Assembly: GCA_033852435.1 (NCBI GenBank)
Contig: JAWOMO010000022.1
Span: 91,448-155,447, forward strand
Direction of reading: 5' to 3'
DNA from: Nitrospira sp.
GTDB taxonomy: Bacteria; Nitrospirota; Nitrospiria; Nitrospirales; Nitrospiraceae
DNA: 64,000 nucleotides
Part shown: positions 1-64,000 of the stretch, in pieces
Layout of the letters: each line of letters starts with the position of its first letter
How positions within the stretch are numbered: the first letter of the stretch is position 1
Notes under the pieces: generated by a model
What the model was told of the DNA's origin: nothing
What the model saw: the letters and a program-made list of their open reading frames with translations, nothing else
The model's database searches: none
Position numbers and translations under genes: made by a program

Positions 1-1173
1 ATCGGCAGCAACACGGAAAATCTGCTTCGCAGTGCGCCCTGTAACGTCCTCGTCTCGAACCGCAAGTACGTGCCGCCGATCGATACGCAAGCCGAATACA
101 CGATCGCCTGGACGGAAGAGGCTCTGCGCCGGATGGAAAAGATCCCTGTGTTCGCCCGCGGTGTTGCGAAGACCGCCATTCACCGTTATGCGATCGAAAA
201 GGGCCATACGATCATCAGCAATACGGTTGTGGATGCAGCGGTCGGCCATATCCTGCCCAAAGGCGCCATGGATGCCATGCGCGCGCTCGGTGGCAGTCTA
301 GAGGCGGCCGGCATCGACCGGGACAAGATGCAAGCGGATGACTCCGTGGCGAAGGACCTCATGGGCTCGACGCTCAGCGGCATGATGACCGAAATCGTGG
401 AAGAGAAGCCGACCGTCAGTGCAGGCACTCAGGCCTATTTGGATCGGATGACTCAGAATTACTTCGTCTGTGACGGCTGCGGCTACATCGGCAAGGGCGA
501 GACGCCAGTGAAGTGCCCGGTGTGCGGTGCGGAAGCGGCTCGGTTCAAACAGGTCGACAAGAGCATCTTTGAAGCAGCGGCGAAGGCGGAAGGCGGGGTC
601 GAAACCGATGTAGCCTACGACGATGTGCCGATGCAGTGGACGAAGGACGCGAAGGAAGCGATCCGTGCCGTGCCGGCGGGGTTCCAGCGTCGCCGCGCCA
701 AAGCCAAGATCGAAAAGACGGCACGCAAACTCGGGATGACCACGATCACGCTGGAATATGCCGCCCCCATGATCAAAGAGGCTGCTTCAGAAGACTACCA
801 GCCGATTTTCGCGAACAAGGGTGGCGGAACATCCGCAGAAGCCGAAGCGAAGTTGGCGGCCGTCAACGGCAACGGCACTCATGAGAATGGTAATGGAAGT
901 GGAAACGGCCAGGCTGAAGCCTCCCCCTATACCTGGACCACCGATGCCCAAGCGAGGTTGGATCGTGCACCGGAGGGTTTCATGCGGGATTGCACGAAGG
1001 CACTGATCATCAAGCACGCGGACAAGATCGGCACCACCCTCATCACGTTGGAAGTCGCCAACGAAGGGATCGAGCAGGCCAAGGGCTATATGGAAGAGGC
1101 CATGAAGACCGGCAACCTCAAGGACATGATCGCCAACCTTACCGGCAAAGCCAAGTCCGGGGCCAGTCACTGA
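1..1173 (+). CDS. Multidomain protein with its 5' end off-window: USP-like C-terminus, three PCP_red-like repeats and a rubredoxin-type zinc ribbon
   Basis: Frame 1 is open from nt 1 (IGSNTENLLRSAPCNVLVSN resembles a universal-stress-protein C-terminus), so the track ORF 70..1173 is an internal piece. It has three repeats of the W-T-x-x-A...P.F.R...IE..A...G...IT type (AWTEEALRRMEKIPVFARG, QWTKDAKEAIRAVPAGFQRR, TWTTDAQARLDRAPEGFMRD), as in the ChlB/BchB C-terminal PCP_red domain. A CDGCGY...CPVCG zinc ribbon and an NG-rich linker are also present. Confidence 0.75.
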   Translation: MGSNTENLLRSAPCNVLVSNRKYVPPIDTQAEYTIAWTEEALRRMEKIPVFARGVAKTAIHRYAIEKGHTIISNTVVDAAVGHILPKGAMDAMRALGGSLEAAGIDRDKMQADDSVAKDLMGSTLSGMMTEIVEEKPTVSAGTQAYLDRMTQNYFVCDGCGYIGKGETPVKCPVCGAEAARFKQVDKSIFEAAAKAEGGVETDVAYDDVPMQWTKDAKEAIRAVPAGFQRRRAKAKIEKTARKLGMTTITLEYAAPMIKEAASEDYQPIFANKGGGTSAEAEAKLAAVNGNGTHENGNGSGNGQAEASPYTWTTDAQARLDRAPEGFMRDCTKALIIKHADKIGTTLITLEVANEGIEQAKGYMEEAMKTGNLKDMIANLTGKAKSGASH

Positions 1174-2567
1174 TGGGGAAATCGCTGCCGATCCTGAACA
1201 TCCCGACTTTGCCGGGAGCGCTCGGATCGTTTCAACAACAGATCACGCAGTTCTTTACGCCCACCCCACAGGGCGAAGGCCCTTACGACGGCCGGACCGT
1301 CGACGACTTCAAGCCCTATCTCGTCGCGCTGAACCTCACCAAACGTTGCAACCTCAAATGCGACCATTGCTACCTCGACGCAACGACGAAATCCGCCGGA
1401 GGAGACGACGAACTCTCGACTGAAGAATGCTACCGGCTCATCAATCAGATCGCTGAGGTCAACAAAGGCTGCTTGCTCGTCATCACCGGCGGTGAGCCCT
1501 TGGTGCGACCCGATATCCTGGATATCGCGCGGCATGCCGTGAAGCTCGGTTTCATGGTCGTCTTCGGCACCAACGGTATGTTGATCGACGATCAGATGGC
1601 TAAAACCCTGGTGGAGATCGGCGTCATGGGGGTCGGCATCAGCATCGATTCACTCGATCCCGCCAAGCATAACTCCTTCCGCGGCGTCCCCGGAGCCTGG
1701 GAAGCAGCTATCGCCGGCATCGAAGCCAGCAAGCGCAATGGCCTCCAGTTCCAAGTCCACTTCAGCGCTCAGCCCATGAATTATCAGGAGCTTCCTTCCG
1801 TCGTGGAATGGTCCCATGGCCTCGGCGCCCGTGTCTTGAACGTCTTCTTCATGGTTTGCACAGGCCGTGGCGAAGAGCTGACCGACATCACTCCGGCGCA
1901 GTACGAAGAGGTGCTCGGCTACCTCGTCAACTGCCAGGACAATTACAAAGGCATGCTGGTCCGCGCCCGTTGTGCGCCGCATTTCAAGCGGCTGGCCTAT
2001 GAAAAGGACCCCAACTCCCCGATCACGAAGGCGACGGGCTACATGGGCGGAGGCTGCCTCGCCGGCACTAACTATGCCCGCGTGACGCCGAATGGCGAGC
2101 TGACGCCTTGCCCCTACATGCCGCTTTCAGCCGGCAATGTCCGCCAGAATAGTTTTGTCGACCTCTGGGAAAAATCGGATATTTTCAACTCGTTCCGGTA
2201 TCCTCAGCTCAAAGGTAAATGCGGTGACTGCGAATACACCGATATCTGCGGCGGCTGTCGTGCCCGTCCCTATGTGGACCATGGGGATTGGCTGGATGAA
2301 GACCAGTGGTGTCTCTACACACCAAAGGGCGGCGAAAAGATTAAAGTTGCCTTCAATATTCAAGAAGAGACCGAAGTCTCCTGGGACGAGGCCTCAGCTC
2401 TGCGGCTCAGCCGCATTCCCTATTTCCTCCGTGCGATGGTCAAGAAGGGCGTGGAAAAGCACGCCCGTGAAAACGGCATTTCGACGGTGACCATCGAGTT
2501 GATGGAAGAACTTCGCAAGAAACGGTTTGGGAACGACGCGCCGGTCTTTAAATTTGACAAGCCATGA
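1173..2567 (+). CDS. Radical SAM / SPASM-domain protein (NirJ/AhbD-like) with a C-terminal PCP_red-like repeat
   Basis: I moved the start to ATG 1173, which forms an ATGA overlap with the upstream stop. It carries CNLKCDHCY (CxxxCxxC), TGGEPL and FGTNG motifs. The Cys-rich auxiliary-cluster region is CGDCEYTDICGGCRARPY. The C-terminal SWDEASALRLSRIPYFLRAMVKKGVEKHARENGISTVTIE repeats the domain seen three times in the upstream gene. Confidence 0.85.
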   Translation: MGKSLPILNIPTLPGALGSFQQQITQFFTPTPQGEGPYDGRTVDDFKPYLVALNLTKRCNLKCDHCYLDATTKSAGGDDELSTEECYRLINQIAEVNKGCLLVITGGEPLVRPDILDIARHAVKLGFMVVFGTNGMLIDDQMAKTLVEIGVMGVGISIDSLDPAKHNSFRGVPGAWEAAIAGIEASKRNGLQFQVHFSAQPMNYQELPSVVEWSHGLGARVLNVFFMVCTGRGEELTDITPAQYEEVLGYLVNCQDNYKGMLVRARCAPHFKRLAYEKDPNSPITKATGYMGGGCLAGTNYARVTPNGELTPCPYMPLSAGNVRQNSFVDLWEKSDIFNSFRYPQLKGKCGDCEYTDICGGCRARPYVDHGDWLDEDQWCLYTPKGGEKIKVAFNIQEETEVSWDEASALRLSRIPYFLRAMVKKGVEKHARENGISTVTIELMEELRKKRFGNDAPVFKFDKP

Positions 2568-2645
2568 CCGCTATCGGCCGTCAGCTCTCGGCTCGGAGAG
2601 CAGACTGACCTCTTGGCTGAACGCTGATTGCTGAAAGCTACTCGC

Positions 2646-3155
2646 ATGGACGCCTTACAGAGCATTGCCACTGATCTCAACACCCTCATCCCGATCCTCA
2701 ATCATTGGTTTCATCTGTTGTCGGCGGTGATCTGGATCGGCGGGCTGGCCTTCCTCGTCATGGCCGTCACCCCCGGTTTGCAGAAGGCCGTTGCGAAGGA
2801 GCAGATCAAGCCCATTACGGACATTTTTTATCGGTACTACAAGAAGGTGGCAGGGATTCTGTTGGTTGTCTTGTTATTTACGGGGGGGATTAATCTCCAT
2901 TACGTGAATCAGGTTCTCACGTCTCAAACCGGCAGCGGCGTACAGCACCACGCCAAATACCTCACGGTCTTTTTCGTCAAGCTCGCCCTCGTGCTCGGCC
3001 TCTTAACCTTGTTCCTCTATACGGTGATCTTTAAATCAGATGACGAGGCGGAAGAGGGCGAGTCTTACGAAGTGATTCCCTTCCAGCGTGCCGCCCTTTG
3101 GATGGGTTTCTTCATCATTCTCTGCGCCGCCGCGATGAAGCATCTGCATCAGTAG
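2646..3155 (+). CDS. Four-TM membrane protein, CopD/HemJ-like (tentative)
   Basis: There are four hydrophobic helices (LLSAVIWIGGLAFLVMAV, VAGILLVVLLFTGGI, VFFVKLALVLGLLTLFLYTVI, LWMGFFIILCAAA). The H..LSAVIW.GG motif resembles the CopD family. ATG 2646 is preferred over TTG 2628. Confidence 0.6.
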   Translation: MDALQSIATDLNTLIPILNHWFHLLSAVIWIGGLAFLVMAVTPGLQKAVAKEQIKPITDIFYRYYKKVAGILLVVLLFTGGINLHYVNQVLTSQTGSGVQHHAKYLTVFFVKLALVLGLLTLFLYTVIFKSDDEAEEGESYEVIPFQRAALWMGFFIILCAAAMKHLHQ

Positions 3156-3689
3156 ATCAGTCAGATTCCCTCATTCCCTTCACCCGTCGTAGCCTATTTC
3201 CTGACGTATCTCTTCAGATAATGGCAGTATTGTTTCCGATACTGCTGTTCTCGACGCTGATCTTCCCATCTCGACGGCAAACCAACACAAAGTTTTTAAA
3301 CGCTAGACAGTTCAAGCGCTTGCCTCTTCTCCTTCCTTCTGGCGCGATGAGTTATGACGCTGGTACAGGCGTTGCTGAGAGTACCGCAGCAACTCATTGA
3401 GAACCAGACCATGGCGGCGATCACGAGTTGGACTTCCATTGGCAAGGTACGGCGCCGACGGACCCCCATGAGGACAGGGAAGCCTCTGTCGCGATTGTGG
3501 GATGACCTCCGGATCATGCCCATCTGGAGCGATGCCGTCGCCACGTATTTCTGCCATCCCGGCCGCGTGTCTGCCCTCAGTCGGCGCTCGGCCTCCCAGC
3601 CAATCCAAGAACATCTTCTTTTCTGGGCCTGTGCGTTCCCAAATTCAGGCAAGCCGAGCCCATTTCACCAGATAGTGAAGGAGGTACCT

Positions 3690-4100
3690 ATGACAATGAT
3701 CTCTCAGGCAACGCCCACTGCCGCAGAGGAAAAACTCCAACGCGCAATGCACCTCAGCGGAACGCCAGTGATCAGAGCTATTGAAGCAAAGCCTCGAATG
3801 GTTCGATTGACCGTCAATCTGCCATCGGATCTCGTTGAGAAAATGCGCGACGCGGTCTACTGGACTCCGGGACTCACGCTTGCCTGGATGATTGCACGAT
3901 CTGTCCGCACATCTCTGGCTGAACTGGAACAGGCTCACCAGGGTCCCTTTCCCAAACGCTCCAAACCGCTCCGTGCCGGTCGGCCTCGATTGGTTGGCCA
4001 ATCGATGAAGGTCCAGGCTCAACCGTCCAACAGCAGAGGAACATCATCGGGGGACCGCTCCATGCAAGCCCGCGTGGTTTCAGAACCGTTGAAGGAGTGA
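3690..4100 (+). CDS. Small DNA-binding-like protein (ribbon-helix-helix / ParB-C-like tail), function tentative
   Basis: ATG 3690 lies 5 nt after GAAGGAGG. The upstream 336 nt of the track ORF 3354..4100 lacks coding character. VRLTVNLPSDLVEKMRDAV looks like an RHH strand-helix start. The tail PFPKRSKPLRAGRP resembles ParA-associated centromere-binding proteins as I recall them. Confidence 0.5.
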   Translation: MTMISQATPTAAEEKLQRAMHLSGTPVIRAIEAKPRMVRLTVNLPSDLVEKMRDAVYWTPGLTLAWMIARSVRTSLAELEQAHQGPFPKRSKPLRAGRPRLVGQSMKVQAQPSNSRGTSSGDRSMQARVVSEPLKE

Positions 4101-4606
4101 TCTCCCCTCTCGATGGTTTGCTCATCCCTGACAGAGAAAGGACCGATGTGTTGGCCATGCAGAAGGCAGCAGTTGTGACATCCTCTCCCCAGAAGAAGCG
4201 GTTCGAGCAGCCTGAGGTCCTGATCGTAGACGACGATCCCGACTTACAGATTATCCTGCATGATCTCCTCGAGTCCGAAGGCTATGCAGTGACTGAGGCC
4301 TCGACGTGCCGAGAAGCTTTGCTGCACACTCAGACAAAATCCTTCGACGCTGTGCTGCTTGATATCGGACTACCGGACGGAGATGGCGTATCGGTTCTCA
4401 ACCATTTGCAGGAAACTAGTCCGTCCCTCTCTGTCATCATGCTCACAGCAGCCACATCGACCGACTTGCGCGCCGATGTGCTCGCTCAAGGCGCCTTCTC
4501 CTTCCTCTCGAAACCTTACAGTCATAACGAGCTTCGCCTGTTAGTTCGTCAGGCGATCGGAACGACTGCCAGCGACAGACCCACCGGCAAGCGTACGAGT
4601 CATTAG
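4097..4606 (+). CDS. Stand-alone response regulator receiver (CheY-like)
   Basis: Motifs VLIVDDDPDL, AVLLDIGLPDGDG, VIMLTA and LSKPY give the acidic pocket, phospho-acceptor Asp, and Thr and Lys of a receiver domain. No output domain is present. GTG 4097 overlaps the upstream stop (GTGA); ATG 4157 is an alternative start. Confidence 0.8.
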   Translation: MISPLDGLLIPDRERTDVLAMQKAAVVTSSPQKKRFEQPEVLIVDDDPDLQIILHDLLESEGYAVTEASTCREALLHTQTKSFDAVLLDIGLPDGDGVSVLNHLQETSPSLSVIMLTAATSTDLRADVLAQGAFSFLSKPYSHNELRLLVRQAIGTTASDRPTGKRTSH

Positions 4607-4640
4607 CCGACCAGCTTGGAGGCCAGGCTGAACCGATTAC

Positions 4641-4672
4641 GGTGGTGTCCGCCTGGAATCTCGGACACCACC
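4641..4672. terminator. Strong hairpin between convergent genes (possible bidirectional terminator)
   Basis: GGTGGTGTCCG (4641-4651) and CGGACACCACC (4662-4672) form a perfect 11-bp stem with a 10-nt loop. It sits between the stop at 4606 (+) and the stop at 4709 (-). No flanking U-tract is present. Confidence 0.5.
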
Positions 4673-4708
4673 CATGCAGATGTGAACGTGAAGTGAGGGA
4701 CAGAGATG

Positions 4709-5473
4709 TCAGCTGGACCGATGTGAAGCGGACCAGGCTCGCTTGAACACACCTCGAATTCCAAAGTAGGCAAAGGAGTCTTTGAGGTTGGAATAGAGCC
4801 GCTTGAACGGTCCCATCTCCGGATTCGTGACATATTCCATGGTCAAGGCAATCCGTTCTTCGCCCTGGCCGAGCGGCGTGACTGCATGCCAGAGTTTATC
4901 CCCGTTAAAAATCACCAGATCCCCTGGTTGCGTCACAAGCTCCATCTTTCGTGGTGTCTTCACCGGATCATCTTTGAACAGTTCGCAAACCAGTTTGCAT
5001 TGAGTGGACTTGTCGACGAGTCCCATGAGGATCGTGTAACGAGCTCCCTTGTAGTAGGAGGTATCATAGTGAAAGCCGATGTGATCGCCCGGTTCAGTGT
5101 AGTAGTAGAGCGCGCAGGAATGGGGATCGTTATCGGGGCAAAGCATGAGTTTGGCCTCGACCAACCGGCTGAGGAAATTCAGGAACGCAGGCGAGCGGTA
5201 TAAATCAAGAAAGAGCGGGGCTTTGTCTTGCACCGTATAGTAGCTGACGCTCCCTCCCTTCTTGTGGCCCGGAATAAAATTGCGATTCAAATCTCCCTTC
5301 ACCCCCTGGGCTTGCGGGACAAGGGTTGCTTCGACAAACGCGCGCGGAAGAAATTGCGGAATGAACAGGAACTCATTCTGCTCCCAGTACTCTCGATGTA
5401 ATCGATCAACATCCAACCTGGCAACGGCTTGATCCGTCGCTTCAGCGACCTGGCTCAACACCGCAGTACTCAT
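4709..5473 (-). CDS. Fe(II)/2-oxoglutarate-dependent oxygenase superfamily protein
   Basis: It has an HxD...H facial triad (GFHYDTS, KLWHAVTP) and a downstream Arg (ERIALTMEY) in a ~250-aa protein. The substrate is unknown. Confidence 0.6.
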   Translation of the reverse strand: MSTAVLSQVAEATDQAVARLDVDRLHREYWEQNEFLFIPQFLPRAFVEATLVPQAQGVKGDLNRNFIPGHKKGGSVSYYTVQDKAPLFLDLYRSPAFLNFLSRLVEAKLMLCPDNDPHSCALYYYTEPGDHIGFHYDTSYYKGARYTILMGLVDKSTQCKLVCELFKDDPVKTPRKMELVTQPGDLVIFNGDKLWHAVTPLGQGEERIALTMEYVTNPEMGPFKRLYSNLKDSFAYFGIRGVFKRAWSASHRSS

Positions 5474-5519
5474 ATCCGCTGCTCCTCCGGCTCTCTTTGG
5501 AATATGTCAATGCCCGCTA

Positions 5520-6230
5520 TCATGGCTGGTTCAAGATGGGCGCCTTCACGACTTCGACATCTGCTGGCAGCTTCGGGTTGAAGACGTCGTCGCCAAGCCC
5601 AACGTTCGTCTGCAACGAGGAAAACTCGAAATTCGAGACATTACCGCTGATCTCATAGAGAGAGACCGTACGAATGTAATAGGTCTTTGGAAACACTTCC
5701 ACCACAATCTTCTGAAGGGTTCGGTGCGCCTCACCCTCGTGAGATTTTGGGAGCAGCATCAGGAGTCGGATGCCTCCGACCCCCCGCCCTTTCCCGGGCG
5801 TCGGCTCTACATCAAACGACTCTTCCAGCTTCGCCGCGCCCTGCAGGAGTTCCAGCGGGGCTTTCGACGCAGCCATCTGGGTGAGCTTTCCAACTAACAC
5901 CTGTTTATGCTCGGGCACATAGACTTTGACGTCGTCACCTTGGACGTAGATATCTTCCGTTGAAGGGTCGAGATAGTTCCATCGCAGACGGCCCGGTTTC
6001 TTGATATAGACCTTCCCCGAGGAATTCATGGACCGTTCGAATCCCTCGATCGTGGTCTTTTGCGTGAAATCCGCCTGGAGATCTTTGGTTTTCTCATAGC
6101 GCGCCTGCAATCGTTTGACCACCTCGCGCACTTCTTTCCGCGCCTGCTCGTCTACCGCATCTTCTGCCAGGGCCACGGAGCCGAAAGTGAGCGCCAGTAG
6201 GACGGCGCCATGGATCCAGAAATGTTTCAT
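5520..6230 (-). CDS. lolA: Outer-membrane lipoprotein carrier protein LolA-like
   Basis: It has a signal peptide (MKHFWIHGAVLLALTFGSVALA), the LQADFTQ motif, the right size, and a position directly downstream of ftsK (4-nt overlap), as in many bacteria. Confidence 0.75.
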   Translation of the reverse strand: MKHFWIHGAVLLALTFGSVALAEDAVDEQARKEVREVVKRLQARYEKTKDLQADFTQKTTIEGFERSMNSSGKVYIKKPGRLRWNYLDPSTEDIYVQGDDVKVYVPEHKQVLVGKLTQMAASKAPLELLQGAAKLEESFDVEPTPGKGRGVGGIRLLMLLPKSHEGEAHRTLQKIVVEVFPKTYYIRTVSLYEISGNVSNFEFSSLQTNVGLGDDVFNPKLPADVEVVKAPILNQP

Positions 6231-8650
6231 CCTTGCGCGTCCCCTACCGGTCCACGCCGTCCGATGACTTCTCGACGGCCGTCTCGACCGGCCGCGCCGA
6301 CGAGCCCATCTGCTTCCATCTGTTCGATCATCCTCGCTGCACGAGGATAGCCGACCCGAAGACGGCGCTGAATCAACGAGGCCGACGCCTGCCCCGTCGA
6401 CAATACCAAATCCTTGGCCTGTTCATAGACTTCGTCTTGCGCCTCTTCCTCTTTCGCCTCTTCCTGTTTCAAGGACTGCAGCTCTTGGTTGTAACTGGGC
6501 AGAGCCTGTTTCTTGATAAACTCGACAACCCGACGGACATCGTCATCGGAGACGAATGAACCGTGCAGCCGCATCAGACGCCCTGTTCCCGAGGCCAGAT
6601 AGAGCATGTCCCCGCGCCCCAGCAATGCTTCGGCTCCATTGGCATCCAGGATGGTACGGGAGTCTGTCTTTGATGAGACTTGAAACGCGATGCGAGCAGG
6701 AAAGTTTGCCTTGATCAACCCGGTCAATACGTCAACCGACGGCCGTTGCGTGGCCAGCACGAGATGGATGCCAGAGGCCCGGGCCATTTGCGCCAAGCGG
6801 GCGATCTTGTCTTCGACGTCTTTTGGCGCCACCATCATCAAGTCGGCCAACTCGTCGATCATGATGACGATATAGGGCAAGGGTTCCGGCGGAGTCGGAG
6901 GCGGAGCGAACGAGCCTGGACTGCCTTCCGGAATAATCGTCTCACCGGCTGAAAGCCGCTCTTCCTCTGAAAGAAACTGAATCGGCAACTCCGGTTGATC
7001 CGGCTTCGTCTCCGTTCCGCTGTCGCCTGATACCCCCTGAGCCCCGGCGACCTTTCGATTATACGAATCGATGTTGCGAACCCCGGCTTCGGCCAGAAGT
7101 TTATAGCGACGCTCCATTTCCTGAACCACCCAACTCAAGCCGCGGGCCGCTGATTTCGGATCGGTAATGACAGGACGCAAGAGATGTGGAATGCCGTCAT
7201 AGGTCTGGAACTCCAGCATCTTCGGATCGATGAGCAGCAATTTCACTTCGTTCGGCCTGGCGGACAGTAAGATGCTGATCAACATCGTATTCAAGCCGAC
7301 GCTCTTTCCCGCCCCGGTCGCACCAGCAACGAGTAGGTGTGGCATGGTTTTGAGATCGGCGATCACGGGGGCCCCAAAAATATCCTTGCCGAGGGCAAGG
7401 GTGAGTTTGGATCGCGCCCTGGAAAAGGCTTCGCTGGTCGCCACTTCTTTCATGGAAACCATTTCACGTTGGGCATTTGGCACTTCGATCCCAACCACAG
7501 ACTTCCCCGGAATGGGCGCCACGATACGCAGACTGATGGCCTTCATCGCCAATGCCAGGTCGTCGGCTAAATTTACGATGCGCGCCACTTTTGTCCCTGG
7601 CGCCGGTTCGAACTCGTACATCGTGACTACAGGACCAGGTCGGACCTCCGTCACCTTGCCCTCGATCCCGAAACTCAACAGCGCCTTGGAGAGAATCTCC
7701 GATTGTGCCTTCAACTCCTCATCCGTCACACGGGAAAGTACGCCGGACGGCTCGCTCAGCAGTTCGTCCGGATCCGGCAGTTGATAATCGTCCGGATCTT
7801 CGATTTTCCCGCTCACCACTCCTTCAGGCTCAAATTCAGCGACATCCGGCTGTTCAGGCACAGCAACGAGTTGCGGCTGAATGAACGGCTCTACGGCAGG
7901 CTGTGCCTCTACCGGCTGTGGAATGACCTCTTCGATGACTGCTCGGATAGACTTCGATTTTTTCGGCTTGGATACTTTCAAAGGCTCCGTGACCGGCTCT
8001 TCATTCTTTCGTTCCGGGATCAGCGCACGGGTCGCTTCTAAGAGCTTACGCCCCCACTCGGGCACTTGGATCGCAATTTGCGCCAGCGATAAGGGGGTCG
8101 TAAAGAGGAGGGCAACGAGGAACCCTGCGATGATCAAAATATGCGCGCCGGTGCTGGCAAAATACACCCGCAATCCTTCGGCAAGAATTTGCCCGAATAG
8201 GCCGCCTGCCTGCCCACGAAACACCAACCCGCTCGACAGTGTCGGCACAGCCATCACTTCCAGATGGAGGAAGGCGCTGAGGAATAACAGAGCTCCAAGA
8301 GAGGCCCCAGCATTCCGTAAACGAATAGAAAGGTCGCTCTGGGTAAAACAGCGGATGCCCATCAACCCGAGCAGAATCGGGAACAGATAGGCGGCCCCGC
8401 CGATCAACGAAAAGAGCACGGAAGAGAACACGGCCCCGACCGATCCGATCAGATTGTGCGTTGGAGGCGAACCTGTCGACCCCGGTGTGGCCACGACTTT
8501 CGGCTCGCCGGGGACAAATGACAGCAAGCTCAGCAGTGTGAGCAGGCTCAGCGCGATCAAGACCACGCCGATGACTTCACGCCTGATGTGGGAAGGGGGA
8601 GCAGGGGCGCGGCGGGCCTCGCCCCGCTTGGCCGAGCTGGTTACGCCCAT
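6227..8650 (-). CDS. ftsK: DNA translocase FtsK
   Basis: It has N-terminal TM helices, a Pro/Glu-rich linker, Walker A LVAGATGAGKSVGLN, IVIMIDELADLMM, and a C-terminal winged-helix gamma domain (SASLIQRRLRVGYPRAARMIEQME). Confidence 0.95.
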   Translation of the reverse strand: MGVTSSAKRGEARRAPAPPSHIRREVIGVVLIALSLLTLLSLLSFVPGEPKVVATPGSTGSPPTHNLIGSVGAVFSSVLFSLIGGAAYLFPILLGLMGIRCFTQSDLSIRLRNAGASLGALLFLSAFLHLEVMAVPTLSSGLVFRGQAGGLFGQILAEGLRVYFASTGAHILIIAGFLVALLFTTPLSLAQIAIQVPEWGRKLLEATRALIPERKNEEPVTEPLKVSKPKKSKSIRAVIEEVIPQPVEAQPAVEPFIQPQLVAVPEQPDVAEFEPEGVVSGKIEDPDDYQLPDPDELLSEPSGVLSRVTDEELKAQSEILSKALLSFGIEGKVTEVRPGPVVTMYEFEPAPGTKVARIVNLADDLALAMKAISLRIVAPIPGKSVVGIEVPNAQREMVSMKEVATSEAFSRARSKLTLALGKDIFGAPVIADLKTMPHLLVAGATGAGKSVGLNTMLISILLSARPNEVKLLLIDPKMLEFQTYDGIPHLLRPVITDPKSAARGLSWVVQEMERRYKLLAEAGVRNIDSYNRKVAGAQGVSGDSGTETKPDQPELPIQFLSEEERLSAGETIIPEGSPGSFAPPPTPPEPLPYIVIMIDELADLMMVAPKDVEDKIARLAQMARASGIHLVLATQRPSVDVLTGLIKANFPARIAFQVSSKTDSRTILDANGAEALLGRGDMLYLASGTGRLMRLHGSFVSDDDVRRVVEFIKKQALPSYNQELQSLKQEEAKEEEAQDEVYEQAKDLVLSTGQASASLIQRRLRVGYPRAARMIEQMEADGLVGAAGRDGRREVIGRRGPVGDAQG

Positions 8651-8724
8651 GGAGCGGATGCTAACACAGGGGCAAAGTCAATTCAAACGCGGGGAGCCAT
8701 CATCCGGCCATCCCGCGCATGCCC

Positions 8725-9525
8725 TTAAACGGCCAGCCGTTTCGTCAGATCCGTGAACTGATCGAGCGCTAACGTTTCGGCCCGGATCGTGAGGGGAATG
8801 CCCATGTCGTTTAGGGCATTGGCGACCAGCCGTTGGTCATAATCTTCATCGCGAAGCGAGTTGACGAGCGTCTTGCGCCGATGGGCAAACGAGGCTTTCA
8901 CGAGCGCTGTGAAGGCCGGTTCTTCCTCTGCTCGAAGCGGCACCTGCGCTTTGCTGCGTAGGAGGACCACGGCTGAGCCGACCTCCGGGCGAGGCCTGAA
9001 ACATTGCGCCGAGACCTTGAAGGCCTTGGTGATATCGGCAGCATACTGTGCCATCACCGAAAGAACGCCGTAGTCGGAACTTCCCGGTTTCGCCACAAGA
9101 CGGTCGGCAACTTCATCTTGCAGCATGAGCACCATCCTGGAAAACCGGGACCGGCAATCGAGCAACCTGAACAAGAGAGGGGTCGAAATATAATAAGGGA
9201 GATTGGCGACGACAACTGTGCCGATCGGCAGATTCTCAACCGGATAGACCAACGCATCGCCGCAAACCAATTCGACGTTGGGCCAATCTGCCTGCCATTC
9301 TTTCAGCAAGCGGTGGAGGACCGGATCAATTTCGACCGCGACGACCTGCCCCGCTTCACGGGAAAGCGCCTCTGTCAGAATCCCCCTTCCCGGACCAATT
9401 TCAAGGACCGACGATTGAGGTGTGAGCTCAGCCAGCGCGATGATCTTGCGGACGATGTTGGGGTCGATGAGGAAATTCTGGCCGAGCCGTTTGTTGGCGG
9501 GGGGAAAGGTGGGAGAGGGCACCAC
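8725..9525 (-). CDS. rsmA: 16S rRNA (adenine1518/1519-N6)-dimethyltransferase RsmA/KsgA
   Basis: It has LGQNFLIDPNIVRKI, VLEIGPGRGILT and NLPYYISTP motifs. It lies downstream of pdxA, as in the classical pdxA-ksgA arrangement. Confidence 0.95.
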   Translation of the reverse strand: MVPSPTFPPANKRLGQNFLIDPNIVRKIIALAELTPQSSVLEIGPGRGILTEALSREAGQVVAVEIDPVLHRLLKEWQADWPNVELVCGDALVYPVENLPIGTVVVANLPYYISTPLLFRLLDCRSRFSRMVLMLQDEVADRLVAKPGSSDYGVLSVMAQYAADITKAFKVSAQCFRPRPEVGSAVVLLRSKAQVPLRAEEEPAFTALVKASFAHRRKTLVNSLRDEDYDQRLVANALNDMGIPLTIRAETLALDQFTDLTKRLAV

Positions 9526-9864
9526 TCAGCCTCCGCCGGATGGATGAGGGCCGGCCTGAGACAACTTCTTGGAGAGGGCTGAAAGCGGTGTTTTGAAACA
9601 GTCGATGAAGTCGGTGAACTCTTCAACGAGGTCGTTGGTAAACGACGGACCAGGCTGGACACGCGCGAAATCCTGCCCGGCCTGCTGACCGACCGCCTCG
9701 GTCAGCAAGGCCACGGTCTGGGCTTTCCACTTGGCGACCCGCTCCATTCCCGCCACTGTATTGAGGGTCTCCATCGTGTCCTGAAAAATCTGGTCCAATT
9801 CCTTCAATTGCTGCTGAACGATTACCTGTCCTTTGTTCGTCATCTGCGACATCTTCCCATCCAC
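9526..9864 (-). CDS. Small helical hypothetical protein inserted between pdxA and rsmA
   Basis: The ORF has good coding character, and its stop directly abuts the rsmA start codon. I recognise no motif. ATG 9852 (MSQMTNKG) is an alternative start. Confidence 0.5.
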   Translation of the reverse strand: MDGKMSQMTNKGQVIVQQQLKELDQIFQDTMETLNTVAGMERVAKWKAQTVALLTEAVGQQAGQDFARVQPGPSFTNDLVEEFTDFIDCFKTPLSALSKKLSQAGPHPSGGG

Positions 9865-9869
9865 TCCTG

Positions 9870-10916
9870 CTAGATAGTCTTCTGTGATTGCCGTTTCGTC
9901 GCAAGTTCGGCCGCAAGCGCGACGGCTGCGATCAAGCTGCCGGGATCGGCGATCCCTTTCCCGACGATATCGAATGCGGTGCCGTGATCCACCGAGGTTC
10001 GAATGATTGGAAGCCCGACCGTCAGGTTCACGCAGGTTCCGAACGCGAGCAACTTGAGAGGAATCAATCCCTGATCGTGGTAGAGCGCCACGACGCCGTC
10101 GTAATCACCCCGGGCCGTTTTCCCAAACAGGGTATCGGCCGGCAGCGGTTCGCTGGCAAGAATCCCCTTCGCTCGAGCTGCGCGTGCCGCCGGAAGGACG
10201 ACGCGCGCTTCTTCATCTCCAAAGAGCCCGTGCTCACCTGCATGGGGATTCAACGCAGCCACGCCGATTCTCGGGTTCTTGATCCCAAAGAGCGTCGTCA
10301 ATGCGAGATGCGCCAGCCGGATTCCTCTTTCGATCTTGTCCTGTGTAAGCAGCGACGGAAGATCCTTGATCGCCACATGGGTCGTGACGAACATGATGCG
10401 GAGCGGCCCGCCGATGATCATCATGCCCGATTCCTCAGTGTGGGTCAGATCGGCCAGCAGTTCAGTATGACCGGGAAAGTGACAGCCGGCCATGTTGATG
10501 GCTTCCTTGTTGATCGGCGCCGTAACCATGCCATCGATACAACCGATTTGAGCCAGGCGAACGGCCCTCTTGATGAAGGCAACTGAGGCCGCCCCTGTTT
10601 CAGGAGCCGCAACTCCAACTTTGAATGATCCAAGCGGCTTCTCCAGCGGATCCAACACGGCGATCTGGTTCGCGCGGAGTGCATTGCGGTCATGACCGTC
10701 GACTGATCGGACATCAAGTTTCAATCGCAGCCTCTTGACTGTCTGCTGCATGACGGGCAGCGACCCGATGACGAGCGGAAAACAGACACGTCTCAACTTG
10801 GTCCCGGACAATGCCTTGGCGATCACTTCCGGGCCGATCCCGGCCGGATCACCCATCGTGATGCCGAGAAGCGGCTTGCTCTTCTGTATCACCCGATTGT
10901 TCTTGGTACCCATCAA
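9870..10916 (-). CDS. pdxA: 4-hydroxythreonine-4-phosphate dehydrogenase PdxA
   Basis: It has GITMGDPAGIGPE, CHFPGHTELLA, NPHAGE and RTSVDHGTAFD motifs. Confidence 0.9.
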   Translation of the reverse strand: MMGTKNNRVIQKSKPLLGITMGDPAGIGPEVIAKALSGTKLRRVCFPLVIGSLPVMQQTVKRLRLKLDVRSVDGHDRNALRANQIAVLDPLEKPLGSFKVGVAAPETGAASVAFIKRAVRLAQIGCIDGMVTAPINKEAINMAGCHFPGHTELLADLTHTEESGMMIIGGPLRIMFVTTHVAIKDLPSLLTQDKIERGIRLAHLALTTLFGIKNPRIGVAALNPHAGEHGLFGDEEARVVLPAARAARAKGILASEPLPADTLFGKTARGDYDGVVALYHDQGLIPLKLLAFGTCVNLTVGLPIIRTSVDHGTAFDIVGKGIADPGSLIAAVALAAELATKRQSQKTI

Positions 10917-10940
10917 TGCCTACCGGCTGTGGACCGCTGT

Positions 10941-11945
10941 TCAGGACCCGTACAAATACAACGCATAACCTATATAAAGCACCGCACCGGCGCTCAGCAA
11001 CCAGGGCCGCCACTGGCCTGCCCAGGCTGTTTGGATGAGCAGACTGCCAGCCGCCACCACGGCAAGCACCATGGTGATCAAGGCGTTGGGAGCCAAGGTC
11101 CAATCCGTCCCCAATAACCCGATCGACACAGGAAACATGCCCTGAAACACCATGGCACCGGTCACATTGCCTACTGCTAGGCGATCTTTCTTTTGGTAGA
11201 GCCACAAGAAGCTGTTCGACATTTCCGGCAACTCCGTTGCAAGGGGGGCGATGAGCAACGCCAGAATCAAAGGAGAAATTCCGAGAAACTGTGCCGTCGA
11301 TTCGGCGGCTGTCACAAAGAGATGTGCGCCCAGAGCAAGTCCCGCAAGGCCGGCGATCGCCTGCAACGCGATCAGACCGTAAGAGGGCGTCGCTGCTTTT
11401 CGGCCAAAGAATAAAGGATCAAGCTCGCCGCCCTCGCCTTCTTCACCCGAATCGCTGAACTTCAGTTTCACATAGTAGAGATAGCAGGTCATGAGTCCGA
11501 TCGCCGCAATCACGTGCAGGAGACGAGAAGGGATAAAGGCGCAGGCCATGGCCACCGTGTACCCGAACGCAAAAAACGAGAGATCGACCGTGACATCTTT
11601 ATAGTTCAGCCGGAACGATCCGCCCCGCTTCCCCAGTCTGGAGAAGAGGAGAAGGAGCAGGGCCAAAATCGGGACCACGAGGGTGCTGAGCATGAACGGT
11701 GCTCCGAGGATCGCGCCGACACCCACTTCGGCCTCCTGACGACTGGTTCCGAAGAAAATCGCCACAATAGGGATCGAGGTTTCCGGCAAGGTCGTGCCGA
11801 TAGCCGCCAAGACGCTGCCGACCGCTCCCTCCGAGAGATTCAGCCGCTTCCCCAGCCATTCAATCGCGTTCGTAAAGAGGGTGCAGGCACCGAGCGTGAC
11901 GGCGACGGAGGCGATGAACAAGAGACTATAGAGCAGGAGGGTCAC
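10941..11945 (-). CDS. Na+/Ca2+ exchanger family (CaCA/YrbG-like) membrane protein
   Basis: It is polytopic, with two alpha-repeat-like motifs (IGTTLPETSI and LATELPEMSN). The GTG start overlaps the larC stop (GTGA). Confidence 0.7.
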   Translation of the reverse strand: MTLLLYSLLFIASVAVTLGACTLFTNAIEWLGKRLNLSEGAVGSVLAAIGTTLPETSIPIVAIFFGTSRQEAEVGVGAILGAPFMLSTLVVPILALLLLLFSRLGKRGGSFRLNYKDVTVDLSFFAFGYTVAMACAFIPSRLLHVIAAIGLMTCYLYYVKLKFSDSGEEGEGGELDPLFFGRKAATPSYGLIALQAIAGLAGLALGAHLFVTAAESTAQFLGISPLILALLIAPLATELPEMSNSFLWLYQKKDRLAVGNVTGAMVFQGMFPVSIGLLGTDWTLAPNALITMVLAVVAAGSLLIQTAWAGQWRPWLLSAGAVLYIGYALYLYGS

Positions 11946-13144
11946 GAATGGTCCTTCGCGGGCCAGCGCCCCTTGGCATAGGCGAGCGCTGCTTCCTCGA
12001 GAACCGCTTTGACCGGCCGGCCGGTCCGCTCCGCGATGCGTTGACAGTCCGCATATTCGGGGGCGGCTTTCGTTACCGTTTCATCCACTGCCGCGATTTT
12101 CATCCGAACCTCACCGCCGCGAATCTTCACCGACGTGAATCGCCGCGGAAGAATGTGCCGTTCCACTTCTTGTATCCGAACACCCAATGCCGTCGTCTCT
12201 TCGAACAGCACGTTGAGCAGCGGATGAAGGCCGGTGGGAGCGCCAAGGCAGGTCAGTATGATCCCGGGCCTCCCGCGTTTCATGATGACGGGCGTCAGCG
12301 TAACATCGAGCGCCCCGGATCGAAACAGGCGCTCCATAATATGCTCATACGTTTGAGGGTTGAGATCGTCGAGATTCGTCTCGATCTGCAAGACCGTATC
12401 GCGCTCCCTGCCCCCTCGCGACGAATCGCGCGAGAGAAACACGCGCAACACATTCGGCCAGCCTGCCGGATTCGCATCACCAGCCCCGTATCCGACAGAT
12501 GTCGGCCGCAGCAATGGCATGGGCCCGAACTCTGTCGTCAGCGTCTGCAACAGCGCAAGACCGGTCGGCGTCGTCAGTTCGCAGGCTGGACCGGCGCTGT
12601 AGATGGGAAGCCCTTTCGCCAAGATGGCCACGGCAGGCCCCGGCGCTGGCAGAATGCCGTGCGCCGATCGAAGCGTCCCCGCCCCTACATTCACGGGAGA
12701 AGCGGTCACCCTGGTGACGCCCAACAGTTCGCAGCAGATCAACCCGCCGACGATATCAACGAACGAATCCAAGACGCCGACTTCATGAAAATGCACATGA
12801 TCCTTCCCAACGCGATGGGCCTTCCCTTCAGCTTCCGCGAGACGTTCGAACACGGCGCGGCTTTGCTCCTTGATCTTCGGTGAAAGGCGACTGGCAGACA
12901 GGATCTTGCGAATGCGTGTGAGCGAAAGCGGATGACGCAGGCCGGCCCCAATCACCACATCAACTTTGGTCGCGGAAATCCCGCCGCGCTGGACGCGCCG
13001 TTTTCGCAACGTGAATCCTGCCACACCCAGCCGCTTGAGCCCCTTTACCAGATCCGGAAAGGGCGCACCGGCGTCTACAAGCGCGCCAAGCGTCATGTCT
13101 CCGCTGATTCCGGAAAAGCAGTCAAAATGGAGATGCAGGCCCAT
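11942..13144 (-). CDS. larC: Nickel-pincer cofactor biosynthesis protein LarC (DUF111 family)
   Basis: The N-terminus HLHFDCFSGISGDMTLGALVDAG and a length of ~400 aa are typical of LarC/UPF0272. Confidence 0.85.
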   Translation of the reverse strand: MGLHLHFDCFSGISGDMTLGALVDAGAPFPDLVKGLKRLGVAGFTLRKRRVQRGGISATKVDVVIGAGLRHPLSLTRIRKILSASRLSPKIKEQSRAVFERLAEAEGKAHRVGKDHVHFHEVGVLDSFVDIVGGLICCELLGVTRVTASPVNVGAGTLRSAHGILPAPGPAVAILAKGLPIYSAGPACELTTPTGLALLQTLTTEFGPMPLLRPTSVGYGAGDANPAGWPNVLRVFLSRDSSRGGRERDTVLQIETNLDDLNPQTYEHIMERLFRSGALDVTLTPVIMKRGRPGIILTCLGAPTGLHPLLNVLFEETTALGVRIQEVERHILPRRFTSVKIRGGEVRMKIAAVDETVTKAAPEYADCQRIAERTGRPVKAVLEEAALAYAKGRWPAKDHS

Positions 13145-13297
13145 TGATCTTCTTCCTTCGCCTCATTAGGCCGCGCCATCTTACCCAAGGCCGGTCAGAA
13201 CGGCAATGCATTGACAGCCGGAGAACGCTATGTTATCCCCACTGCGGCAATTGGTTCCTCACGCCTGCTGACAACCGTAAGGCCTCTAGACAGCCGG

Positions 13298-13849
13298 ATG
13301 TTCTTCACAACTCTCTCCAGCGTATCGCCATCGACGGATTTCCGCGTTCGACATCTTCATTGGCGATGGACCGTTCCCATCCTGGCTATTGCGCTCCTGC
13401 TACCAGCCGCTTCATCAGCAAAGACCAAGCAGAACAGGGCCCCGCGCCCTGAGCCGGAACTGAAGGTTCTGGAACTCAAGGTTAGCCCGAACCCCTATAC
13501 CGTTTCAGCGGGCTCCCTGGAATTCTCAGCTCTGGTTCAACTCCCGATGGAGTTGAACGGCGCAACACTGTTAGAAGTGTCGTCGCTCGTCTCTTCTCCC
13601 TCGAAAACTTCGATCCGTTTCCTCTCAATACGCAAACCACTGGAACCGCATTCCACACCCGAGACCAGCACTGACCGCCCGAAGATCTCCGTCGTCCTGG
13701 CATGGGATGGAATGGATCACAAGAAAACACCGGCCGAGGCGGGACTCTACCAGTACGAATTGCGGGCCAAGCTCCTGACGAACGGTGAAAAGGGACCCCG
13801 TACACTGATGGTGTCCTGGCCGAAACGCGGAACCTTGGAAGTGAAGTAA
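13298..13849 (+). CDS. Exported hypothetical protein (Ig-like fold suspected)
   Basis: It has a signal/anchor segment (WTVPILAIALLLPAASSA) and a beta-rich C-terminus (GLYQYELRAKLLTNGEKG). ATG 13298 is preferred over the TTG at 13211. Confidence 0.5.
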   Translation: MFFTTLSSVSPSTDFRVRHLHWRWTVPILAIALLLPAASSAKTKQNRAPRPEPELKVLELKVSPNPYTVSAGSLEFSALVQLPMELNGATLLEVSSLVSSPSKTSIRFLSIRKPLEPHSTPETSTDRPKISVVLAWDGMDHKKTPAEAGLYQYELRAKLLTNGEKGPRTLMVSWPKRGTLEVK

Positions 13850-13859
13850 CTGATAGCTG

Positions 13860-14681
13860 TCAGCTCTCCGCTCTCCGCTTGATCTTCGTCTTATCCTTCG
13901 TCTTTAGTGATCTGTGATGGGTAACGGCTATCCGTCCTCCCAGCACGTTGATGCGGTGTGCAAGACAGCCGGCGCCGAACCCGTTGTCGATGTTCATGAC
14001 CCCCACCCCAGCCGCACAGGAATTCAGCATCGTCAGCAACGCAGCCAGTCCGCCGAAACTCGCGCCATAGCCTCGACTCGTCGGGACCGCCACCACCGGC
14101 ACATCCACCAACCCCCCGACGACGCTCGGCAATACCCCGTCCATCCCGGCGACGACCACAATCACGTTGGCCTCGGTCAGTCGATGGTGACGATCCAATA
14201 GTCGATGAATGCCGGCAACACCGACATCGTAGAGCGTCTCGACGCGGCTGCCCATGACCGCCGCACTGATTCGCGCCTCTTCTGCGACCGGAACGTCGGA
14301 GGTTCCGGCCGTAATCACCAAGACATGCCCTTGAAGCGGTCGCTTGGGATCGCGAATTGCCACGAGCCGTGCGTCTTCGTGGTACTGCGCCCGGCCATCA
14401 ATCCGTTTGATAACCGAAGCAACCTGGCGTGTGGCTCTCGTGGCCAGAAATGGCCGGTGATGTTTGAGCAGTGCCTTGGCGATCCTTTGTATCTGAGTGA
14501 GTGTCTTTCCCTCGCACAAGATCACCTCTGGAAACCCCTGGCGAAGCGACCGGTGATGATCAAGCGACGCAAATCCCAGATCCTCGAAAGGCAGCGAGCG
14601 GAGTTGTTCCAAAGCCTTCGTTACTGAGAGGGTGCCGCTCCGCACATTGGTCAGCAAACGTTCGAGGCGCGCCGGATTCAT
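13860..14681 (-). CDS. larB: Nickel-pincer cofactor biosynthesis protein LarB (PurE-like carboxylase/hydrolase)
   Basis: It has LDHHRSLRQGFPEVILCEGKT and the AIR-carboxylase-like VITAGTSDVPVAEEA motif. ATG 14681 forms an ATGA overlap with the gpsA stop. Confidence 0.85.
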   Translation of the reverse strand: MNPARLERLLTNVRSGTLSVTKALEQLRSLPFEDLGFASLDHHRSLRQGFPEVILCEGKTLTQIQRIAKALLKHHRPFLATRATRQVASVIKRIDGRAQYHEDARLVAIRDPKRPLQGHVLVITAGTSDVPVAEEARISAAVMGSRVETLYDVGVAGIHRLLDRHHRLTEANVIVVVAGMDGVLPSVVGGLVDVPVVAVPTSRGYGASFGGLAALLTMLNSCAAGVGVMNIDNGFGAGCLAHRINVLGGRIAVTHHRSLKTKDKTKIKRRAES

Positions 14682-15697
14682 GCCTGCCCTTTCTCCGGCT
14701 TGGCAACCCGCTCCATGAGATCGCCGACCGCTTTCCTGCAAGACTTGCCCTCGAAGAGCACCGCGTTGATCTCACGCACGATCGGCATTTCCACCCTGTG
14801 ACGAAGCGCCAAGCCTGCGGCCGCCCGGCTGGTCCGAATTCCTTCGGCCACAGCATGCATACCGCCGAGTATCGTCTCGAGTGACTCGCCTTTACCGAGA
14901 CGAACGCCGACGGTATGGTTGCGGCTCAATGCTCCTGTGCAGGTCAGCACCAGATCTCCGACACCTGATAACCCATAGAATGTCCGCGGGTCGGCGCCCA
15001 TGGCATTTCCGAGACGGACCATTTCGGCCAGACCTCTCGTGATCAACGCGGCGCGTGTGTTGTGCCCGAGCCCCAGCCCATCAACCACTCCCGCCGCCAA
15101 TGCCATCACATTCTTCAACGCGCCGCCCAATTGCACGCCGATGACATCGCTGTCTGCATAGACTCGCAAGGCCGGCGTCATGAAGACAGTCTGAAACGCT
15201 TCGACGAGCGAACCGTCCTTCCCTGCCAGACAGAGGGCCGTCGGTTGTCCCTGGCTGACTTCCGTCGCAAAACTTGGCCCCGATAACACCATCAGTCGAT
15301 CATGGAGTGGCGGAGGCAGCACATCATCCATCACTTGCGTCATCAGTTTTAACGTGTCTTCTTCGACACCCTTCGTCGCACTCACGATGGGCGTGGAACG
15401 TGATAGAAGGGGGGCAACCTGCCGGAGTACCTGACGGGCCACATGCGACGGCACGACGAATAGCAGGCCGTCACAGCCCTCTACGGCTTCGACCAACGTA
15501 TTCGTGACGACGAGTGCTAACGGAAGGGTGACTCCTGGCAAGAACAACTGGTTCTCCCGTTTGGAGGTGATTGAATCGACCACATCCCGCTCGTAAGCCC
15601 AAAGAGTGGTGTGGAAACCTTTCTCCGCCAAATGTTTTGCCAGGGCTGTTCCCCAGGCCCCTGCTCCTATGACTCCTATTCGATGGATGGTCGGCAT
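14678..15697 (-). CDS. gpsA: NAD(P)H-dependent glycerol-3-phosphate dehydrogenase
   Basis: It has IGVIGAGAWGTALA (Rossmann), GALKNVMALAAG and SRNHTVG motifs. Confidence 0.95.
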   Translation of the reverse strand: MPTIHRIGVIGAGAWGTALAKHLAEKGFHTTLWAYERDVVDSITSKRENQLFLPGVTLPLALVVTNTLVEAVEGCDGLLFVVPSHVARQVLRQVAPLLSRSTPIVSATKGVEEDTLKLMTQVMDDVLPPPLHDRLMVLSGPSFATEVSQGQPTALCLAGKDGSLVEAFQTVFMTPALRVYADSDVIGVQLGGALKNVMALAAGVVDGLGLGHNTRAALITRGLAEMVRLGNAMGADPRTFYGLSGVGDLVLTCTGALSRNHTVGVRLGKGESLETILGGMHAVAEGIRTSRAAAGLALRHRVEMPIVREINAVLFEGKSCRKAVGDLMERVAKPEKGQA

Positions 15698-15906
15698 GGT
15701 GTTGTACGAAGAGCTACGTAGAGACGGGGGCCATCAATTCGATACGTAAATGAGTGATCGGGCGGGCGGATTATAGGAAGGGGTACTTTCTTCTGTCAAT
15801 GAACATGCCTGTGCAGGAACCGTACAATCCCGCTTGCTTGAGTGAGCAGCCGAATGAGTTCAACGCCGAGAAATCGAGAAATAGGCATGCTTTTCCGCAT
15901 TTCAGG

Positions 15907-15921
15907 TGGCATATGGCTTGC
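15907..15921 (+). promoter_or_regulatory. Candidate sigma-54 (-24/-12) promoter upstream of the OMP gene
   Basis: TGGCATatggcTTGCT has GG and GC separated by exactly 10 nt, as in the TGGCAC-N5-TTGC consensus. It lies ~95 nt upstream of ATG 16016. Confidence 0.45.
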
Positions 15922-16015
15922 TCGTCCCCTCTTGGATTTCACAAATCGCTTCGCCCCTGCTTGGAAGGCCGATAGGATAGCAGTGGGTATTTCGCATCGC
16001 AGCGGGAGCTAGATA

Positions 16016-16720
16016 ATGAACACAAAACGCACGGTCAACAGAGTCCTGGGAGCCACCTTCCTCACCATCATGCTTCACGCGATCCTATCGCCATCGATGA
16101 CGCAGGCGGAGTCGTATGTCGCAGGAACATTCGGGGTGACCATGCCTCAAAGCTTGAGCAACGGTGTAGTAACCCAAGATGGATTAGGCGGTCTTGATAT
16201 TTCAGATCAGTCGCTAAAAAGTTCCGTCAACGTTGGCGCAAAGCTCGGACATTATTTCTCCAAAGCCAGGTGGATAGGGGTGGAAACAGGATTGTCCTAT
16301 ACCACGCCTCATATTAAAGAAGGGTCGCTGACATTTACAGGGCCCGGTGGCTCCCAAACTTCACCCACGTTTTCAGGCATACACCAACGCATCATCATAT
16401 GGGATGTGGTAACCCTCATGCTGCGTTATCCCGGCAATCGCTTCCAACCCTATGTCGGAGTTGGTCCAGCGCTCTTCTTTGCCAGTCTCAATGGTCCGAC
16501 AGCCCCTCCCGGGCAATCGGCGACTGCAATAGGACTGAACGCCGAAGCAGGGGCGCGCTATTTTATTACTCGACACTGGGCCCTCTTTGGGGAAGGCGTG
16601 TACAATAGAGCCCGGCTGAGTTACAGTTCCAATGATAGTAACCCTGCTGCAGATCCGTTTGGATTTCGCGCGACATACAGCGCTTTCACGGTAAGTATTG
16701 GTGTCAGTTATCACTTCTAG
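16016..16720 (+). CDS. Outer-membrane beta-barrel protein (OmpW/opacity-porin-like)
   Basis: GGGAG precedes the ATG. The signal peptide ends at MTQAES. Amphipathic beta segments alternate, and the C-terminus is aromatic (GVSYHF). Confidence 0.7.
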   Translation: MNTKRTVNRVLGATFLTIMLHAILSPSMTQAESYVAGTFGVTMPQSLSNGVVTQDGLGGLDISDQSLKSSVNVGAKLGHYFSKARWIGVETGLSYTTPHIKEGSLTFTGPGGSQTSPTFSGIHQRIIIWDVVTLMLRYPGNRFQPYVGVGPALFFASLNGPTAPPGQSATAIGLNAEAGARYFITRHWALFGEGVYNRARLSYSSNDSNPAADPFGFRATYSAFTVSIGVSYHF

Positions 16721-16790
16721 CCGGAAGCTTCTCCCCCGTCAGATCTGGTACACTACGCGCCGTTTCGTGTAGCCTAGGCACGGACCGCGT

Positions 16791-17141
16791 ATGAAAATCT
16801 GTCCATCCTGTCAGCGTGAACTTCCTGAGATCTATCGTTATTGCACCGAGTGCGGCAGCAGCCTGGATGGCAGATCTCAGCCTACACCCGCTAAATCGGA
16901 CGCCACCCCGGAGGCGCTTAACCTCCAGATTCTCTACGGCATGGTGGCGATGCTCGTGCTCGCATTGCTGTTCCCGCCGTGGGAAACGCCGCCGTCGCAA
17001 GCCCCTGAATTTCTCGGACTGCACTTCATTCTCTCGCCGCCAACTCCCGAGGCCGTCGTCAGCCGGCTCCTGATCACCATCGAACTGGTCACGATCGCCA
17101 TCGCCGGTCTGTACGGATCGTTTCTCTTTCGAAGTCGCTAG
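16791..17141 (+). CDS. Zinc-ribbon membrane protein
   Basis: It has an N-terminal CPSCQ...YCTECG zinc ribbon followed by two hydrophobic helices. Confidence 0.6.
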   Translation: MKICPSCQRELPEIYRYCTECGSSLDGRSQPTPAKSDATPEALNLQILYGMVAMLVLALLFPPWETPPSQAPEFLGLHFILSPPTPEAVVSRLLITIELVTIAIAGLYGSFLFRSR

Positions 17142-17161
17142 TCGGCTTGGTGCAAGGTCTC

Positions 17162-17971
17162 TCAATCCAACGCCAGCGTCAGGCACTTTGCCGATCCGCC
17201 GGACTTGAGAAATTCATCAAGGGGAACGGCATGGGGCAGGTATCCACGCGAGACAAGCCACGCCTCCGTGTCGGGACAATCAGTCGGCAGCACGACATGC
17301 TTCCCGACGCATACTGCATTGCAGGCGAAGGCGAGTGCTTCGCGTTCAGGAACGGCGAGTCGTTGCATCGGGCCGATTCGGTCCGCAATAGCTTCCTGAC
17401 CATAGCGGTCGAAGGCGGACGGAAAATAGAGCAGTTCGCCACCGCTCAGGGGACAAAAACAGGTGTCCAAGTGGTAGAAGCGGCTATCCACTAGCTCTAG
17501 GGGGATGATCTCCCGATGAAACCATTCACTCAGGAGCGGAAAGGCTCGAATGTCCGTCCGCTGCCTATAGCCGCCGAACCAGCAGTCTTGAAATCCCAGC
17601 AGATCACCAGCACCCTCGAAAAGATGATCCCGCTCAAGCGTGAGAATCTCATAGCCGTGCAGACGAAACCAATCTTCGAAATGCGCCTCTTCACGCTGCC
17701 GCTCGGGATAACGGAATCGGCTCGGTACAGCCTGCGCCCCAACCACCACTCCCGCGTTCGCTGTAAACACGAGGTCCGGCAATCCTTGGACAGGCCTCAT
17801 CCGTTCAAGGCCCACTCCCACGTCCTGTTCCAAGACCTGCATTAATCGACGCCACTGGTGCGTCGCACGCTCACGATTCACGGCATTGGAGCGATGCATC
17901 CATGGATTGATTTCGTATTCGACACCGAAGAAGTCCGGAGGACAGACGAGCAGCCGGCTCATGGCTTCCAC
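17162..17971 (-). CDS. Guanidino-group-modifying enzyme (amidinotransferase/arginine dihydrolase-like fold)
   Basis: It has FYHLDTCFCPL and the C-terminal catalytic-Cys motif GGSAKCLT, typical of the DDAH/ADI/amidinotransferase superfamily. The alternative ATG 17962 gives an ATGA overlap with the upstream gene. Confidence 0.65.
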   Translation of the reverse strand: MEAMSRLLVCPPDFFGVEYEINPWMHRSNAVNRERATHQWRRLMQVLEQDVGVGLERMRPVQGLPDLVFTANAGVVVGAQAVPSRFRYPERQREEAHFEDWFRLHGYEILTLERDHLFEGAGDLLGFQDCWFGGYRQRTDIRAFPLLSEWFHREIIPLELVDSRFYHLDTCFCPLSGGELLYFPSAFDRYGQEAIADRIGPMQRLAVPEREALAFACNAVCVGKHVVLPTDCPDTEAWLVSRGYLPHAVPLDEFLKSGGSAKCLTLALD

Positions 17972-19200
17972 CCCAATTCACGCGCGATCTCTCGCAGAAA
18001 CGACGCGGCGTCCATCACGAGCCCGACCGCTTGAAAACTTCCTCGATCCGCGAGTTTCGTCGGGACCGAGGGATTGATGTCCACACACACGGTCGGGACC
18101 GACGCCGGCAACAGGTTTCCGGTCGCTACGGCATGCAACGTCGAGGCAACCAGTAAGGCCAAGCCCGTGCCTGGAATCGCTTTCCGCATGGCTTCTTGAG
18201 CCTGAATCGAATCCGTGATCACGCCCGGAAGCGGTCCATCGTCCCTGATCGTTCCCGCCATCACCACTTGCACAGCCTGTCTCACGCAAGCAGCCATGAT
18301 GCCCTGCTTCACCAGCCCGGATTCCACCGCTTTCTCAATGCTCCCGATTGCGCGGATGCGATTGATCGTTCGCAAGTGATGTTCGTGCCCATGGGGAAGC
18401 GGCTGGCCGGCCTGATGCGCATAACCCAGCGATGTGCCGTACAGTTCCATTTCCAGATCATGCGCCGCCAGTGCATTCCCGCAGAACAAAATTTGGACAT
18501 ACTCGTTCTCGATCAGCCAAGCCAAGGCATCCCGACCGCCAGCGTGAACGATCGCCGGCCCCCCTGAGAACAGGATCCGGCAATCAGCTTGCCCTTCGCG
18601 ATAGCCGGACCGCAGTTGCGTCATTCGTGTGGCGATATCGTGGATCATGTGCCCGTGCGGCCGCTCGACCGACACCTGCGACTCCATGAAGCTGAAGACG
18701 TCGCGCTTGCGCGGTCGCTGAAGGGGAATGACCCGCACGCCTTGTCGGCCGATTACAACGGACTCGCCGCACTTTACCGAGGCCATCGGGACGGCTCTGG
18801 CCACGCCTCGCTCAGGCTCGACCACGATACCCAGATCCATTTCGATCAGATCCACATTGATCCATGATCCCCGCAGCCGCACCTGTGTCGACAGATGGGT
18901 GGTCGCATAAAACTCATCGGGGAAGACCCCGTCCGCCGGTGCCGGCTGGAATCGGCAGTCCGATTCGCGTTCCACCGAAGCGCCATGAGGCTGAATCGCT
19001 TCCAGGATTGATTTGAGCTGGGCGGGGGATTCTGTTTGCACCACTATCTTGACCCGAGAGGGATCCTGGCGCGTCTTTCCGATCTGAACCTCTTGCAGGT
19101 CGAACGAGCCGCCCATCGAAAGAATCCGATCCAGCACCTTCGCCAAGATCAACGAATCGATGATGTGGCCTTGGAGAAGCACGGTCTCTTGATACACCAT
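17959..19200 (-). CDS. TIGR00300-family LOR/SDH-domain protein (ornithine cyclodeaminase-like, tentative)
   Basis: The N-terminus LLQGHIIDSLILAKVLDRI..GG.F and a length of ~410 aa match the archaeal/cyanobacterial LOR/SDH conserved-domain family as I recall it. Confidence 0.6.
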   Translation of the reverse strand: MVYQETVLLQGHIIDSLILAKVLDRILSMGGSFDLQEVQIGKTRQDPSRVKIVVQTESPAQLKSILEAIQPHGASVERESDCRFQPAPADGVFPDEFYATTHLSTQVRLRGSWINVDLIEMDLGIVVEPERGVARAVPMASVKCGESVVIGRQGVRVIPLQRPRKRDVFSFMESQVSVERPHGHMIHDIATRMTQLRSGYREGQADCRILFSGGPAIVHAGGRDALAWLIENEYVQILFCGNALAAHDLEMELYGTSLGYAHQAGQPLPHGHEHHLRTINRIRAIGSIEKAVESGLVKQGIMAACVRQAVQVVMAGTIRDDGPLPGVITDSIQAQEAMRKAIPGTGLALLVASTLHAVATGNLLPASVPTVCVDINPSVPTKLADRGSFQAVGLVMDAASFLREIARELGWKP

Positions 19201-19307
19201 GGCACCACCCTCTCAACTCCCGACTGCTAGGTAAATTTTACCACTCCTTTTCCGTAAAGGCCGGGTCGGCAAGGCCTATATTCATTGAGCCGAACAAGGA
19301 GATGCGT

Positions 19308-20363
19308 CTAGCGAACAGATGGTTCAGGGATTTTCATCAATTCCCGCAAGACACTCGTAGCGTACGCGCCTGGCGGCAGAGAAAAAGAGAGGGTAAGGAT
19401 GGAGCCATCCACTGACCAGTCGAGATCCACTAATGGGACTCGCAGCGATCGCCGCTCTCCGCGGAACCCGCAAGCCTTGGCTGCCTCCGTCAGGCTCTCA
19501 GGCGTGGTGCCCGCCTCTGTTGCGACAGCCCGCTCGATCTCGCCCGGTTCTCCGCCAGCCCAGGACACGCGCGACCCAAACAGAATGCCGGTGGGGCTGA
19601 TTTCGAATCGATCCGCGCGCGGCTGTTCGGCCTCGGCATTGTCGACGAGGAAACAGGCTCCGTTCTCCATCTTCATCGCCCAATCTCCGACCAGAATGCG
19701 GTCGATGCGATCGATGCGGCAGGCCAGGATTTGATTGAACAGGTGCGATTGAAAGGCGTTGAGGTACCACATTCGCTTGGCGCGGCTCATCTTGTTTCTG
19801 CGATCCGAATCCGTGAGGAGCGCCACCCCGGTCTGATAGTTCTCGCCGGCCCGTCCTTGCCTTTGGGGTCCGAAATAATTTGGCACTCCACGGCGCGTCA
19901 AGATATCCAGTACCGAGGGAACCGTTTCCTTGGCGTGGGCGGCCACGTCTCGAATGACAAGCCGGAATCGATTGCCGGCATGGTGTCCGGGGCGCAAGCG
20001 ATTGCGATGTCGCCCGAGGAGCTCAATCGACAGGATTTGCCCATCCGCTTTCAACCGGGCCAACCGGTCGGGGGTGACCCCATGCAAAGATACCATCTGA
20101 GTCGTGACGGCTCTCGCATCCTTGAGCCCGGCTGTTCCAATTCCCTGCGCTTTGACACCCACCGTTGACGAAATCTTCCGAATCAGATCCGGCGTCGACA
20201 GTAGCCGTTTGGTGACTTTGATATAGAGATGTTCCCCTTCTCCGCAAGGCAGATACAACGGACGCTCGTCGACCCGGAAATCCTCCGGCTCCACACGCAT
20301 GTGGCCGCCGATGCCAGGCATGGCGCTCGTGAGATAGGGCTGCATGGTTGGAGTGCGATCCAT
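19308..20363 (-). CDS. truD: tRNA pseudouridine(13) synthase TruD
   Basis: It has GTAGLKDARAVTTQ (catalytic Asp motif), NYFGPQRQG, and a typical length. Confidence 0.85.
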   Translation of the reverse strand: MDRTPTMQPYLTSAMPGIGGHMRVEPEDFRVDERPLYLPCGEGEHLYIKVTKRLLSTPDLIRKISSTVGVKAQGIGTAGLKDARAVTTQMVSLHGVTPDRLARLKADGQILSIELLGRHRNRLRPGHHAGNRFRLVIRDVAAHAKETVPSVLDILTRRGVPNYFGPQRQGRAGENYQTGVALLTDSDRRNKMSRAKRMWYLNAFQSHLFNQILACRIDRIDRILVGDWAMKMENGACFLVDNAEAEQPRADRFEISPTGILFGSRVSWAGGEPGEIERAVATEAGTTPESLTEAAKACGFRGERRSLRVPLVDLDWSVDGSILTLSFSLPPGAYATSVLRELMKIPEPSVR

Positions 20364-20425
20364 TATGATGTCGTCTCTGCAATCAGGTACGATCTCAATC
20401 TTTCATCGGACGTTGCCCTGCGTCA

Positions 20426-20434
20426 TGGTATACT
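20426..20434 (+). promoter_or_regulatory. Extended -10 element (TGgTATACT) placed for a leaderless transcript
   Basis: TGGTATACT ends 6 nt before ATG 20441. No Shine-Dalgarno sequence lies between them. Confidence 0.35.
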
Positions 20435-20440
20435 TTTTCG

Positions 20441-21067
20441 ATGCATGCTGGATTGAATATAGTTGTCGGAACGGTCTTCGTCTTCCTATTGGCCATCGCC
20501 CCAGGAGAGGCCAGGAGTGCGGGGCGAATAGACAACGCCGTCTTCTCGTCGTTCACCGGACATATTACCCGTCAAATGGGTCTGGACAAACAGGCCTTCG
20601 CCCAGGCCAGCACATGTTTGTCCTGGTTCTACAAAGCCTCCAAGAAGAAACCGCCGCCGCCTGCGGCTCAGGGCATTAATTGGAGGCCGACCGCTGGACC
20701 GCTACTCGAAGAAGACTGCCCCAGGATCTATCCGGGCGGCATGGACGCGGCACGAGAGGATTTCGCCAGAACGCAAACGTTGTTATCCGTCTGCCTCACA
20801 ATCTACGAATTTGCCTTGGTCGCCGATCAAGATGACAATCAATCCTACAGCACCATCGAGTTGAGGGATCTTTTCCAGTCCCTCTCTCTAGCCTACGATG
20901 CGGGAGATTCGCCGCGGAATTCCATCAACACCTTGACGGATCGATTCGACAATTGGCATCGCGCCAGAACGCTGGACCCGGTCATGCAGGGCATGAGCAC
21001 CCTCTACGAGCGAGGGTATCGCGTCACCCCTAACGATCGAGCCGAGTTGGACCGGGTCATGAAATGA
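20441..21067 (+). CDS. Secreted hypothetical protein with an EF-hand-like loop
   Basis: A signal peptide starts at residue 1 (MHAGLNIVVGTVFVFLLAIAPGEA). DQDDNQSYSTIE fits the 12-residue EF-hand loop at positions 1, 3, 5 and 12. Confidence 0.6.
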   Translation: MHAGLNIVVGTVFVFLLAIAPGEARSAGRIDNAVFSSFTGHITRQMGLDKQAFAQASTCLSWFYKASKKKPPPPAAQGINWRPTAGPLLEEDCPRIYPGGMDAAREDFARTQTLLSVCLTIYEFALVADQDDNQSYSTIELRDLFQSLSLAYDAGDSPRNSINTLTDRFDNWHRARTLDPVMQGMSTLYERGYRVTPNDRAELDRVMK

Positions 21068-21921
21068 CGCGACGGCGGATGTCCTGGCCCGATCGGCTCC
21101 GTTCCTTTATCGGTTACTGCCTGAGCGAACCGCTTTACCGGCTCTTCAGCCTCGTACCCCATTGGGAATTCGGTCTCTCCAGCCACAGAGTGTCCAGCCT
21201 GACTTTTACACACGGAGCGCTGGCCGGTCGCCGCGCCGTGCACTTGAGCGACTTGCATCTCGACCGCTATCACCCGCGCCATGAGCGTGTCGTTGAAGCC
21301 GTCGACGAACTCAGTCCCGATTGGATTTTCATCACCGGCGACCTGCTCAACGTGCCGGAAGGACTCCCTCATCTGTTCCGCTTTCTCGCCCGCCTGCGTG
21401 ACGTGGCTCCCGTCTATATCACCCTCGGCAACCACGATCACTACAGTGGGGTGTCCGTCGAGCAGTATGCCGAGCTCGCCGATCGGCACGGCATCACGCT
21501 CCTAGTGAACCAGACTGCGTTTATTCAAACAGGCATGGGGGAACTGGCCCTCGCAGGGGTCGACGATCCTTCATTGCATCGTGCCGATCTCAGCTGCTTA
21601 CCGCCTCCTGCAGACCGTCGGTTTACGTTACTCCTGGCGCATGCGCCGAATATTCTCGATCAAATGGAGGAGGAGCACGTCGTCGACTTGATTCTCTGCG
21701 GACACAGCCACGGCGGGCAGTGGCGCATTCCCGGGATCCCCACATTCTGGCTTCCACCTGGGTGTAACGGCCGCATCGAAGGCGAACATCGGTCTGGTGA
21801 ACGTACGCTTTACATCAACCGGGGAATGGGATGGTCGTTTCTTCCCTTCCGATGGAATTGCGAGCCGGAAATCGCCGTCATTGATTGGACAAATGAACAG
21901 ACCCAGGCGCGGACAGCGTAA
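21064..21921 (+). CDS. Metallophosphoesterase (YaeI-like)
   Basis: It has HLSDLHLD, GDLL, GNHD and GHSHGG motifs. It forms an ATGA overlap with the upstream gene. Confidence 0.85.
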   Translation: MTRRRMSWPDRLRSFIGYCLSEPLYRLFSLVPHWEFGLSSHRVSSLTFTHGALAGRRAVHLSDLHLDRYHPRHERVVEAVDELSPDWIFITGDLLNVPEGLPHLFRFLARLRDVAPVYITLGNHDHYSGVSVEQYAELADRHGITLLVNQTAFIQTGMGELALAGVDDPSLHRADLSCLPPPADRRFTLLLAHAPNILDQMEEEHVVDLILCGHSHGGQWRIPGIPTFWLPPGCNGRIEGEHRSGERTLYINRGMGWSFLPFRWNCEPEIAVIDWTNEQTQARTA

Positions 21922-21924
21922 CCC

Positions 21925-22686
21925 TCAGGTACTCATCCGCTCCAACGCTTCTTTCGCCCGACTTCTCACCGTCTGATCCCAATCTTCCTCCATCAGCACT
22001 TTCAATCGCTCCCGCGTTTCCACCGCCCGCAGTCGCCCCAATCCCAAGGCCGCACAAGAGCGGACATAGGCGTGATCGTCTTCCAACGCCTTGACCAGCA
22101 ACGGCACCACCGTCATATCTTGAAGCACTCCCAGGTGGCTGGCCGCCATGCCGCGAATCCGGTGCTGCTTCTCGCCTACCGCACGCTGCAACGTCGTGAC
22201 GAACAATTCCTTCATCGCCGGAACTGCGGGCTCTAGTCCCTGCACGCGGTACTCGTTCACTTCGATCAAGGCGAATGCCGTCTTGAGTTTCTTATCCCTC
22301 GCGGTTTCTCGTTCAAATGCTGCGAGGAGCTTCGCGCGCTGACTGAGGCGGCGCTTCCGCTTCCTGACAGCTCGCACCACCGTCCACAGCACCGCACAAC
22401 AGAGCGCGCCCACAAACACCAGGGGAATGGCTTGATCGATGATATATTCCTGCGTCTCGAGGGAAAGCCGCTTCCACACCCACACGGAGGCAATGACCGC
22501 CCCCAGAAGGAGGGCAATGGCGGTCAGGTTGGCGTTGCCGGACGAGGGTCGCAGCATAGGGACCGCATCATAGGGAGGCAGCCGCCGCGACGTCAACGGA
22601 AAGACGCAATGGGACGGTCGAGATGCCACGGACTTACTGGCAACGAGTAAGAGAAATCTTGACGCGGCCTCTTTGGAGGTTTTCAC
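21925..22686 (-). CDS. Membrane-anchored HEAT-repeat protein
   Basis: It has two TM helices followed by PBS-lyase/HEAT-like repeats (IRGMAASHLG, VRSCAALGLGRL, VRSRAKEAL). The start is uncertain; an internal ATG near 22557 is possible. Confidence 0.6.
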   Translation of the reverse strand: MKTSKEAASRFLLLVASKSVASRPSHCVFPLTSRRLPPYDAVPMLRPSSGNANLTAIALLLGAVIASVWVWKRLSLETQEYIIDQAIPLVFVGALCCAVLWTVVRAVRKRKRRLSQRAKLLAAFERETARDKKLKTAFALIEVNEYRVQGLEPAVPAMKELFVTTLQRAVGEKQHRIRGMAASHLGVLQDMTVVPLLVKALEDDHAYVRSCAALGLGRLRAVETRERLKVLMEEDWDQTVRSRAKEALERMST

Positions 22687-22823
22687 TTTTATTCCTATAG
22701 GGCTGTCTGGTCTCTCCTCGAGTGCGCGCGTCGAACGAGCACCGCCCTTGATGCCACCATTCGATAAGTCTGGCGTGCACCTTCCGCGAGCAGGAGGAGG
22801 ACCAGGCAGCCCCGCCAGTCGGC

Positions 22824-23327
22824 TTGACCGGTGGTTCTAGCGCGGACTATTCTCCCCCCTCAGTGGATCTCCCGGATTTCAAAGATGATCCCTATCTGAA
22901 AGTGCTTCGACCTCTGGCCGAGGCCTATCTGGCATTCTGGCGCGTCGATAGTCGCCACATTCGATCGATGCGACTGACTCCATCGCAGTTCGACGTGATT
23001 GTGACGCTCGGCGACACGAACGGACTCACCTGCTCCGAATTGTCGGCCCAGACGCTCGTGACAAAAGGAACGTTGACCGGAGTGCTGGATCGTCTGGCAA
23101 AAAGAGGGTTGATCAGGCGAGAGTCCGTTGCGGCGGACAAGCGGCGCACGAAGATCTGTTTAACGGAAAAAGGCAACGCCCTCTTCAGAAAAGTCTATGC
23201 CGCCCACATGGCCTTTACTCGACCATTCTTCGAACGGGCGCTTTCTCAACAGGAAATTGACACCGCACGAAGCCTCCTCCTTCGGATACGGGACAGCTTT
23301 CAAAAGGAAGGTCAAGGAGCAGGCTAA
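22824..23327 (+). CDS. MarR-family transcriptional regulator
   Basis: It has a winged-HTH pattern (LTPSQFDVIVTLG...LTCSELSAQTLVTKGTLTGVLDRLAKRGLIRRE...DKRR). The start appears to be TTG. Confidence 0.8.
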   Translation: MTGGSSADYSPPSVDLPDFKDDPYLKVLRPLAEAYLAFWRVDSRHIRSMRLTPSQFDVIVTLGDTNGLTCSELSAQTLVTKGTLTGVLDRLAKRGLIRRESVAADKRRTKICLTEKGNALFRKVYAAHMAFTRPFFERALSQQEIDTARSLLLRIRDSFQKEGQGAG

Positions 23328-23401
23328 GATGAAGATGAGGCAAGACCTCACTGCCGAACGTCGCGCTCGATCACAGCCTCACCCTTGACCGATCTGAACC
23401 T

Positions 23402-24154
23402 ATGCGCCTGACGATTCTTGGTTCCGGCACGAACGTCCATCCGACGCGAGCGGCGGCCGGTTACATCGTGCGGACCGATCAGACCTTGCTGCTCGACTTC
23501 GGACCCCGAACACTCATGAATCTGATGCGGACCGGCGTGAATCGCCATCGTATCGAGTACATTCTGTTCTCGCATTACCACAGCGACCATTTCGCCGACT
23601 TCATTCCTTTCTTTTTCGATGCGGTATTCTATTCGAACTATATCGGGCATAGACCCGATCTCACCCTCATCGGACCACGAGGAACCACACGGCTCTTCCG
23701 CACCCTTATAGCCACACTGCCGGGGTTCAAGAAGGCCCGCTTCAAGAGCCGTTTCAGAGAGGTGTCCGATCGAGCATTTCATATCGGGAAGACGTCCATT
23801 GTCCCGCGGACTGTCACCCACAGTCCCGGCCTGCATTGCATCGGCTATCGCATCGAGTACGGCGGGCGGGCCATCGCCTATTCCGGCGATGCGCAGTACT
23901 GCCACAATCTGGTGCCGCTTTGCGGTGACGTCGATCTTGCCGTGCTGGATTGCTCGTTCCCGGCAAACAAGCCGGGCCCTGGACATCTGCATGCCGGTGA
24001 ATGCGGGCAAGTGGCAGCGGAGGCAGGAGTCGGCCGCCTGGTACTCTCGCATTTCTATCCGATTGCGGAACGGTACAACGTGAAGGAGCAGGCAGGAGAA
24101 TCGTTCGGCGGACCGATCACGCTTGCCGGCGATCGAATGACGATCAAAATCTGA
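23402..24154 (+). CDS. MBL-fold metallo-hydrolase (RNase Z-like)
   Basis: It has the HYHSDH (HxHxDH) motif, downstream GD/H ligands, and a length of ~250 aa. Confidence 0.8.
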   Translation: MRLTILGSGTNVHPTRAAAGYIVRTDQTLLLDFGPRTLMNLMRTGVNRHRIEYILFSHYHSDHFADFIPFFFDAVFYSNYIGHRPDLTLIGPRGTTRLFRTLIATLPGFKKARFKSRFREVSDRAFHIGKTSIVPRTVTHSPGLHCIGYRIEYGGRAIAYSGDAQYCHNLVPLCGDVDLAVLDCSFPANKPGPGHLHAGECGQVAAEAGVGRLVLSHFYPIAERYNVKEQAGESFGGPITLAGDRMTIKI

Positions 24155-24180
24155 TACCAGAAGACAAGAGGCCCATCAAC

Positions 24181-24376
24181 GCAGGATGCTCAAAATCGAC
24201 CCGGGCAAGGCCGCAGCGAGCGAGAAGACGAGGAGGTACATACCAAGCTTTGCTTGAGCCGCTCGCTTCGATCACATGCGAGCGGAGAGGTACTTTCCCT
24301 CAACTGACCACTTCCATACGTTGAGTCTTTGAACGATGCGAGAACGCAGCCCGAGGCGATTTTCGGCATCCTGCTA
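24181..24376. repeat. Structured ~196-nt palindromic repeat, copy A (candidate ncRNA / REP- or MITE-like element)
   Basis: It aligns end to end with 38005-38201 in the same orientation. A 57-nt core has only 2 differences. It has ~26-nt terminal inverted repeats and internal hairpins CAAGC-TTT-GCTTG and CCGCTCGC-11nt-GCGAGCGG. No conserved ORF is present. Confidence 0.85.
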
Positions 24377-25261
24377 GAGGCCGCCTTCTTTGATTTCACA
24401 CCCTAAGATCTCCATAAACTTCGTCAGGCGGGCTTTCTTGAGAGGATCGTCGAGCTTGGCATAGATCGCGAGAAGATTCTTGATCATGCGCGAGAGAATG
24501 GCGCGCACCGGGCTGTGCTGGAGATATTTCTCGTCAAATCCGTAGCCCGCTTCGGTGAGAAAGCGCTGGCAGTTCTTCTCCGTCAGCAAGGCCCCGCCGT
24601 TGAAGCAATCGACGAAAATCTTGTACCGATCCGATTCATACTTGACGAGGAAATGCCCCGGCATGCCGATGCCATGCACCGGAAGACGCAGCCGCTTGCC
24701 GATCAGCAGGTAGACCACCGACAGGCTGATCGGAATCCCGGTCCGCCGGTCGATGACGCGATTGATGTAGCTGTTCTCAACCTCGTAATAATTCTTCGTG
24801 TTGCCCTTAAACCCCTGCTCCGTAAACAGATAGCGATTGAGCGTCTTGACCGTTTCCTCGCCGGATGCCCGAGGACCGATGCGATCCTGCACCTCCTGCG
24901 CCATTTCGTCCAGCAGGCGCGTATAGATCGATACGTCCAGTGAAGGATAGGCGTAGCGGGCGATCAGAAACGCCCCCTGCTCCAAATCCATGCTCTCGTC
25001 CGGCATGGCCGCCAACTGAATGAACTCGTCTTCCAGCTTGCCGCCACGGATCTCCTCGAGTACCGAGGCGATCCGCTCCGCCATTTCTGGTTGTTCGATC
25101 TCGGCTTCTTGCAGGAGGGGCACGGCTGAGGGACCGAATTCAATCAGCTTGTCGCTGATTGTCTGGACGATTTTTTCGTCCTCATCGGCGAGCAATCGGA
25201 TGAGGGCCCGAATTTGACTCTCGTTCACGACCATGATGAGCCTCCTGGACAACCCAGGCAA
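24374..25261 (-). CDS. SirB1/YchA-like transglutaminase-like protein with an N-terminal HEAT-like region
   Basis: NRYLFTEQGFKGNTKNYYEVENSYINRVIDRRTGIPISLSVVYLLIGKRLRLPVHGIGMPGHFLV is the UPF0162/SirB1 signature as I recall it. Confidence 0.6.
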   Translation of the reverse strand: MPGLSRRLIMVVNESQIRALIRLLADEDEKIVQTISDKLIEFGPSAVPLLQEAEIEQPEMAERIASVLEEIRGGKLEDEFIQLAAMPDESMDLEQGAFLIARYAYPSLDVSIYTRLLDEMAQEVQDRIGPRASGEETVKTLNRYLFTEQGFKGNTKNYYEVENSYINRVIDRRTGIPISLSVVYLLIGKRLRLPVHGIGMPGHFLVKYESDRYKIFVDCFNGGALLTEKNCQRFLTEAGYGFDEKYLQHSPVRAILSRMIKNLLAIYAKLDDPLKKARLTKFMEILGCEIKEGGL

Positions 25262-26041
25262 TTACCCCATCGCCCGTCGGAACGCTTTAGCGCCGCCATA
25301 GAGACAGAGCGCGTCGAAGATCACCATCACGACCACCACCATCCCGACATGCGGAAGCGCCTCACTCCAGCTGCTGAGGATCAGCGGCCGCACCGCGTCG
25401 ATGGCCCAGGTCATTGGATTGAACCTTGCCAAGAAACTCATCCACCCCGGCATGGCCGCCAACGGCACCAGTGCCGAACTTAAGAATATCATCGGGAGGG
25501 AGAGAAAGCCCAGCACGGAGAAGAAATCGCCATGGCTTTTCACGGAGAAGGCCATCGCCATGGAGATCGCCGTAAGCCCCACCCCGAACATCATGCCGAT
25601 GAGCAGAATCGTCGCAATGCCGAGCAATCCGGTGGTAGGCTGGACACCGAACAGAAAGGCCACGCCGAGAATCACCAGCACTTGGAGGGAGGTAATCGTC
25701 ATCACGAAGATGAAACGACTCAGGATCACCGAGCTCCGATGGATCGGCGTCGACATTAACCGTTCCAAGAATCCGTTCTCTTTATCGAAGAGCAGATCGA
25801 CCCCCCCGGCGAGTCCATTATTCAGCACCGTCATCACAACCACACCGGCCGCCAGGAAGCTGATGTAGTTCGGGGCCTGTGTTACCTGCGCATCCGCCGC
25901 ACGCTGGAACAGATTGCCGAAGAAGATCAGCCAGAACAGCATTGGCTGGACGAGCGTGAACAGCATACTGAACTTCTCGCGGCTCAGCCGCAGCACCCAT
26001 CGCATCGTCAATGCACTGATTTCCTGCCAGTACTGCGCCAC
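25262..26041 (-). CDS. ABC-2 type transporter permease
   Basis: It has six TM segments, a length of ~260 aa, and a position directly downstream of the ABC ATPase. Confidence 0.8.
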   Translation of the reverse strand: MAQYWQEISALTMRWVLRLSREKFSMLFTLVQPMLFWLIFFGNLFQRAADAQVTQAPNYISFLAAGVVVMTVLNNGLAGGVDLLFDKENGFLERLMSTPIHRSSVILSRFIFVMTITSLQVLVILGVAFLFGVQPTTGLLGIATILLIGMMFGVGLTAISMAMAFSVKSHGDFFSVLGFLSLPMIFLSSALVPLAAMPGWMSFLARFNPMTWAIDAVRPLILSSWSEALPHVGMVVVVMVIFDALCLYGGAKAFRRAMG

Positions 26042-26050
26042 AAGACTCCT

Positions 26051-27025
26051 TTAGGCCGTTTCGCTCGGTGGAACCGACTCGGTAATCGCACGGCCGGTAT
26101 GGGCGATAAACACATCGTCCAGCCGCGGCCGGTTGTATTGAATGAATTCCACGCGACAGTTCAGACGATTGGCGGTGTCCAGTATTGCCGGCAAGGCTTT
26201 CTCCGGCGACTCGACACGGATATCGAGTCTTTTCTCTGTCGCCCGCACCGCCTTGATGGCCGGTTGCCCCTTCAACGCCGATTCTAATGCCGGCATCCTA
26301 TCGGTTTCCTTCAACGTCAAGGAGACGATATCGCCGCCGAGCCCGACCTTCAGTTCAACCGGAGACCCGATCGTCTTGATCATTCCTCCGTCGATGATGG
26401 CCAGACGATCGCAGAGCTGGTCCGCTTCGTCCAAGTAATTAGTCGTCATGACGACCGTCATCCCCCGCGCCTTCAGCATGCGCACATAGTCCCAGATCCG
26501 AAGCCGGCTCTGGACATCCAGACCGAGCGTCGGCTCGTCCAAAAATAGAATCTTGGGGTCGGGCAAGAGGCCGCAGGCAATGTCGAGCTTGCGCTTCATA
26601 CCGCCCGAGTACGTTTTCGCCGGACGATCAGCGTGGGCTTCAAGTTCGACGAGCTTCAGCAGCTCGCGGATCCGCTTGTTAGCCTCATCTTTGGGGAGAT
26701 GGTACAGAGCGGCAAGGAGTTCTAGATGCTCTTTGCCGGTCAGAAACCGGTCGATTGCCCGCTCTTGCGGCACATAGCCGATCAGATGACGCACCTTGTC
26801 GGCGTCCCGCACGGTATCGTGCCCTAAGACGGTGGCGGTCCCGGAGGAAGGCGTCAGCAGCGTGATGAGCGTGCGGAGCGTGGTGCTTTTCCCCGCGCCG
26901 TTCGGACCGAGCAGCCCGAAAATTTCCCCCGCGTAGACCTGAAAGGAAATATCTGCGACAGCGACATGGCCGTCGTAGGCCTTCGAGAGGCGGGAGACTT
27001 CGATCGCGATCGCCCGGTCCATCAC
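26051..27025 (-). CDS. ABC transporter ATP-binding protein (DrrA-like exporter ATPase)
   Basis: It has Walker A GLLGPNGAGKSTT, signature YSGGMKRKL and Walker B LFLDEPTLGLD. Confidence 0.9.
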   Translation of the reverse strand: MMDRAIAIEVSRLSKAYDGHVAVADISFQVYAGEIFGLLGPNGAGKSTTLRTLITLLTPSSGTATVLGHDTVRDADKVRHLIGYVPQERAIDRFLTGKEHLELLAALYHLPKDEANKRIRELLKLVELEAHADRPAKTYSGGMKRKLDIACGLLPDPKILFLDEPTLGLDVQSRLRIWDYVRMLKARGMTVVMTTNYLDEADQLCDRLAIIDGGMIKTIGSPVELKVGLGGDIVSLTLKETDRMPALESALKGQPAIKAVRATEKRLDIRVESPEKALPAILDTANRLNCRVEFIQYNRPRLDDVFIAHTGRAITESVPPSETA

Positions 27026-27711
27026 CCCCAGCCCTTCGCGCCGTGATGATCGTGCATGAGAAATTGGATAAGATCGCTGAGGCGGCGAGCCTGTTGGTGG
27101 AGACTATCGGCTTCCAACAGAAATTGCTTTTCCAGCGGCGTGCAGTCCAGATAGGTCGAAAGCGTGTTCACTAAAATATCATCGCTGACGTCTTCGCGGA
27201 ACCAACTCTGCCAGGTCGGCGGCTCCTGGCGCGAATGGAGATATTCTTCCAACGCGGTCACAAGTCGCTGGCGCACGGCCAGATCCAAACGGCCTTCCGC
27301 CTCTCTCATCTTGAGCGTGATCGACGCCTGGCGATAGGGCTTGTCGTACGACTCTTTAGAAATCTCAAATCGTTCCATACCTTGCAAGAGAATATTCGAC
27401 CGCCCCTCCGCCAGGGGCTGCACGCTGACGAGCCGGCCCACGCACCCCATGGTAAACACCGGAGGATTTCCGTAGTAGCTCGGTTCCCAGCCTTCTTTCA
27501 GGAGCGCCATCCCGATACACTGGCCGCCCATCACCGCATCGTCGACCATCTGACGATACCGCGGCTCGAAGATATGGAGGGGAAGATACGTCTTCGGGAA
27601 CAATACGACATTGGGAAGGGCGAACACCGGAATCGTTGCCGGAATAGGAAGCGGCGTACTCTTGTCGTGCCCGTCTTGTTCGTGATGCTCTCGCTCGCGA
27701 TCAGTCTGCAT
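27022..27711 (-). CDS. Lon N-terminal (LON substrate-binding) domain protein, no ATPase/protease part
   Basis: IPVFALPNVVLFPKTYLPLHIFEPRYRQM is the canonical Lon-N start. The protein is 229 aa. It overlaps the ABC ATPase gene by 4 nt. Confidence 0.75.
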   Translation of the reverse strand: MQTDREREHHEQDGHDKSTPLPIPATIPVFALPNVVLFPKTYLPLHIFEPRYRQMVDDAVMGGQCIGMALLKEGWEPSYYGNPPVFTMGCVGRLVSVQPLAEGRSNILLQGMERFEISKESYDKPYRQASITLKMREAEGRLDLAVRQRLVTALEEYLHSRQEPPTWQSWFREDVSDDILVNTLSTYLDCTPLEKQFLLEADSLHQQARRLSDLIQFLMHDHHGAKGWG

Positions 27712-27904
27712 GGCTCACGATAGCCGATGGTCGACAAAATTGTCAACGGCGCAAGAGGCCCTAATGAAGCTCCGCGAGATGCGGAAAACCCGTACCAACA
27801 CAGTCGATTTGTGCCTCGAGGGCTGGCATGCTATAAGCGCGAAAGGAAGTGGTGTCGCGCACGCTGCAGCGACACCAGATTAAATGATCCCAACCGGAGA
27901 TGAC

Positions 27905-29017
27905 ATGCGACGCTCGGCTCTTTTGATGTGCATGCTGTTGACGGTGGGACCCGCGCTCGCCGCCGACAGCCCGTACGAGTTCACACCCGCGACGGAATCC
28001 TACCGCTACGAATTCCCGCGTGATCATGGATCGCACGAAACCTTTCGCACCGAGTGGTGGTACTACACCGGCAACCTCACCTCAAAAGACGGCCGCGCGT
28101 TTGGCTATCAACTCACATTTTTTCGCCGGGCCATGCCACCCGATCAAGTCAGGACTTTGCCCTCGAAATGGTCTGTCAGCCAGCTCTACTTCGCTCACTT
28201 CGCCGTGAGCGACCTCGACAAGAAACAATTCCATTACACAGAAAAACTCAGCCGGGCCGGGCTTGGAAAAGCGGGGGCCGAGACGAATCACTTACAGGTC
28301 TGGATCGATGATTGGCGCGCCGAATCACCTTCGGCACAACCAAATCTCCATATCTTGAAGGCTGCGGAGGGGGGCCTGGCCATTCAGATCCAACTCTCGC
28401 CGGAGAAAGCACTCGTTGTCCATGGAACCGCCGGGATCAGCCGAAAGGGAGCCGAGCCAGGCCAAGCCTCTCACTATTATTCGTTCACGAGGATGGCAAC
28501 GGCAGGCCGCCTGACAATCGGGAGCACGTCGTTCGAGGTAACGGGCACTAGCTGGATGGATCATGAATTCGGCTCTGCTGATCTTGGGAAGGATCTGGTT
28601 GGATGGGATTGGTTCAGCATACAGCTAGATAATCGGACGGAACTCATGCTCTACCGATTGCGCCGTGCGGATGGATCGGCCGATCCCGCCTCAAGCGGCA
28701 CCCTCATCGACCATGATGGGCAGGCGCACCATCTCTCGATCGGAGATTTTACGCTGGAACCGATGAGTTATTGGACCAGCCCAGCCAACAAGGCGCGCTA
28801 CCCCCAACATTGGCGTCTGACCATTCCTTCGAAACAAGTTTCGCTCGACTTCATCCCGCGCCTTGCAGAGCAGGAACTCACCACCACACGCAGCACACAG
28901 GTCACCTATTGGGAAGGCGCCATCGAGGCGACCGGCACTGCGCACGGCCGGCCGATCCATGGCCAGGGTTACATGGAACTAACCGGGTATGCTGAGCGCT
29001 TTACCAAGAAGTTGTAA
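27905..29017 (+). CDS. Exported CrtC/AttH-like lipocalin-domain protein (carotenoid 1,2-hydratase family)
   Basis: FPRDHGSHETFRTEWWYYTGNL is typical of the hydroxyneurosporene synthase/AttH family. A signal peptide follows ATG 27905, which has GGAG 5 nt upstream. Confidence 0.65.
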   Translation: MRRSALLMCMLLTVGPALAADSPYEFTPATESYRYEFPRDHGSHETFRTEWWYYTGNLTSKDGRAFGYQLTFFRRAMPPDQVRTLPSKWSVSQLYFAHFAVSDLDKKQFHYTEKLSRAGLGKAGAETNHLQVWIDDWRAESPSAQPNLHILKAAEGGLAIQIQLSPEKALVVHGTAGISRKGAEPGQASHYYSFTRMATAGRLTIGSTSFEVTGTSWMDHEFGSADLGKDLVGWDWFSIQLDNRTELMLYRLRRADGSADPASSGTLIDHDGQAHHLSIGDFTLEPMSYWTSPANKARYPQHWRLTIPSKQVSLDFIPRLAEQELTTTRSTQVTYWEGAIEATGTAHGRPIHGQGYMELTGYAERFTKKL

Positions 29018-29077
29018 CGGCCGTGCTCTTCTTGACTCCTCGTCGAATCCTGTGTTTAGGTCACCCGCCATTACACC

Positions 29078-30109
29078 ATGCTGATTCGAACCATCGCTCA
29101 ATTCGCGTCCGTCACATTGGTGCTCTTCTGTCTTGGTTGCCAGAAGGACAGCGAGGCGATCGTCTCAATCGCGTTGCATCCGACGAACGCGAACATTCTT
29201 TACGTCGCCACGAACGACGCGGTCTATAAATCGCGCGACGGCGGCCAGCTCTGGGAAAAATTCCCCAGCTTCAGTGCCAGGCGCGTCACGACGGTGGCGA
29301 TTGATCCGAAGTTGCCTGCCACGATTTACGCCGGCACGATGGGAGATGCGGTCTATAAGAGCCCTGACGGCGGTCAACATTGGCTGCCGCATAATGTCGG
29401 GCTGAAAGAACACGTCTCTTTTGTGAATCAGTTCGTTTTCCACCCGGCGCTGAGCGAGAAGATCTACGCAGCCACGACGGTCGGCGCCTACTACACGAAA
29501 GATGCGGGTCGTGAATGGGAAGAACGCATGAACGGCATGAAGGAAGTCCACATCGTGACCTCGATCGCAATCAATCCCAAGGACCCGACGATTCTTTACG
29601 GAGGCACCACCGGAGGGATCTACCGCTCGGACGACGCCGCGATGTCCTGGAAGAAAATCAACAATGGACTGATTCCGGACACAGAACTCATGGCGTCGAT
29701 GGCGTTAGGCGTGAATGCCATTGAGATTGATCGGGTCAACCCCGACATTGTGTATGCCGGGACCACAAAGGGACTATTCCGCACGGCGAACAGGGGGGGA
29801 CAATGGGAGCGGATCGGGCTATCGCTGCCCGATCCTTTTGTCAGCAGCATAGTCATCCACCCCACGGATCCCTCTGTCCTTTATATTGGAGGTCCCGGAG
29901 GCGTTTGGAAAAGTTCCGACAGCGGGAAGACTTGGAATGCGATGAATCAAGGGCTCGCGACACTCAACGTGCGATCCCTGGTTATGGCTCCGAAGAATGC
30001 GCAAACACTTTATGCCGGCACGAACGGCAGCGGCCTCTATCGCTCGACCGACGCCGGCGCAACCTGGACGGCAGTCCCCCTCACAGCTGCACCGGCTCAA
30101 TCTCAGTAA
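29078..30109 (+). CDS. Lipoprotein with seven BNR/Asp-box repeats (Ycf48-like beta-propeller)
   Basis: It has the lipobox LFCLGC and seven SxDxGxxW-type boxes (SRDGGQLW, SPDGGQHW, TKDAGREW, SDDAAMSW, TANRGGQW, SSDSGKTW, STDAGATW). Confidence 0.8.
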   Translation: MLIRTIAQFASVTLVLFCLGCQKDSEAIVSIALHPTNANILYVATNDAVYKSRDGGQLWEKFPSFSARRVTTVAIDPKLPATIYAGTMGDAVYKSPDGGQHWLPHNVGLKEHVSFVNQFVFHPALSEKIYAATTVGAYYTKDAGREWEERMNGMKEVHIVTSIAINPKDPTILYGGTTGGIYRSDDAAMSWKKINNGLIPDTELMASMALGVNAIEIDRVNPDIVYAGTTKGLFRTANRGGQWERIGLSLPDPFVSSIVIHPTDPSVLYIGGPGGVWKSSDSGKTWNAMNQGLATLNVRSLVMAPKNAQTLYAGTNGSGLYRSTDAGATWTAVPLTAAPAQSQ

Positions 30110-30585
30110 CCGCTTTTCGTCCCCGCCGCCCCGGGCTGGTACCGGCTGCTGTATGAGAGCATCTGGTCGGACAGGGCCTTCCACTCATCGGCCGTCATCA
30201 ACTCCTTCATCTTGAACCGTAAACTGAGGATCTTCGCCGACGCCCGCATCCGTTGGTTATTGGCCTCGTCGAGGATCTTCGTAAATTCTTCGGGCGTCGC
30301 TTGGTAACTGGCATTCAGCGTATAGAGCTGGCGATGATAGGCACGTTCCTGCTCGCGGCCTGCCTTCAACTCCGTCACGATCTCGCCAACGATGCTCTTC
30401 ACTTGTTGTGCCTTGGCTTGATCCTTCACGGTCCGCTCGACCAAGCCCTCCATGTCCTGTTGGCCCTTCTGCCAATAGGCATCGCTCTTGCCGCCTTCCA
30501 TCATTCCATGATGATGATAGGAGGAACAGCCGCCTAGTACCAATAGACTCGCCAACGATAACGCCGCCCACTGCGTGGATCGCAT
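30103..30585 (-). CDS. Periplasmic lipoprotein, Spy/CpxP-like (tentative)
   Basis: It has the lipobox LVLGGCSS, is helical and charged, and has an LTxxQ-like MTADEWKAL motif. Confidence 0.45.
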   Translation of the reverse strand: MRSTQWAALSLASLLVLGGCSSYHHHGMMEGGKSDAYWQKGQQDMEGLVERTVKDQAKAQQVKSIVGEIVTELKAGREQERAYHRQLYTLNASYQATPEEFTKILDEANNQRMRASAKILSLRFKMKELMTADEWKALSDQMLSYSSRYQPGAAGTKSGY

Positions 30586-30674
30586 AGATGCCTCCCCTTT
30601 ATATTGCAGATCTTGTTAAACCAACCACCTGTTGTCACTATCAATCATCATACCGTATCATCCGCTTGATCACG

Positions 30675-31019
30675 ATGCCTGAACCAACTGCTCCATCGTC
30701 CGCCGTGATTCAGGACCTGCGCGAAGAGTTTCGATCTCATCTCGAAACATTCTACGCTCAACTGAAGCTCGCGCCTCCTTATGAAAGCGTAGAGAAGGCG
30801 ATTCGCGCTCTCACGACCTCCGTGCATGCTTTGCCGAAACCAGAGCAAACGCGCATTGCCGCCGATCCTGCCTTGCGGTGGGAGCAATTCCGCCAGGCCT
30901 TCGAAGCCTCCGGCTTGAGCAAGAAGCATCGCGGCATCATCGCCGGTCTGGCACGCAATCGCTCGAACCTGGATCTGCCAGCCGAGTACGATCGGTTTCT
31001 CAGCCTCTTTAGGTCGTAG
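30675..31019 (+). CDS. Hypothetical protein
   Basis: The track start at 30588 would lie 2 nt from the divergent start at 30585, so I prefer the internal ATG 30675 (MPEPTAPSS). I recognise no motif. Confidence 0.4.
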   Translation: MPEPTAPSSAVIQDLREEFRSHLETFYAQLKLAPPYESVEKAIRALTTSVHALPKPEQTRIAADPALRWEQFRQAFEASGLSKKHRGIIAGLARNRSNLDLPAEYDRFLSLFRS

Positions 31020-31626
31020 CGCCCCCGCCTTCGATCGCCTCGCGCAGTTCCTCGTACACCCTTGTCAGCCGGCTATTCTCCAGGCGATTGGCCATGACCA
31101 CGGTCACCACTCCTGAAAACAAAAAGATCAGCCCTAATGTCAGAATGCCGGCGCCGATCAGCACCCCGCCAGTTCTGGCCAATCCTCCCTCCATCACGTA
31201 GCTGATCAGAGTCACCACCGTCCCGAGTCCCACAATGAGGAACCAGGCTCCGGTGAGAATCGCCGAGCACCAGGGAATGCGTTTTGTGGACGACAGCACG
31301 ATCGCATCGCCTTCAACCCGTAGATCGATGGTCGCTTTCATTGGCCACAGCCACAGAAATGCCCACAGCGTGTGATAGCGCGGACGCAGAAGAATGCGAT
31401 TGGGGTCCGAGAATAATCGTGCGACCCCGTGGCGGAGCGCGAGCACTCCCAATCCGTCGAAGCATGCGCGGATCTGCGCGAGGTCCGCGGCATCGACCCG
31501 GTCCTCCTGACGACCGACGCGGCAGCCGTACCGGCTGGCCTCGGCCGAGAGTGTGCGAAAATACAATCGATCCCCGACAAGAAGTCCGAGAAGGAGTATG
31601 GCGGCAAAGAATCCGGCAAGAACCAT
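31009..31626 (-). CDS. Hypothetical membrane protein
   Basis: It has an N-terminal TM helix and two C-terminal TM helices. I recognise no motif. Confidence 0.5.
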   Translation of the reverse strand: MVLAGFFAAILLLGLLVGDRLYFRTLSAEASRYGCRVGRQEDRVDAADLAQIRACFDGLGVLALRHGVARLFSDPNRILLRPRYHTLWAFLWLWPMKATIDLRVEGDAIVLSSTKRIPWCSAILTGAWFLIVGLGTVVTLISYVMEGGLARTGGVLIGAGILTLGLIFLFSGVVTVVMANRLENSRLTRVYEELREAIEGGGATT

Positions 31627-31896
31627 GCTCGTACCTATCCCACAGCCGTACTCGCTGAATCAAGCCTGTGCGCCGAACCAGGCCCGGTCAGTCATTGTCC
31701 GACCGGAAAACTCCGGAAGATTTTGTTGACTCGCTATCCTGAGTTGGCTATTGTAACGCCTGTTTTGGACTCGGCGGGTCCCTCGGGCCATATCAGGCGC
31801 TCCGCCATTACAGATTTTCCCCACTTGAACAAGCCGTCGGTTCATCCCTGCCCATTCGGGATGCGCAGGACGCACGATGTATGGGTTGGAGGTGAC

Positions 31897-32628
31897 ATGG
31901 ATTTACATAAGGTTGAACGGGTCTATACGTCCTACGCCGGTGTCTACGACAGAATTTTCGGGAAAGTGTTTCATGAGGGACGTGAGTCCGCGATCCGAAA
32001 CCTGAATGTCCAACCGAATGAGCGCATCCTCGAAGTCGGCGTCGGGACAGGGATCGCCCTGCCGATGTATCCCCGTCACTGCCAAATCGTCGCCATTGAC
32101 TTCTCTGAAGGCATGTTGGAAATCGCCAGGAAGCGGACGGCCGAACACCAAATGGGCCATGTGACGTTGCATCGCATGGATGCCGGCGCCATGGACTTTC
32201 CGGACAGCAGTTTCGATACCGTCGTCGCGGCCTACGTCGTCACGGCCGTGCCTGATTACCGCAAAGTGGTGAACGAGATGATCCGTGTCTGCCGTCCGGG
32301 GGGACGCATCATCATGCTCAACCATTTCAGCAACGGGAATAAAGTGATCGCGGCGGTGGAAAAGGTCATCTCGCCCTTGACCAAACACCTAGGCTGGCGA
32401 ACCGACCTATCGTTGGACACCGTGCTGGAAGGGACCGACCTGCATGTGGCCCGCAAGCAGAAGGTAAACCCGCTTCGCCTCTGGGCGCTCGTGGAATGCG
32501 TAAATCGCAAGAACGGAAGCGGGACGATGCACAAGAACGGCGTGTCCCATGCCAACGGCACGACCATCTATACGCACAGTGCCAGCGCCCTCGCAGCCGG
32601 CCCTACGAGCGAAGAAGCCCTCGCCTAA
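31897..32628 (+). CDS. Class I SAM-dependent methyltransferase (PmtA/UbiE-like)
   Basis: It has ILEVGVGTG (motif I) and a MDFPDSSFDTVV acidic loop. ATG 31897 or 31861 is the likely start. The upstream part of the track ORF overlaps the minus-strand gene 31009..31626. Confidence 0.8.
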   Translation: MDLHKVERVYTSYAGVYDRIFGKVFHEGRESAIRNLNVQPNERILEVGVGTGIALPMYPRHCQIVAIDFSEGMLEIARKRTAEHQMGHVTLHRMDAGAMDFPDSSFDTVVAAYVVTAVPDYRKVVNEMIRVCRPGGRIIMLNHFSNGNKVIAAVEKVISPLTKHLGWRTDLSLDTVLEGTDLHVARKQKVNPLRLWALVECVNRKNGSGTMHKNGVSHANGTTIYTHSASALAAGPTSEEALA

Positions 32629-32631
32629 CCA

Positions 32632-33465
32632 CTACTCCTCGACCGGCTCCGCATTCATCCAGCGCTGCTGCTCCAGCGATTTCCAGCTCAGCCATTCTCC
32701 TCCAGGAATGATCGTATTGCCGACCAGGCATTGGCCTGAAAACCGACGCACGATCAGATCGGAGGCACAAGACAGGACGCGATTAACCGCCTGCCCTTGC
32801 GTCCTTGCGACTTGCAGGACAATGCCGAAGCCGGGCCCATCCAGCGGGCCATAGAGCATGACCTGAACTGCAGCCTGATCGACCGCCTCCGCCCCCTGCG
32901 CAGGAACCAACATCCCTTCCCATTGAATCACCGACTGACGCCCCTTCGACCCCTTGGCCTGCTTCCACGTGCAAGGACATCCAGCCCCGTCCAATGCCTC
33001 GAGGATCCAGTCCACCGTCGGCCAGTTGGCCATCGGACTCTGGAAAGTCCATTGCGCGATCGGATCGCGTGCGCGATCTTCCGTAAGCGGCATGGCCACT
33101 TCATCCAGGATTGCCTCGTCGCAGACGACGTAAAGTTCACCCTGCGGATCAAACCAGAACCGCAGCTTTTCCTCCGTGTGTTCGGCTTGAATGACGCCCA
33201 GCGTCGAACAGTCAGCGCCTTCCTGCTCGAAGATCGAAAAATCCGTCACCCCCGCCATCGTCAGTTTTGCAACTCGCGCCATCTGGCGAAGGCGATAACG
33301 CATGACCACCGTCACCGTCGTATCGGCCAGGACCTCACGCGCGGAGCCTTCGTCGAACAACCGCCGCTTCGACATTTGGACATCGGTCACATAGCCACCG
33401 CTAAACCCGCCCGTATGGCCCAGCAACCAACGCAGATCTTCTTTCGTCTTGATGAGATGTTTCAT
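32632..33465 (-). CDS. Hypothetical protein (no recognisable domain)
   Basis: It is a long ORF with coding character. ATG 33465 (MKHLIKTKEDL) is preferred over the Cys/Ser-rich extension to 33540. Confidence 0.5.
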   Translation of the reverse strand: MKHLIKTKEDLRWLLGHTGGFSGGYVTDVQMSKRRLFDEGSAREVLADTTVTVVMRYRLRQMARVAKLTMAGVTDFSIFEQEGADCSTLGVIQAEHTEEKLRFWFDPQGELYVVCDEAILDEVAMPLTEDRARDPIAQWTFQSPMANWPTVDWILEALDGAGCPCTWKQAKGSKGRQSVIQWEGMLVPAQGAEAVDQAAVQVMLYGPLDGPGFGIVLQVARTQGQAVNRVLSCASDLIVRRFSGQCLVGNTIIPGGEWLSWKSLEQQRWMNAEPVEE

Positions 33466-33572
33466 GAGGGAGATTGTAGCGCAGCAGGATTGGAAACGGC
33501 TAGGAGGTCGTGAGAACGAGCAAGCTGAAATGCTTGACAATCACTTGCCAGCCAGTTTCGTAAAAATGTTTC

Positions 33573-34082
33573 TCATCCCTGGAGAAGCCTCTCGTAGATC
33601 GCGAGATCGCCGCGCGAGAAGCAACAGAAGATCACTTCACGAATCGCAGTGAATTCCCGCAAACACCCTCGCACCGTGTCGACGGCAATCCCTGCAGCCT
33701 GTTCAATGGGATATCCATAAATGCCGGTGCCGATGCTGGGAAAGGCCAAGGTAGCAATTCCGTTCGCGGCCGCCAGCTCGATAGAACGGCGGTAGCAGGA
33801 AGCCAGCAGCTCCGGCTCACCGTTCTTTCCTCCACCCCAGACGGGTCCGACCGTGTGGATGATGTGCCGGGCCGGCAGGCTGTAGCCCTTCGTCAGTTTC
33901 GCATCGCCGGTCTGGCAGCCTTCGAGAAGGCGACACTCTTGCTGTAATTCCGGTCCTGCGGCGCGATGGATCGCACCACAAACCCCACCGCCTGGCAGTA
34001 AAGAAGAGTTCGCAGCGTTGACGATGGCATCAACAGCGAGCGTGGTGATGTCAGCCCGAACGGCGCGAAGGGTAGGGGACAT
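33573..34082 (-). CDS. Macro-domain protein (O-acetyl-ADP-ribose deacetylase, YmdB-like)
   Basis: It has [33 protein letters not shown] and [12 protein letters not shown] motifs. Confidence 0.9.
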
Positions 34083-34117
34083 GATCGTACGGTGCGAGGA
34101 TGGGTTTAGTTAGCCGG

Positions 34118-34435
<318 letters not shown>

Positions 34436-34522
34436 TCAGGCTAATGGGCTTGTTTGATGATCAGATGCCTGCACCTCATATAGAATTCGCATGGAGCCTA
34501 GTCAGATCACACCGGAGTGTCA

Positions 34523-35206
34523 ATGCGTGCTGTCTGTCTCCAACATGTTCTCTTTGAACGGCCCGGTGCTTTTGCCACTGCACTCGCGAATCGAGGCGTA
34601 CGTCTCGAACACTACCTCGTTCCTAAAGGCGGTCTATCGAAAGATGCCGGCGATCTACTGATCATCATGGGCGGACCGATGTCGGTGAACGATTCGGATG
34701 GTTGGATCCAGGAGGAGACCGTCTTCATCAGATCCGCGATTCTCGCCGGCAAGCCGGTGATCGGCGTGTGCCTGGGCAGCCAGTTCATGGCGAAAGCGCT
34801 GGGAGCTACTGTGCGTCCCGGCAAGGCTCTGGAAATCGGGATGACGCCGGTGCGGCTCACGCTTGAGGCCAAGGACGATCCGGTCTTCAAAACACTGCCC
34901 GATTCGTTCGACGTCTTCGAATGGCATGGTGAAGTGTTCGACCTGCCCAACGGCTGCGCGCCGCTGGCAAGTTCCGCTATCGCGCCGCATCAGGCCTTTC
35001 GTTACGGTACTCGTGCCTATGGACTGCTGTTCCACCTGGAGATGGAAGAGTCCGGGATTGATTCGCTCTCCCGGGAATGCGCGCCGGATCTCATCAAGGC
35101 GCGGCTGACTGCGCAAGAAGTGAAGGCAGCCGCCACCTCGCACCTCCCCGCCCTGCACCAGATTGCCGATCGACTGATCGATCATCTGCTTACATCAAAG
35201 CGTTGA
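34523..35206 (+). CDS. Class I glutamine amidotransferase-like protein
   Basis: It has the GVCLGSQ nucleophile elbow and the FHLE His-Glu pair. GGAG lies 5 nt before ATG 34523. Confidence 0.8.
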   Translation: MRAVCLQHVLFERPGAFATALANRGVRLEHYLVPKGGLSKDAGDLLIIMGGPMSVNDSDGWIQEETVFIRSAILAGKPVIGVCLGSQFMAKALGATVRPGKALEIGMTPVRLTLEAKDDPVFKTLPDSFDVFEWHGEVFDLPNGCAPLASSAIAPHQAFRYGTRAYGLLFHLEMEESGIDSLSRECAPDLIKARLTAQEVKAAATSHLPALHQIADRLIDHLLTSKR

Positions 35207-35285
35207 TTACCAGCTCTGTCCTGAAGTAGCCTAGAAGCTTCGCCTGCCCCTCGGGGCTTATTCCCAGAAAGGAGATTTCTGAATC

Positions 35286-36461
35286 ATGGCCGGTTTCCCG
35301 ATTGAAGTCGCAACCAGAATCAAGACCCTCCCCCCTTATTTGTTCGCCGCTATCGACAAGATGAAACAAGCCGCGATTGCGCAGGGAGTGGATATCATCA
35401 ACCTCGGCATTGGCGATCCCGATTTGCCGACGCCCGCGCCGATCATCGAGAGCCTGGCCCAGGCGGCAAAAGACCAGAAGCACCATCAATATCCTTCGTA
35501 TGAGGGCATGCTGGCATTCAGAAAAGCCGTAGCCGATTGGTACAAGCGTCGCTTCAACGTCACGCTCGATCCAGCTGACGAAGTCTTGACCCTGATCGGC
35601 TCGAAAGAAGGGATCGGTCACATCCACCTGGCTTTCGTCGATCCCGGCGATATCGTCCTGGTTCCGAGCCCCGGCTATCCCGTCTATCCGGTCGGCACCA
35701 GTTTCTCCGGCGGCATCTCGCACATCATGCCGCTGACGAAGGCCAATGGATTCTTGCCCGATCTGAAGGCGATTCCGAAGGACGTGGCGAAGAAGGCCAA
35801 GCTGATGTGGCTGAACTCGCCGAATAACCCGACCTCGGTCATTATGACCAAGGACTACTTCAAGCGGGCAGTCGAATTTGCGCAGGAGAACCAGGTTATC
35901 ATCTGCCACGACGCAGCCTACTCGGAGATTTACTACGACGGGAAGCGGCCGGCGAGTTTTATGGAAGTCGATGGGGCCAAGGACGTCGGGGTGGAGTTCC
36001 ACTCACTCTCCAAGACTTACAACATGACCGGCTGGCGCATCGGGTTCGCGGTCGGTAACAAGGAGATCCTCGCCGCGCTCGGGAAGGTGAAGAGCCAATT
36101 GGACTCCGGCGTGTTCGAAGCGGTGCAGGCGGCTGGCATTACGGCGCTTGGACTGGAGGATTCCGTGACCGACGGCATCCGGAAGATCTATCAGGAACGG
36201 CGCGACACGCTTATTCCAGGACTCAAGAAACTGGGATTGGAAGTCGATGCGCCTCCCGCGGCGTTCTACATCTGGGTGACGGTGCCGAAGGGCTACACAT
36301 CCGCATCGTTCACCGCTCATTTGCTGGAGAAGGCCGGCATCGTGACGACGCCGGGCAACGGATTCGGCGCGCCGGGTGAAGGCTATATCCGGATGACGGT
36401 CTGTACGACGAAGGAGCGGTTGGCGGAAGCGGTGGAGCGGATGAAGAAAGCAGGATTCTAA
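35286..36461 (+). CDS. dapL: PLP-dependent aminotransferase, LL-diaminopimelate aminotransferase-like
   Basis: It has RIKTLPPYLFAAIDKMK....GVDIINLGIGDPDLPTP, NSPNNPT and SLSKTYNMTGWRIG (PLP Lys). The symbol is tentative. Confidence 0.65.
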   Translation: MAGFPIEVATRIKTLPPYLFAAIDKMKQAAIAQGVDIINLGIGDPDLPTPAPIIESLAQAAKDQKHHQYPSYEGMLAFRKAVADWYKRRFNVTLDPADEVLTLIGSKEGIGHIHLAFVDPGDIVLVPSPGYPVYPVGTSFSGGISHIMPLTKANGFLPDLKAIPKDVAKKAKLMWLNSPNNPTSVIMTKDYFKRAVEFAQENQVIICHDAAYSEIYYDGKRPASFMEVDGAKDVGVEFHSLSKTYNMTGWRIGFAVGNKEILAALGKVKSQLDSGVFEAVQAAGITALGLEDSVTDGIRKIYQERRDTLIPGLKKLGLEVDAPPAAFYIWVTVPKGYTSASFTAHLLEKAGIVTTPGNGFGAPGEGYIRMTVCTTKERLAEAVERMKKAGF

Positions 36462-36488
36462 ATACCGTAAGGCGTCAGGCGTTAGGGG

Positions 36489-36516
36489 GGTGAGGGACCA
36501 TAACCCGTCCCTCGCC
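36489..36516 (+). terminator. 10-bp hairpin between the aminotransferase gene and folK (possible terminator/attenuator)
   Basis: GGTGAGGGAC pairs with GTCCCTCGCC (one G-U pair, 8-nt loop). It is flanked by inverted AGGCGT/ACGCCT hexamers. No U-tract is present. Confidence 0.35.
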
Positions 36517-36549
36517 TCACGCCTCACGTTTCACGCCTAACGGAGTCTC

Positions 36550-37101
36550 ATGGAGACGGTCTTCATTGGGTTCGGCTCGAATGTCGGCGATCGGGTGGAT
36601 TTCTGCGACCGCGCGGTGACGCTCTTGAGCCTGCTGCCACATTCTCAACTGTCGGGGGTTTCCTTGCTCTACGAGACCGAACCGGTTCGTGATGGATCGA
36701 ACCCCGGCGATGGCTGGTTCCTGAACGGCGTCGTCCAACTCGAAACGGATATCGCCCCCAAGATTCTCTTGAGCATCCTCCGGGAGATTGAACGATCGCT
36801 TGGACGCGACGAGGAGAATCGATCGGGCCCTCGAACGATTGATCTTGACATCCTGTTCTATGGCGAGCGGATTATCAACGAACCGGGCCTGACCATTCCA
36901 CATCCCCGGCTCCATCAGCGCCGATTCGTCTTGATGCCGCTGAGTGAACTCGACCCGCTGTTCGTCCATCCGGTTCGACAACGGTCGGTCAACCAAATGC
37001 TGGCCGAGGTCAACGATCCCTCAGAAGTTCGGTTGCTCTTCCCCCAACCTTCGACGCGATACGGCTCTCGCCCGACCTGCAGCCCGCGTTTCGACGTATG
37101 A
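36550..37101 (+). CDS. folK: 2-amino-4-hydroxy-6-hydroxymethyldihydropteridine diphosphokinase
   Basis: It has VFIGFGSNVGDR, RTIDLDILFYG and IPHPRLHQRRFVL motifs. Confidence 0.9.
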   Translation: METVFIGFGSNVGDRVDFCDRAVTLLSLLPHSQLSGVSLLYETEPVRDGSNPGDGWFLNGVVQLETDIAPKILLSILREIERSLGRDEENRSGPRTIDLDILFYGERIINEPGLTIPHPRLHQRRFVLMPLSELDPLFVHPVRQRSVNQMLAEVNDPSEVRLLFPQPSTRYGSRPTCSPRFDV

Positions 37102-37964
37102 AGATTGTTCATGCCCCTAAGGCCATGACGGCCTGGAGCGAACGGCTCAGGCGGGAAGGTGTGACGATCGGCTTCGTGCCGACGATGGGCGCACTGCATG
37201 ACGGCCACCGTTCGCTGATTCGAGCGGCTCGACTGCAATGCGACGCCCTCGTGGTCAGCATTTTTGTAAACCCAACACAATTTGCGCCTACGGAGGATCT
37301 GGCCAACTATCCGAGGCCCATTGCGAATGATCGCGCGCTCTGCCGCGCGGAAGGCGTGGATATCTGCTTCGAACCCAGCGCATCAGCGATGTATCCAAAA
37401 GGATTTCAAACTACGGTCGCTGTTCCGGGCATCGCGAAACGCTGGGAGGGTGAATCGCGCCCCCATCACTTCGGCGGCGTGGCAACGGTCGTCACGAAGC
37501 TGTTCGGCATGGTCCGGCCGCATGTCGCGCTGTTTGGGCAGAAGGACTATCAGCAGGCGGCGCTCGTCCAACAGCTTGTTCAAGACTTGAATCTTGGCGT
37601 GAGGATTCAGGTGAGGCCGACGGTGAGAGAACGCGACGGCTTAGCCATGAGTTCTCGCAATGTGTACCTCTCACCGGAAGAACGGATGCTCGCGCCGACT
37701 TTCTATCGGGCCTTGCAGGCCGGCCGGCAGGCGATTGAAGCTGGAAAGACCGATGGAGATTCGGTGCGTCAGGTCATGCGGCAGGTGATCAGTAAAGAAC
37801 CGATGATCCAGATCGATTACCTGGCCGTCTGCGATGGCGCAACGCTGGAACCGCTGACCACGATCGAACGGCAAGCGGTCCTGCTTGGCGCCATCCGGAT
37901 CGGTTCAGTCCGCCTGATCGATAATCTGGTCGTAAAGGTCGGAGGGAAAAAGGGCGGTCGTTGA
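37098..37964 (+). CDS. panC: Pantoate--beta-alanine ligase
   Basis: It has GFVPTMGALHDGH, VVSIFVNPTQF, FGQKDYQQ and MSSRN motifs. It overlaps folK by 4 nt. Confidence 0.95.
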   Translation: MKIVHAPKAMTAWSERLRREGVTIGFVPTMGALHDGHRSLIRAARLQCDALVVSIFVNPTQFAPTEDLANYPRPIANDRALCRAEGVDICFEPSASAMYPKGFQTTVAVPGIAKRWEGESRPHHFGGVATVVTKLFGMVRPHVALFGQKDYQQAALVQQLVQDLNLGVRIQVRPTVRERDGLAMSSRNVYLSPEERMLAPTFYRALQAGRQAIEAGKTDGDSVRQVMRQVISKEPMIQIDYLAVCDGATLEPLTTIERQAVLLGAIRIGSVRLIDNLVVKVGGKKGGR

Positions 37965-38004
37965 ACGGCTCCATAGCGGGGTTGGAGAAATAGAAGAACG
38001 TCCA

Positions 38005-38201
38005 GCAGGATACTCAAAAAGGCCGTCCGGCAAGGCCGCAACAAGCGAAGGGGCGAGGAGGTACATACCAAGCTTCGCTTGGGCCGCTCGCTTCGATCAC
38101 ATGCGAGCGGATAGTTACTTTGCCTCAAGCTGGATTCTCGGTACGTTGAGCCTCTGAGCGCAGTGAGAACGACGCCGGCGGACTTTTTCAGCATCCTGCT
38201 A
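38005..38201. repeat. Structured ~197-nt palindromic repeat, copy B
   Basis: It is homologous to 24181-24376 over its full length. It keeps the same internal hairpins, and its terminal helix is maintained by compensatory substitutions relative to copy A. Confidence 0.85.
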
Positions 38202-38708
38202 AGCGGTTGAGACAGACTGGTGCCCCTGGCTCACGAGCAGGCCAAGGACCACTTGGCTGAGACGTCGCTGGTCGGGCAACGGCACTTCGAGAAAGCGCAC
38301 CCCCACCGAGGAGGGACGGACGGAACAGACCATCGCCGTTTCGATCCGAATGGCCTCGTCCTCCTGCTTGGGCTTCAAAACCAGTCCAAGAAATGTCCCG
38401 CGCGGTAACCCTGTCGTCTGCAGCGTACAGCCGTCCATCGAAATATCGGTGATGCGGTTCGTCGCTTGCATCCGATTGTCGGCGAGAAACTGCGCCTCGA
38501 TTGATGTAGGAAGCCGCTTATATTGGCGGCGATCGAAGGCCTGCATGCTTTGGCGATCCCCTCGGTGGAAGGCGCGGAACTTATTCATGCAGAGCTGGCA
38601 ACGAAAGGGGAAGAGGTTCAACTGATTCATGACGCGCTCCATCGTGCCATCCTGATAGGTCACGCGCACGAACGGTGTGCCGCAATTCGGACAGTGGACT
38701 GTCTTCAT
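38199..38708 (-). CDS. Zinc-ribbon + PilZ-domain protein
   Basis: It has CPNCG...CQLC at the N-terminus, then RRQYKRLP ... DISMDGC, the PilZ RxxxR / D.S.GG-like signature. Confidence 0.7.
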   Translation of the reverse strand: MKTVHCPNCGTPFVRVTYQDGTMERVMNQLNLFPFRCQLCMNKFRAFHRGDRQSMQAFDRRQYKRLPTSIEAQFLADNRMQATNRITDISMDGCTLQTTGLPRGTFLGLVLKPKQEDEAIRIETAMVCSVRPSSVGVRFLEVPLPDQRRLSQVVLGLLVSQGHQSVSTA

Positions 38709-39136
38709 GCTCCCGGCTGAACCTCCTCAAGATCGCGTCCGGACTCGACCACTCGTCCATTTCGCTCCGCCTGCTCGATCAGGATAGGCTCGATCGACGC
38801 CGGCGAGTAGCTCGCCGGCTTGACCCATTTGCCGTCCTCACGCTTATATCCGCCGACCTTGCTCATGTTGGAACGGTGGACCTCGCGGAAAACAGGATCC
38901 ATGTCGATCCCGTACGACACGGCTGTGCCATAGACCACGTACAGGAGATCGGCCATTTCCTTTGCGATGCAGGCCAAATCGTTCTTCCCCATCGCCTCCT
39001 TGAGCTCTTCGAATTCTTCCTGGATCAACCGTTCACGTAAGGCGCGGGTCCGGTCATCCACCACGGTCGGCGCGTGATGCACGACGATGTCGAACATCCG
39101 GTGAAAGGCCGCCACCATAGCTTGGGCCTCTGTCAT
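38705..39136 (-). CDS. MazG-like all-alpha nucleoside-triphosphate pyrophosphohydrolase
   Basis: It has EEFEELKEA...EMADLLYVVYG (EExxE...D metal-binding helices). ATG 39136 is preceded by AAGGAG-N6, and earlier in-frame ATGs would overlap rmuC. Confidence 0.65.
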   Translation of the reverse strand: MTEAQAMVAAFHRMFDIVVHHAPTVVDDRTRALRERLIQEEFEELKEAMGKNDLACIAKEMADLLYVVYGTAVSYGIDMDPVFREVHRSNMSKVGGYKREDGKWVKPASYSPASIEPILIEQAERNGRVVESGRDLEEVQPGA

Positions 39137-39146
39137 CACGGGCTCC

Positions 39147-40538
39147 TTATTCATGGTCATGGGGCAACGCCTTTCGTGACACGACTTCCACCGGACCAAG
39201 CGAGGGGATGTCTTTGTCCGACGACACGCCCAGCTCTTTGAACCGGCGCGCAGCCGGAAGAATTCTCGTTTCCAACGATCCGACCGCCTTGTTGTAGGCC
39301 ACGACGCTCTTCCCTAACGATTGTCCGACATCGTTCAAGTGTTCCGCCAAGATCGCCATCCGCTCGTAGAGCTCTTTCCCCAATCGACCGGCTTCCTCGG
39401 CATGCTCGGTCAGCCGTTCCTGCCGCCATCCGTAGGCGACGGCGCGCAACAGGGCCATGAGCGTCGTCGGCGTCGCGAGAACGACGCCCTGCGCAAAGCC
39501 GTCCTCGATGAGTCGAGGATCCTGCTCCAATGCCGCTCCCAGAAATTGTTCTCCCGGTAAGAACAGGACCACGAATTCGGGCGCCTGGTCGAATTGACTC
39601 CAGTAGGCCTTCAAACTCAACTCATCCATGCGTGAGCGCACCTGAGCCGCATGACGGCGCAGCCCGTTCGTCCGCTCCGCCTCGTTCGTCGCTTCATGGG
39701 CCTCCAGATATCCGGCCAACACCGTTTTGGCATCGACGATGATTTGTCGCCCACCCGGCAACTGCACGACCATATCGGGACGTAACCGGCCTTCGTCGAC
39801 CGTCACTGATTCCTGCTCGTAGAAGTCGCAATGCGCCACCATACCGGCCAGCTCGGCCACGCGCTTCAGCGTGATTTCTCCCCAGCGGCCTCGCACGGCA
39901 GGGGCCCGCAGTGCATTGACGAGATTTCCAGTTTCCTGCTGCAACCGTTGCTGTGATTCGGCGAGTGACTTCAGGTGCTGGTCCAAGCCGCCATAGGCCG
40001 CCTGACGGGACTGTTCAAGCTGCCGGACCTGCTCGTCGTAGCGATGCAAGGATTCTGACAGCGGCTTCACCAGCTCATCGATAGCCTGTTGTCGCTGGGC
40101 GAGCTCGCCTTTGGCTTCTGCCTGCAGGGTTTGGAATGACGTCTTGGCAAGGTTCAAGAAGGCCTCGTTGTTTTGCTTCAGGGCTTCTCCCGACAAAGCC
40201 TGGAACGCTTCGGCCAGCTCATGCCGCGCCTGAGCGAGTATCGCCTTCTGTTCTTCCGCATGCTTGCTGGTTTCAATCGCTTGTGTCTCCGCGATGGCGC
40301 GCGCCCGCGCCTGCTCGGACAGCTCGCGCCTCATGCGTTCGAGGTCCGCCCGATCACCCTCTCCCTGGCGACGAAGCTCCTCGGCCAAGGTTTCGGCTCG
40401 TTGCGCTCGCTCCGCGGCGCTGAAGAGTTGGGAGTGAAATTGCGTGCGCAGGCGAGCCGACAGCCAGAAGCCGGCGATCAGCGCGCCGAGCACGACACCG
40501 GCTGTCAGACCCCAACCAAAGGCAGCGCTTTCAATCAT
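39147..40538 (-). CDS. rmuC: DNA recombination protein RmuC
   Basis: It has an N-terminal TM helix, a long coiled coil, and a C-terminal nuclease-like region (PDMVVQLPGGRQIIVDAKT, FVVLFLPGEQF), as in RmuC. Confidence 0.85.
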   Translation of the reverse strand: MIESAAFGWGLTAGVVLGALIAGFWLSARLRTQFHSQLFSAAERAQRAETLAEELRRQGEGDRADLERMRRELSEQARARAIAETQAIETSKHAEEQKAILAQARHELAEAFQALSGEALKQNNEAFLNLAKTSFQTLQAEAKGELAQRQQAIDELVKPLSESLHRYDEQVRQLEQSRQAAYGGLDQHLKSLAESQQRLQQETGNLVNALRAPAVRGRWGEITLKRVAELAGMVAHCDFYEQESVTVDEGRLRPDMVVQLPGGRQIIVDAKTVLAGYLEAHEATNEAERTNGLRRHAAQVRSRMDELSLKAYWSQFDQAPEFVVLFLPGEQFLGAALEQDPRLIEDGFAQGVVLATPTTLMALLRAVAYGWRQERLTEHAEEAGRLGKELYERMAILAEHLNDVGQSLGKSVVAYNKAVGSLETRILPAARRFKELGVSSDKDIPSLGPVEVVSRKALPHDHE

Positions 40539-40621
40539 GGATTGCAGTCCGCGTCATCATTGCAAGCAGCAAGTGACGACGAAGTTGGGTAACACTCTGA
40601 CGATGGAAAAGAATATTCGGG

Positions 40622-40650
40622 AGAATACGTAAACTTTCTATAAACGTCAA
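40622..40650 (-). promoter_or_regulatory. Sigma-70-like promoter for rmuC
   Basis: The minus strand reads TTGACG - 17 nt - TATTCT. A GAATATTC palindrome (40611-40618) lies just downstream of the -10. Confidence 0.5.
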
Positions 40651-40688
40651 GACAAGCGAGCCAGGTCCATTCGGCCCTAGTCTTTTCG

Positions 40689-43358
40689 TCATCGAATTCG
40701 GATCAACGTCGTTCGCATTCCGCACTGGTTGGACGATGCATCTTCCTCGAATCGGATCTCGCCTACTCCGGCATCGAGGTGAACGCGATCGCCTTCCTTC
40801 AAGAGGCTCATAACCCCGGCAACGTTAGCAACGGCGGGCAAGCCGTATTCTCGCGCGATGATCGCTCCGTGCGAGAGCGTGCCTCCCATTTCGGCCACGA
40901 GTCCCGCGGCGATCCCGAAAAGCGGCGCCATACCAGGATCGATCACGGGAGCGACGAGGATATCCCCCTTGACGACCCTGCACCAATCTTCCATCGATCG
41001 CACTAGTCTCACTGGTCCCGTCACACAACCGAGACTGATGGGAATGCCTCTCAAGACTCCCTCGGAGGTTGGGGAGGTGTCATCATGAGAGCGAGTGATC
41101 ACCTCCTCCCAATCTCGAATCGTATCGGGAACTTGAACCCCGATCCAGCGATCTCGCTCGGCACGGCGCGCCTGCACAAGAGTTGCCCAGTCTCTCGGCG
41201 TGCCCGATGACAAATCCCTCCGTTCCTTCAAGGTCAGGAAGAACACATCTTCTCGCACGGCAAAGACCCCCCGCTCAACAACGCGCTCACCGAGACAGAG
41301 CAGCAGGTTGCGGACTGCCGTGGAATAGAACATCAGATGATGACGGTTGGCCTCTCGCAAGGAGTAAAACCGGCAGAGACGCCGGTACCACCATTGAAAC
41401 ACCATCCACCGATCAAGCCGCCAGCCGCATCGGCTCCGGATCGCCTCCAATGCCTTCTCTCGAATGCGCCGTTGGCGCTCTGCAATGTCCGCCGGAGTAG
41501 AAGCCGGACCGCTCAGTTGAACCCTGATCACATCCAGCAGAGCCTCAGGCTGATCGGCAAATCGAGGAGACATCACATCCGATTCGCCCAGCCCGCGATG
41601 GCCGTAGTCCTCAAGGTAGCGATCGAAGGCGACGAGAAAGGGCGTGTCTTGCATCGTCTGGCGGAACGATCCGGAAACGGATCCCTCGCGCAACAACTTG
41701 CGAGATGTCGTTTCGTCTGTGCGGGCCATCTGAACTAATTCGGCCAATCGAATAATCTGCTGCGCGCTGATCACTGTCCCCTGCCCTTGCAACGCCGCGT
41801 TCAGAAGGCTTCGCCAATCCTCTCCCAGCCAGCGAGGCAGGGTCAGACTGAATGTTTGCAAACACTGTCCCACTCCTGCTGCGATGCCGAACGTAACCTC
41901 CCTTCGATCGAACCAGCGGCCGAGTTCGTCGAGACGGGCTCCAAGTTCATCGAAGGAAAAGTGCACGATGCGGTCTCGGCGGTAGGCGGAGGCCAGCTCT
42001 TTCATCTCTGCGAACCAGCCTGGCCCAGACTTCATGACCCGGCTCAATTCGCACCACATGACCCACCCGGCACGGAGGTAGGCGAACCAGCCGAGCGGCT
42101 TCACAGCCGGGACCTTTTGTAGCGCTTCGCCTCCCATTTGTTCGACATTCAAAGAAGGGTCGCCGCGCAACTGCCCGACGAGGTCATGAAACAACGACAC
42201 ATTCAGGTAGGGGCGACCGCATAACGTACGTACTGAGGAAAGTCCCTGGGGAATCCGACAACCCAACCGGCGGTAATGCGAGAGAATGCAGGACTCCATA
42301 AATTGCTTGAGAAAGGAGAGTCCCATCGGGCTGGGGACTTCCGGCATCGTTTCCTTGAAGTTGGTTCTTGACCACTCGCACTCGTCGTCGGTCAGTTCCC
42401 AAGACGGCTGCACGGCGGTAACCGGTCGGGCTTGCAAAACCCACAGCCTCTCCTTCTCAAATGCCCATTCCATATCGACAGGGTGCCGAGCGATGCTTTC
42501 GATCCGTTTCGCCAGCCGCGCGATATCGAGCAACTGAAGGTCTGAAAGGGAAGACTCTGTTCGATCTGAATCAGGAAGGTGCTCTTTGTGCAGCCCATCC
42601 GCTCCCACCTCCAGCCGCACCGACTGATGACCCAGGATGCGCCGGCGAATGAGGCCTTGTTGATCCTCCCCTCCGAGCTCCACGACGTACTGGTCCGGCG
42701 TGACTGCGCCGTCGACAAGGGGCGCACCTAAGCCGCGCACGGCATTGATCGTCACCTGATTCACACGTCCCGTCACAGGATGGATAGAATAGGCCGCCCC
42801 AGCAACCTGCGCAGTAAGCATTGGTTGAAAGATAATGGCCATGGCGGGAGGGTTGTGATCCGTTCTGGCTTTGGTCATGTACTCCACGACTCGCTCATTC
42901 CAGATCGATGCCCACAGATCCTTGATCACTCGGCCGATCTCCGTGGGGAGGACCCCCAGTTCTGTTCGATACAACCCTGCGAAGCTGGCTTGTCCCGTAT
43001 CTTCATTCGAGGCCGACGACCTCACGGCCCACCGCCGCTCTACTCCGCTCGTAATCCTTTGCATCTCCTCTGTACATGCCTCGACCAGTGACGAAACATC
43101 GGCCTGTCGAATCATCGACCCGCATTCGACGAGAACCAGCCGACGTGATTCAGCAACCTGACCGAGCGCCTGTTCCCATCGCTCTGTCGCCGAGAACCCC
43201 ATTGCGCGCAGTGCGTCATGGTACGCCTCCGTTGTCAGGCAGAAGCCCTCCGGGACATCGATCCCGGAGGCCAGAAGTCGGGCGAGGCCAAGAGCCTTCC
43301 CCCCGACGAGGGAGGCATCGTAACAATCGTGCAATGGAAGAATAAGCCGCGATGCCAT
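40689..43358 (-). CDS. PEP-synthase-like dikinase lacking the TIM-barrel domain (rifampicin-phosphotransferase-type architecture)
   Basis: It has an N-terminal PEP/pyruvate-binding ATP-grasp start (LVGGKALGLARL), a C-terminal swivel phosphohistidine domain (GGTLSHGAIIAREYGLPAV), and a ~450-aa uncharacterised central region. The protein is 889 aa. Confidence 0.75.
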   Translation of the reverse strand: MASRLILPLHDCYDASLVGGKALGLARLLASGIDVPEGFCLTTEAYHDALRAMGFSATERWEQALGQVAESRRLVLVECGSMIRQADVSSLVEACTEEMQRITSGVERRWAVRSSASNEDTGQASFAGLYRTELGVLPTEIGRVIKDLWASIWNERVVEYMTKARTDHNPPAMAIIFQPMLTAQVAGAAYSIHPVTGRVNQVTINAVRGLGAPLVDGAVTPDQYVVELGGEDQQGLIRRRILGHQSVRLEVGADGLHKEHLPDSDRTESSLSDLQLLDIARLAKRIESIARHPVDMEWAFEKERLWVLQARPVTAVQPSWELTDDECEWSRTNFKETMPEVPSPMGLSFLKQFMESCILSHYRRLGCRIPQGLSSVRTLCGRPYLNVSLFHDLVGQLRGDPSLNVEQMGGEALQKVPAVKPLGWFAYLRAGWVMWCELSRVMKSGPGWFAEMKELASAYRRDRIVHFSFDELGARLDELGRWFDRREVTFGIAAGVGQCLQTFSLTLPRWLGEDWRSLLNAALQGQGTVISAQQIIRLAELVQMARTDETTSRKLLREGSVSGSFRQTMQDTPFLVAFDRYLEDYGHRGLGESDVMSPRFADQPEALLDVIRVQLSGPASTPADIAERQRRIREKALEAIRSRCGWRLDRWMVFQWWYRRLCRFYSLREANRHHLMFYSTAVRNLLLCLGERVVERGVFAVREDVFFLTLKERRDLSSGTPRDWATLVQARRAERDRWIGVQVPDTIRDWEEVITRSHDDTSPTSEGVLRGIPISLGCVTGPVRLVRSMEDWCRVVKGDILVAPVIDPGMAPLFGIAAGLVAEMGGTLSHGAIIAREYGLPAVANVAGVMSLLKEGDRVHLDAGVGEIRFEEDASSNQCGMRTTLIRIR

Positions 43359-43372
43359 GCTGCGGATAGTAC

Positions 43373-44710
43373 CTAGAGGATGAGAAGGAGGTAAAGGTCG
43401 TTCACATTCGTTCCGGTTGGTCCAGTGATGATATGGCTTCGGAGGGCCCGCAGCGCCGGATACGTATTGTTCTGTGCGAGGGCTGCATCGAGATCCACGC
43501 CAAGGCGCTGGGCCCGGGCGAGCGTCTCTCCGCTCACCAGCGCGCCGGCCACGTCGGTCGGCCCATCGGTACCATCCGTTCCGATCGCTGCGACCCAGAC
43601 ATTCGATAGGCCGGCAATGGCCTTTGCTGCACTGACGGCAAACTCCTGCGCGCGCCCGCCCTTTCCATTTCCCTTGACGGTCACAGTGGTTTCTCCTCCT
43701 GCAACGATGCAGTAGGGTCTGGAGACAGAAGATCGCTTCGCATACAAGGTTCGAGCGAGTTCACCGAAACAAGCTCCCGCAACTCGCGATTCCCCCGCCA
43801 GAGTCATGGAATGCACGATGGTCCGAAAGCCCGCCTCCCGAGCCGTGTGGATGACGGCCGCCAGCGCGAGCTTACTGTTGCCGATAATCTGGTGGTGAAC
43901 CCGACGAAAAACCCGTGACCCCGGCTTGGGAGTTTCCGGGAGGTGCCTTTGGCGGCCTTGCTCCAAATGCGCCCGCACTGCCCGTGGAGATGAAAACCAG
44001 ACACGGTACCGTTTCAAGCAATCGATCGCCTCCCTATAGGTGGTCGGGTCAGGTGCGGTCGGCCCGGAGGCAATGGTACTGAGATCGTCGCCGAGGACAT
44101 CCGACAAGATCAAGGTTACGACGGTTGCTTTCGTCGCTTCAGCCAGGCGGCCTCCCTTCAGATTCGACAGGTGCTTGCGCACACAGTTGACCTCGCCGAT
44201 GCTGGCTCCGCTACGAAGCAACTGCTTCGTCACCCGCTGTTTATCCGCCAGGGTGACGCCGCGGACTGGTGACGGCATCAAGCTGGACGCGCCTCCGGAC
44301 AATAAGACGATCAGCAGATCATGCCTGGTCAGAGAGGAGGCCAGAGCGTGAATACGTTCCGCAGCCAGTTGGCCGGCTCGATCAGGAAGGGGATGGGCCG
44401 CTTCTGCCACCACGATTCTGGCAGTCGGAACCACATGACCATATTTGACGATGACGAATCCGGTATGTAATCGACGACCAAGTACCTGCTCCATCGCACG
44501 AGCCATCGAAGCCGTCGCTTTTCCCGCCCCAATCACGATGACTCGTTCATAATGACACAGGTCATACCTGTGCGACCCGACCGTCAAGACATCGCCCTCT
44601 TTCTTGACGGCTCGACGCAGGGCGGCTCCAGCATTCACCGCATCCAAGGCCCGCCTGATCATCTTGCCGAGCAGCGGTCTGACCGGAGATGCAGGAAGCT
44701 GAATTGCCAT
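43373..44710 (-). CDS. Glycerate 2-kinase (MOFRL/TtuD family)
   Basis: It has VIGAGKA, LLSGGASSL, GGETTVTVKGNGKGGRAQE and GTDGTDGPTD motifs. Confidence 0.85.
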   Translation of the reverse strand: MAIQLPASPVRPLLGKMIRRALDAVNAGAALRRAVKKEGDVLTVGSHRYDLCHYERVIVIGAGKATASMARAMEQVLGRRLHTGFVIVKYGHVVPTARIVVAEAAHPLPDRAGQLAAERIHALASSLTRHDLLIVLLSGGASSLMPSPVRGVTLADKQRVTKQLLRSGASIGEVNCVRKHLSNLKGGRLAEATKATVVTLILSDVLGDDLSTIASGPTAPDPTTYREAIDCLKRYRVWFSSPRAVRAHLEQGRQRHLPETPKPGSRVFRRVHHQIIGNSKLALAAVIHTAREAGFRTIVHSMTLAGESRVAGACFGELARTLYAKRSSVSRPYCIVAGGETTVTVKGNGKGGRAQEFAVSAAKAIAGLSNVWVAAIGTDGTDGPTDVAGALVSGETLARAQRLGVDLDAALAQNNTYPALRALRSHIITGPTGTNVNDLYLLLIL

Positions 44711-44725
44711 GAAAGGAGAGAAGCC

Positions 44726-45823
44726 TTAGGGCATTTTGTCTTGCTTGAAACAGCGGCTGGGACAGGTTTGACGAGGAACCCTGATTTCATAGGTCCCGTG
44801 CGGGAGCACATCTTTCTTGAATTCGGGATTGAGCATCTTGAGCTCGAGGAAGTAGGTGCCGAACTCCTCGGCGATGGAGGTCAACGCCCGCTGTGACTCT
44901 TTGACATTGACGGTAACGGTTTCCACCTCAAGCGGAGCATAGAGATCCTTTTTGCTCAGGCCCAGATACTTCTCCGGTTGGGAGTAGATTTCTTTGGCCG
45001 CGATGATGCGCGGCACATAACGCATGGTTTCGCGCGGACCGTGCATCCTCCAATAATCGGTGATCTTTTGCTCCTTGAGCAGCTTGCGCACACGTTCCTC
45101 ACCGGCATTGTAGGAGGCCATGGCCAGAAACCAGTCATTTTGCTGAAAGTCTTTGAGATACTTCAGATACTTGACCGCCGCCTCCGTCGACATTTCCAGA
45201 TTGCGGCGCTCATCGCGAACGGAATCGCTCTTGAGCCGGTAGCGTCTTCCGGTTGATGGAATAAACTGCCAGGGGCCGGATGCTTTCGCTTTCGAGTAGG
45301 CGGCCGAAATACATTTACTCTCAACCAGCAACATGTACTTCAGATCATCCGGCAGACCGGCTTCGGCCAATTGCCTCTCGGCAGGAGGGAAACAGCGTCC
45401 CGTGCGTTTGGCGAGGATAATGCTTTCGCCTTGATCCTCCAGAAATTGATAGAATTCGTATTCGATCCGTTCCCGCACCTGCCAATTATCCAGCGGCACC
45501 GGTTGCCCGGCAAAGGTAATCTTGTCGGGAAGCTTGAACGAACTGAGGAAGAATCGCTCGCCTTCCCGTTTGATTTCCGGAAGAATGACAAGACGGTCCT
45601 CCGGCTCGTTCTGCCCCTCAAGCGGCTCAGGAAGGATCAAGTCGAGCTCGCCGTTGGCACCGGTGCGCGCAGGAGCCTCCTTCGGTGGAGCTTGATCCGG
45701 TTCTGGTTGGGCCTTCGTCGAAATGGGAAATACGGCCGCCAGGACAAGCGTCACAATCAGCAACAGACGAAGAAGCCAGCCCCGCATAACGATCCTACCT
45801 CCGGATTGTTGGGATTCACTCAC
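44726..45823 (-). CDS. Lytic transglycosylase (SLT-domain, MltD-like) with N-terminal anchor
   Basis: It has ESKCISAAYSKAKASGPWQFIPSTG (catalytic Glu plus GxWQF) and AYNAGE motifs. Confidence 0.8.
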   Translation of the reverse strand: MSESQQSGGRIVMRGWLLRLLLIVTLVLAAVFPISTKAQPEPDQAPPKEAPARTGANGELDLILPEPLEGQNEPEDRLVILPEIKREGERFFLSSFKLPDKITFAGQPVPLDNWQVRERIEYEFYQFLEDQGESIILAKRTGRCFPPAERQLAEAGLPDDLKYMLLVESKCISAAYSKAKASGPWQFIPSTGRRYRLKSDSVRDERRNLEMSTEAAVKYLKYLKDFQQNDWFLAMASYNAGEERVRKLLKEQKITDYWRMHGPRETMRYVPRIIAAKEIYSQPEKYLGLSKKDLYAPLEVETVTVNVKESQRALTSIAEEFGTYFLELKMLNPEFKKDVLPHGTYEIRVPRQTCPSRCFKQDKMP

Positions 45824-45905
45824 CTACAATGTTTTCATGCTAGCAGCAAGCAGTCCGTGCGGCAAGCAGGATCAGCTTTCGCAGTCGTGCTACACTGCGG
45901 ATTGC

Positions 45906-46610
45906 ATGAGATCACTGGCGCTCCTCAACGATCGAATCATCTCTTGTACCGCTTGCCCTCGCCTTGTCACCTACCGGCAGACGGTCGCGGAAGAAAAGCG
46001 GAGGCAGTTTCGAGACTGGACTTATTGGGGACGGCCGATTCCCGGCTTCGGAGACGCCGACGCGCGCCTGTACGTGCTGGGACTGGCACCGGCCGCTCAT
46101 GGCGGGAACCGAACGGGCCGCATCTTTACCGGAGACCGAAGCGGAGACTGGTTGTATGAAGCGCTGCATCGCCACGGCTTTGCGAATCAACCGACATCGC
46201 AGCACAAAGACGATGGCCTCGCACTATCGGATTGCTACATCGGGGCCACGGTGCGATGCGCCCCGCCCGGAAACAAACCGGCACCTGAAGAGTTCGAGGC
46301 CTGTCGCCCCTACGTCAAAGAAGAATTGCGGTTGCTACGAAACGTTCGGGTCGTCGTGGCGCTCGGCAAGATCGCGTTCGATCACTACCTCAAAGCCAGT
46401 CGTGAAGCTGGTTATCCGCTTCCTTCCCCACTCCCGACGTTCGGCCACGGAGTGGTCTACGAACTGCCCTGGAATGTGACGCTCATCGGGTCCTACCATC
46501 CAAGCCAACAGAACACCTTTACCGGCAAACTTACCAGGCCGATGTTCCACAAAGTCTTCAGCATGGCCCGGCGCCGGCTCTCCGGTCTGCGATCGATAAC
46601 GACCCGCTAA
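45906..46610 (+). CDS. Uracil-DNA glycosylase, family 5 (UdgB-like)
   Basis: It has CTACPRLV, GLAPAAHGGNRTGR (family-5 type motif A) and HPSQQN. ATG 45906 is the likely start; 45837 is an alternative. Confidence 0.8.
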   Translation: MRSLALLNDRIISCTACPRLVTYRQTVAEEKRRQFRDWTYWGRPIPGFGDADARLYVLGLAPAAHGGNRTGRIFTGDRSGDWLYEALHRHGFANQPTSQHKDDGLALSDCYIGATVRCAPPGNKPAPEEFEACRPYVKEELRLLRNVRVVVALGKIAFDHYLKASREAGYPLPSPLPTFGHGVVYELPWNVTLIGSYHPSQQNTFTGKLTRPMFHKVFSMARRRLSGLRSITTR

Positions 46611-46616
46611 ACCGCC

Positions 46617-47264
46617 TTATTTCCGGTTCTGCGACTCCCAATCCGCGAGGAACTTTTTCAGCCCTAGATCGGTGAGCGGATGTTTCACGAGCTGTTGGAA
46701 GATGGCGAACGGCATCGTACAAATGTGCCCGCCGGCCAATGCCGCTTCGACCACGTGCTGAGGATGCCGCACGCTCGCGACAAGCACATAGGTCTTGAAG
46801 TCGTAGTTCTTGTAGATCGTGACGATCTGGCGGATGAGTTCCATCCCGTTTGAGCTGATATCGTCCAGCCGACCGATGAAGGGTGAGACACACCACGCCC
46901 CGGCTTTCGCGGCGAGTAGCGCCTGCGTCGGCGAAAAGCAGAGCGTGACGTTCACCCTGATCCCTTCGGCAGCCAGCCGTTTCGTCGCCTTGAGGCCTTC
47001 GGCGATGAGCGGAACTTTGACGACGATGTTCTTGTGAATCTTCGCGAGTTCCCTCCCCTCTTTGACCATCGCATCGGCTTCGATGCTGACGACCTCTGCA
47101 CTGATGGGCCCGTCGACGATATTGCAAATCTCGACGAGCACTTCGCGAAACACTCGCCCTTCCTTGGCAACCAGGGAGGGATTGGTCGTGACCCCGTCCA
47201 GTAATCCAAGGCTCGCCGCTTCCTGAATCTCTTTCACGCTTGCGGTATCAAGGAAGAACTTCAT
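46617..47264 (-). CDS. tal: Fructose-6-phosphate aldolase / short transaldolase
   Basis: It has [18 protein letters not shown] (Schiff-base Lys region) and a length of ~215 aa. Confidence 0.9.
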
Positions 47265-47373
47265 GGTCATTTCCTTTCATGTGCGCGACATGGTCGGTCG
47301 ATTGTTCGCCAAGCATAAATACATTCTAGGAAGAACGGAGCGTTGATGCAAACGAATCTCTGTTGAGTTCTGT

Positions 47374-47402
47374 TTGACACACTTTTGGCTGCCGGTTAGA
47401 AT
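47374..47402 (+). promoter_or_regulatory. Near-consensus sigma-70 promoter
   Basis: TTGACA (47374-47379) - 17 nt - TAGAAT (47397-47402) lies ~70 nt upstream of ATG 47472, which has a GAGGAG Shine-Dalgarno sequence. Confidence 0.65.
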
Positions 47403-47471
47403 CATTTCGTCAACGCAGTAGGGTCTTGTACGTTGAGTTCTCTGTGGGCATGCTGATCGAGGAGACGCACC

Positions 47472-47783
47472 ATGCAACGAGCTTTATGGCTGTTCGTCGG
47501 TTCTCTCATGTTCACCGCCTGTGGCGGGAGCAACCCCTATCTTGAACAATCATTGAAGCCGGCTGAATTGCAGGGTAAAGACAAGGCCTGGTTCGAAAAG
47601 AACTGGGGTTCTCCAAGCGGCAAGGCTCCCAGATTTTTCGGTGGTGAGACCTGGACGTATTACCGGATCGCCGGAGGAAAATCCGGTCCTCCTCTATTCA
47701 ATTTCACCCCCAATCAGTGCGAAATCACGTTGAAGTTCGATAAGGAAGAAAAGCTCTCCGACTATAGCTACTCCGGCTGCTAA
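47472..47783 (+). CDS. Small lipoprotein, hypothetical
   Basis: It has a signal peptide with the lipobox MFTACG and is 103 aa. Confidence 0.6.
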   Translation: MQRALWLFVGSLMFTACGGSNPYLEQSLKPAELQGKDKAWFEKNWGSPSGKAPRFFGGETWTYYRIAGGKSGPPLFNFTPNQCEITLKFDKEEKLSDYSYSGC

Positions 47784-48058
47784 CCCGTCATCTGTTTCTG
47801 GAACGTGGTGGCGCAACCGCGGCTACAGAAGCAATAGATCTGGCCGCCGATCACCTCCGTGACTGCTAATCCCCTCGGAACAAAGACGTGGCAGACAGGA
47901 TCCTGAACCATCTGGTCCTTGTCGACCGGAAGTCTATCCGTACCTGCTTTCGCCCGAAACTCCCTCAGGGCGCTTCGAATCAGAAAGTACAGCACGATAA
48001 GCAGGATGAGGATGAAGATGATTCTATACATAGTAGGGCGGATGCCTTGGTGCCACAA
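47780..48058 (-). CDS. Membrane-anchored YHS/TRASH-domain protein
   Basis: It has an N-terminal TM helix, then DPVCHVFVPRGLAVTEVIGGQIYCFCSRGC (YHS/TRASH metal-binding pattern). Confidence 0.7.
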   Translation of the reverse strand: MWHQGIRPTMYRIIFILILLIVLYFLIRSALREFRAKAGTDRLPVDKDQMVQDPVCHVFVPRGLAVTEVIGGQIYCFCSRGCATTFQKQMTG

Positions 48059-48246
48059 TCCTATGGGAGAGGGAGGCGTTAGTCAAGAATCTGCCGGTCA
48101 GGTTTTTCTGAAAAACCAAAGGGTTTGTTGTGTTTTTACCTAGCTCCAATGGCCTAGGCTGGTCCGATTTCCCAGGTCTTAATCGCCTGAATAGGCCAGT
48201 ACTTCTGATGGATATGCATACATTTCGGAGAGTGTTAGAGTGTGCC

Positions 48247-48400
48247 CATGAAGACATGCGATAAATGCCGCGGAACAATGTTACCGGAACGGGCAGTGGA
48301 TTTGGATGCCGGGCTCGCGATCATGGTGTTTGCCTGTTTGAACTGTGGTCGGCGCAAAGCAGCGGATCAGGAACCTCGTCCCCTTACGGCCAGACATTGA
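48247..48400 (+). pseudogene. Small zinc-ribbon ORF apparently disrupted by a +1 T in a T4 run
   Basis: The ATG is preceded by AGAGGTG. The ORF reads MKTCDKCRGTMLPERAVD, then GATTTTGG. Removing one T gives LDAGLAIMVFACLNCGRRKAADQEPRPLTARH*, which restores a second CxxC. As written, the frame yields a Ser/Gly-rich tail ending at TGA 48406-48408. It is below the 60-aa track cutoff. Confidence 0.35.
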
Positions 48401-48404
48401 CGCG

Positions 48405-48599
48405 ATGACAGAACTCAAACCGCTCACGTACGATGAGCATAAGGCTGCCGAGGCGGCCTTTCGTGGCTCCCCGCCTGATCCCGATTGGACGGACGCCGCG
48501 CAGTTGATCTATGTGAAGCTTTCGAAGGCGGTCGCTGATCGCGCAGCCCATGGGGCTCGCCTATCTGTCGATCATCCACTAGCAGCCGCCCTCCGTTAA
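48405..48599 (+). CDS. Small hypothetical protein (64 aa)
   Basis: The ATG lies 4 nt after the restored stop of the preceding ORF. The product is MTELKPLTYDEHKAAEAAFRGSPPDPDW.... The track lists a longer GTG-initiated version, 48345..48599. Confidence 0.4.
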   Translation: MTELKPLTYDEHKAAEAAFRGSPPDPDWTDAAQLIYVKLSKAVADRAAHGARLSVDHPLAAALR

Positions 48600-48606
48600 T
48601 CGCATT

Positions 48607-48765
48607 ATGCGGCCTCCCGTCCATAAACTCTCGCGGGTTCCGGAAACGGCCCTTCTCAACTGCCCCTCCTGCTACCGCATGATCAGCTACAGTCCTCAGC
48701 AAGTAACGATCGCTTGCACATGGTGCGGCGTCGCCATGAAACAGTTCACACGTAAGGCGCGGTAA
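48607..48765 (+). CDS. Small zinc-ribbon protein (52 aa), not in the ORF track
   Basis: My own translation is MRPPVHKLSRVPETALLNCPSCYRMISYSPQQVTIACTWCGVAMKQFTRKAR*. It has CxxC-17-CxxC. It starts 7 nt after the preceding stop. Confidence 0.45.
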   Translation: MRPPVHKLSRVPETALLNCPSCYRMISYSPQQVTIACTWCGVAMKQFTRKAR

Positions 48766-48842
48766 CGTCTTCGCGTTCGCGCACCACTATTTTGCGTTGA
48801 ATTTGAAGAAATCGCCGAGTGGAACGGCGCGGTGTACTGCCG

Positions 48843-49646
48843 TTACTTAAGGCCTAGCACATCCATCATGTCGTACAGCCCAGGCGGCTGCCTGACGACC
48901 CATCGTGCCGCCCGCAACGCACCACGCGCGAAGGTGTCGCGACTGCTGGCCCGATGAGTCACTTCGATCCGTTCTCCCATCCCGCCGAACAGAATGGTGT
49001 GGTCGCCGACAATATCCCCGGCACGAATCGTTTGAATCCCAATCTCCTGTTTCTTTCGTTCTCCAATCAGACCTTTTCGCGCGTAGACCCCGACTTGATT
49101 GAGATCTCGATTCACAGCCCTGGCCAATACCTCCGCGATCTTGAGAGCCGTCCCGCTCGGCGCATCTTTTTTCAGCCGGTGGTGTGCCTCAATAACCTCA
49201 ATGTCGTACTCGTCCCCCAATGTCCTGGCCATCTCGCTAATGACCTTGTAAATCAGGTTTACGCCCACGCTCATGTTGGGAGAAAAGACGCAAGGCACTT
49301 GCCGGGCTAGCGATTTCAGCTCTTCGAGTTCCGCCGCGGCGAAACCCGTCGTTCCGATCACCATGGCGCGCCGGTGCTGCGCCACCACCCGTAGATGATT
49401 CAGAGTCGCTTCCGGAGAGGAAAAATCAATAACGACTTCTCCCCGTTCCAGGAGCGTCGAAAGATCCTCCGTTATCGGGACGCCGGCCTTGCCACAGCCC
49501 GCCGTCTCGCCGGCATCCTCACCCAACGCATGGTGGCCCTTGCCCTCGATCGCGCCCGCCAATGTGAGGGCGGTGGAATCCTTGATCAAGGCGACCAACC
49601 GGCTGCCCATTCGACCCGCAGCACCAGCGACAATAACTTTGATCAT
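48843..49646 (-). CDS. dapB: 4-hydroxy-tetrahydrodipicolinate reductase
   Basis: It has IKVIVAGAAGRMG, EAHHRLKKDAPSGTA and a length of 267 aa. It lies downstream of dapA. Confidence 0.95.
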   Translation of the reverse strand: MIKVIVAGAAGRMGSRLVALIKDSTALTLAGAIEGKGHHALGEDAGETAGCGKAGVPITEDLSTLLERGEVVIDFSSPEATLNHLRVVAQHRRAMVIGTTGFAAAELEELKSLARQVPCVFSPNMSVGVNLIYKVISEMARTLGDEYDIEVIEAHHRLKKDAPSGTALKIAEVLARAVNRDLNQVGVYARKGLIGERKKQEIGIQTIRAGDIVGDHTILFGGMGERIEVTHRASSRDTFARGALRAARWVVRQPPGLYDMMDVLGLK

Positions 49647-49670
49647 GCAGAACCGCTCGCTTCCGATCGA

Positions 49671-50543
49671 CTAGATCAGCTTCATGTCCTTCAGCACGCG
49701 CGTTAACTGGGCTTTCGTGTCGGCCCCCATCGCACAGAGTGGCAGCCGCAACTCCGGATCGATTTTCCCCATCATGCCCAAGGCTTCCTTCACCGGGATG
49801 GGGTTCGTTTCATAGAACAGCGCCGCGAAAAGGGGCGACAACATGAAGTGCAGCTTGCGCGATTCCTCGACCCGACCTGTCAAAAACGTACTGACCAACT
49901 GCGCCATCTCCTTCGGAACCAGATTCGCCGCCACTGTGATGACCCCTTTTGCCCCGACCGCCATCATAGGGAGGGTCAATGCGTCATCACCGGCCAGGAC
50001 CGTTATCCGCTCACCGCAGATCTGTGCAATTTCCGACGCTTGCTGGACCGAACCGCTTCCTTCCTTAATGCCCACGATGTTCTTCATACCGCACAATCGC
50101 GCGACGGTCGCGGGCAACATATTTACGCCGGTCCGGCCGGGAATATTATAGAGGATCTGCGGAATCTCGACGGACTCCGCGACCGCCTTGTAATGTCGAT
50201 ACAGCCCTTCTTGGGTCGGCTTATTGTAATAGGGCGTGATCAGCAGCGCCCCGTCCGCACCGGCCTCTTTGGCATGCCTGGTCAATGAGATAGCTTCGTC
50301 GGTGCTGTTGGAGCCCGTCCCGGCAATGACCGGGACACGTCTCCTGGCGACTTCGACGGCCAGCTTGACCACGCGATGATGTTCCTCGTGCGTCAGGGTT
50401 GCCGATTCACCAGTGGTGCCGCAGGGGACAATCCCATTCGTTCCATTGGCAATCTGCCATTCGATCAAATCGCCAAAAGCCCGCTCATCAAGCTGGCCCT
50501 TCCTGAACGGCGTGACGATGGCAACCAACGACCCAGTAAACAT
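49671..50543 (-). CDS. dapA: 4-hydroxy-tetrahydrodipicolinate synthase
   Basis: It has GTTGESATLT, YNIPGRTG, and the IVGIKEGSG Schiff-base Lys region. Confidence 0.95.
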   Translation of the reverse strand: MFTGSLVAIVTPFRKGQLDERAFGDLIEWQIANGTNGIVPCGTTGESATLTHEEHHRVVKLAVEVARRRVPVIAGTGSNSTDEAISLTRHAKEAGADGALLITPYYNKPTQEGLYRHYKAVAESVEIPQILYNIPGRTGVNMLPATVARLCGMKNIVGIKEGSGSVQQASEIAQICGERITVLAGDDALTLPMMAVGAKGVITVAANLVPKEMAQLVSTFLTGRVEESRKLHFMLSPLFAALFYETNPIPVKEALGMMGKIDPELRLPLCAMGADTKAQLTRVLKDMKLI

Positions 50544-50560
50544 GGGAACTCCTTTACCGA

Positions 50561-51823
50561 CTACTCGAGAAATGCGGGAACCGTTTCACCTCTAACCAGA
50601 TCTTCGTAAGTTTCTCGCGCCTTGATGATATGGATCTCGCCGTCTTTGATCAGCACCTCAGGCACCCGCGGCCGCGAGTTGTAGTTGGACGCCATGACAA
50701 ACCCGTAGGCTCCCGCGCTCATGACGGCAAGCAGATCGCCGGGCCTGACCTCCGGGAGCGTGCGATCTTTCGCCAGGAAGTCGCCGGACTCACAGACCGG
50801 CCCGACTACATCGACCGAGTGTCTGGGGCGCTGCAACAGGGATTCGAAGACGGGACGGATCTCGTGATAGGCGCTGTAGAGGCTCGGCCTGATCAAGTCG
50901 TTCATCGCAGCATCCACGATAATGAACCGCTTCGCTTCGCCGACCTTTTCGTAGAGCGCTTTGGTCACGAGGATGCCCGCATTCCCCACGATTACGCGTC
51001 CCGGCTCCATCACCAGCGTGAGTTTCAAGTCCCGCACGAGCGGTGAAATGGCGTCGGACAGATCTTGCGGCAATGGCGGCTTCTCGTCGCTGTAGGTGAT
51101 CCCGAGCCCGCCTCCGATGTTCAGATATTGAATGTTGATGCCCTGCTCCTTCAGTGCCCCTATCAGCGTAATCACCTTCTTTAAGGATTCAACGAAGGGC
51201 GTGACCTCTGTCAGTTGCGATCCGATATGCGCATGCACGCCGACGACCTCGATATGCCCGAGTGAGGACGCCAGCTTGAACTCCTCCAAGGCGCGATCGG
51301 CGGCGATCCCGAACTTGCTCTTCTTCAAGCCGGTCGAGATGTAGGGATGCGTCTTGGGATCGATGTCGGGATTGATCCGCAATGCCACGCGGGCTTTCTT
51401 TCCGACCGAAGCGGCCACATCGTTGATCGCGTGAATCTCCGCCGACGACTCGACGTTGAACATGAGGATGTCCGCCTTCAGCGCGTCACGAATCTCCTCC
51501 GCATTCTTACCGACGCCGGCGAACACGATTTTGGAGGAGGGCACACCGGCCTTCAGCGCACGAAACAATTCACCGCCGGACACGATATCGACGCCGCTTC
51601 CTTCCTTCGCCATAAGACGAAGGATCGCCAGATTCGAATTGGCTTTCATCGCAAACGCGATGATGTGCGGGATGTTCTTAAACGCGCTGTCGTACGCGCG
51701 GAAATGCCTGGTCAACGTGGCGTGACTATAGATGTAGCAGGGCGTGCCAACTTCTTTGGCAATCCGGCTGACGGGCACCTGTTCACAATAGAGCTCGCCC
51801 TGGCGATATTCGAAATTATGCAT
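50561..51823 (-). CDS. lysA: Diaminopimelate decarboxylase
   Basis: It has AFAMKANSN (PLP Lys), GGGLGI, CESGD, EPGR and a length of 420 aa. Confidence 0.95.
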   Translation of the reverse strand: MHNFEYRQGELYCEQVPVSRIAKEVGTPCYIYSHATLTRHFRAYDSAFKNIPHIIAFAMKANSNLAILRLMAKEGSGVDIVSGGELFRALKAGVPSSKIVFAGVGKNAEEIRDALKADILMFNVESSAEIHAINDVAASVGKKARVALRINPDIDPKTHPYISTGLKKSKFGIAADRALEEFKLASSLGHIEVVGVHAHIGSQLTEVTPFVESLKKVITLIGALKEQGINIQYLNIGGGLGITYSDEKPPLPQDLSDAISPLVRDLKLTLVMEPGRVIVGNAGILVTKALYEKVGEAKRFIIVDAAMNDLIRPSLYSAYHEIRPVFESLLQRPRHSVDVVGPVCESGDFLAKDRTLPEVRPGDLLAVMSAGAYGFVMASNYNSRPRVPEVLIKDGEIHIIKARETYEDLVRGETVPAFLE

Positions 51824-53726
51824 CCTGAAAATCCTCGCTCAGCATTTCGAGACCCGCAAGGGAGAAGCCTTGCAGCGAGGTCTCGAAGGCGTCCTTGAAC
51901 TTGCGATAGCGCACCTTGACGTGCGGCACAGCGGCCTTGATGGCCTCCGAATCGATCAAGGCCTTCAGCGCATCTGGCGCTGCCAGTTTCAGGTGCTCGA
52001 AATTGACGATGACGTCCAATTTCGCGTTCTCGGCCGCCTCTTTGATCCGCTTGATGAGTTCCTGAACATTCAGCCGGTCCAGCGCACCCTCGAGATCGAC
52101 AAAGAGGGCGGCGAACTTATCATGCCGTTTGGCTTTGATGTTCAGGGTGAGATTTTCTGTCGACAGCGTCTTCGGGTCTAAGCGTTGCTTCAAGGCATGC
52201 AACGCACTGGGAATGAGTTGATCCCTGTCCAACACAGGGAGCTTGGCTTGCAGATTTTTCAGCACAGTCGCCAAGGGGGAAAGGGTTCCCTTGGGACAGC
52301 TCCGCTTAACCAATTTTCTGAATTCCCGGTTCATTTCCCATCGGGCCACCAACCGCTGCTTGGTGCCGGAAAGCCGATACCAGATGTTGGGCAACGAATA
52401 GAATTGATGGTTGGCCCAATGGAATCCCTCTTGTAGCTGTTCCGGCGTCATGCGACTCGGCTGAAACACAACGTGTTTGCCGTCGTACTTCGACCAATCC
52501 TTGTCGAAGATCCGGCCGGCGTTGTTATAGCGGTCGAAGAGCGCGGTTCCCGGCAACGGCGTGAGAACGTTGAAGTAGGCCAACTCCACTTGATTTTTGG
52601 TCAAAAAATCAACGGCACGTTCAAACACCGCTTCGTCGTCGTTGTCGAACCCGAACACTATGCCAGGATTCACCATGATCCCGTAATCGTGGAACATTTT
52701 GATCTCTTGGGCAAACTTTTTGACGCGGTTGAACGGCTTATTGGTTTCATCGAGGCAGTCTTCATCCAACGATTCCATCCCGACGAATACGGAGACGCAG
52801 CCACTCTCCGCCGCTAACTTGACCATCTCCTCATCATCCGCCAGAAACAACGTCGACTGGCAGCCCCATTTGAGCTTGAGCGGCTTCAATGCCGTCCAGA
52901 GCTCGCGGCAATAGGCGCGGTTGCTGTTGTGCAGGTCGTCGACAAACGCCACGATGCTGCCGTCTTCAATGCCAACTCGAATGCGGAGACTCAGGATGAA
53001 GGCCTTCCAGAGCGGTTCGTCTCGAATACGCTCAACCAATTCGCTGCGAATCCAACGTTGCACGTTCTGGAGTTCCGTGACGACTTCCTCCACCGGCCTG
53101 CGCCGTGTGGTCTTGCCATTGAAGGGCGACACGCTGCAAAACTCACAATCGAAGTGACAACCCCTGGTCGTAAAACTGCATTGCCTCGTCATATAGGCAT
53201 CGGGGCTCAGCAATTCGACGCGCGGGCTCTTGTAATTCTCCAACGCCGGAAACGACGTCATTTTGTACATCCGCTGCATTTGACCCGCCTCGTAGTCTGC
53301 GACTAGTTGCGGCCACAAATCTTCTGCCTCGCCGCATACAATCGCGTCCGCATACTGTAAGGCTTCGTCCGGGCAGTAAGTGGGGTGGACGCCGCCCATC
53401 ACAACGGTTTTCCCTCGCTTGCGAAACTCCTTGGCGATCTCATAGGCGCGGGGCGCATAACAGGTCATGATCGAAAGGCCGACCATATCGCAGGGATAGT
53501 CGAAATCGATGTCCTGCACCGCTTCGTCGACCAAATCGACGGTCCAATGCTCCGGCGTATAGGCGGCGATCGTCGGGAGGCTCAACTTCGGGAACCAGAC
53601 CGCCCGTCGCTCCGACGCCGTCAGGTGGTACTGGCTGTTGCGAGGATAGGGATCCACCAGCAGCAACCGTTTGCCCGCGGTCTGCCGGGGCAAATGGCCT
53701 TGTCGCATTGGTTGAATCAGTTGCAT
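51816..53726 (-). CDS. B12-binding-domain radical SAM protein (DUF4070-type) with a STAS-like C-terminal extension
   Basis: It has an N-terminal cobalamin-binding-like Rossmann region (LLLVDPYP...VGLSIMTCYAPRAYEIAKEFRKRGKTVVMGGVHPT) and RGCHFDCEFCS (CxxxCxxC). The region FNVLTPLPGTALF...DWSKYDG is DUF4070-like. The last ~140 aa (FVDLEGALDRLNVQELIKRIKEAAENAKLDVIVNFEHLKLAAPDALKALI) resemble an anti-sigma-antagonist/STAS fold. It overlaps lysA by 8 nt. Confidence 0.8.
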   Translation of the reverse strand: MQLIQPMRQGHLPRQTAGKRLLLVDPYPRNSQYHLTASERRAVWFPKLSLPTIAAYTPEHWTVDLVDEAVQDIDFDYPCDMVGLSIMTCYAPRAYEIAKEFRKRGKTVVMGGVHPTYCPDEALQYADAIVCGEAEDLWPQLVADYEAGQMQRMYKMTSFPALENYKSPRVELLSPDAYMTRQCSFTTRGCHFDCEFCSVSPFNGKTTRRRPVEEVVTELQNVQRWIRSELVERIRDEPLWKAFILSLRIRVGIEDGSIVAFVDDLHNSNRAYCRELWTALKPLKLKWGCQSTLFLADDEEMVKLAAESGCVSVFVGMESLDEDCLDETNKPFNRVKKFAQEIKMFHDYGIMVNPGIVFGFDNDDEAVFERAVDFLTKNQVELAYFNVLTPLPGTALFDRYNNAGRIFDKDWSKYDGKHVVFQPSRMTPEQLQEGFHWANHQFYSLPNIWYRLSGTKQRLVARWEMNREFRKLVKRSCPKGTLSPLATVLKNLQAKLPVLDRDQLIPSALHALKQRLDPKTLSTENLTLNIKAKRHDKFAALFVDLEGALDRLNVQELIKRIKEAAENAKLDVIVNFEHLKLAAPDALKALIDSEAIKAAVPHVKVRYRKFKDAFETSLQGFSLAGLEMLSEDFQDA

Positions 53727-53785
53727 CAGTCCCTCCTCCAGTTCAACATCGGTGCAAGATGAATAGTCATAACATTTTCCCGCGC

Positions 53786-54013
53786 TCAGCGCGTACCGAA
53801 CGGTCGTACCGGCGGCAAAACCACATCTTGGCCCTGCGGTTCACTTGCCGCCTGCGATTCAGCCGCTTCACGTTGTTGCGCTTCGAGCGCATCACGCCTC
53901 TTCTGAAACTCGACCGTCCGGGACACTCCAACATCTTCGGGAGCCATCGGCGGCCCCACAACTCCGCAGGCTGCCACCAGCCCCAGAACCAACACGACCG
54001 CCAGACTTCTCAC
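53786..54013 (-). CDS. Small lipoprotein, LptM/YifL-like
   Basis: The lipobox LVAACG is followed by VVGPPMAP (compare the CG.KGPL..P pattern of LptM/YifL, which sits next to dap/lys genes in proteobacteria). It is 75 aa and overlaps the argH stop by 4 nt. Confidence 0.6.
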   Translation of the reverse strand: MRSLAVVLVLGLVAACGVVGPPMAPEDVGVSRTVEFQKRRDALEAQQREAAESQAASEPQGQDVVLPPVRPFGTR

Positions 54014-55422
54014 GACAACATCCGTTCGAGTTCCTTGATCCGTTGCTCCACGCGCACCCGAGCCGTGCCCCCGATCTGCGCCTTACGATCGATCGCCGCC
54101 TGAACTGTCAGACGCGCGAAGACCGCTTTGTCGATACGATCGGAGAACCGGCGCAACTCTTCAAGCGGGATAGAGCTCAATTCCTGCCCGCGATCCAACG
54201 CGGCCCGCACAATTTTCCCCGTAATGGCATGGGCCTCGCGGAAGGACACGCCCCTTCCTACCAGATAGTCGGCCAACTCCGTCGCGAGCATCCCCCCGCC
54301 TTGGAGAGCCTGCTTGAGCACTTCTTTGTTTACTTTGAGCCGACGCATCAGCTCAGTCAAGACCTTAAGGGAAGCCGCCACCGTATCGATCGCGTCAAAC
54401 AGGGCCGGCTTATCTTCTTGCAAGTCCCGATTATAACTGAGCGGCAGGGCCTTCAGCGTGGTTAACAAATTGATCAAATGACCATAGACTCGGCCTGTCT
54501 TGCCGCGGACCAATTCGGGAACATCCGGATTCTTCTTCTGCGGCATCATGCTGCTGCCCGTGCAGAAGCCGTCCGGGAGATCCACAAAACGGAATTCCTG
54601 CGAAGACCAGACGATGAGTTCTTCGCTCAACCGGGATACATGCATCATGGCAATCGAAAGCGCAGCGGCGATTTCAATCATGAAGTCTCGATCGGACACG
54701 GCATCCAGACTATTGGCCGTGACGGCGGGAAAATCTAACAGCCTCGCTGTGTACCGGCGATCCACCGGATAATTGGTGCCGGCTAAGGCGCCGGAGCCTA
54801 ACGGCATGACGTTCAACCGATTCTTTGCATCGCGCAGGCGCCCCTTATCACGCTCGAGCATTTCGACATACGCCAGCAGATGATGCGCGAGCAGCACCGG
54901 CTGGGCCCGCTGCAGATGGGTATAACCGGGCATAGCCAGAGTCCGGTTCGCCTTGGCTTTAGCCACTAAGACCAGCTGAAACTCCTCGAGCTGGGCGAGC
55001 AAGAGATTCAGCTGGTCACGAAGATAGAGCCTGACATCGAGCGCTACCTGATCGTTCCGACTGCGTCCTGTGTGCACCTTACCACCCAGGGGACCGATCA
55101 ACTCCGTTAGGCGGCGCTCGATCGCCATGTGAATGTCCTCGTCCTGACGCAAAAACCGAAATCGTCCGCGATCAAACTCCGTCTTCACCAACTCAAGGCC
55201 TCGCACAATGGCCCTCGTTTCGCCCGGGGTCAAGACGCGCGCCTTCGCGAGTGTCTTGCAATGGGCGATGCTACCCTGAATGTCATGCGCATAGAGCCGT
55301 CGATCGACATCCACCGACACCGTGAACGCTTCGACCAGCCGGTTCGTTTTTTCCCGAAACCGTCCCTCCCAAGCCTTGCCGCTCGCGGACCCAAGCCGGT
55401 TACGCTTCTTCGCTGTCCCCAT
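54010..55422 (-). CDS. argH: Argininosuccinate lyase
   Basis: It has GRSRNDQV, GYTHLQRAQP, the GSSMMPQKKNPD signature and a length of 470 aa. Confidence 0.95.
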   Translation of the reverse strand: MGTAKKRNRLGSASGKAWEGRFREKTNRLVEAFTVSVDVDRRLYAHDIQGSIAHCKTLAKARVLTPGETRAIVRGLELVKTEFDRGRFRFLRQDEDIHMAIERRLTELIGPLGGKVHTGRSRNDQVALDVRLYLRDQLNLLLAQLEEFQLVLVAKAKANRTLAMPGYTHLQRAQPVLLAHHLLAYVEMLERDKGRLRDAKNRLNVMPLGSGALAGTNYPVDRRYTARLLDFPAVTANSLDAVSDRDFMIEIAAALSIAMMHVSRLSEELIVWSSQEFRFVDLPDGFCTGSSMMPQKKNPDVPELVRGKTGRVYGHLINLLTTLKALPLSYNRDLQEDKPALFDAIDTVAASLKVLTELMRRLKVNKEVLKQALQGGGMLATELADYLVGRGVSFREAHAITGKIVRAALDRGQELSSIPLEELRRFSDRIDKAVFARLTVQAAIDRKAQIGGTARVRVEQRIKELERMLS

Positions 55423-56633
55423 CAGGACGATGCCTTCTTCAGTTGTGCTCTGATCTTCAGCCGCAAGGCATTGAGACGGATGAACCCTTCGGCGTCTTTC
55501 TGATTATAGACTTCGTCCTCTTCGAACGTGGCGATGTCGAGCCGATAGAGGGAGTTCTTTGATTTGCGGCCGGCGAGCGTGCAACTGCCCTTGTAGAGTT
55601 TGACTCTGGCGGTACCAGTCACATCCTTCTGTGCCTCATCGATCGCCGTCTGAACCATCTCGCGCTCCGGGCTGAACCAATAGCCGTTGTAAATGAGATC
55701 GGTAAAACGCGGGATCAAACTGTCCCTGAAGTGCAGCACCTCGCGATCCATCGTCAACGACTCCAATCCTCGGTGGGCCACATGGAGAATCGTGCCTCCT
55801 GGCGTTTCATACACCCCGCGGGACTTCATGCCGACGTAGCGGTTCTCGACGAGATCGACACGCCCGATCCCGTGTGCCCCGCCCAACTTATTGAGATGGG
55901 CCAGCAAGGTCGCCGGACTCATCTTCTTGCCGTCAACCGCGACAGGGTTGCCGGCCTCGTAGTCGATTTCGACTTCCAGCGGTTTATTCGGAGCCTTTTC
56001 AGGCGAGACCGTCATTTGAAAAATTTCATCCGGCGGCGCCTCCCAGGGGTCTTCAAGAATGCCCCCTTCGTAGCTCACATGGAATAAGTTGAGATCCATG
56101 CTGTAGGGCTTCGCTTTGGTCGCGGTCACGGGAATACCGTGGCGATCGGCATACTCGATCAGCTCGCGCCGGGACCGCATCGTCCACTCACGCCAAGGCG
56201 CGATAATTTTCAACCCCGGCGCCAGCGCCGTGTAGGTCAACTCAAAGCGGACCTGGTCGTTCCCCTTTCCGGTCGCGCCGTGCGACACCGCCTCGGCACC
56301 TTCTTTGAGCGCGATTTCAGCCTGGCGACGGGCGATCAAGGGTCGTGCGATCGATGTGCCCAGCAAATAGCAGCCTTCGTACATCGCGTTCCCGCGCAAC
56401 ATCGGGAACACATAATCTTTGACGAAGGTTTCCCGCAGATCTTCGACGTAGACTTTCTTGACGCCGAGGGCCTGCGCCTTCGCCTTGATCGCTTTGAGAT
56501 CTTCGCCCTGGCCGAGATCGGCGCAAAAGGCGATGACCTCGGCTTGATAGGTTTCCTGCAACCATTTCAAGATGACGGAGGTGTCGAGTCCTCCGGAATA
56601 GGCCAGCACGATTTTCTTGATCGCACGACTCAT
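55422..56633 (-). CDS. argG: Argininosuccinate synthase
   Basis: It has [13 protein letters not shown] and [13 protein letters not shown] motifs and is 403 aa. Confidence 0.95.
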
Positions 56634-57601
56634 CGTTTTCCTTCTTTCCCCTTGCCTAAGAGTTTCGTCAAAATTGCTTTCTGCATGTGAAGCCGGTTCT
56701 CGGCTTGGTCGAGAATGACCGACTGCGGACCGTCCAATACCTCCGCCGAAATCTCCTCACCGCGATGCGCGGGCAAGCAATGCATGATGATCGCGTCGGA
56801 TTTCGCGCGGCTGACGAGGCGGCTGTTCACCTGATAGGGCGCCAAGACTTTCAGCCTCCGAGCCTGCTCACGTTCACGGCCCATACTGATCCAGACATCG
56901 GTATAGATCACATCTGCTTCCTTAGCGACGATAGAGGGATCGTGGCTGAGCTCGATCAGCGCTCCAGTTTTCTCCGCTTCGAGCCGAGCCAGGTCGACCA
57001 CATGCTGATCCGGCTGATAGCCGGCCGGGCAGCCCAGTGCGATCGTCATGCCCATTTTCGCTGCCGCTTCAATCAATGAATTGGCCACGTTGTTTCCGTC
57101 ACCGATATAGGCAATCTTGATACCCTTCAAGCGCCCTTTCTTCTCCTTGATCGTGAGCAAATCGGACAGAGCTTGGCAAGGATGACTCAGATCGGTTAGC
57201 CCGTTGATGACGGACATGGTCGCTTCCCTCGCCCATTCCTGGACCGTTGCATGGTCATACGTGCGAATGACGATCCCATCGAGATAGCGCGATAACACAC
57301 GAGCCGTGTCGGGCACGCTCTCGCCGCGCGACAGCTGAATGTCGCCCATCGGCAGGACTAGCGCATGACCCCCTAGCTGGTTCATGCCGGCTTCGAAGGA
57401 GACTCTTGTCCTGGTCGAGGGCTTCTCAAACAGGAGCCCCAAGGTCTTGCCTTGGAGTACGGGATGGGGAACGCCTCGCCGCTGCTTATCCTTCAGGCGA
57501 GTTGCCAGCGTCAGCAGGCTCTCGACCTCAGCTTTGGTGAGAGCCGCGACATCCAGCAGATCCTTGCTCAGCCCAGTGGGTCGCCTCGCCGGTGATTTCA
57601 T
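56630..57601 (-). CDS. argF: Ornithine carbamoyltransferase
   Basis: It has the [24 protein letters not shown] and [10 protein letters not shown] motifs. Confidence 0.9.
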
Positions 57602-57619
57602 GGTATTAGAGCCTATCGA

Positions 57620-58831
57620 TTAGTGCGCGGGCCCTTCAGCCGCCTGCCGATTGAAGATCTGCGACAGCACTTCGATGAGTCGATCGATCTCCGGCTGGGA
57701 AATGATCAAGGGCGGGACAAAGCGGAGCACATGCTCTCCGGTGGCATTGACCAGAATGCCGCGTCTGAGACAGTCGCTGACGACCGTCTTGGCGTCCATC
57801 TCCACTTCAAGGCCTTGCAGGAGGCCGAGCCCCCGCACGTCCCTCACTGCATGATGGCGGTCTTTAAACTCCGAGAGACCCTTTGCCAAATAATCACCCA
57901 TGCGACGGGCTTGGTCGAGCACGCGTCCTTCAAGGAGCACGCGAAACACGGCCAATGCCGCGGCGCAGGCAAGCGGATTGCCGCCGAACGTCGACGCATG
58001 GGAGCCTGGTCCAAACGCTTTAGCGACCTCCTCCTTCGCAAGGCAAGCCCCGATAGGTACGCCGCCGCCAAGGCCCTTGGCCAAGGTCATAATGTTAGGT
58101 TGAACACCCAATTGCTCGTATGCGAAGAGTGTGCCCGTTCGCCCCATTCCGGTCTGCACTTCATCGAAGATCAACAAAATGTCTTTTTGGGTACAGAGCT
58201 CACGCACCGCTTTCAAATATTCACGATCCGCAACGTGCACGCCTCCTTCACCTTGAATCGGCTCCAGCATGATCGCAGCCGTTTTCCCGGTCACCGCCTG
58301 TTCAAGCTCGGCGAGATGATTGAACGGAACGTACAGAAATCCCGGCACCAGAGGGTCATAGCCCTTCTGCACTTTTTCCTGGCCGGTGGCGGTCAATGTC
58401 GCCATCGTGCGGCCGTGGAACGAGTTTTTCATCGTGATGATCTCGAATCGCCCGAGGCCATACTTGTCGTGTGAGTACCGACGCGCGAGCTTAATGGCCG
58501 CTTCGTTGGCCTCCGCGCCGCTGTTGCAGAAGAACACCTTGTCGGCAAACGAGTGATCCACAAGCATTTGCGCGAGCTTCACTTGCGGCTCCGTGTAGTA
58601 GAGGTTCGACGTGTGGATCAGCTGCGCGGCCTGTCGTTGAATGGCTAAGACGAGGTCTGGATGGCCGTGACCGAGAATATTGACGGCAATCCCGCCGACG
58701 AAATCGATATACTCCCGGCCTTCGAGATCGTAGACTTTCGTCCCGCGCCCTCGCACGATCGAGATCGGCTGACGAGCGTAAGTTCCCATCAAATACTGTT
58801 CGGTGGCTTGCTTGAGCTCTTCGGTCGGCAT
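57620..58831 (-). CDS. argD: Acetylornithine aminotransferase
   Basis: It has CNSGAEANEAAIKLAR, DEVQTGMGRTG, and the TLAKGLGGG PLP-Lys region. ATG 58831 with an upstream AAGGGGA is preferred; the track's GTG 58876 is an alternative. Confidence 0.9.
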   Translation of the reverse strand: MPTEELKQATEQYLMGTYARQPISIVRGRGTKVYDLEGREYIDFVGGIAVNILGHGHPDLVLAIQRQAAQLIHTSNLYYTEPQVKLAQMLVDHSFADKVFFCNSGAEANEAAIKLARRYSHDKYGLGRFEIITMKNSFHGRTMATLTATGQEKVQKGYDPLVPGFLYVPFNHLAELEQAVTGKTAAIMLEPIQGEGGVHVADREYLKAVRELCTQKDILLIFDEVQTGMGRTGTLFAYEQLGVQPNIMTLAKGLGGGVPIGACLAKEEVAKAFGPGSHASTFGGNPLACAAALAVFRVLLEGRVLDQARRMGDYLAKGLSEFKDRHHAVRDVRGLGLLQGLEVEMDAKTVVSDCLRRGILVNATGEHVLRFVPPLIISQPEIDRLIEVLSQIFNRQAAEGPAH

Positions 58832-58975
58832 GGCAGACGTATCCCCTTGTAAAGTAAGGGAAGCTAGCACAGGCACTACAGTGAAAGCAACTTGTTACCG
58901 GTCAGCGAATCCCAACGGAAGGTTTCGATTCCTTCTTTACTCGTTCAGCCCCGATGATGTGATAGTCTCTGAACG

Positions 58976-59617
58976 ATGAAATCCTGTACACAGTGTCAGC
59001 AACAAAACCAAGACGATTCGAAATTCTGCTATCAATGCGGGACCAATCTGACGGCACCGCCGGAACAAGCCACGGCTGCTTCAACCGTTTGTCCCACTCA
59101 TAGCGACAGCGATCTCTGGCGAGCTTTCATCGGTCCCAACGCAGACCGCTATCTGGAACAATTCAAGAAATTCGGCCCGGAGCAGACCCCAAAATTCGCC
59201 CTGACATGGAATTGGCCGGCCTTTCTGTTCGTTTCATTCCTCTGGTTTCTCTACCGCAAGATGTATGTTTATGCAGCCGTCTATGCGATCGGCCCGATGG
59301 TTTCCACCTACCTGACGGGCGACATGACGAGCGGTATCGTCTGGAGCATCGTAGCCGGCGCAACAGCCAACTACGTCTACTATTGGCACTGCCGGGAGCA
59401 GATCGGTGCGATCAAACAACAATTGTGGAGTGAACCGGCTAAACAGGATGCCGCGGTCAAAGAAGCCGGCGGAGTCCAACCCTACGTGATCTGGGTGGGC
59501 GTCGCCCTCTATGTGCTTTTTTCAATCACCATGTTCAAGATGATTCAGGACGGTGCGCTGGACGGAGAACGACTGCCGACAAAGCCAGCCAAACCAGGCG
59601 CGACGACTCACACGTAG
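58976..59617 (+). CDS. Zinc-ribbon + DUF2628-like membrane protein
   Basis: It has an N-terminal CTQCQ...FCYQCG ribbon, then NWPAFLF..FLWFLYRKMY, typical of DUF2628 as I recall it. Confidence 0.65.
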   Translation: MKSCTQCQQQNQDDSKFCYQCGTNLTAPPEQATAASTVCPTHSDSDLWRAFIGPNADRYLEQFKKFGPEQTPKFALTWNWPAFLFVSFLWFLYRKMYVYAAVYAIGPMVSTYLTGDMTSGIVWSIVAGATANYVYYWHCREQIGAIKQQLWSEPAKQDAAVKEAGGVQPYVIWVGVALYVLFSITMFKMIQDGALDGERLPTKPAKPGATTHT

Positions 59618-59626
59618 ACAATAGGC

Positions 59627-60451
59627 TTACCGAGCACGCTGCCAGCTGATCCAAGCCTGAAACCAGCCAAAGTCCTGTTCATAGGCCGCGCCGCCTGAAT
59701 CGGGAGCGTCCTGCTTCTGTTCCAACTGGGTATAGGTGCGCGGCCAGTTTTTCTGCCACCAGGATTTGAGTTCGTCGGAGCTGAATGCCTGCCCGTTCTG
59801 ATTGAGGATGCCCGCCGCCGTACATAAGGGCGCAACCAGCGGCCAGTAACGATCTTTCCCTAATCCCAGACTCCGAAAGTGTTCGCGGAGGAGAAAGACA
59901 ACCCAGAGCTCCGCACTATTTTTCTTATTGTGCTTGAACGGCTGCGTTTGCCTGAGCGGAACCGGGTCGAAGGCTTTTACGATCGAGGTGTAGTCCGGCC
60001 CGCCGTAAGTACCGGCGGCTTCTCCAATTTCTTCAACGATGCTGAAGAGTTCGAGTTCCGCGACCGGCGAAGGGCTGATGCCTTTGGTGGAAGGAGTGTC
60101 GGAAAGGGGGGTTGGAGTCGTGAGCAGTTCGATTAACGGCTTGAGTTCGCGCAGCCGGGCTGCAGCAGCTTTGAGAATCTGCTCAGATTCCAGCCAGTAA
60201 TCCGGATCGTTCTTCGTCAGTCGCTCGCGGCCTGGTGGGGGCAGGACAGTCGGCACCCAATAGCGCATGAGCACGAACAGGATGTAATCGACCTGTCCGC
60301 CGACCTGCGCGATCCGATCGAGTTGCCCGTCGCTTCTCACCTTTTTAAAAAAAGATTGGGCTCGGTCGGCCACGTGCAGGCGATCGCCCATCGCAATCCA
60401 CCAGGATTCGAGGGCCGGCCAGTTGATTTCGGATGATGGAGGGATGGTCAT
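59627..60451 (-). CDS. Hypothetical protein (Trp-rich, no recognisable domain)
   Basis: It is a 274-aa ORF with coding character and no motif I can place. Confidence 0.5.
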   Translation of the reverse strand: MTIPPSSEINWPALESWWIAMGDRLHVADRAQSFFKKVRSDGQLDRIAQVGGQVDYILFVLMRYWVPTVLPPPGRERLTKNDPDYWLESEQILKAAAARLRELKPLIELLTTPTPLSDTPSTKGISPSPVAELELFSIVEEIGEAAGTYGGPDYTSIVKAFDPVPLRQTQPFKHNKKNSAELWVVFLLREHFRSLGLGKDRYWPLVAPLCTAAGILNQNGQAFSSDELKSWWQKNWPRTYTQLEQKQDAPDSGGAAYEQDFGWFQAWISWQRAR

Positions 60452-60727
60452 ACAGCGAAGCGATTCGCTCTTGAGATCACCTGCGATCGTTGCAAAACTC
60501 CCAGAAAGTTAAACGCCCACGAAATCCATTGGCCAGGCCACAGGAGGCCTAATAGAACCCGGGAGGATGGTAATAATATCCGCCAGCAAGGCCACAGCAA
60601 GCGAAAGGTCTAGCTGGCTCAATACCCACATTGAAGCCTTGAGAGTTGCGTGAATGCTGCTGGCGGGTTTTGGCAACCTTCTCAAGTTGTGCGGCATGGT
60701 ACTTCCGCATAAGGACGAAAGCAACGC

Positions 60728-60755
60728 TTGACTTGGAGTATCGATCCAGTATTCT
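60728..60755 (+). promoter_or_regulatory. Sigma-70-like promoter for gpmA
   Basis: TTGACT - 16 nt - TATTCT lies ~40 nt upstream of ATG 60799, which has a GGGAGGAAGAAGGA Shine-Dalgarno region. Confidence 0.55.
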
Positions 60756-60798
60756 TGGGCCTGCAACCGCTCCGCTATCCGACTGGGAGGAAGAAGGA

Positions 60799-61404
60799 AT
60801 GGGTCGCTTAATCCTACTGCGTCACGGCGAATCACAATGGAACCTCGAAAATCGTTTTACGGGCTGGGTCGATGTCCCCCTGTCACCACGTGGGATTCAG
60901 GAGGCACGGAACGCGGGCGAGAAGCTCCGGGGCTTCACCTTCAATCGTGCATTCACCTCCGTCCTTATCAGAGCGATCGAAACGCTGCGGCTCGTCTTGG
61001 AAACGATCGGCCAGTCGGGCATTCCCATCGAGAAAGACAAGGCGCTTAACGAACGGATGTACGGAGAGCTGCAGGGCCTCAACAAAGCCGAGACGGCAAA
61101 GAAGTACGGCGACGACCAGGTGAAGATTTGGCGGAGGAGTTACGACGTCCCCCCGCCCGGCGGAGAGAGCCTAAAAGACACGGCGGATCGCGTGCTGCCG
61201 TACTACGAACAGAAAATCAAACCCCACGTCTTGAAGGGCGATACGATTCTGATTGCAGCACACGGGAACAGTCTGCGGGCGCTGGTAATGCAACTCGAAC
61301 AGCTCTCCAAAGAACAGGTCCTCGAACTGAATATTCCGACGGGCGCCCCGCTGCTGTACGAACTCGATACCACCGGCAAGGTCGTGAGCCACCGATATCT
61401 ATAA
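60799..61404 (+). CDS. gpmA: 2,3-bisphosphoglycerate-dependent phosphoglycerate mutase (short form)
   Basis: It has LILLRHGESQWNLENRFTGW (RHGE catalytic His) and AAHGNSLRAL. The start is moved to ATG 60799, because the upstream track extension lacks similarity or coding character. Confidence 0.9.
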   Translation: MGRLILLRHGESQWNLENRFTGWVDVPLSPRGIQEARNAGEKLRGFTFNRAFTSVLIRAIETLRLVLETIGQSGIPIEKDKALNERMYGELQGLNKAETAKKYGDDQVKIWRRSYDVPPPGGESLKDTADRVLPYYEQKIKPHVLKGDTILIAAHGNSLRALVMQLEQLSKEQVLELNIPTGAPLLYELDTTGKVVSHRYL

Positions 61405-61416
61405 GTGGCATAACTC

Positions 61417-61916
61417 TCAACCGATGTCTTGCAATAGCTGCCCGTATGTCTCGACCGGCACTGAGTCGATCAGCAGGGTCAGAACATATCGCCGGTCCTC
61501 TTCGCCGACGACATGCTGTTCTTCCAGCCACATGCCAACTTCGGCGCTGATTGCAAGCGGACTCATCCCCTCATTCACCAAACGTTCGTAGCGTTTCGTT
61601 CGCTCTTTCCATTCCGTCAAAAAGGTCGTCCAGGCTACGGGACCAACGGGATAGGTCGTACCCCATCCCGTTTCTACTGCGTGCAGGACGAGCTCCGATA
61701 CGCCTGCTGGAATTTCTGCGGAATATGGGCTTCGATGGCCGCTAAGCTCCAAAAGAGATTGAGCAAGAGCATTTCGCGGGTGAGGGTTTGCGCCCGTTCG
61801 GCCGTCGCCTCGATTCCGTACTCTTGCAACTGGGATTCCAACAGACCAGTTGGCATCGCGGCGATCACCGCCGATGCCGCTTCTCTCGGTGTCATTCCTT
61901 TTCCTGGCATCCTCAC
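61417..61916 (-). pseudogene. Hypothetical gene split by a single-nt frameshift near 61690-61700
   Basis: The protein-like N-terminal part is in track ORF 61674..61916 (…AIEAHIPQKFQQAYR). The protein-like C-terminal part is in track ORF 61417..62001 from ELVLHAVETGWGTTYPVG onward. The remainder of each ORF is Arg/Gly-rich nonsense. Confidence 0.5.
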
Positions 61917-62136
61917 CTCGTCTCGCTGACCGATTTGCGAGAATACCGCAGCGCGGCCAGGTGCTCAAGCAACTTATCCCTCCCACTCCCCGTGTTGGCA
62001 TCCAGCCATGGTGGACAGGTGGCGCAGCGGAGCACTTCCAACGCGCCCATGCACCGAGCTAGAACGCGATCGAGATTCTGCACTCGCTGTTTCTATGAAG
62101 CATGAAGAGCTGAACTGGAGATCTTGGGCGGTCGGC

Positions 62137-63159
62137 TTACGCAGCTTTCGCCGGCCGCCAGCGGAGACCAACATTCAGGAGTTCTTGGAGCAGATCTTTG
62201 TAGGGACAGTTCGCCTTCTCGGCGGAATCCGCAAAATCTTCACTGTGCGCGATTTGCGGATTGGGATTGGCTTCGAGCACGTACAGCTGTCCCTTTTCAT
62301 CCATCCGCATATCAATGCGTGCATAGCCGCTCAACCCGAGCGCGCGATAGACCCGCTTCGCGAGATGCTGGATCTCCTCGGCCTTCCCTTCGGGAAGATT
62401 CTTTGCTTCTTTCGAGGTAATTCCATACTTATCCTGATACTTCCTACTCCATTTCACCCGCTCGGTCGCGATCCGACGGGCATCCTCCGGCAGCTTGTCC
62501 ATCTTGAGTTCCCAGACCGGGAATACCTGCAGATGCCCATTGCCCAACACGCCAACGTAGAGTTCACGCCCTTCAATGTAACGTTCGATGAGAGCCCCAG
62601 TCCCGACGCTTTGATGGATAAACGCGACACGCTCTTTCAACTTCTCATCATCTTGGACGATCGAGGCCTGCGAAATGCCCAGCGATGCCTCTTCGGTGAC
62701 GGATTTCACAATCAGGGGGAAGGAGAGCCACTTGGGTCGCTTCACGGTCCGCCCCTGCGGCACGACCATGAATTCGGGGAACGGAATCCGGTGAAACGAG
62801 AAGAGTTTCTTTGACAACACCTTGTCACGCGCCAGCATCAAGCCGCGTGGATTGCAGCCGGTATAGGGCATGCGCAGCAGCTCGAGATAGGAGACGACGT
62901 TTTGATCATAGACGGCAACGCCGTCGAACTCTTCGAGCAGGTTGAAGGCAATGTGCGGTTTCCACTCCTCCACCGCCGACCTGATTACGCCAAGATCGCT
63001 TTTCACGCCCAGCGGTTTCACTTCGTGCCCCAGCTTGCGCAAGGTCGTGACCACGTCGTATTCCGTTTTCCATTCAGCCCGTAACGGATCATGACTGTTG
63101 AGCGGTTCCGGCGGAACCAAATCCTTGTGCATCAGGACGAGAATGCGCAATCGCCTCAT
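62137..63159 (-). CDS. ATP-grasp ligase, D-alanine--D-alanine ligase-like
   Basis: Its ATP-grasp elements are LIVKSVTEEASLGIS, IERYIEGRELYVGVLG and ARIDMRMDEKGQLYVLEANPNP. ATG 63159 forms an ATGA overlap with the upstream gene. Confidence 0.8.
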   Translation of the reverse strand: MRRLRILVLMHKDLVPPEPLNSHDPLRAEWKTEYDVVTTLRKLGHEVKPLGVKSDLGVIRSAVEEWKPHIAFNLLEEFDGVAVYDQNVVSYLELLRMPYTGCNPRGLMLARDKVLSKKLFSFHRIPFPEFMVVPQGRTVKRPKWLSFPLIVKSVTEEASLGISQASIVQDDEKLKERVAFIHQSVGTGALIERYIEGRELYVGVLGNGHLQVFPVWELKMDKLPEDARRIATERVKWSRKYQDKYGITSKEAKNLPEGKAEEIQHLAKRVYRALGLSGYARIDMRMDEKGQLYVLEANPNPQIAHSEDFADSAEKANCPYKDLLQELLNVGLRWRPAKAA

Positions 63160-64000
63160 ACTGCCACCTTGTGCCGCCCGCTGCGAAGATAGTTCATCGT
63201 GTGGACTGTCAATAAAATCGTAAAGTCCAGCTTCGCCTGTTCCTCGGGAAGGGGCAGACGCAGATGCAACTCGCGGCATCGCTGAATCATGTCCTCAAGA
63301 ACTTGATCGATGGTGTACTGATATTCCCCTGTCCAACTGGCAACCTTTCGACGAACCTCTCGACGGAACCGGTTGAGGAACGTGGCCGCGCTTAGCTTGT
63401 CGGCATGGGTCGGCGCGTCAGTAAATAATCGCTTGAGATCTGGATCGTAGAACGAGGATCTTGCAATACCGTAGTGGCTCCGCTTGCGTTGGTAATGTTC
63501 GCGAAGCGTTTTCTTCAAAGTGTGGAGCGGGTCGATAAGTTCCTTCGTCGTGACAATCGGAGGTACATTGGCCAACCCTCCCATGAGACCATCCATGTAT
63601 TGCAACTTTCTCAGAACGGGCCAGCCTTTGTAACGATCGGCCCACATCGAGTCCGGTGTAAGCCATACCGCAAACGTCTCAGCAAAATCCTCGTCCGGAT
63701 GGCTTTGCGCATACCACACATCGAGGTGTCGAACAAAGCTGCGGCTGTACGGCCTGGGGCTGTAGTACTTGGGATAGGGTTGGGAGGAGCGGCCAAAGAT
63801 TTGCTGCCGGCTTCGGAGGCGCCTGATGCGAAAGGCATTCTCGATCGCATGCCCGGCTTCATGCCGCAAAATGCGCATGCACCATTCGGCTGTCCCTCCT
63901 TCGACTTCCAACATTTGGGCCAGCTCAAGTTTTACGAGACGAGGGTGGGCGAGATAAAACGGGACGGCGATTCCGGGAACACCGTCAGGCGTGAACCATT
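63156..64000 (-). CDS. Putative zinc metallopeptidase (HExxH zincin, PF15887-like), 5' end off-window
   Basis: It has HEAGHAIENAF plus a downstream HPDEDFAE. The reading frame stays open to nt 64000 (…WFTPDGVPGIAVPFYLAHPRLVKLELAQMLEVEGG). Confidence 0.65.
   Translation of the reverse strand, partial: WFTPDGVPGIAVPFYLAHPRLVKLELAQMLEVEGGTAEWCMRILRHEAGHAIENAFRIRRLRSRQQIFGRSSQPYPKYYSPRPYSRSFVRHLDVWYAQSHPDEDFAETFAVWLTPDSMWADRYKGWPVLRKLQYMDGLMGGLANVPPIVTTKELIDPLHTLKKTLREHYQRKRSHYGIARSSFYDPDLKRLFTDAPTHADKLSAATFLNRFRREVRRKVASWTGEYQYTIDQVLEDMIQRCRELHLRLPLPEEQAKLDFTILLTVHTMNYLRSGRHKVAV

Follow-up and report, generated by a model that had tools for sequence, protein, structure and literature searches.

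At the start of the analyzed stretch of Nitrospira DNA (64 kb, hereafter the window), two overlapping genes encode a radical SAM/SPASM enzyme with a C-terminal PCP_red domain and a partner protein composed of USP and PCP_red domains. The small domain common to both proteins is otherwise known only as the pigment-pocket lid of a chlorophyll enzyme. Its most likely place of action, for the two proteins together, is the synthesis or delivery of heme. With moderate confidence, we regard the pair as a module of the heme pathway whose core enzyme, an AhbD variant from a clade of its own, is probably a coproheme decarboxylase equipped with accessory domains for tetrapyrrole handling. This makes the pair a concrete candidate for the terminal heme step in the main nitrite oxidizers, Nitrospira and Nitrospina, and in many uncultured soil and groundwater phyla, and would provide the first functional setting for PCP_red beyond protochlorophyllide reductase. 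If true, AhbD-type oxygen-independent heme synthesis would extend to aerobic diderm bacteria. The finding also physically links a heme-pathway-like enzyme to clusters of unexplained bd-like oxidases. In the literature that we searched, there was no account of this pair.

Domain architecture of the two proteins

The features of the locus are listed in Table 1; the main elements named in the initial annotation were all recovered where it had placed them, at scores well above chance. Only the 3' part of the partner gene lies within the window. The 5' end, which the initial annotation had wished to see recovered, was obtained at locus L001 (7905-10001), where the full-length product comprises 698 amino acids. 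Its domain order is USP-USP-PCP_red-rubredoxin-like-PCP_red-PCP_red, with Pfam E values of 7.6e-33 for Usp (two stretches), 3.9e-30 for PCP_red, and 1e-06 for RUBY_RBDX. The USP module and the CxxC...CxxC site previously described for this protein are therefore both genuine, but the window holds only the last ~20 residues of one USP domain. The USP domains are of the ATP-binding type (family PF00582), as seen from the HMM match and from the G-2x-G-9x-G-S motif present in both of them. The Cys4 knuckle region also matches nigerythrin/rubrerythrin C-terminal profiles, and this knuckle is confined to four of the 29 partner lineages.

Table 1. Features of the partner gene, the enzyme gene, and the third gene (positions in the window)
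Feature	Position	Strand	Basis or remark
Partner gene, 3' part	1..1173	+	390 codons + stop; translation
C-terminal tail of second USP domain, IGSNTENLLRSAPCNVLVSN	1..60	+	includes G-S end of G-2x-G-9x-G(S/T) nucleotide-binding motif
PCP_red repeat 1, partner	103..234	+	Pfam best stretch residues 37-80; repeat alignment
Rubredoxin-type Cys4 knuckle CDGC...CPVC, RUBY_RBDX	460..546	+	PF21349, 29.5 bits vs 26.5
PCP_red repeat 2, partner	631..774	+	Pfam; repeat alignment
PCP_red repeat 3, partner	928..1071	+	Pfam; repeat alignment
Radical SAM/SPASM enzyme, AhbD/NirJ2 superfamily, C-terminal PCP_red, 464 aa	1173..2567	+	Pfam, NCBIfam, AF2, Foldseek
CX3CX2C radical SAM cluster motif, C59/C63/C66	1347..1370	+	sequence
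Auxiliary-cluster region, eight family-invariant Cys	1971..2312	+	invariant columns of two family alignments
PCP_red fused to enzyme, residues 404-448	2382..2516	+	Pfam E = 1.1e-13; three helices predicted in AF2 model
DUF4149/CopD-superfamily four-helix membrane protein, 169 aa	2646..3155	+	Pfam; ATG at 2646, alternative TTG 2628

According to the initial annotation, one repeat occurs four times, three times in the first gene and once at the C-terminus of the enzyme, and corresponds to PCP_red. Both statements are borne out by HMM searches with PF08369 (gathering threshold 32.5 bits), which detected three copies in the window part of the partner (positions 1-1170, frame 1; E = 3.3e-31, 107.5 bits) and one in the enzyme (51.4 bits). 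In an alignment of the four repeats, W, P, F, R, K, A, and G are invariant, and the copy in the enzyme matches residues 452-503 of ChlB (2xdq_B; E = 5.6e-06) as well as the stand-alone domain 2kru_A. All four are thus significant matches to the C-terminal element of BchB/ChlB that covers the Pchlide pocket in dark-operative protochlorophyllide reductase (DPOR): the aligned segment comprises the final ~50 residues of BchB/ChlB, and only positions ~455-535 of the BchB model are matched. Unlike BchB/ChlB, the Nitrospira pair has neither the nitrogenase-like BchN/BchB body (Pfam found no Oxidored_nitro body in either protein) nor photosynthesis genes, and its PCP_red occurs in repeats, joined to a radical SAM enzyme as well as to USP domains. 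Across lineages, the copy number varies between one and five in the partner and between one and four in the enzyme; Nitrospira has 3+1, whereas 2-5 copies in the partner and 3-4 in the enzyme are seen elsewhere. Such a shift of copies between the two proteins fits a common docking or substrate-handling module, in line with the docking or substrate-presentation role suggested earlier. PCP_red could also be a pure protein-protein docking unit, since tetrapyrrole binding outside DPOR is putative.

The two genes do overlap at positions 1171-1175, as annotated before, but the string is TGATG rather than ATGA: the stop codon of the partner gene (TGA, 1171-1173) and the start codon of the enzyme gene (ATG, 1173-1175) have one base in common. 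Within the enzyme (1173-2564), Pfam detected Radical_SAM (E = 6e-23) and SPASM (PF13186, E = 9.4e-10, residues 295-354), in agreement with the SPASM-type auxiliary-cluster region already postulated for it. The eight invariant cysteines of this region (C267, C295, C313, C350, C353, C359, C362, and C380) are, judged from the alignments, predicted to be enough for two auxiliary [4Fe-4S] clusters. The best Foldseek matches to the AF2 model of the enzyme (pLDDT 79.6, pTM 0.76) were SPASM radical SAM enzymes, namely SkfB, PqqE, SuiB, and anSME. The Nitrospira enzyme additionally carries an N-terminal extension of ~45 residues, which is predicted to be disordered.

Phylogenetic position, gene neighborhoods, and expression

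The nearest curated families of the enzyme are NirJ2 (TIGR04055, 320 bits) and AhbD (TIGR04545, 306 bits), followed by NirJ (172 bits) and AhbC (169 bits). The cutoff of both TIGR04055 and TIGR04545 is 500 bits, and neither was reached; this speaks against reading the enzyme as a heme b synthase. The homologue from the L082 group scored 331.8 bits against AhbD. Identity to the best AhbD/NirJ2-like references was 38-42%, and the closest PCP_red-free sequences were all AhbD/NirJ2-like, among them a true NirJ2 (P0166; 533 bits to TIGR04055, 42% identity with the enzyme). In the tree, the enzyme falls into a separate clade (A) beside AhbD/NirJ2, in which about 32 of the 37 tips carry PCP_red. The initial annotation was hence right in relating the radical SAM protein to NirJ/AhbD-type enzymes, and the phylogenetic placement that it had called for puts the protein into a clade of its own outside the curated families. 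Assigned by source names, clade A occurs in Nitrospirota, Nitrospinota, Rokubacteria, Binatia, Chloroflexota, Planctomycetota, 'Deltaproteobacteria' MAGs, and others, that is, in at least six phyla besides Nitrospirota. A second AhbD-like clade (B) has PCP_red in 19 of its best 120 matches, interleaved with PCP_red-free proteins termed 'heme b synthase' in JGI naming, and PCP_red was acquired repeatedly there, too.

The enzyme has the CX3CX2C core and the SPASM cysteines for two auxiliary clusters in common with AhbD and with NirJ2, the Firmicute counterpart. M. barkeri AhbD is reported to have two auxiliary clusters (cited in PMC13564367), in agreement with this cysteine set. In many lineages, the enzyme gene has heme-pathway and hemoprotein genes as neighbors, a possible parallel to AhbD/NirJ2; unlike AhbD/NirJ2, the enzyme possesses one to four C-terminal PCP_red copies and a near-obligatory USP/PCP_red partner gene.

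Gene neighborhoods were surveyed in 48 dereplicated lineages, with the upstream side scored in 32 testable lineages and the downstream side in 38. A USP(+PCP_red) gene is located directly upstream of the enzyme gene in 27 of the 32, so that conservation of the gene pair across phyla, an open question in the initial annotation, is now established. Directly downstream, 15 of the 38 lineages have a cytochrome bd-like oxidase gene on the same strand, followed by genes of two cytochrome c families, while nine have a gene for a HemY-type (copro/proto)porphyrinogen oxidase (TIGR00562, 271-291 bits vs a cutoff of 97.85). At locus L152, the partner, enzyme, HemY, and bd-like/cytochrome c genes form one string, and in a Rokubacteria locus the pair comes after COX1-CtaA-CtaB-COX3-COX4. 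At least one genome (L084) encodes a clade A enzyme and, 4 kb away, another AhbD-like enzyme (435 bits), suggesting that the two may be non-redundant. None of the surveyed lineages showed a ferrochelatase gene in the vicinity of the pair, and AhbA/B-like, cd1 nitrite reductase, and cobalamin genes were not recurrent there. HemY does not adjoin the pair in the Nitrospira window, and a bd-like oxidase gene was found neither within these 64 kb nor at another Nitrospira locus (L176).

A HemY-type oxidase directly after the enzyme is reminiscent of ChdC (HemQ)/CgoX (HemY) pairs; linkage of hemY and hemQ is seen in Gram-positive bacteria. ChdC catalyzes the reaction that we propose for the enzyme, but the two are not homologous, and the radical mechanism would be independent of oxygen and peroxide.

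Upstream of the window, on the same strand, are mpqE (NF052510, 414.5 bits vs 335) and a slr0320/LFE_2124-like B12 radical SAM gene, which escaped the initial annotation because of this location. The same order was observed in essentially all loci of lineage I/II Nitrospira for which upstream sequence is available. These nearest upstream genes are not heme genes, an observation that does not favor the heme reading.

Both proteins of the pair are abundant in N. marina under air and rank among its well-expressed proteins. Spectral counts were 112/132/125 (air) and 132/97/128 (low O2) for the partner and 38/43/44 (air) and 32/18/27 (low O2) for the enzyme. HemE and a HemY-type oxidase, which have adjacent gene IDs in this organism, were both detected in the proteome. 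In the N. marina proteome tables examined, no entry was named coproporphyrinogen oxidase or dehydrogenase.

Proposed function and competing explanations

For the heme-pathway module, what follows on the substrate, on the reaction, and on the parts played by PCP_red, USP, and the rubredoxin knuckle is inferred. Most likely, the enzyme would oxidatively decarboxylate propionate side chains of a tetrapyrrole without using oxygen; most probably, it would turn coproheme (Fe-coproporphyrin III) into heme b and so complete the coproporphyrin-dependent route. Its PCP_red domain could cover the tetrapyrrole like a lid or help to hand it over. The partner may hold or present the substrate or product and dock the enzyme, and in Nitrospira its Fe(Cys)4 knuckle is a possible relay for the electrons released in the reaction. 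The heme would then be handed on to respiratory hemoproteins. AhbD is known to serve coproporphyrin-pathway organisms without other Ahb enzymes (PMC13564367), and in some coproporphyrin-pathway organisms it replaces ChdC. The partner, an abundant protein in which small domains of a ligand or docking type are repeated, can be likened to substrate-carrier accessory proteins such as the SCP2 carrier proteins UbiJ/UbiT of ubiquinone synthesis, which also are non-catalytic-looking accessories encoded beside an enzyme. The folds of UbiJ/UbiT are unrelated to those of the partner, and its carrier role is putative. The initial annotation had left the choice between a tetrapyrrole-like cofactor and a protein or peptide substrate. 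We prefer the tetrapyrrole, since the closest relatives of the enzyme are all tetrapyrrole enzymes, HemY and hemoprotein genes are recurrent neighbors, and Pfam detected no RRE; a peptide is less supported.

The frequent bd-like neighbors could also indicate a more specialized function. The pair may make or insert a special, possibly modified heme for the bd-like oxidases of nitrite-oxidoreductase (NXR)-type respiratory superclusters, comparable to CtaA/CtaB for aa3 oxidases and not to a general heme b synthase. It would then be a cofactor-maturation system for a non-standard heme, with PCP_red as a portable tetrapyrrole carrier outside chlorophyll synthesis. We consider both formulations possible but unlikely. 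So tight a linkage to a bd-like oxidase would not normally be expected of a general heme b synthase and points to a dedicated cofactor role; at locus L091, the pair lies between a block encoding an NXR-like Mo-enzyme and a NarJ-like chaperone and the bd-like, cytochrome c, and EB_dh genes. Moreover, the second AhbD-like enzyme of the L084 genome could be the housekeeping one, and the bd-like oxidase has been called enigmatic and is conserved with NXR (PMC3578206). However, Nitrospira itself has no nearby bd-like gene, the alternative neighbor HemY is a general pathway enzyme, and no modified-heme chemistry is known for bd-like oxidases. A different reaction on a tetrapyrrole side chain, such as AhbC/NirJ-like deacetylation, propionate removal, or a step of the siroheme or cobalamin branch, seems rather improbable to us. 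The subthreshold scores for all four curated tetrapyrrole radical SAM families, the separate clade, and the additional AhbD-like enzyme of L084 would agree with it, but the enzyme scores about twice as high against AhbD/NirJ2 as against AhbC/NirJ/NirJ1, and AhbA/B-like, cd1 nitrite reductase, and cobalamin genes do not recur in the neighborhoods.

Protein-modifying SPASM maturases were considered as well, because many SPASM enzymes act on proteins and the best structural matches include such enzymes. Here, the USP/PCP_red partner or another protein would be modified, and PCP_red would serve only for homotypic docking. The repeats common to both proteins are consistent with this, and in 8-11 lineages small PCP_red-only proteins adjoin an Fe-S carrier of the Mrp/ApbC type, which suggests PCP_red-mediated recruitment of proteins. 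But Pfam detected no RRE/PqqD-like domain, and the nearest relatives by sequence are tetrapyrrole enzymes and not RiPP maturases. In addition, the ORF listing contains no small precursor ORF, just as initially annotated, and the gaps between the genes measure only 1-78 nt. We therefore regard a maturase as very improbable. Even less credit is given to the idea that the pair supplies a missing step of methyl-plastoquinone (mPQ) biosynthesis in Nitrospira, either the decarboxylation or the C1-hydroxylation. It arises because MpqD/X are missing from Nitrospira and a UbiH homologue is not known; steps of the pathway are still without an assigned enzyme (PMC11874023, bioRxiv SI), AhbD chemistry is a decarboxylation, and in lineage I/II the mpqE block lies just upstream on the same strand. 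Yet the CO2 that AhbD releases comes from an alkyl propionate and not from an aromatic acid, mPQ genes have been reported only from aerobic Nitrospirota whereas clade A extends far beyond them, and a 158-nt gap separates the mpqE block from the pair block. Furthermore, the linkage has disappeared from the L082-L095 contexts and from one marine Nitrospira, in which the triad formed with the third gene has MetK and AhcY on its flanks. The position of mpqE next to the pair is thus probably coincidental, and this neighborhood should not be read as an mPQ operon on adjacency alone.

The membrane protein encoded downstream

The third gene had been described as encoding a CopD/HemJ-like protein with four transmembrane helices, starting 78 nt downstream. 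This spacing applies if translation begins at the ATG at 2646, and the four-helix topology and the DUF4149/CopD superfamily stand: DUF4149 passes its threshold (about 26.7-26.8 bits vs 24.6), and CopD itself fails (about 19.2-19.5 bits vs 32.1). The HemJ assignment is not supported (PF03653, 10.2 bits vs 34.2, E = 0.96). The gene is lineage-restricted, being present in Nitrospira and one sister group and missing from most other lineages. It is kept downstream in all Nitrospira loci, forming the Nitrospira-type triad, and its homologues share 67% identity in a marine Nitrospira and 38% in the L082 group.

The gene pair and its surroundings in Nitrospira

The first two genes of the window encode a protein with PCP_red repeats and a universal stress protein (USP) module, here called the partner, and a radical SAM/SPASM protein, here called the enzyme. 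In agreement with the initial annotation, three PCP_red domains (PF08369; 107.5 bits vs a gathering threshold of 32.5) are found in the part of the partner that lies within the window, and a fourth ends the enzyme; seven positions are invariant across an alignment of the four repeats. The SPASM domain was also recovered, and the proposed CxxC...CxxC metal-site ribbon matches the rubrerythrin-type rubredoxin knuckle PF21349 (29.5 bits vs 26.5). At the junction of the two genes, an ATGA overlap had been read, but the real sequence is TGATG, and the stop and start codons have one base in common. The third gene had been described as CopD/HemJ-like. HemJ was rejected (PF03653, E = 0.96), and the CopD score is near but below threshold (19.2 vs 32.1 bits). 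A single-sequence AlphaFold2 model of this protein was poor (pLDDT 66, pTM 0.42) and unfit for a structure search. All coordinates are collected in the table.

Coordinates of the features discussed, in the window and at loci on other contigs (L-numbers)
Feature	Location	Strand	Remarks
Partner, 3' part (last 390 residues)	window 1-1173	+, frame 1	open from base 1, gene runs off the 5' end; three PCP_red, E = 3.3e-31 (Pfam)
Gene 1 stop/gene 2 start	window 1171-1175		TGATG
Enzyme, 464 aa	window 1173-2567	+	Radical_SAM E = 6e-23, SPASM E = 9.4e-10, PCP_red E = 1.1e-13 (Pfam)
N-terminal extension of the enzyme	window 1173-1307		first ~45 codons
Third gene	window 2646-3155	+	DUF4149, 26.7 bits vs 24.6, above threshold
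ORF without Pfam match	window 3354-4100	+	229-248 aa
Second B12-binding radical SAM protein	window 51816-53726	-	636 aa
mpqE and B12 radical SAM gene	L001:5301-7747	same strand	upstream of the window, 27 nt apart
Partner, enzyme and membrane protein genes, marine Nitrospira	L176:2693-10113		with MetK and AhcY
Second AhbD-like gene	L084:15368-16468		Nitrospirota MAG
Mrp/ApbC-type carrier and PCP_red-only protein	L089:7161-8503; L093:10106-12221
CopD-like and Monooxy_af470-like genes	L082:11350-12393; L086:2055-3102		sister group of Nitrospira

The remainder of the window is housekeeping (FtsK, LolA, PdxA, a PEP-utilising enzyme, and the biosynthesis of arginine and lysine). Genes for heme or quinone functions, bd-like proteins and HemY are absent from it, the 64 kb contain neither tRNA genes nor Rfam matches, and promoter and terminator scans stayed at or below shuffle expectation. 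The ORF that separates the DUF4149 gene from a response regulator is weakly conserved or absent at most other Nitrospira loci, forming a variable spot amid conserved synteny. The distal B12-binding radical SAM gene is flanked by a diaminopimelate/ornithine decarboxylase-like gene and argH.

The 5' end of the partner gene, rightly noted as missing from the window, was retrieved by an exact-sequence look-up of the enzyme, which located it on a 160-kb Nitrospira MAG contig (GCA_037932095.1; L001). The complete partner has 698 aa and consists of two USP domains (E = 7.6e-33), which bear out the suggested USP module, followed by PCP_red, the rubredoxin-like knuckle and two more PCP_red copies. Both USP domains carry the nucleotide motif G-2x-G-9x-G-S. 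Beyond a 158-nt gap on the upstream side, the same strand encodes a B12-binding radical SAM protein and a methyltransferase. The former is most like slr0320 (447.6 bits vs a cut-off of 775); the latter is MpqE by its curated model (414.5 bits vs 335), the C2-methylase of methyl-plastoquinone (mPQ). Relatives are encoded by 362 stretches of GTDB species genomes. The best 80 of these 362 all belong to Nitrospira (at least 88% identity), and in them mpqE is followed by the genes for the B12 radical SAM protein, the partner, the enzyme and the DUF4149 protein, in that order; this search informs on synteny within the genus and not on distant lineages. On a 4.71-Mb contig of a marine Nitrospira, divergent MetK and AhcY, rather than mpqE, flank the partner, enzyme and membrane protein (175 aa) genes. 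SAM synthetase and SAH hydrolase are SAM-cycle genes, and their position beside a SAM-consuming enzyme may be no accident.

An AhbD-like clade with PCP_red domains

The initial annotation had likened the SPASM region of the enzyme to that of AhbC, AhbD, NirJ and PqqE-type enzymes. The top-scoring curated families of the enzyme all consist of radical SAM proteins that act on tetrapyrrole side chains (NirJ2 320, AhbD 306, NirJ 172 and AhbC 169 bits), but every cut-off (500-650) was missed, and the enzyme falls into a clade of its own. When 1.84 billion cluster representatives were searched, the ~35 top clusters were 38-53% identical to the enzyme, and nearly all end with one to four PCP_red copies. 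Matches devoid of the domain rank lower and are themselves AhbD/NirJ2-like, including one genuine NirJ2 (533 bits). Neighbour-joining trees unite the PCP_red-bearing sequences in a single clade (clade A; ~32 of 37 tips with the domain). By source names, it comprises Nitrospira/Nitrospirota, Nitrospinota, a Nitrosomonadales MAG, 'Deltaproteobacteria', Candidatus Binatia, Dehalococcoidia, Candidatus Rokubacteria and Planctomycetota. The NCBI names of its members go no further than 'radical SAM protein' or 'radical SAM/SPASM domain-containing protein'; some are called 'AdoMet-dependent heme synthase' by JGI.

A CX3CX2C motif and eight more cysteines are conserved in the family. Judged from the sequence, the latter would suffice for two auxiliary clusters, the number reported for M. 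barkeri AhbD as cited in PMC13564367. The AlphaFold2 model of the enzyme (pLDDT 79.6, pTM 0.76) comprises a disordered N-terminus of 35 residues, a confident radical SAM/SPASM body, a weak linker and a three-helix PCP_red unit. In the PDB, Foldseek matched this model to generic SPASM enzymes only (SkfB, PqqE, SuiB, anSME, BlsE), the PDB holding no AhbD structure for comparison. The N-terminal extension (pLDDT 30-47, predicted disordered) is kept in Nitrospira homologues (99% query coverage) and missing from most other members of clade A.

In a Nitrospirota MAG, a gene for a second AhbD-like protein (435 bits) lies downstream of the clade A gene, at a distance of 4 kb. The corresponding clade B (with hits P0307-P0362) is frequent in Acidobacteriota, and the JGI name of its members is often 'heme b synthase'. 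PCP_red is present in 19 of its best 120 matches, interleaved with proteins lacking it. Together with clade A, this indicates that the domain was joined repeatedly to AhbD-like enzymes, which argues for a functional fit between PCP_red and AhbD-like chemistry.

Gene neighbourhoods across lineages

We combined single-protein look-ups with a metagenome scan seeded by the family alignment and obtained 95 loci in 48 groups (75% enzyme identity). Neighbouring ORFs were left unfiltered, clustered by homology and labelled with Pfam or NCBIfam on representatives; two 'families' (f148 and f112) proved to be out-of-frame artefacts. The pair is conserved well beyond Nitrospirota, a point the initial annotation had left to be checked: of the 32 groups whose upstream sequence extends for 1.5 kb or more, 27 have a USP(+PCP_red) gene immediately upstream of the enzyme gene, on the same strand. 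The DUF4149 gene is confined to Nitrospira and the L082 group. PCP_red copies shift between the two proteins, from three in the partner and one in the enzyme of Nitrospira to up to five and three to four, respectively, elsewhere. Only four of the 29 partner lineages possess the rubredoxin knuckle.

Where the downstream sequence extends for 600 nt or more, the next gene encodes a cytochrome bd-like subunit I in 15 of 38 groups, usually followed by two cytochrome c families, and a HemY-type oxidase in 9 of 38. The curated model for protoporphyrinogen oxidase recognises the HemY-type proteins (271 and 291 bits vs 97.85). One locus (L152) joins bd-like, cytochrome c, partner, enzyme and HemY genes in one string. 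At another (L091), the pair is bordered on one side by genes for an NXR-like molybdoenzyme and a NarJ-like chaperone and on the other by bd-like, cytochrome c and EB_dh genes, and on a Rokubacteria contig it comes after COX1-CtaA-CtaB-COX3-COX4. Eleven groups encode an Mrp/ApbC-like Fe-S carrier and a small PCP_red-only protein no more than 6 kb away, and in eight of these groups the two genes lie upstream of the pair. Since these two proteins recur together near the pair, PCP_red may recruit accessory proteins.

Some further neighbours were observed. The PCP_red-only protein beside the carrier is small (~150 aa) or multi-repeat, as at L089 and L093. In the sister group of Nitrospira (L082, L086), a Monooxy_af470-like gene (PF13826) comes after the CopD-like gene, with a catalase farther downstream. 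Large HEAT/PBS-lyase-HEAT-like repeat proteins are encoded upstream of the partner in at least four lineages (L095, L118, L122, L132); PBS-lyase HEAT repeats are typical of lyases for bilins, i.e. linear tetrapyrroles.

A possible role in heme synthesis

The published Nitrospira marina proteome (PMC8115632, Data Set 3) contains a 699-aa 'nucleotide-binding universal stress protein' (spectral counts 112/132/125 in air, 132/97/128 at low O2) and the adjacent 460-aa SPASM radical SAM protein (38/43/44 and 32/18/27). These counts indicate that partner and enzyme are abundant and constitutive under full air. HemE and a HemY-type enzyme, entered as 'oxygen-dependent protoporphyrinogen oxidase', are found there too and have adjacent gene IDs; a further entry, the 159-aa 'proto-chlorophyllide reductase subunit', is an expressed PCP_red-only protein. 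The tables contain no protein named coproporphyrinogen oxidase or dehydrogenase, although the genome may still encode one.

We regard the pair as a candidate heme-pathway module, with an about even chance that the enzyme is an oxygen-independent coproheme decarboxylase of the coproporphyrin-dependent route; that its substrate is a tetrapyrrole is the firmer claim. Coproheme decarboxylation is the accepted role of AhbD in organisms without other Ahb enzymes (PMC13564367). The AhbD-type enzyme would decarboxylate coproheme without oxygen, its PCP_red unit acting as a tetrapyrrole lid or hand-over domain, and the abundant nucleotide-binding partner with its extra PCP_red copies would serve it. 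In DPOR, the C-terminal helix of BchB that matches PCP_red covers the protochlorophyllide cavity (PMC4071322). To the AhbD family, the enzyme adds a new accessory domain and a new genomic association, along with a partner that is almost obligatory. Our literature search returned nothing on PCP_red outside DPOR, on its fusion to radical SAM proteins or on the gene pair.

The main rival, dedicated cofactor maturation for bd-like oxidases, would account for the strongest single linkage of the pair but leaves the Nitrospira arrangement and the HemY neighbours unexplained, and we consider it unlikely. A different tetrapyrrole side-chain reaction appears less probable still, and modification of a protein is improbable. 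An mPQ role is appealing at first sight, because Nitrospira lacks MpqD/X and a known C1 hydroxylase (PMC11874023). However, clade A extends over many phyla and the mpqE linkage is lost within the genus, in a marine Nitrospira; we therefore rank this role as the least probable.

Cobalamin-dependent (class B) radical SAM methylases pass on an intact methyl group via methylcobalamin. Elling et al. found no C5/C6 methylation activity in E. coli for slr0320/LFE_2124-like B12 radical SAM homologues, and the intact transfer of CD3 was taken as an argument against radical SAM methylases. Given the intact transfer by class B methylases, the CD3 argument leaves room for the B12 radical SAM enzyme encoded next to mpqE.

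Follow-up and report, generated by a model that had tools for sequence, protein, structure and literature searches.

Overlapping genes for a putative two-protein counterpart of the ArgZ/AgrE arginine-to-proline pathway in Nitrospira

No amino acid is richer in nitrogen than arginine, and Nitrospira is known to draw organic nitrogen from urea, from cyanate and, in comammox strains, from guanidine. The locus described here, two overlapping genes within a 64-kb stretch of Nitrospira DNA (the whole stretch analysed, referred to as the window), raises the question of whether a nitrifier can take arginine through ornithine to proline using two separate proteins that resemble the halves of the cyanobacterial ArgZ/AgrE enzymes. 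Judging from protein families and gene arrangement, we consider it likely that the pair is a two-protein version of that pathway. The enzymes themselves are of known kinds; what is new is their architecture and their host.

An initial sequence-only reading had placed two open reading frames at 17959-19200 and 17162-17971, overlapping by either 4 or 13 nt, and inspection of the sequence bears out both the frames, which are on the minus strand, and the overlap. The junction reads ...TGG AAG CC[ATGA] GCC..., which gives an overlap of 4 nt when the dihydrolase gene is started at its ATG and of 13 nt when it is started at an alternative GTG at position 17971 (17162-17971, 269 aa). The shorter overlap is probably correct, since 266 aa is the length of nearly all dihydrolase homologues and also of the protein in the contig's public gene call. 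An identical 4-nt overlap was found in 24 Nitrospirota loci, and the ATGA arrangement suggests that the two genes are translationally coupled. Given family E-values of 1e-84 to 1e-138 for the two proteins in profile searches, and orthologues in at least 597 species-level genomes, both frames are real genes rather than chance occurrences. Around the pair, sites resembling promoters and terminators were not commoner than in shuffled sequence, and no Rfam matches or tRNA genes were found in the window.

Table 1. Features of the window discussed in the text, with positions counted from its first nucleotide.
Feature	Position	Strand	Remarks
TIGR00300-family ornithine cyclodeaminase, 413 aa	17959..19200	-	ATG start; first gene of the pair
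Putative arginine dihydrolase, ArgZ N-domain type, guanidino-modifying superfamily, 266 aa (ATG)	17162..17962	-	Second gene of the pair
ATGA stop/start overlap of the cyclodeaminase and dihydrolase genes	17959..17962	-	Direct sequence reading
larB, nickel-pincer cofactor biosynthesis, pyridinium carboxylase/hydrolase	13860..14681	-	NF033503 287 bits, cut-off 175
larC, nickel-inserting cyclometallase, LarC1 and LarC2 in one 400-aa protein	11942..13144	-	TIGR00299 and NF052512
CaCA-family (Na_Ca_ex) membrane protein	10941..11945	-	PF01699 93.9 bits
argD	57620-58876		Confirmed
argF	56630-57601		Confirmed
argG	55422-56633		Confirmed
argH	54010-55422		Confirmed

The product of the first gene scores 460.6 bits (cut-off 410.8) against TIGR00300, an NCBIfam equivalog presently named 'ornithine cyclodeaminase, nickel-pincer nucleotide-dependent', and covers profile positions 5-403 of 407, which upholds the family membership originally proposed for it. 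Orthologues from N. moscoviensis, Gemmataceae, and Chloroflexi score 475-546 bits on the same model. Its Pfam layout comprises PF04455, then the first region and then the Rossmann domain of the ArgZ-like C-terminal part (E 5e-33, 4e-29, and 9e-94), the ArgZ-like domains being PF21571 and PF21570. PDB matches include 3c2q (E 5e-90) and residues 287-691 of AgrE 6lrh (E 2e-88).

The smaller protein shares approximately 50% identity with the ArgZ/AgrE arginine dihydrolase domain, aligning to ArgZ residues 8-270, and carries the C-terminal catalytic motif of a guanidino-modifying enzyme (KSGGSAKCLTLALD) that had been noticed at the outset. Its PDB matches are led by ArgZ 6jv0 (E 5.5e-75) and AgrE (E 1.2e-73), and no match to ADI or AstB was obtained at E 1e-3 or better. 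Seven residues (D63, N69, R88, E116, H164, D166, and C260) are invariant in 50 sequences, namely the window protein and those of 49 loci; N69, E116, H164, and C260 align with ArgZ N71, E118, H168, and C264, which we take to be the catalytic residues, with numbering checked against the alignment.

Profile scores for this protein have to be read against those of authentic relatives. The best-scoring model is NF052232 (Arg_dihydro), yet the score of 282.9 bits lies below the curated cut-off of 450, such that the expected ArgZ-type assignment stands with respect to the best model and falls short with respect to the threshold. On the same model, fused cyanobacterial proteins reach 515-524 bits and a fused Spartobacteria protein 444 bits, and the model appears to be tuned to fused proteins. 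The protein also lies below the cut-offs of all three dimethylargininase models (NF045659, Mtb type, 237.5 against 300 bits; NF045658, 25.3 against 450; NF045660, 65.2 against 340), and its Pfam DDAH_eukar match, at 33.7 bits barely over the gathering score, reflects the shared fold only. Because genuine fused cyanobacterial ArgZ N-domains reach 233-246 bits on the Mtb 'DDAH' model, the 237.5 bits obtained here represent family background. A DDAH assignment was consequently rejected, based on (i) this calibration, (ii) the ranking of Arg_dihydro as the best model, and (iii) PDB matches to true DDAHs at E 1e-6 or weaker versus 5e-75 for ArgZ, the last of which also disposes of the initial concern that the protein might group with DDAHs. 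The protein belongs to a large, mostly uncharacterised family in which the other named member is the mycobacterial 'dimethylargininase', and it is missed by every NCBIfam equivalog model, which amounts to an annotation gap.

Conservation of the pair was counted over 74 species-level genome loci with enough flanking sequence. In 48 of these the cyclodeaminase gene directly precedes the dihydrolase gene on the same strand; in 3 the two are fused in ArgZ order, and in 23 the dihydrolase gene occurs alone. Since these 23 loci carry no adjacent cyclodeaminase gene, the two genes are not obligately linked; no informative conserved neighbour (e.g. another ornithine-using enzyme) was shared among them. 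Split pairs occur in Nitrospirota, Planctomycetota, Chloroflexi, Verrucomicrobiota, and Bacteroidota. The co-conservation anticipated by the sequence-only reading is apparent both in these arrangements and in the pairwise identities of the two proteins, which correlate with r = 0.95 overall and 0.90 outside Nitrospirota. Fused proteins account for about 5 of the best 150 cluster representatives of the family and, as stand-alone proteins also dominate the loci, the cyanobacterial fusion looks like a special case, which suggests that the two-gene form is the common state. The description of the pair as a 'split' ArgZ/AgrE is thus apt in that both halves match and their order is reversed, while the direction implied by 'split' is perhaps backwards. 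The neighbour-joining tree computed for 218 members of the family, which serves for grouping and neither roots the family nor dates the fusion, is star-like with long branches; Nitrospirota form one group in it, and lone and paired Planctomycetota sequences are intermixed. The closest homologues and loci are those of Nitrospira or Nitrospiraceae, in agreement with the nitrifier-type host that had been guessed. The same operon is present in cultured N. moscoviensis, at about 440.7-442.7 kb of NZ_CP011801.1, which makes the pathway directly testable. Our literature search returned no biochemical data for any split-type member, and nothing relevant on Nitrospira with arginine dihydrolase, ornithine cyclodeaminase, or cyanophycin.

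Public annotations of the Nitrospira dihydrolase proteins read 'arginine deiminase-related' or 'DDAH', and correspond to an alternative that we regard as unlikely, in which the small protein is a deiminase- or dimethylargininase-type enzyme forming citrulline from arginine or methylarginines, and the cyclodeaminase independently makes proline from biosynthetic ornithine. The TIGR00300 enzymes of methanogens serve proline biosynthesis in this way, acting alone, and the window cyclodeaminase is slightly nearer to the archaeal protein 3c2q from Methanococcus maripaludis (45% identity over 332 residues) than to the cyanobacterial fused enzymes (39-40%). The position matching ArgZ N71 is nevertheless retained in the small protein, and 4-nt coupling to an ornithine-consuming enzyme across phyla makes sense only with an ornithine-producing partner, as an enzyme yielding citrulline would gain nothing from such coupling. 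The Arg_dihydro score lies under its cut-off with the Mtb dimethylargininase model merely 45 bits lower, and the two models give equal scores for other clades of the family; the Mtb model is, however, uninformative here, as genuine ArgZ N-domains score alike on it.

For the favoured two-protein version of the ArgZ/AgrE pathway, we infer the substrate, products, cofactor loading, complex formation, and physiological role as follows. The 266-aa enzyme is predicted to attack L-arginine at its guanidino group in two hydrolytic steps, via a covalent Cys260 thiouronium intermediate, yielding L-ornithine, 2 NH3, and CO2. The 413-aa enzyme, a predicted nickel- and cofactor-dependent cyclodeaminase, would then form the ring of L-proline from L-ornithine and set free a third NH3. 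Hydride would be taken up and given back transiently by a non-covalently held nickel-pincer (adenine di)nucleotide, a part played by NAD+ in classical cyclodeaminases. Coupling through the ATGA overlap would allow the two proteins to be made together, possibly as a complex resembling the fused enzyme, and the cofactor would be supplied by LarB and LarC, encoded 2.5-5 kb downstream, along with LarE encoded elsewhere. AgrE is reported to convert arginine to proline, CO2, and 3 NH4+ (PMC8262935), and the two ammonia per arginine originally proposed must accordingly be raised to three for the complete route to proline.

The genomic surroundings bear on what such a route might be used for. The complete argD-F-G-H biosynthetic operon recognised in the sequence-only reading is present in the window, the neighbours of the pair are housekeeping genes (truD, gpsA), no arginine transporter or catabolic regulator adjoins the pair, and no PutA-type gene was detected among the window open reading frames scanned, which were a part of all frames. 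These features are in keeping with a second alternative, in which the same biochemistry has an anabolic or homeostatic role, making proline or draining excess arginine from internal pools rather than supplying ammonia or using external arginine. Proline is costlier to make via arginine than from glutamate, however, and we judge this role to be quite improbable.

Genes for nickel-pincer cofactor synthesis and the nickel-pincer dependence of TIGR00300 enzymes did not figure in the earlier reading. A TIGR00300-type cyclodeaminase is reported, in PMC13524815 citing Desguin 2025, to bind a nickel-pincer adenine dinucleotide non-covalently. Intact larB and larC genes lie downstream of the pair, and this synteny is kept across Nitrospira, including cultured N. 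moscoviensis. The ATG of larB overlaps the gpsA stop codon by 4 nt (ATGA), with a public gene call of 273 aa, and the larC product scores 187.3 bits on TIGR00299 (LarC1, cut-off 90) and 137.2 bits on NF052512 (LarC2, cut-off 50). In 14 Nitrospira loci larC is followed by a gene for a CaCA-family protein, and in the window these two genes share 4 nt (GTGA) between the larC stop and the GTG start; the protein may be a cation or nickel transporter, and its gene possibly belongs to the pair/lar system. No lar genes were found within 10 kb of the pair in Nitrospirota outside the Nitrospira group or in other phyla, so the linkage could be plain conserved synteny. That the cyclodeaminase is non-functional or NAD+-using in this lineage, with an incomplete nickel-pincer pathway and with larB and larC serving another enzyme, is very improbable: the LarE PP-loop motif (SGGxDS) was indeed found neither in the six frames of the window nor in 80 related loci with their flanks, but the search took in 64 kb of this genome and larE frequently lies elsewhere, no LarA was found as an alternative client in family scans of about 55 window open reading frames, and the cyclodeaminase is under selection, as indicated by 62-76% identity across Nitrospirota and 62 invariant residues over at least 5 phyla.

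A broader proposal, which we put forward tentatively and consider rather doubtful, is that Nitrospira (canonical nitrite oxidisers as well as comammox organisms) use the module to free the three removable nitrogens of arginine and direct the ammonia to their own or their partners' ammonia oxidation, as they do with urea and cyanate, and that the larB-larC-CaCA cluster is there mainly for the cyclodeaminase. If true, nitrogen scavenging by nitrifiers would be nickel-limited in a new way. A pathway yielding three ammonia from each arginine would in any case extend the known organic nitrogen sources of Nitrospira. The locus also extends the recently reported nickel-pincer cyclodeaminases to Nitrospirota, Planctomycetota, and other phyla.

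Comparison with known systems places the pair among four groups of proteins. The presence of larB and larC recalls the LarA lactate racemase system; unlike that system, the window holds no LarA, and the likely client has a different fold and, as reported in the paper cited above, binds the cofactor non-covalently in the form of an adenine dinucleotide. The small protein shares the guanidino-modifying fold and Cys-His catalytic core with the mycobacterial 'dimethylargininase' and with true DDAHs, although the Pseudomonas, Streptomyces, and mammalian DDAHs are very far from it (25-65 bits). The cyclodeaminase has the same three-domain layout as stand-alone 3c2q but differs from the archaeal stand-alone proteins in being bacterial and in having its gene coupled to an arginine dihydrolase-like gene. 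The closest parallels are ArgZ (Sll1336, Synechocystis) and AgrE (Alr4995, Anabaena), which provide the best solved structures for both window proteins; homology extends over the full length of both domains, the catalytic Cys, His, Glu, and Asn positions are alike, and the predicted chemistry is the same. On the bifunctional ArgZ model NF052231, which calls for both domains on one chain of about 700 aa and a score of 1025 bits or more, the 266-aa protein corresponds to residues 1-269 (280.7 bits) and the 413-aa protein to residues 284-692 (361.8 bits). Relative to ArgZ/AgrE, the window system consists of two polypeptides with the cyclodeaminase gene placed first, its dihydrolase scores 283 bits on NF052232 against 515-524 for the cyanobacterial proteins, its cyclodeaminase shares only 39-40% identity with the fused enzymes, and its host is a chemolithotrophic nitrifier rather than a cyanobacterium.

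The pair consists of a cyclodeaminase gene followed on the same strand by a putative dihydrolase gene, and the ORF coordinates, the GGSAKC motif of the dihydrolase and the 4- or 13-nt overlap reported in the sequence-only reading were all confirmed, with the junction reading TGG AAG CC-ATGA-GCC. The overlap with the upstream stop is 4 nt from the ATG start and 13 nt from the GTG start; given that dihydrolase homologues are nearly all 266 aa, as is the contig's public gene call, the 4-nt overlap is favoured. GC content of the pair (0.56-0.60) is in line with the remainder of the window, and its close relatives are all from Nitrospira or Nitrospiraceae. Overall, its interpretation as a two-gene counterpart of the fused cyanobacterial enzymes ArgZ and AgrE is supported, with three corrections.

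Features of the pair, its surroundings and other parts of the window
Feature	Positions	Strand	Length	Remarks
Radical SAM/SPASM protein	990-2567	+	525 aa	C-terminal PCP_red domain
CaCA/Na_Ca_ex family membrane protein	10941-11945	-		GTG start overlaps larC stop (GTGA)
larC, complete	11942-13144	-		LarC1 187 bits, LarC2 137 bits
ORF between larB and larC	13211-13849	+		public call: 100-aa gene, 13547-13849
larB	13860-14681	-		287 bits, cut-off 175
gpsA stop/larB start overlap	14678-14681	-		ATGA
Outer-membrane beta-barrel protein	16016-16720	+	234 aa	converges on dihydrolase gene
Zinc-ribbon protein	16791-17141	+	116 aa	hydrophobic segments; converges on dihydrolase gene
Dihydrolase, ATG start	17162-17962	-	266 aa
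Dihydrolase, GTG start	17162-17971	-	269 aa
Cyclodeaminase	17959-19200	-	413 aa
Metallo-beta-lactamase-fold protein	23402-24154	+		adjoins MarR regulator
argD, argF, argG, argH, radical SAM gene, lysA, dapA, dapB	48843-58876	-		in this order, one strand
B12-binding radical SAM protein	51816-53726	-	636 aa

Along its full length, the dihydrolase matches the arginine dihydrolase domains of its closest structures, ArgZ (6jv0, E 5.5e-75) and AgrE (E 1.2e-73), whereas true DDAHs match at E 1e-6 at best. Its top NCBIfam models were Arg_dihydro (NF052232; 282.9 bits, under the cut-off of 450), the N-terminal third of bifunctional ArgZ (280.7 bits), and a mycobacterial 'dimethylargininase' (237.5 bits, cut-off 300). 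These models were calibrated with control proteins: fused cyanobacterial proteins (loci L076 and L080) scored 515-524 bits on Arg_dihydro and 233-246 on the mycobacterial model, and split-type orthologues (N. moscoviensis, Gemmataceae, Chloroflexi) 282-287 and 238-254 bits, respectively. Because genuine fused ArgZ proteins score alike on the mycobacterial model, that score is family-wide background and uninformative on function. A DDAH identity was therefore rejected, and the protein is probably of the ArgZ type, as had been proposed. Other clades of the family show the same model-score behaviour, and the split-type dihydrolases form a subfamily captured by no equivalog model. The catalytic residues of ArgZ, which we take to be C264, H168, E118, and N71 in agreement with the structure-alignment numbering, correspond to C260, H164, E116, and N69 of the window protein; these, and likewise D63, R88, and D166, are invariant in it and 49 genomic homologues.

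The upstream protein exceeds the TIGR00300 cut-off (460.6 versus 410.8 bits), which bears out its earlier assignment; NCBIfam now names this model 'ornithine cyclodeaminase, nickel-pincer nucleotide-dependent'. In its domain layout, PF04455 precedes the two ArgZ-like C-terminal Pfam domains. Its best solved relatives are Methanococcus maripaludis 3c2q (E 5e-90, with 45% identity across a 332-residue alignment) and the C-terminal two-thirds of AgrE (E 2e-88) and ArgZ (E 3e-78).

At least 597 loci encoding dihydrolase relatives turned up in a pattern scan that covered a single genome for each species; the best 80 were fetched, and 74 of these had sufficient upstream DNA. A TIGR00300 gene lay directly upstream on the same strand in 48 of the 74, the two were fused in ArgZ order in three (Nostocales, Leptothoe, and a Spartobacteria genome), the dihydrolase stood alone in 23, and split genes in ArgZ order occurred in none. 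All informative Nitrospirota loci had the split pair, 24 of them with the exact 4-nt overlap, and it was also present in Planctomycetota, Chloroflexi, a UBA2219 bacterium, Chthoniobacterales, Chitinophagaceae, and Thermodesulfovibrionia. The pair is thus co-conserved, and pairwise identities of the two proteins across loci are closely correlated (r = 0.95 overall, 0.90 without Nitrospirota), which fits inheritance as a unit, with shared phylogeny also contributing.

The description of the pair as a 'split' ArgZ/AgrE holds for its two genes and reversed order, but probably not for the implied direction of change, as fusion is likely the derived state. Among the top 150 cluster representatives (50% identity), most are stand-alone proteins of 255-300 aa and about five are fused, and the window cyclodeaminase is 46-52% identical to other split ones versus 39-40% to fused ones; these figures point to the two-gene form as the common state, with the fusion in cyanobacteria as a lineage-specific event. 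The neighbour-joining tree of the dihydrolase family is too star-like to prove this direction.

The 23 lone-dihydrolase loci (L032, L034, L035, L037, L041-L045, L048-L051, L056, L057, L066, L067, L069-L071, L073, L077, and L078) are mostly from Planctomycetota, have no cyclodeaminase within 10 kb, and share no informative neighbour. Since lone and paired dihydrolases are mixed together in the tree, the partner may be elsewhere in the genome or lost. Six family members from the representative search (P0126, P0127, P0129, P0150, P0131, and P0151) have one or two copies of PF04455 (~75 aa), the N-terminal domain of the cyclodeaminase, fused ahead of the dihydrolase domain without the remainder of that enzyme. 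PF04455 accordingly accompanies the dihydrolase in three different arrangements, and may serve as a module for docking or regulation.

According to a 2026 paper (PMC13524815, citing Desguin 2025), an ornithine cyclodeaminase, recently shown to use non-covalently bound nickel-pincer adenine dinucleotide, was discovered via genomic association with LarE. The sequence-only reading had missed this cofactor and the nearby larB and larC. LarE and LarA were not found within the 64-kb window, including by family scans; larB and larC provide at least a portion of the cofactor pathway in this genome. Nitrospira genomes, among them N. moscoviensis, share a conserved gene order of truD, cyclodeaminase, dihydrolase, gpsA, larB, small ORF, larC, CaCA, and pdxA, with an outer-membrane protein gene on the opposite strand before gpsA in some loci. 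No lar genes occur within 10 kb of the pair in more distant Nitrospirota or other phyla, so that the linkage may be mere inherited synteny. The beta-barrel gene keeps its position in many Nitrospira loci, though not in every one. The glycerol-3-phosphate dehydrogenase gene gpsA directly precedes larB in other Nitrospira loci too and, judging from the overlapping stop and start, appears translationally coupled to this nickel-pincer biosynthesis gene. The ORF between larB and larC matches nothing in Pfam or NCBIfam and contains a hydrophobic stretch resembling a signal sequence. A CaCA gene follows larC in 14 Nitrospira loci, and its product may transport nickel or another cation, tied to cofactor synthesis.

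In the proposed mechanism, the Cys260/His164 core of the dihydrolase would convert arginine to ornithine, two NH3, and CO2. The cyclodeaminase would oxidise the ornithine alpha-amine, with hydride passing to the nickel-pincer cofactor, and attack by the delta-amine, ammonia loss, and hydride return would yield proline. Two ammonia per arginine had been suggested; the overall yield to proline would be three, as reported for AgrE (PMC8262935). Translational coupling would provide the two proteins in matched amounts, and by analogy with the fusion they may form a physical complex. Substrate, products, cofactor form, and physiological role of the pair are predicted.

The neighbours of the pair are housekeeping genes, and no transporter or regulator adjoins it. 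The argD-F-G-H operon pointed out earlier is present in the window, but lies 35 kb off, and nothing ties it to the pair. The module may serve internal arginine recycling, proline making, or ammonia supply for nitrification. Elsewhere in the window, the B12-binding radical SAM gene sits oddly within the amino-acid biosynthesis run, and the radical SAM/SPASM protein is unusual in its combination with PCP_red, named for a protochlorophyllide reductase subunit. The metallo-beta-lactamase-fold protein has a precomputed Anti-Pycsar Apyc1 (PF23023) match in the public gene table and is probably an ordinary MBL hydrolase.

Literature searches found no paper connecting Nitrospira with this arginine-to-proline pathway, and a few Nitrospira homologues already bear the JGI label 'arginine dihydrolase'. 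The host is ecologically important, and N. moscoviensis offers a ready means of testing the pathway. Both enzymes belong to known, catalogued families; what is new is an architectural variant, in Nitrospira, of a known pathway.

Follow-up and report, generated by a model that had tools for sequence, protein, structure and literature searches.

What kind of sequence fills the junction between two converging genes at positions 24181-24376 of the Nitrospira sp. DNA studied here (the window, that is, the whole stretch of 64,000 nt that was analyzed), and how is its second copy at 38005-38201 to be explained? A first-pass annotation had left four options, namely a structured ncRNA, a REP/BIME-like palindromic element, a non-autonomous MITE and a complex bidirectional terminator. 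Our data favor those options that treat the unit as a repeat element, because it is multi-copy, lineage-restricted and modular and differs in presence or absence at orthologous sites; it lacks, however, defining traits of both REPs and MITEs. The best explanation, to which we attach moderate confidence, is that both copies represent a Nitrospiraceae-wide, non-coding, non-autonomous, hairpin-forming interspersed repeat of the general kind that includes MITEs, REP/BIME/REPIN sequences and ERIC. The parts of the two copies are listed here; the E-values stem from an nhmmer family profile made from 41 copies.

24181-24376, plus strand: copy A, complete short-form element with core, 196 nt (alignment to copy B; nhmmer E=7.6e-53; fold z=-5.8)
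24181-24206, plus strand: copy A, 5' arm of the terminal stem, A-tract 24192-24195 included (inverted repeat I1, 26 nt, 85% complementary; helix 1 covaries family-wide)
24230-24286, plus strand: copy A, conserved core with the SD-like GAGGAGG, hairpin 1 (24244-24256) and hairpin 2 (24259-24285)
24244-24256, plus strand: copy A, hairpin 1, CAAGC-TTY-GCTTG
24259-24285, plus strand: copy A, hairpin 2, CCGCTCGC/GCGAGCGG, loop of 11 nt
24299-24325, plus strand: copy A, variable hairpin 3, CTCAAC...GTTGAG, the fast-evolving segment of the family
24349-24374, plus strand: copy A, 3' arm of the terminal stem, T-tract 24360-24363 included (partner of I1; family-wide covariation)
24374-24376, minus strand: copy A, terminal CTA; its complement, TAG, terminates the Transglut_core2/SirB1-like gene (24374-25234, minus strand; ORF list and independent gene call in the source assembly)
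38005-38201, plus strand: copy B, complete short-form element with core, 197 nt (nhmmer match 38004-38201, E=2.5e-60; fold z=-4.2)
38004-38025, plus strand: copy B, 5' arm of the terminal stem (inverted repeat I3, 22 nt, 86% complementary)
38055-38111, plus strand: copy B, conserved core
38179-38200, plus strand: copy B, 3' arm of the terminal stem (partner of I3)
38199-38201, minus strand: copy B, terminal CTA; its complement, TAG, terminates the PilZ-domain gene (38199-38708, minus strand)

Copy A separates a metallo-beta-lactamase-fold gene from the Transglut_core2/SirB1 gene, and copy B lies between PanC and the gene of the PilZ protein; both pairs are convergent. The description of the unit given in the first-pass annotation was largely accurate. 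The copies indeed align end to end in the same orientation, with identities of 81% in an extended alignment of 289 columns and 89% in the central 100 nt, and the 57-nt cores, said to differ at two positions, do so at exactly two (24230-24286 versus 38055-38111). The CAAGC-TTY-GCTTG hairpin, the stem with the 11-nt loop and the CTCAAC...GTTGAG hairpin were all found at their sites in copy A, and the imperfect inverted repeats of about 26 nt claimed for the ends correspond to the 85% complementary arms of this copy. The count of a single plus-strand ATG in copy A was wrong, as there are three (GGATGC, CACATGCG and CGATGCG). Two core probes with up to three mismatches matched the window at 24230-24286 and 38055-38111 only, with none expected from shuffles, and both copies fold far below shuffled sequences on both strands (z -3.8 to -5.8).

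None of the observations that would have refuted the first-pass annotation was made, and far more than two copies exist. A 19-base core probe matched at least 117 stretches in 66 assemblies, all of Nitrospirota and among them that of the cultured Nitrospira moscoviensis; as the scan of the collection demanded the exact core 19-mer, conservation of this stretch is built into the sample. The family appears to be common, as the 64-kb window holds two copies and a stretch of 8 kb from N. moscoviensis three, and each assembly has several. No Rfam family was matched anywhere in the window at gathering thresholds (0 matches), and at E<=10 the region 24100-24460 returned only a 14-nt fragment of DUF805b (11.9 bits versus a threshold of 35.6). 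ARAGORN detected neither tRNA nor tmRNA in the window. Viral contigs yielded 0 matches with the core probe and, with a second probe, three chance matches in one coding region without a profile match. Plasmid and phage collections searched with copy B gave no match, nor did 5,426 E. coli genomes searched with copy A by blastn (word size 11), and among the papers searched for Nitrospira repeats, MITEs or ncRNAs none was relevant. The 196-base unit belongs to a previously undescribed repeat family restricted to Nitrospira-type nitrifying bacteria.

The basal unit of this family is an imperfect hairpin of about 128 nt that comprises an outer stem, an A5/T5 tract adjoining an invariant C.C mismatch, a GC-rich stem and a second stem, the tracts being nearly invariant across the family. 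Its ends read GCAGGATGC...GCATCCTGC, and asymmetric internal loops (AAGGCCGCAG / GAGAAC) are conserved. In copies A and B a core module of about 72 nt with two small hairpins nests at the apex of the hairpin; family-wide this module is optional, and core-less copies of about 128 nt occur. Other small palindromic modules nest elsewhere in the element, and in long forms a 44-nt module is present, with a covarying hairpin of its own. Conservation is highest in the interior core and not at the ends, which is the opposite of what is seen in most transposase-driven MITEs. The core is nearly invariant across the 66 assemblies, while the stems merely covary; hairpin 2, which lies outside the search probe, is still conserved there and shows occasional compensatory changes. 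Interior lengths peak at 47, 49, 53 and 55 nt, and variants differ by 2, 4, 6 or 8 nt. The hypervariable segment occurs in a handful of common subfamilies, and in the orthologous pair L040/L099 it is the hairpin-3 segment that has diverged while the remainder is about 98% identical. The core is also found within a second, unrelated Nitrospira repeat family with TA-flanked terminal repeats (IS630-type flanks).

Covariation in the larger alignment is strong. Double changes affect 24 of the 47 pairs, a number reached by none of 500 shuffles, and 94.8% of cells are paired, as compared with 87.9% in shuffles and 32-42% in slid controls. The outer 11-bp stem, which lies beyond the U-run, covaries as well. 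Wobble pairs are distributed asymmetrically, with 85 of the G-U type versus 29 of the A-C type (25 pairs versus 5; sign test p=3e-4), and in an independent set of long forms the corresponding counts are 36 and 14. The consensus folding energy amounts to -53 kcal/mol on the plus strand and -36 kcal/mol on the minus strand; in long forms overall it is the other strand that folds better.

The position of the elements relative to genes follows a rule. As in copies A and B, the terminal CTA, TTA or TCA is the stop codon of an opposite-strand gene in 48 of 121 copies, when an opposite-strand ORF of at least 70 codons ending exactly on the terminal triplet is required. The first base of the triplet is C in 34 and T in 14 of these copies, and an earlier count of 39 abutting copies comprised 26 CTA, 8 TTA and 5 TCA. 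CTA is also enriched among the 73 non-abutting copies (C 39, T 38, A 33), and the fourth base, beyond the triplet, is G or A. Polarity is fixed, the CTA end being located on, or a few bases from, the stop codon of the opposite-strand gene. The gene on the other side of the element faces either way (28 convergent, 32 co-directional). Filling of a convergent-gene junction, as proposed initially, is thus correct for the two window copies, whereas the rule for the family is abutment on the stop codon of an opposite-strand gene. The better-folding strand is antisense to the abutted gene, a feature for which no simple insertion model accounts. That the last three bases of both window copies (24374-24376 and 38199-38201) overlap with the TAG stop of the neighboring gene had gone unnoticed in the initial description.

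Orthologous sites of relatives are empty or contain core-less, core-containing or decayed elements, and the end of the abutting protein is unchanged. The closest orthologue (89% protein identity), like many others, has no element at the site next to the PilZ gene, while several lineages, one of them distant (68% identity), have diverse variants; the PilZ orthologues end at the same codon (..NA* versus ..TA*) irrespective of the presence of the element. At the SirB1 site, various relatives possess the 196-nt core form, a 124-nt core-less form, a decayed form, an unrelated spacer of 51 nt or a spacer of 10 nt, and the length of the SirB1-like protein (286-287 aa) is conserved in 120 homologues. 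At one locus the form of the element varies between species with flanks that are 90-95% identical. The divergence between empty and filled orthologous spacers is too great for the exact insertion junction to be reconstructed. Mean identity of copies is 87.4% within genomes and 79.0% between genomes. These differences in occupancy, taken together with the higher similarity within genomes, suggest that the family spreads within genomes. Recent movement is not supported, since the top identity within a genome is 95% and no identical or near-identical pair was seen. Gene conversion between copies could be an alternative source both of the within-genome similarity and of the switches between forms at fixed loci.

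How might such an element move? A comparison of flanks in 73 copies revealed 2-, 3- and 4-nt matches in 4-6, 1-2 and 0 cases, respectively, against chance values of about 4.6, 1.1 and 0.3, which speaks against a target-site duplication. The left flank is not conserved, nor is anything else outside the arms. Clustering of the 854 ORFs located within about 4 kb of copies disclosed no recurrent family that could represent a transposase, the biggest clusters being artefactual ORFs through the element, and when about 1.2 Mb of Nitrospira DNA was screened for orphan arms around a larger element, only truncated or rearranged copies turned up. We propose that the element would be mobilized in trans by an enzyme encoded away from the copies. 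Given that the stems are retained by pairing and not by sequence, that wobble pairs are biased to one strand, that a conserved trinucleotide marks one end only and that no duplication is present, this enzyme most likely would use folded single-stranded DNA as its substrate, as do the HUH/Y1 enzymes of IS200/IS605 and of REP-RAYT systems. The element probably moves as single-stranded DNA.

A transcript that crosses the element from either side would gain a very stable hairpin of about 190 nt with GC-rich stems followed by a U-run. The element thereby probably places a 3'-end barrier, stabilizer or terminator between neighboring genes. This role is an inference, as consensus scans for canonical terminators and sigma-70 promoters around both copies had no hit inside the elements.

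A different reading assigns the primary function to RNA. The plus-strand transcript, or at least the roughly 105-nt core that the second stem closes, would act as a multi-copy structured ncRNA, possibly as a protein- or ribosome-binding module (GAGGAGG, or CCUCCUC on the other strand) or, where genes end, as an RNA with antisense or insulating function, and the repeat vehicle would merely spread the RNA module. The preference of wobble counts and consensus folding energy for one strand speaks for this model, although the same wobble bias would be expected from folded single-stranded DNA. The near-invariance of the core next to stems that only covary and the presence of this core in the second, TA-flanked family point in the same direction, and the conserved loops AAGGCCGCAG / GAGAAC resemble binding motifs. 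Moreover, orthologous copies (90-95% identical) diverge more slowly than synonymous sites, the third codon positions of the flanking genes being 80-89% identical. The core is, however, optional, and many copies do without it, including copies at both orthologous sites described above. No promoter-like site exists in or before the element and no conservation outside the arms, and the gene upstream on the plus strand faces either way equally often, so that there is no systematic source of plus-strand transcription. Taken together with the lack of an Rfam match, these points make the RNA model possible but unlikely.

Still more tentatively, and with a rather small probability in our estimate, the module of about 105 nt (GAGGAGG, hairpins 1 and 2, the variable hairpin and the covarying closing stem) would be a functional structured nucleic acid, a domesticated payload written beside stop codons all over Nitrospira genomes by at least two vehicles, the hairpin element without target-site duplication and the TA-flanked MITE. 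If so, the principal nitrite-oxidizing and comammox bacteria would possess at the 3' ends of their genes a regulatory RNA or protein-binding element that is new and multi-copy and that owes its position to a stop-codon-adjacent insertion mechanism without a described equivalent.

A classical cut-and-paste MITE, whose 26-nt terminal inverted repeats (GCAGGATGCTCAAAA-type termini) are acted upon by a DDE transposase from a full-length IS elsewhere in the genome, is improbable. The element shares with MITEs its small size, the lack of coding capacity, the many copies, the insertion polymorphism and terminal inverted repeats of 22-26 nt, and the second family with the same core does show IS630-type TA flanks. 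Yet the terminal repeats vary by compensatory change instead of staying conserved, the ends are asymmetric with CTA following one arm only, and flank matches of 2-4 nt remain at chance level. The 1.2 Mb of Nitrospira DNA searched likewise held no transposase-enclosing element with these termini.

It is very improbable that the unit is a bidirectional intrinsic terminator that evolved locally between the genes of a convergent pair, without a history as a repeat. The nearly invariant A5 and T5 tracts lie on opposite sides of the GC-rich stems, so that either strand reads as a stem with a trailing U-run; both window copies, too, are situated between convergent genes. Half of the copies are nevertheless outside convergent pairs, orthologous convergent junctions manage with spacers of 10-51 nt, and the outer 11-bp stem covaries despite its location beyond the U-run. 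The format of an intrinsic terminator (short GC-rich hairpin, loop of 3-8 nt, T-run) does not apply, the 'loop' exceeding 100 nt and the T-run itself being paired, and the consensus terminator scan was empty. A local origin is refuted by the existence of the repeat family, with units that are 80-95% identical at unrelated loci and in unrelated species.

Hardly credible, finally, is a minus-strand protein of about 59 aa that starts at an ATG inside CAGGATGCTG, 4 nt past the upstream stop, and whose translation is coupled to that of the gene before it. In both window copies the minus-strand frame stays open throughout from the aligned ATG, ORFs through the element make up the largest 'protein' clusters at the loci, and the fixed spacing between stop and ATG would fit coupling, but the family-wide length changes of 2, 4, 6 and 8 nt are not multiples of three, and stem covariation alters the would-be peptide, on which grounds we rejected it. 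The stop is also unconserved (59 aa in copy A versus 125 aa in copy B), the frame is destroyed in core-less and long forms, and AGGA directly against the ATG leaves no usable Shine-Dalgarno spacing. The initial view of the unit as non-coding is supported by the same length changes; from copies A and B alone it could not be deduced, as the open frame runs through both. A second short minus-strand ORF, from GGTATGTACC, was rejected because covariation of the second stem rewrites it.

The favored hairpin-forming repeat may be compared with known systems. Like REP/BIME/REPIN sequences with their RAYT, it is an abundant, intergenic and vertically persistent hairpin repeat whose long hairpin is kept by compensatory change; target-site duplications are absent from both systems, and in both the copies within one genome form their own population. 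REPs have a conserved GTAG on one side of the palindrome (PMC8266576). The (C)TAG of the Nitrospira element on the gene strand is similarly one-sided, but not identical, and it is confounded with stop-codon use. In REP-RAYT one folded strand is recognized and mismatches in the stem are functionally important, which by analogy may hold for the Nitrospira element. Unlike the REP units, which are themselves palindromic (20-50 nt, in inverted pairs), the Nitrospira arms pair only with each other to form one long hairpin; when folded individually as DNA, the four arms of copies A and B gave z-scores of -0.28 to +0.84 and -1.1 to -3.3 kcal/mol. Further differences are the large, highly conserved interior, as opposed to the short and variable spacers of REPINs, the absence of a linked RAYT gene from the 854 ORFs within about 4 kb of copies and the lack of sequence similarity of E. 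coli REPs to copy A.

ERIC sequences are imperfect palindromes of about 127 nt in transcribed intergenic regions, and the folded RNA affects the fate of neighboring mRNA. Shorter forms with internal deletions are known, as are longer ones in which some 70 nt are inserted at fixed positions in the interior, and copy number varies widely between species. The 127-nt unit with its 70-nt insertions is closely paralleled by the 128-nt basal unit and nested 72-nt core described here. By contrast, a TA target duplication is reported for ERIC and absent here, the blastn search of E. coli genomes revealed no sequence similarity, the hosts belong to a different phylum, and exact abutment on stop codons is not known as a trait of ERIC.

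Correia (NEMIS) elements and IS630-type MITEs are likewise non-coding, 100-250 nt long and equipped with terminal inverted repeats of about 26 nt and with internal-deletion variants; their gene-adjacent location and co-transcription as hairpins may also have a counterpart in the Nitrospira element. They insert at TA and duplicate it, whereas the Nitrospira element has TA at one end without duplication; its distinction from Correia elements is based on their description. IS200/IS605 elements and their miniature derivatives share with it a fixed polarity beside a short one-sided sequence and the lack of a duplication, and their dependence on folded single-stranded DNA with an asymmetry for the top strand may apply by analogy. 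They differ in having separate subterminal hairpins at each end instead of ends that pair with each other, a strict target of 4-5 nt instead of any of three stop codons, and TnpA/TnpB, neither of which was found near the Nitrospira copies.

Proximity to stop codons has reportedly been noted elsewhere, in that the ends of MIRUs were said by Supply et al. in 1997 to overlap the stop codon of the upstream gene. MIRUs, however, are direct repeats with small coupled ORFs, whereas the Nitrospira unit is a palindrome without a conserved reading frame. For E. coli, Liang, Rudd and Deutscher reportedly found in 2015 that REPs within about 15 nt of a stop codon influence translation termination and the fate of the mRNA. 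The latter effect was measured experimentally, in contrast to the Nitrospira element, which is known here from sequence alone.

Nitrospira are the dominant nitrite oxidizers and complete ammonia oxidizers in soils, fresh water and wastewater plants, and to our knowledge almost nothing is known about their non-coding genome. Located at the 3' ends of ordinary housekeeping genes, the element may shape transcript ends and stability genome-wide. With its landing on or beside stop codons, fixed polarity without duplication, nested modules and a near-invariant interior common to two unrelated families, it is a useful model for site choice and cargo recruitment by small palindromic repeats. On the practical side, the family could be used for lineage-specific typing; it likely accounts for contig breaks, as several loci enter N-runs inside the element, and for spurious ORF calls of 60-130 aa in Nitrospira MAGs.

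Three further candidates were considered and rejected. A guide or antisense role of the hypervariable segment specific to each copy is incompatible with its occurrence in a handful of subfamilies, as it is not unique to a locus. CUGAGCGA...GAGAAC is hammerhead-like, but by eye does not fit the catalytic core, and Rfam was silent. Integron attC sites were dismissed because the ends lack R''/R' core sites (RYYYAAC ... GTTRRRY) and the copies are single and outside cassette arrays, among syntenic housekeeping genes with element-less orthologues. The sole likeness to attC is a hairpin that starts from the stop codon and whose better-folding strand is antisense to the gene.

The feature formed by copies A and B is real and non-random: they are two members of a new repeat family which has unusual traits and lies within a known kind. 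The window contains the following parts:

24181-24376 (+): copy A, between genes for a metallo-beta-lactamase-fold protein and a Transglut_core2/SirB1 protein
38005-38201 (+): copy B, between genes for PanC and a PilZ protein
24230-24286 and 38055-38111: 57-nt stretch of the conserved core in copies A and B

As stated in the first-pass annotation, the copies can be aligned over their full length on the same strand (81% identity in an extended alignment, 89% over the central 100 nt), their cores differ at 2 positions, and the genes around them are unrelated to each other; the flanking genes of both copies agree with the gene calls of the Nitrospira-type MAG GCA_037932095.1. Two core probes, allowing up to 3 mismatches, matched only copies A and B in the 64-kb window, with 0 matches expected in shuffles. 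The three hairpins and the complementary ends of ~26 nt were found where they had been placed, and both copies fold far above shuffled sequence on either strand (z = -3.8 to -5.8). The description was incomplete in that it overlooked the final three bases of each copy, CTA, which serve the minus-strand neighbour as its TAG stop codon, and it was wrong in counting a single plus-strand ATG in copy A, where three are present.

A search of a species-representative genome collection with a 19-base core probe extended the family far beyond the window, to at least 117 stretches in 66 assemblies. All 117 matches listed are from Nitrospirota, with up to eight loci per assembly among them, and the cultured hosts include N. 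moscoviensis NSP M-1 and Nitrospira sp. BLG_1. The family was absent from viral contigs, plasmids, phages and E. coli in the collections searched, matched no Rfam family and no tRNA-like gene, and no earlier account of it was found in the literature searched. It is testable in N. moscoviensis and, in our judgement, of moderate interest. Copies can be dense: L001 (L-numbers denote loci from other Nitrospira sequences) has three inside 2.3 kb (165-395, 1477-1756, 2121-2400), and L114 (N. moscoviensis NZ_CP011801.1:1616001-1624000) has three in 8 kb, one with the core and two without. In two assemblies N-runs begin inside the element (L036, L103); the assembly of MAGs is probably interrupted or misled by the repeat.

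The family is modular. Two size classes dominate, of ~190-197 nt (the class of the window copies) and ~235-242 nt. A profile built from 41 short copies gave 150 matches in 889 kb, including core-less copies of 124-129 nt whose two stems are capped by a small CGTAC-loop-GTACG hairpin. A hairpin of ~128 nt is therefore the basal unit, and its apex can hold the conserved core of ~72 nt, a nested module that is optional. Long forms carry an extra 44-nt module, a C-rich run plus a covarying GC hairpin, which reads as a G-tract run on the opposite strand (GGGGTTGGGCGGGTGAG) and occupies the 5' arm, the apex or, inverted, the 3' arm; it is not present in the window. Other small GC hairpins are nested at other points, and Nitrospira genomes seem to contain an entire collection of mini-repeats that nest within one another:

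L082:4430-4665, L114:3680-3868, alignment A3 columns 28-75: ~44-nt module, TTCTCACCCGCCCAnCCCC, then a GGCGCGCC-NAGA-CGCGCC hairpin with covarying stem
L008, L086:2645-2874, L110: 33-nt GC hairpin CCTGCCTGCGCGAAGCGCTTCGGCGGAGGCAGG, nested in or beside elements
L130, L135, L156, L072, L043: small palindromic module TTTTCACCCTCCACCCCCGATTGCTTTGCAATCG, nested in or beside elements

Folding of the 41-copy alignment with RNAalifold yielded a rod. Its parts are an outer stem of 7 bp, an A5/T5 tract with an invariant C.C mismatch next to it, a GC-rich stem, asymmetric loops that are conserved, a second stem and the core hairpins. Double changes occur in 24 of the 47 pairs; one pair, for example, is AU in 27 copies and CG in 10, another GC in 20 and CG in 12. 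Paired cells amount to 94.8%, compared with 87.9% in shuffles and 32-42% when partners were slid, and none of 500 shuffles reached the observed values. The structure of the element is under selection. Its C.C mismatch (G.G on the other strand), which adjoins the A5/T5 tract in the terminal stem (alignment A2 columns 14/197; window 24191/24364 and 38015/38189), is reminiscent of the stem bulges that are essential in REPs and at IS608 ends. On the plus strand of the window there are 85 G-U-type against 29 A-C-type cells (25 pairs versus 5; sign test p=3e-4), and an independent long-form set has 36 against 14. The consensus folds at -53 kcal/mol on the plus and -36 kcal/mol on the minus strand, and the plus strand is the more stable in 28 of 41 short copies; long forms overall fold better on the minus strand owing to the G-richness of their 44-nt module on that strand. 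Relative to the abutting gene the favoured strand is the antisense one, and neighbouring gene orientations gave no sign of its systematic transcription.

When elements are read in the plus orientation of the window, 71 right-hand genes are on the minus and 22 on the plus strand; left-hand genes take either strand equally often, giving 28 convergent and 32 co-directional arrangements. Stop codons are abutted with fixed polarity: in 48 of 121 copies the triplet that follows the 3' arm is exactly the end of an ORF of at least 70 codons on the opposite strand, and this triplet begins with C in 34 of them and with T in 14. In an earlier count the triplet of 39 abutting copies was CTA in 26, TTA in 8 and TCA in 5, and CTA is again the commonest triplet in non-abutting copies (n=73). 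The left flank has no conserved target, only a weak CC, and no target-site duplication was found in the element flanks. In L105 (~400-411) and L086, which have a plus-strand right-hand gene, the terminal CTAG leads directly into its Shine-Dalgarno sequence (CTAGGAGGATCGACATG); a position directly before a ribosome-binding site is therefore possible for the element as well.

Orthologous sites are polymorphic. The PilZ gene was recovered in 80 metagenome loci. No copy follows its stop codon in the closest relative (89% identity) or in many others; core-less basal copies occupy the site in L120, L127 and L163 (the last 68% identical), and about a dozen further loci have module-rich or decayed copies there. 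The PilZ protein stops at the same codon throughout. The SirB1 site beside copy A is equally variable, and all 120 SirB1 homologues listed are close to 286 aa:

Window: TAG, then CAGGATG..., 196 nt with core
L206 and L207: TAA, then CAGGCTG..., 124 nt, core-less
Nitrospira sp. KM1: TAA, then CCGGGTATG..., decayed
L203-L205: unrelated 51-nt spacer
L208 and L209: 10-nt spacer

These junctions indicate that the stop codon is native and that the element starts 0-5 nt after it. At gene 3' ends the element may act as a hairpin barrier, terminator or stabiliser, since GC-rich stems are followed by U5 on both strands.

Seven orthologous pairs of genome loci have different forms at the same locus, with flanks 90-95% identical. 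Mean copy identity is 87.4% between loci of one genome and 79.0% between genomes, which fits intragenomic spread, gene conversion, or both; no within-genome pair exceeds 95% identity, and recent bursts are thus not seen. Orphan arms represent truncated copies. No transposase family recurs among the 854 ORFs neighbouring copies. We infer that the element was moved in trans, most likely as folded single-stranded DNA by an HUH-type enzyme, because of its pairing-conserved stems, strand-asymmetric wobble, invariant stem mismatch, one-ended trinucleotide and lack of a duplication.

The core might be a functional RNA or a protein-binding module in its own right. It is near-invariant among copies that were gathered with a 19-base core probe, and elements are 90-95% identical where third codon positions of neighbouring genes are 80-89%, a divergence slower than synonymous, although the segment from TTTGCCTCC to GTACGTTGAG is far more diverged in some pairs (L040/L099). 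The core also occurs in a second vehicle, a different repeat of ~330 nt whose 18-20-nt terminal inverted repeats (GCCCRCATTATTCATGA ... TCATGAATAATGYGGGC) with TA on both flanks are an IS630/Tc1-like signature:

L028 ~3440-3900 (-), L091:2500-2830 (+), L095 (-), L104 (-): ~330-nt repeat

There it is enclosed by a stem similar to the main family's second stem, and L095 has two cores in tandem. However, the core is optional and gives no indication of its own transcription. As for the element as a whole, the evidence fits a palindromic repeat of the MITE/REP/ERIC kind that is lineage-specific and non-autonomous; the narrower classes do not fit, as the arms are not palindromes, unlike those of REPINs, and the target-site duplication of DDE-type MITEs is lacking. 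For these reasons it should be filed beside the REPIN and MITE families, not within them. A protein-coding element was rejected, as interior length varies by 2, 4, 6 and 8 nt across the family (peaks at 47, 49, 53 and 55 nt) and stem covariation would rewrite any peptide; the proposed absence of a conserved ORF thus holds family-wide, yet the minus-strand frame is open through both window copies. ORFs reading through the element form the largest spurious 'protein' clusters.

The window has another imperfect inverted repeat at 14853-14922 (27-nt arms, 74% complementary, 16 nt apart), unrelated in sequence to copies A and B. The metallo-beta-lactamase-fold gene beside copy A (23402-24154, +) has precomputed Pfam matches to PF23023 (Anti-Pycsar_Apyc1) and Lactamase_B. 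Because the synteny of this gene with MarR and SirB1 genes extends across Nitrospira (L198, L202-L209), its product is probably a housekeeping relative and not a phage anti-defence protein.
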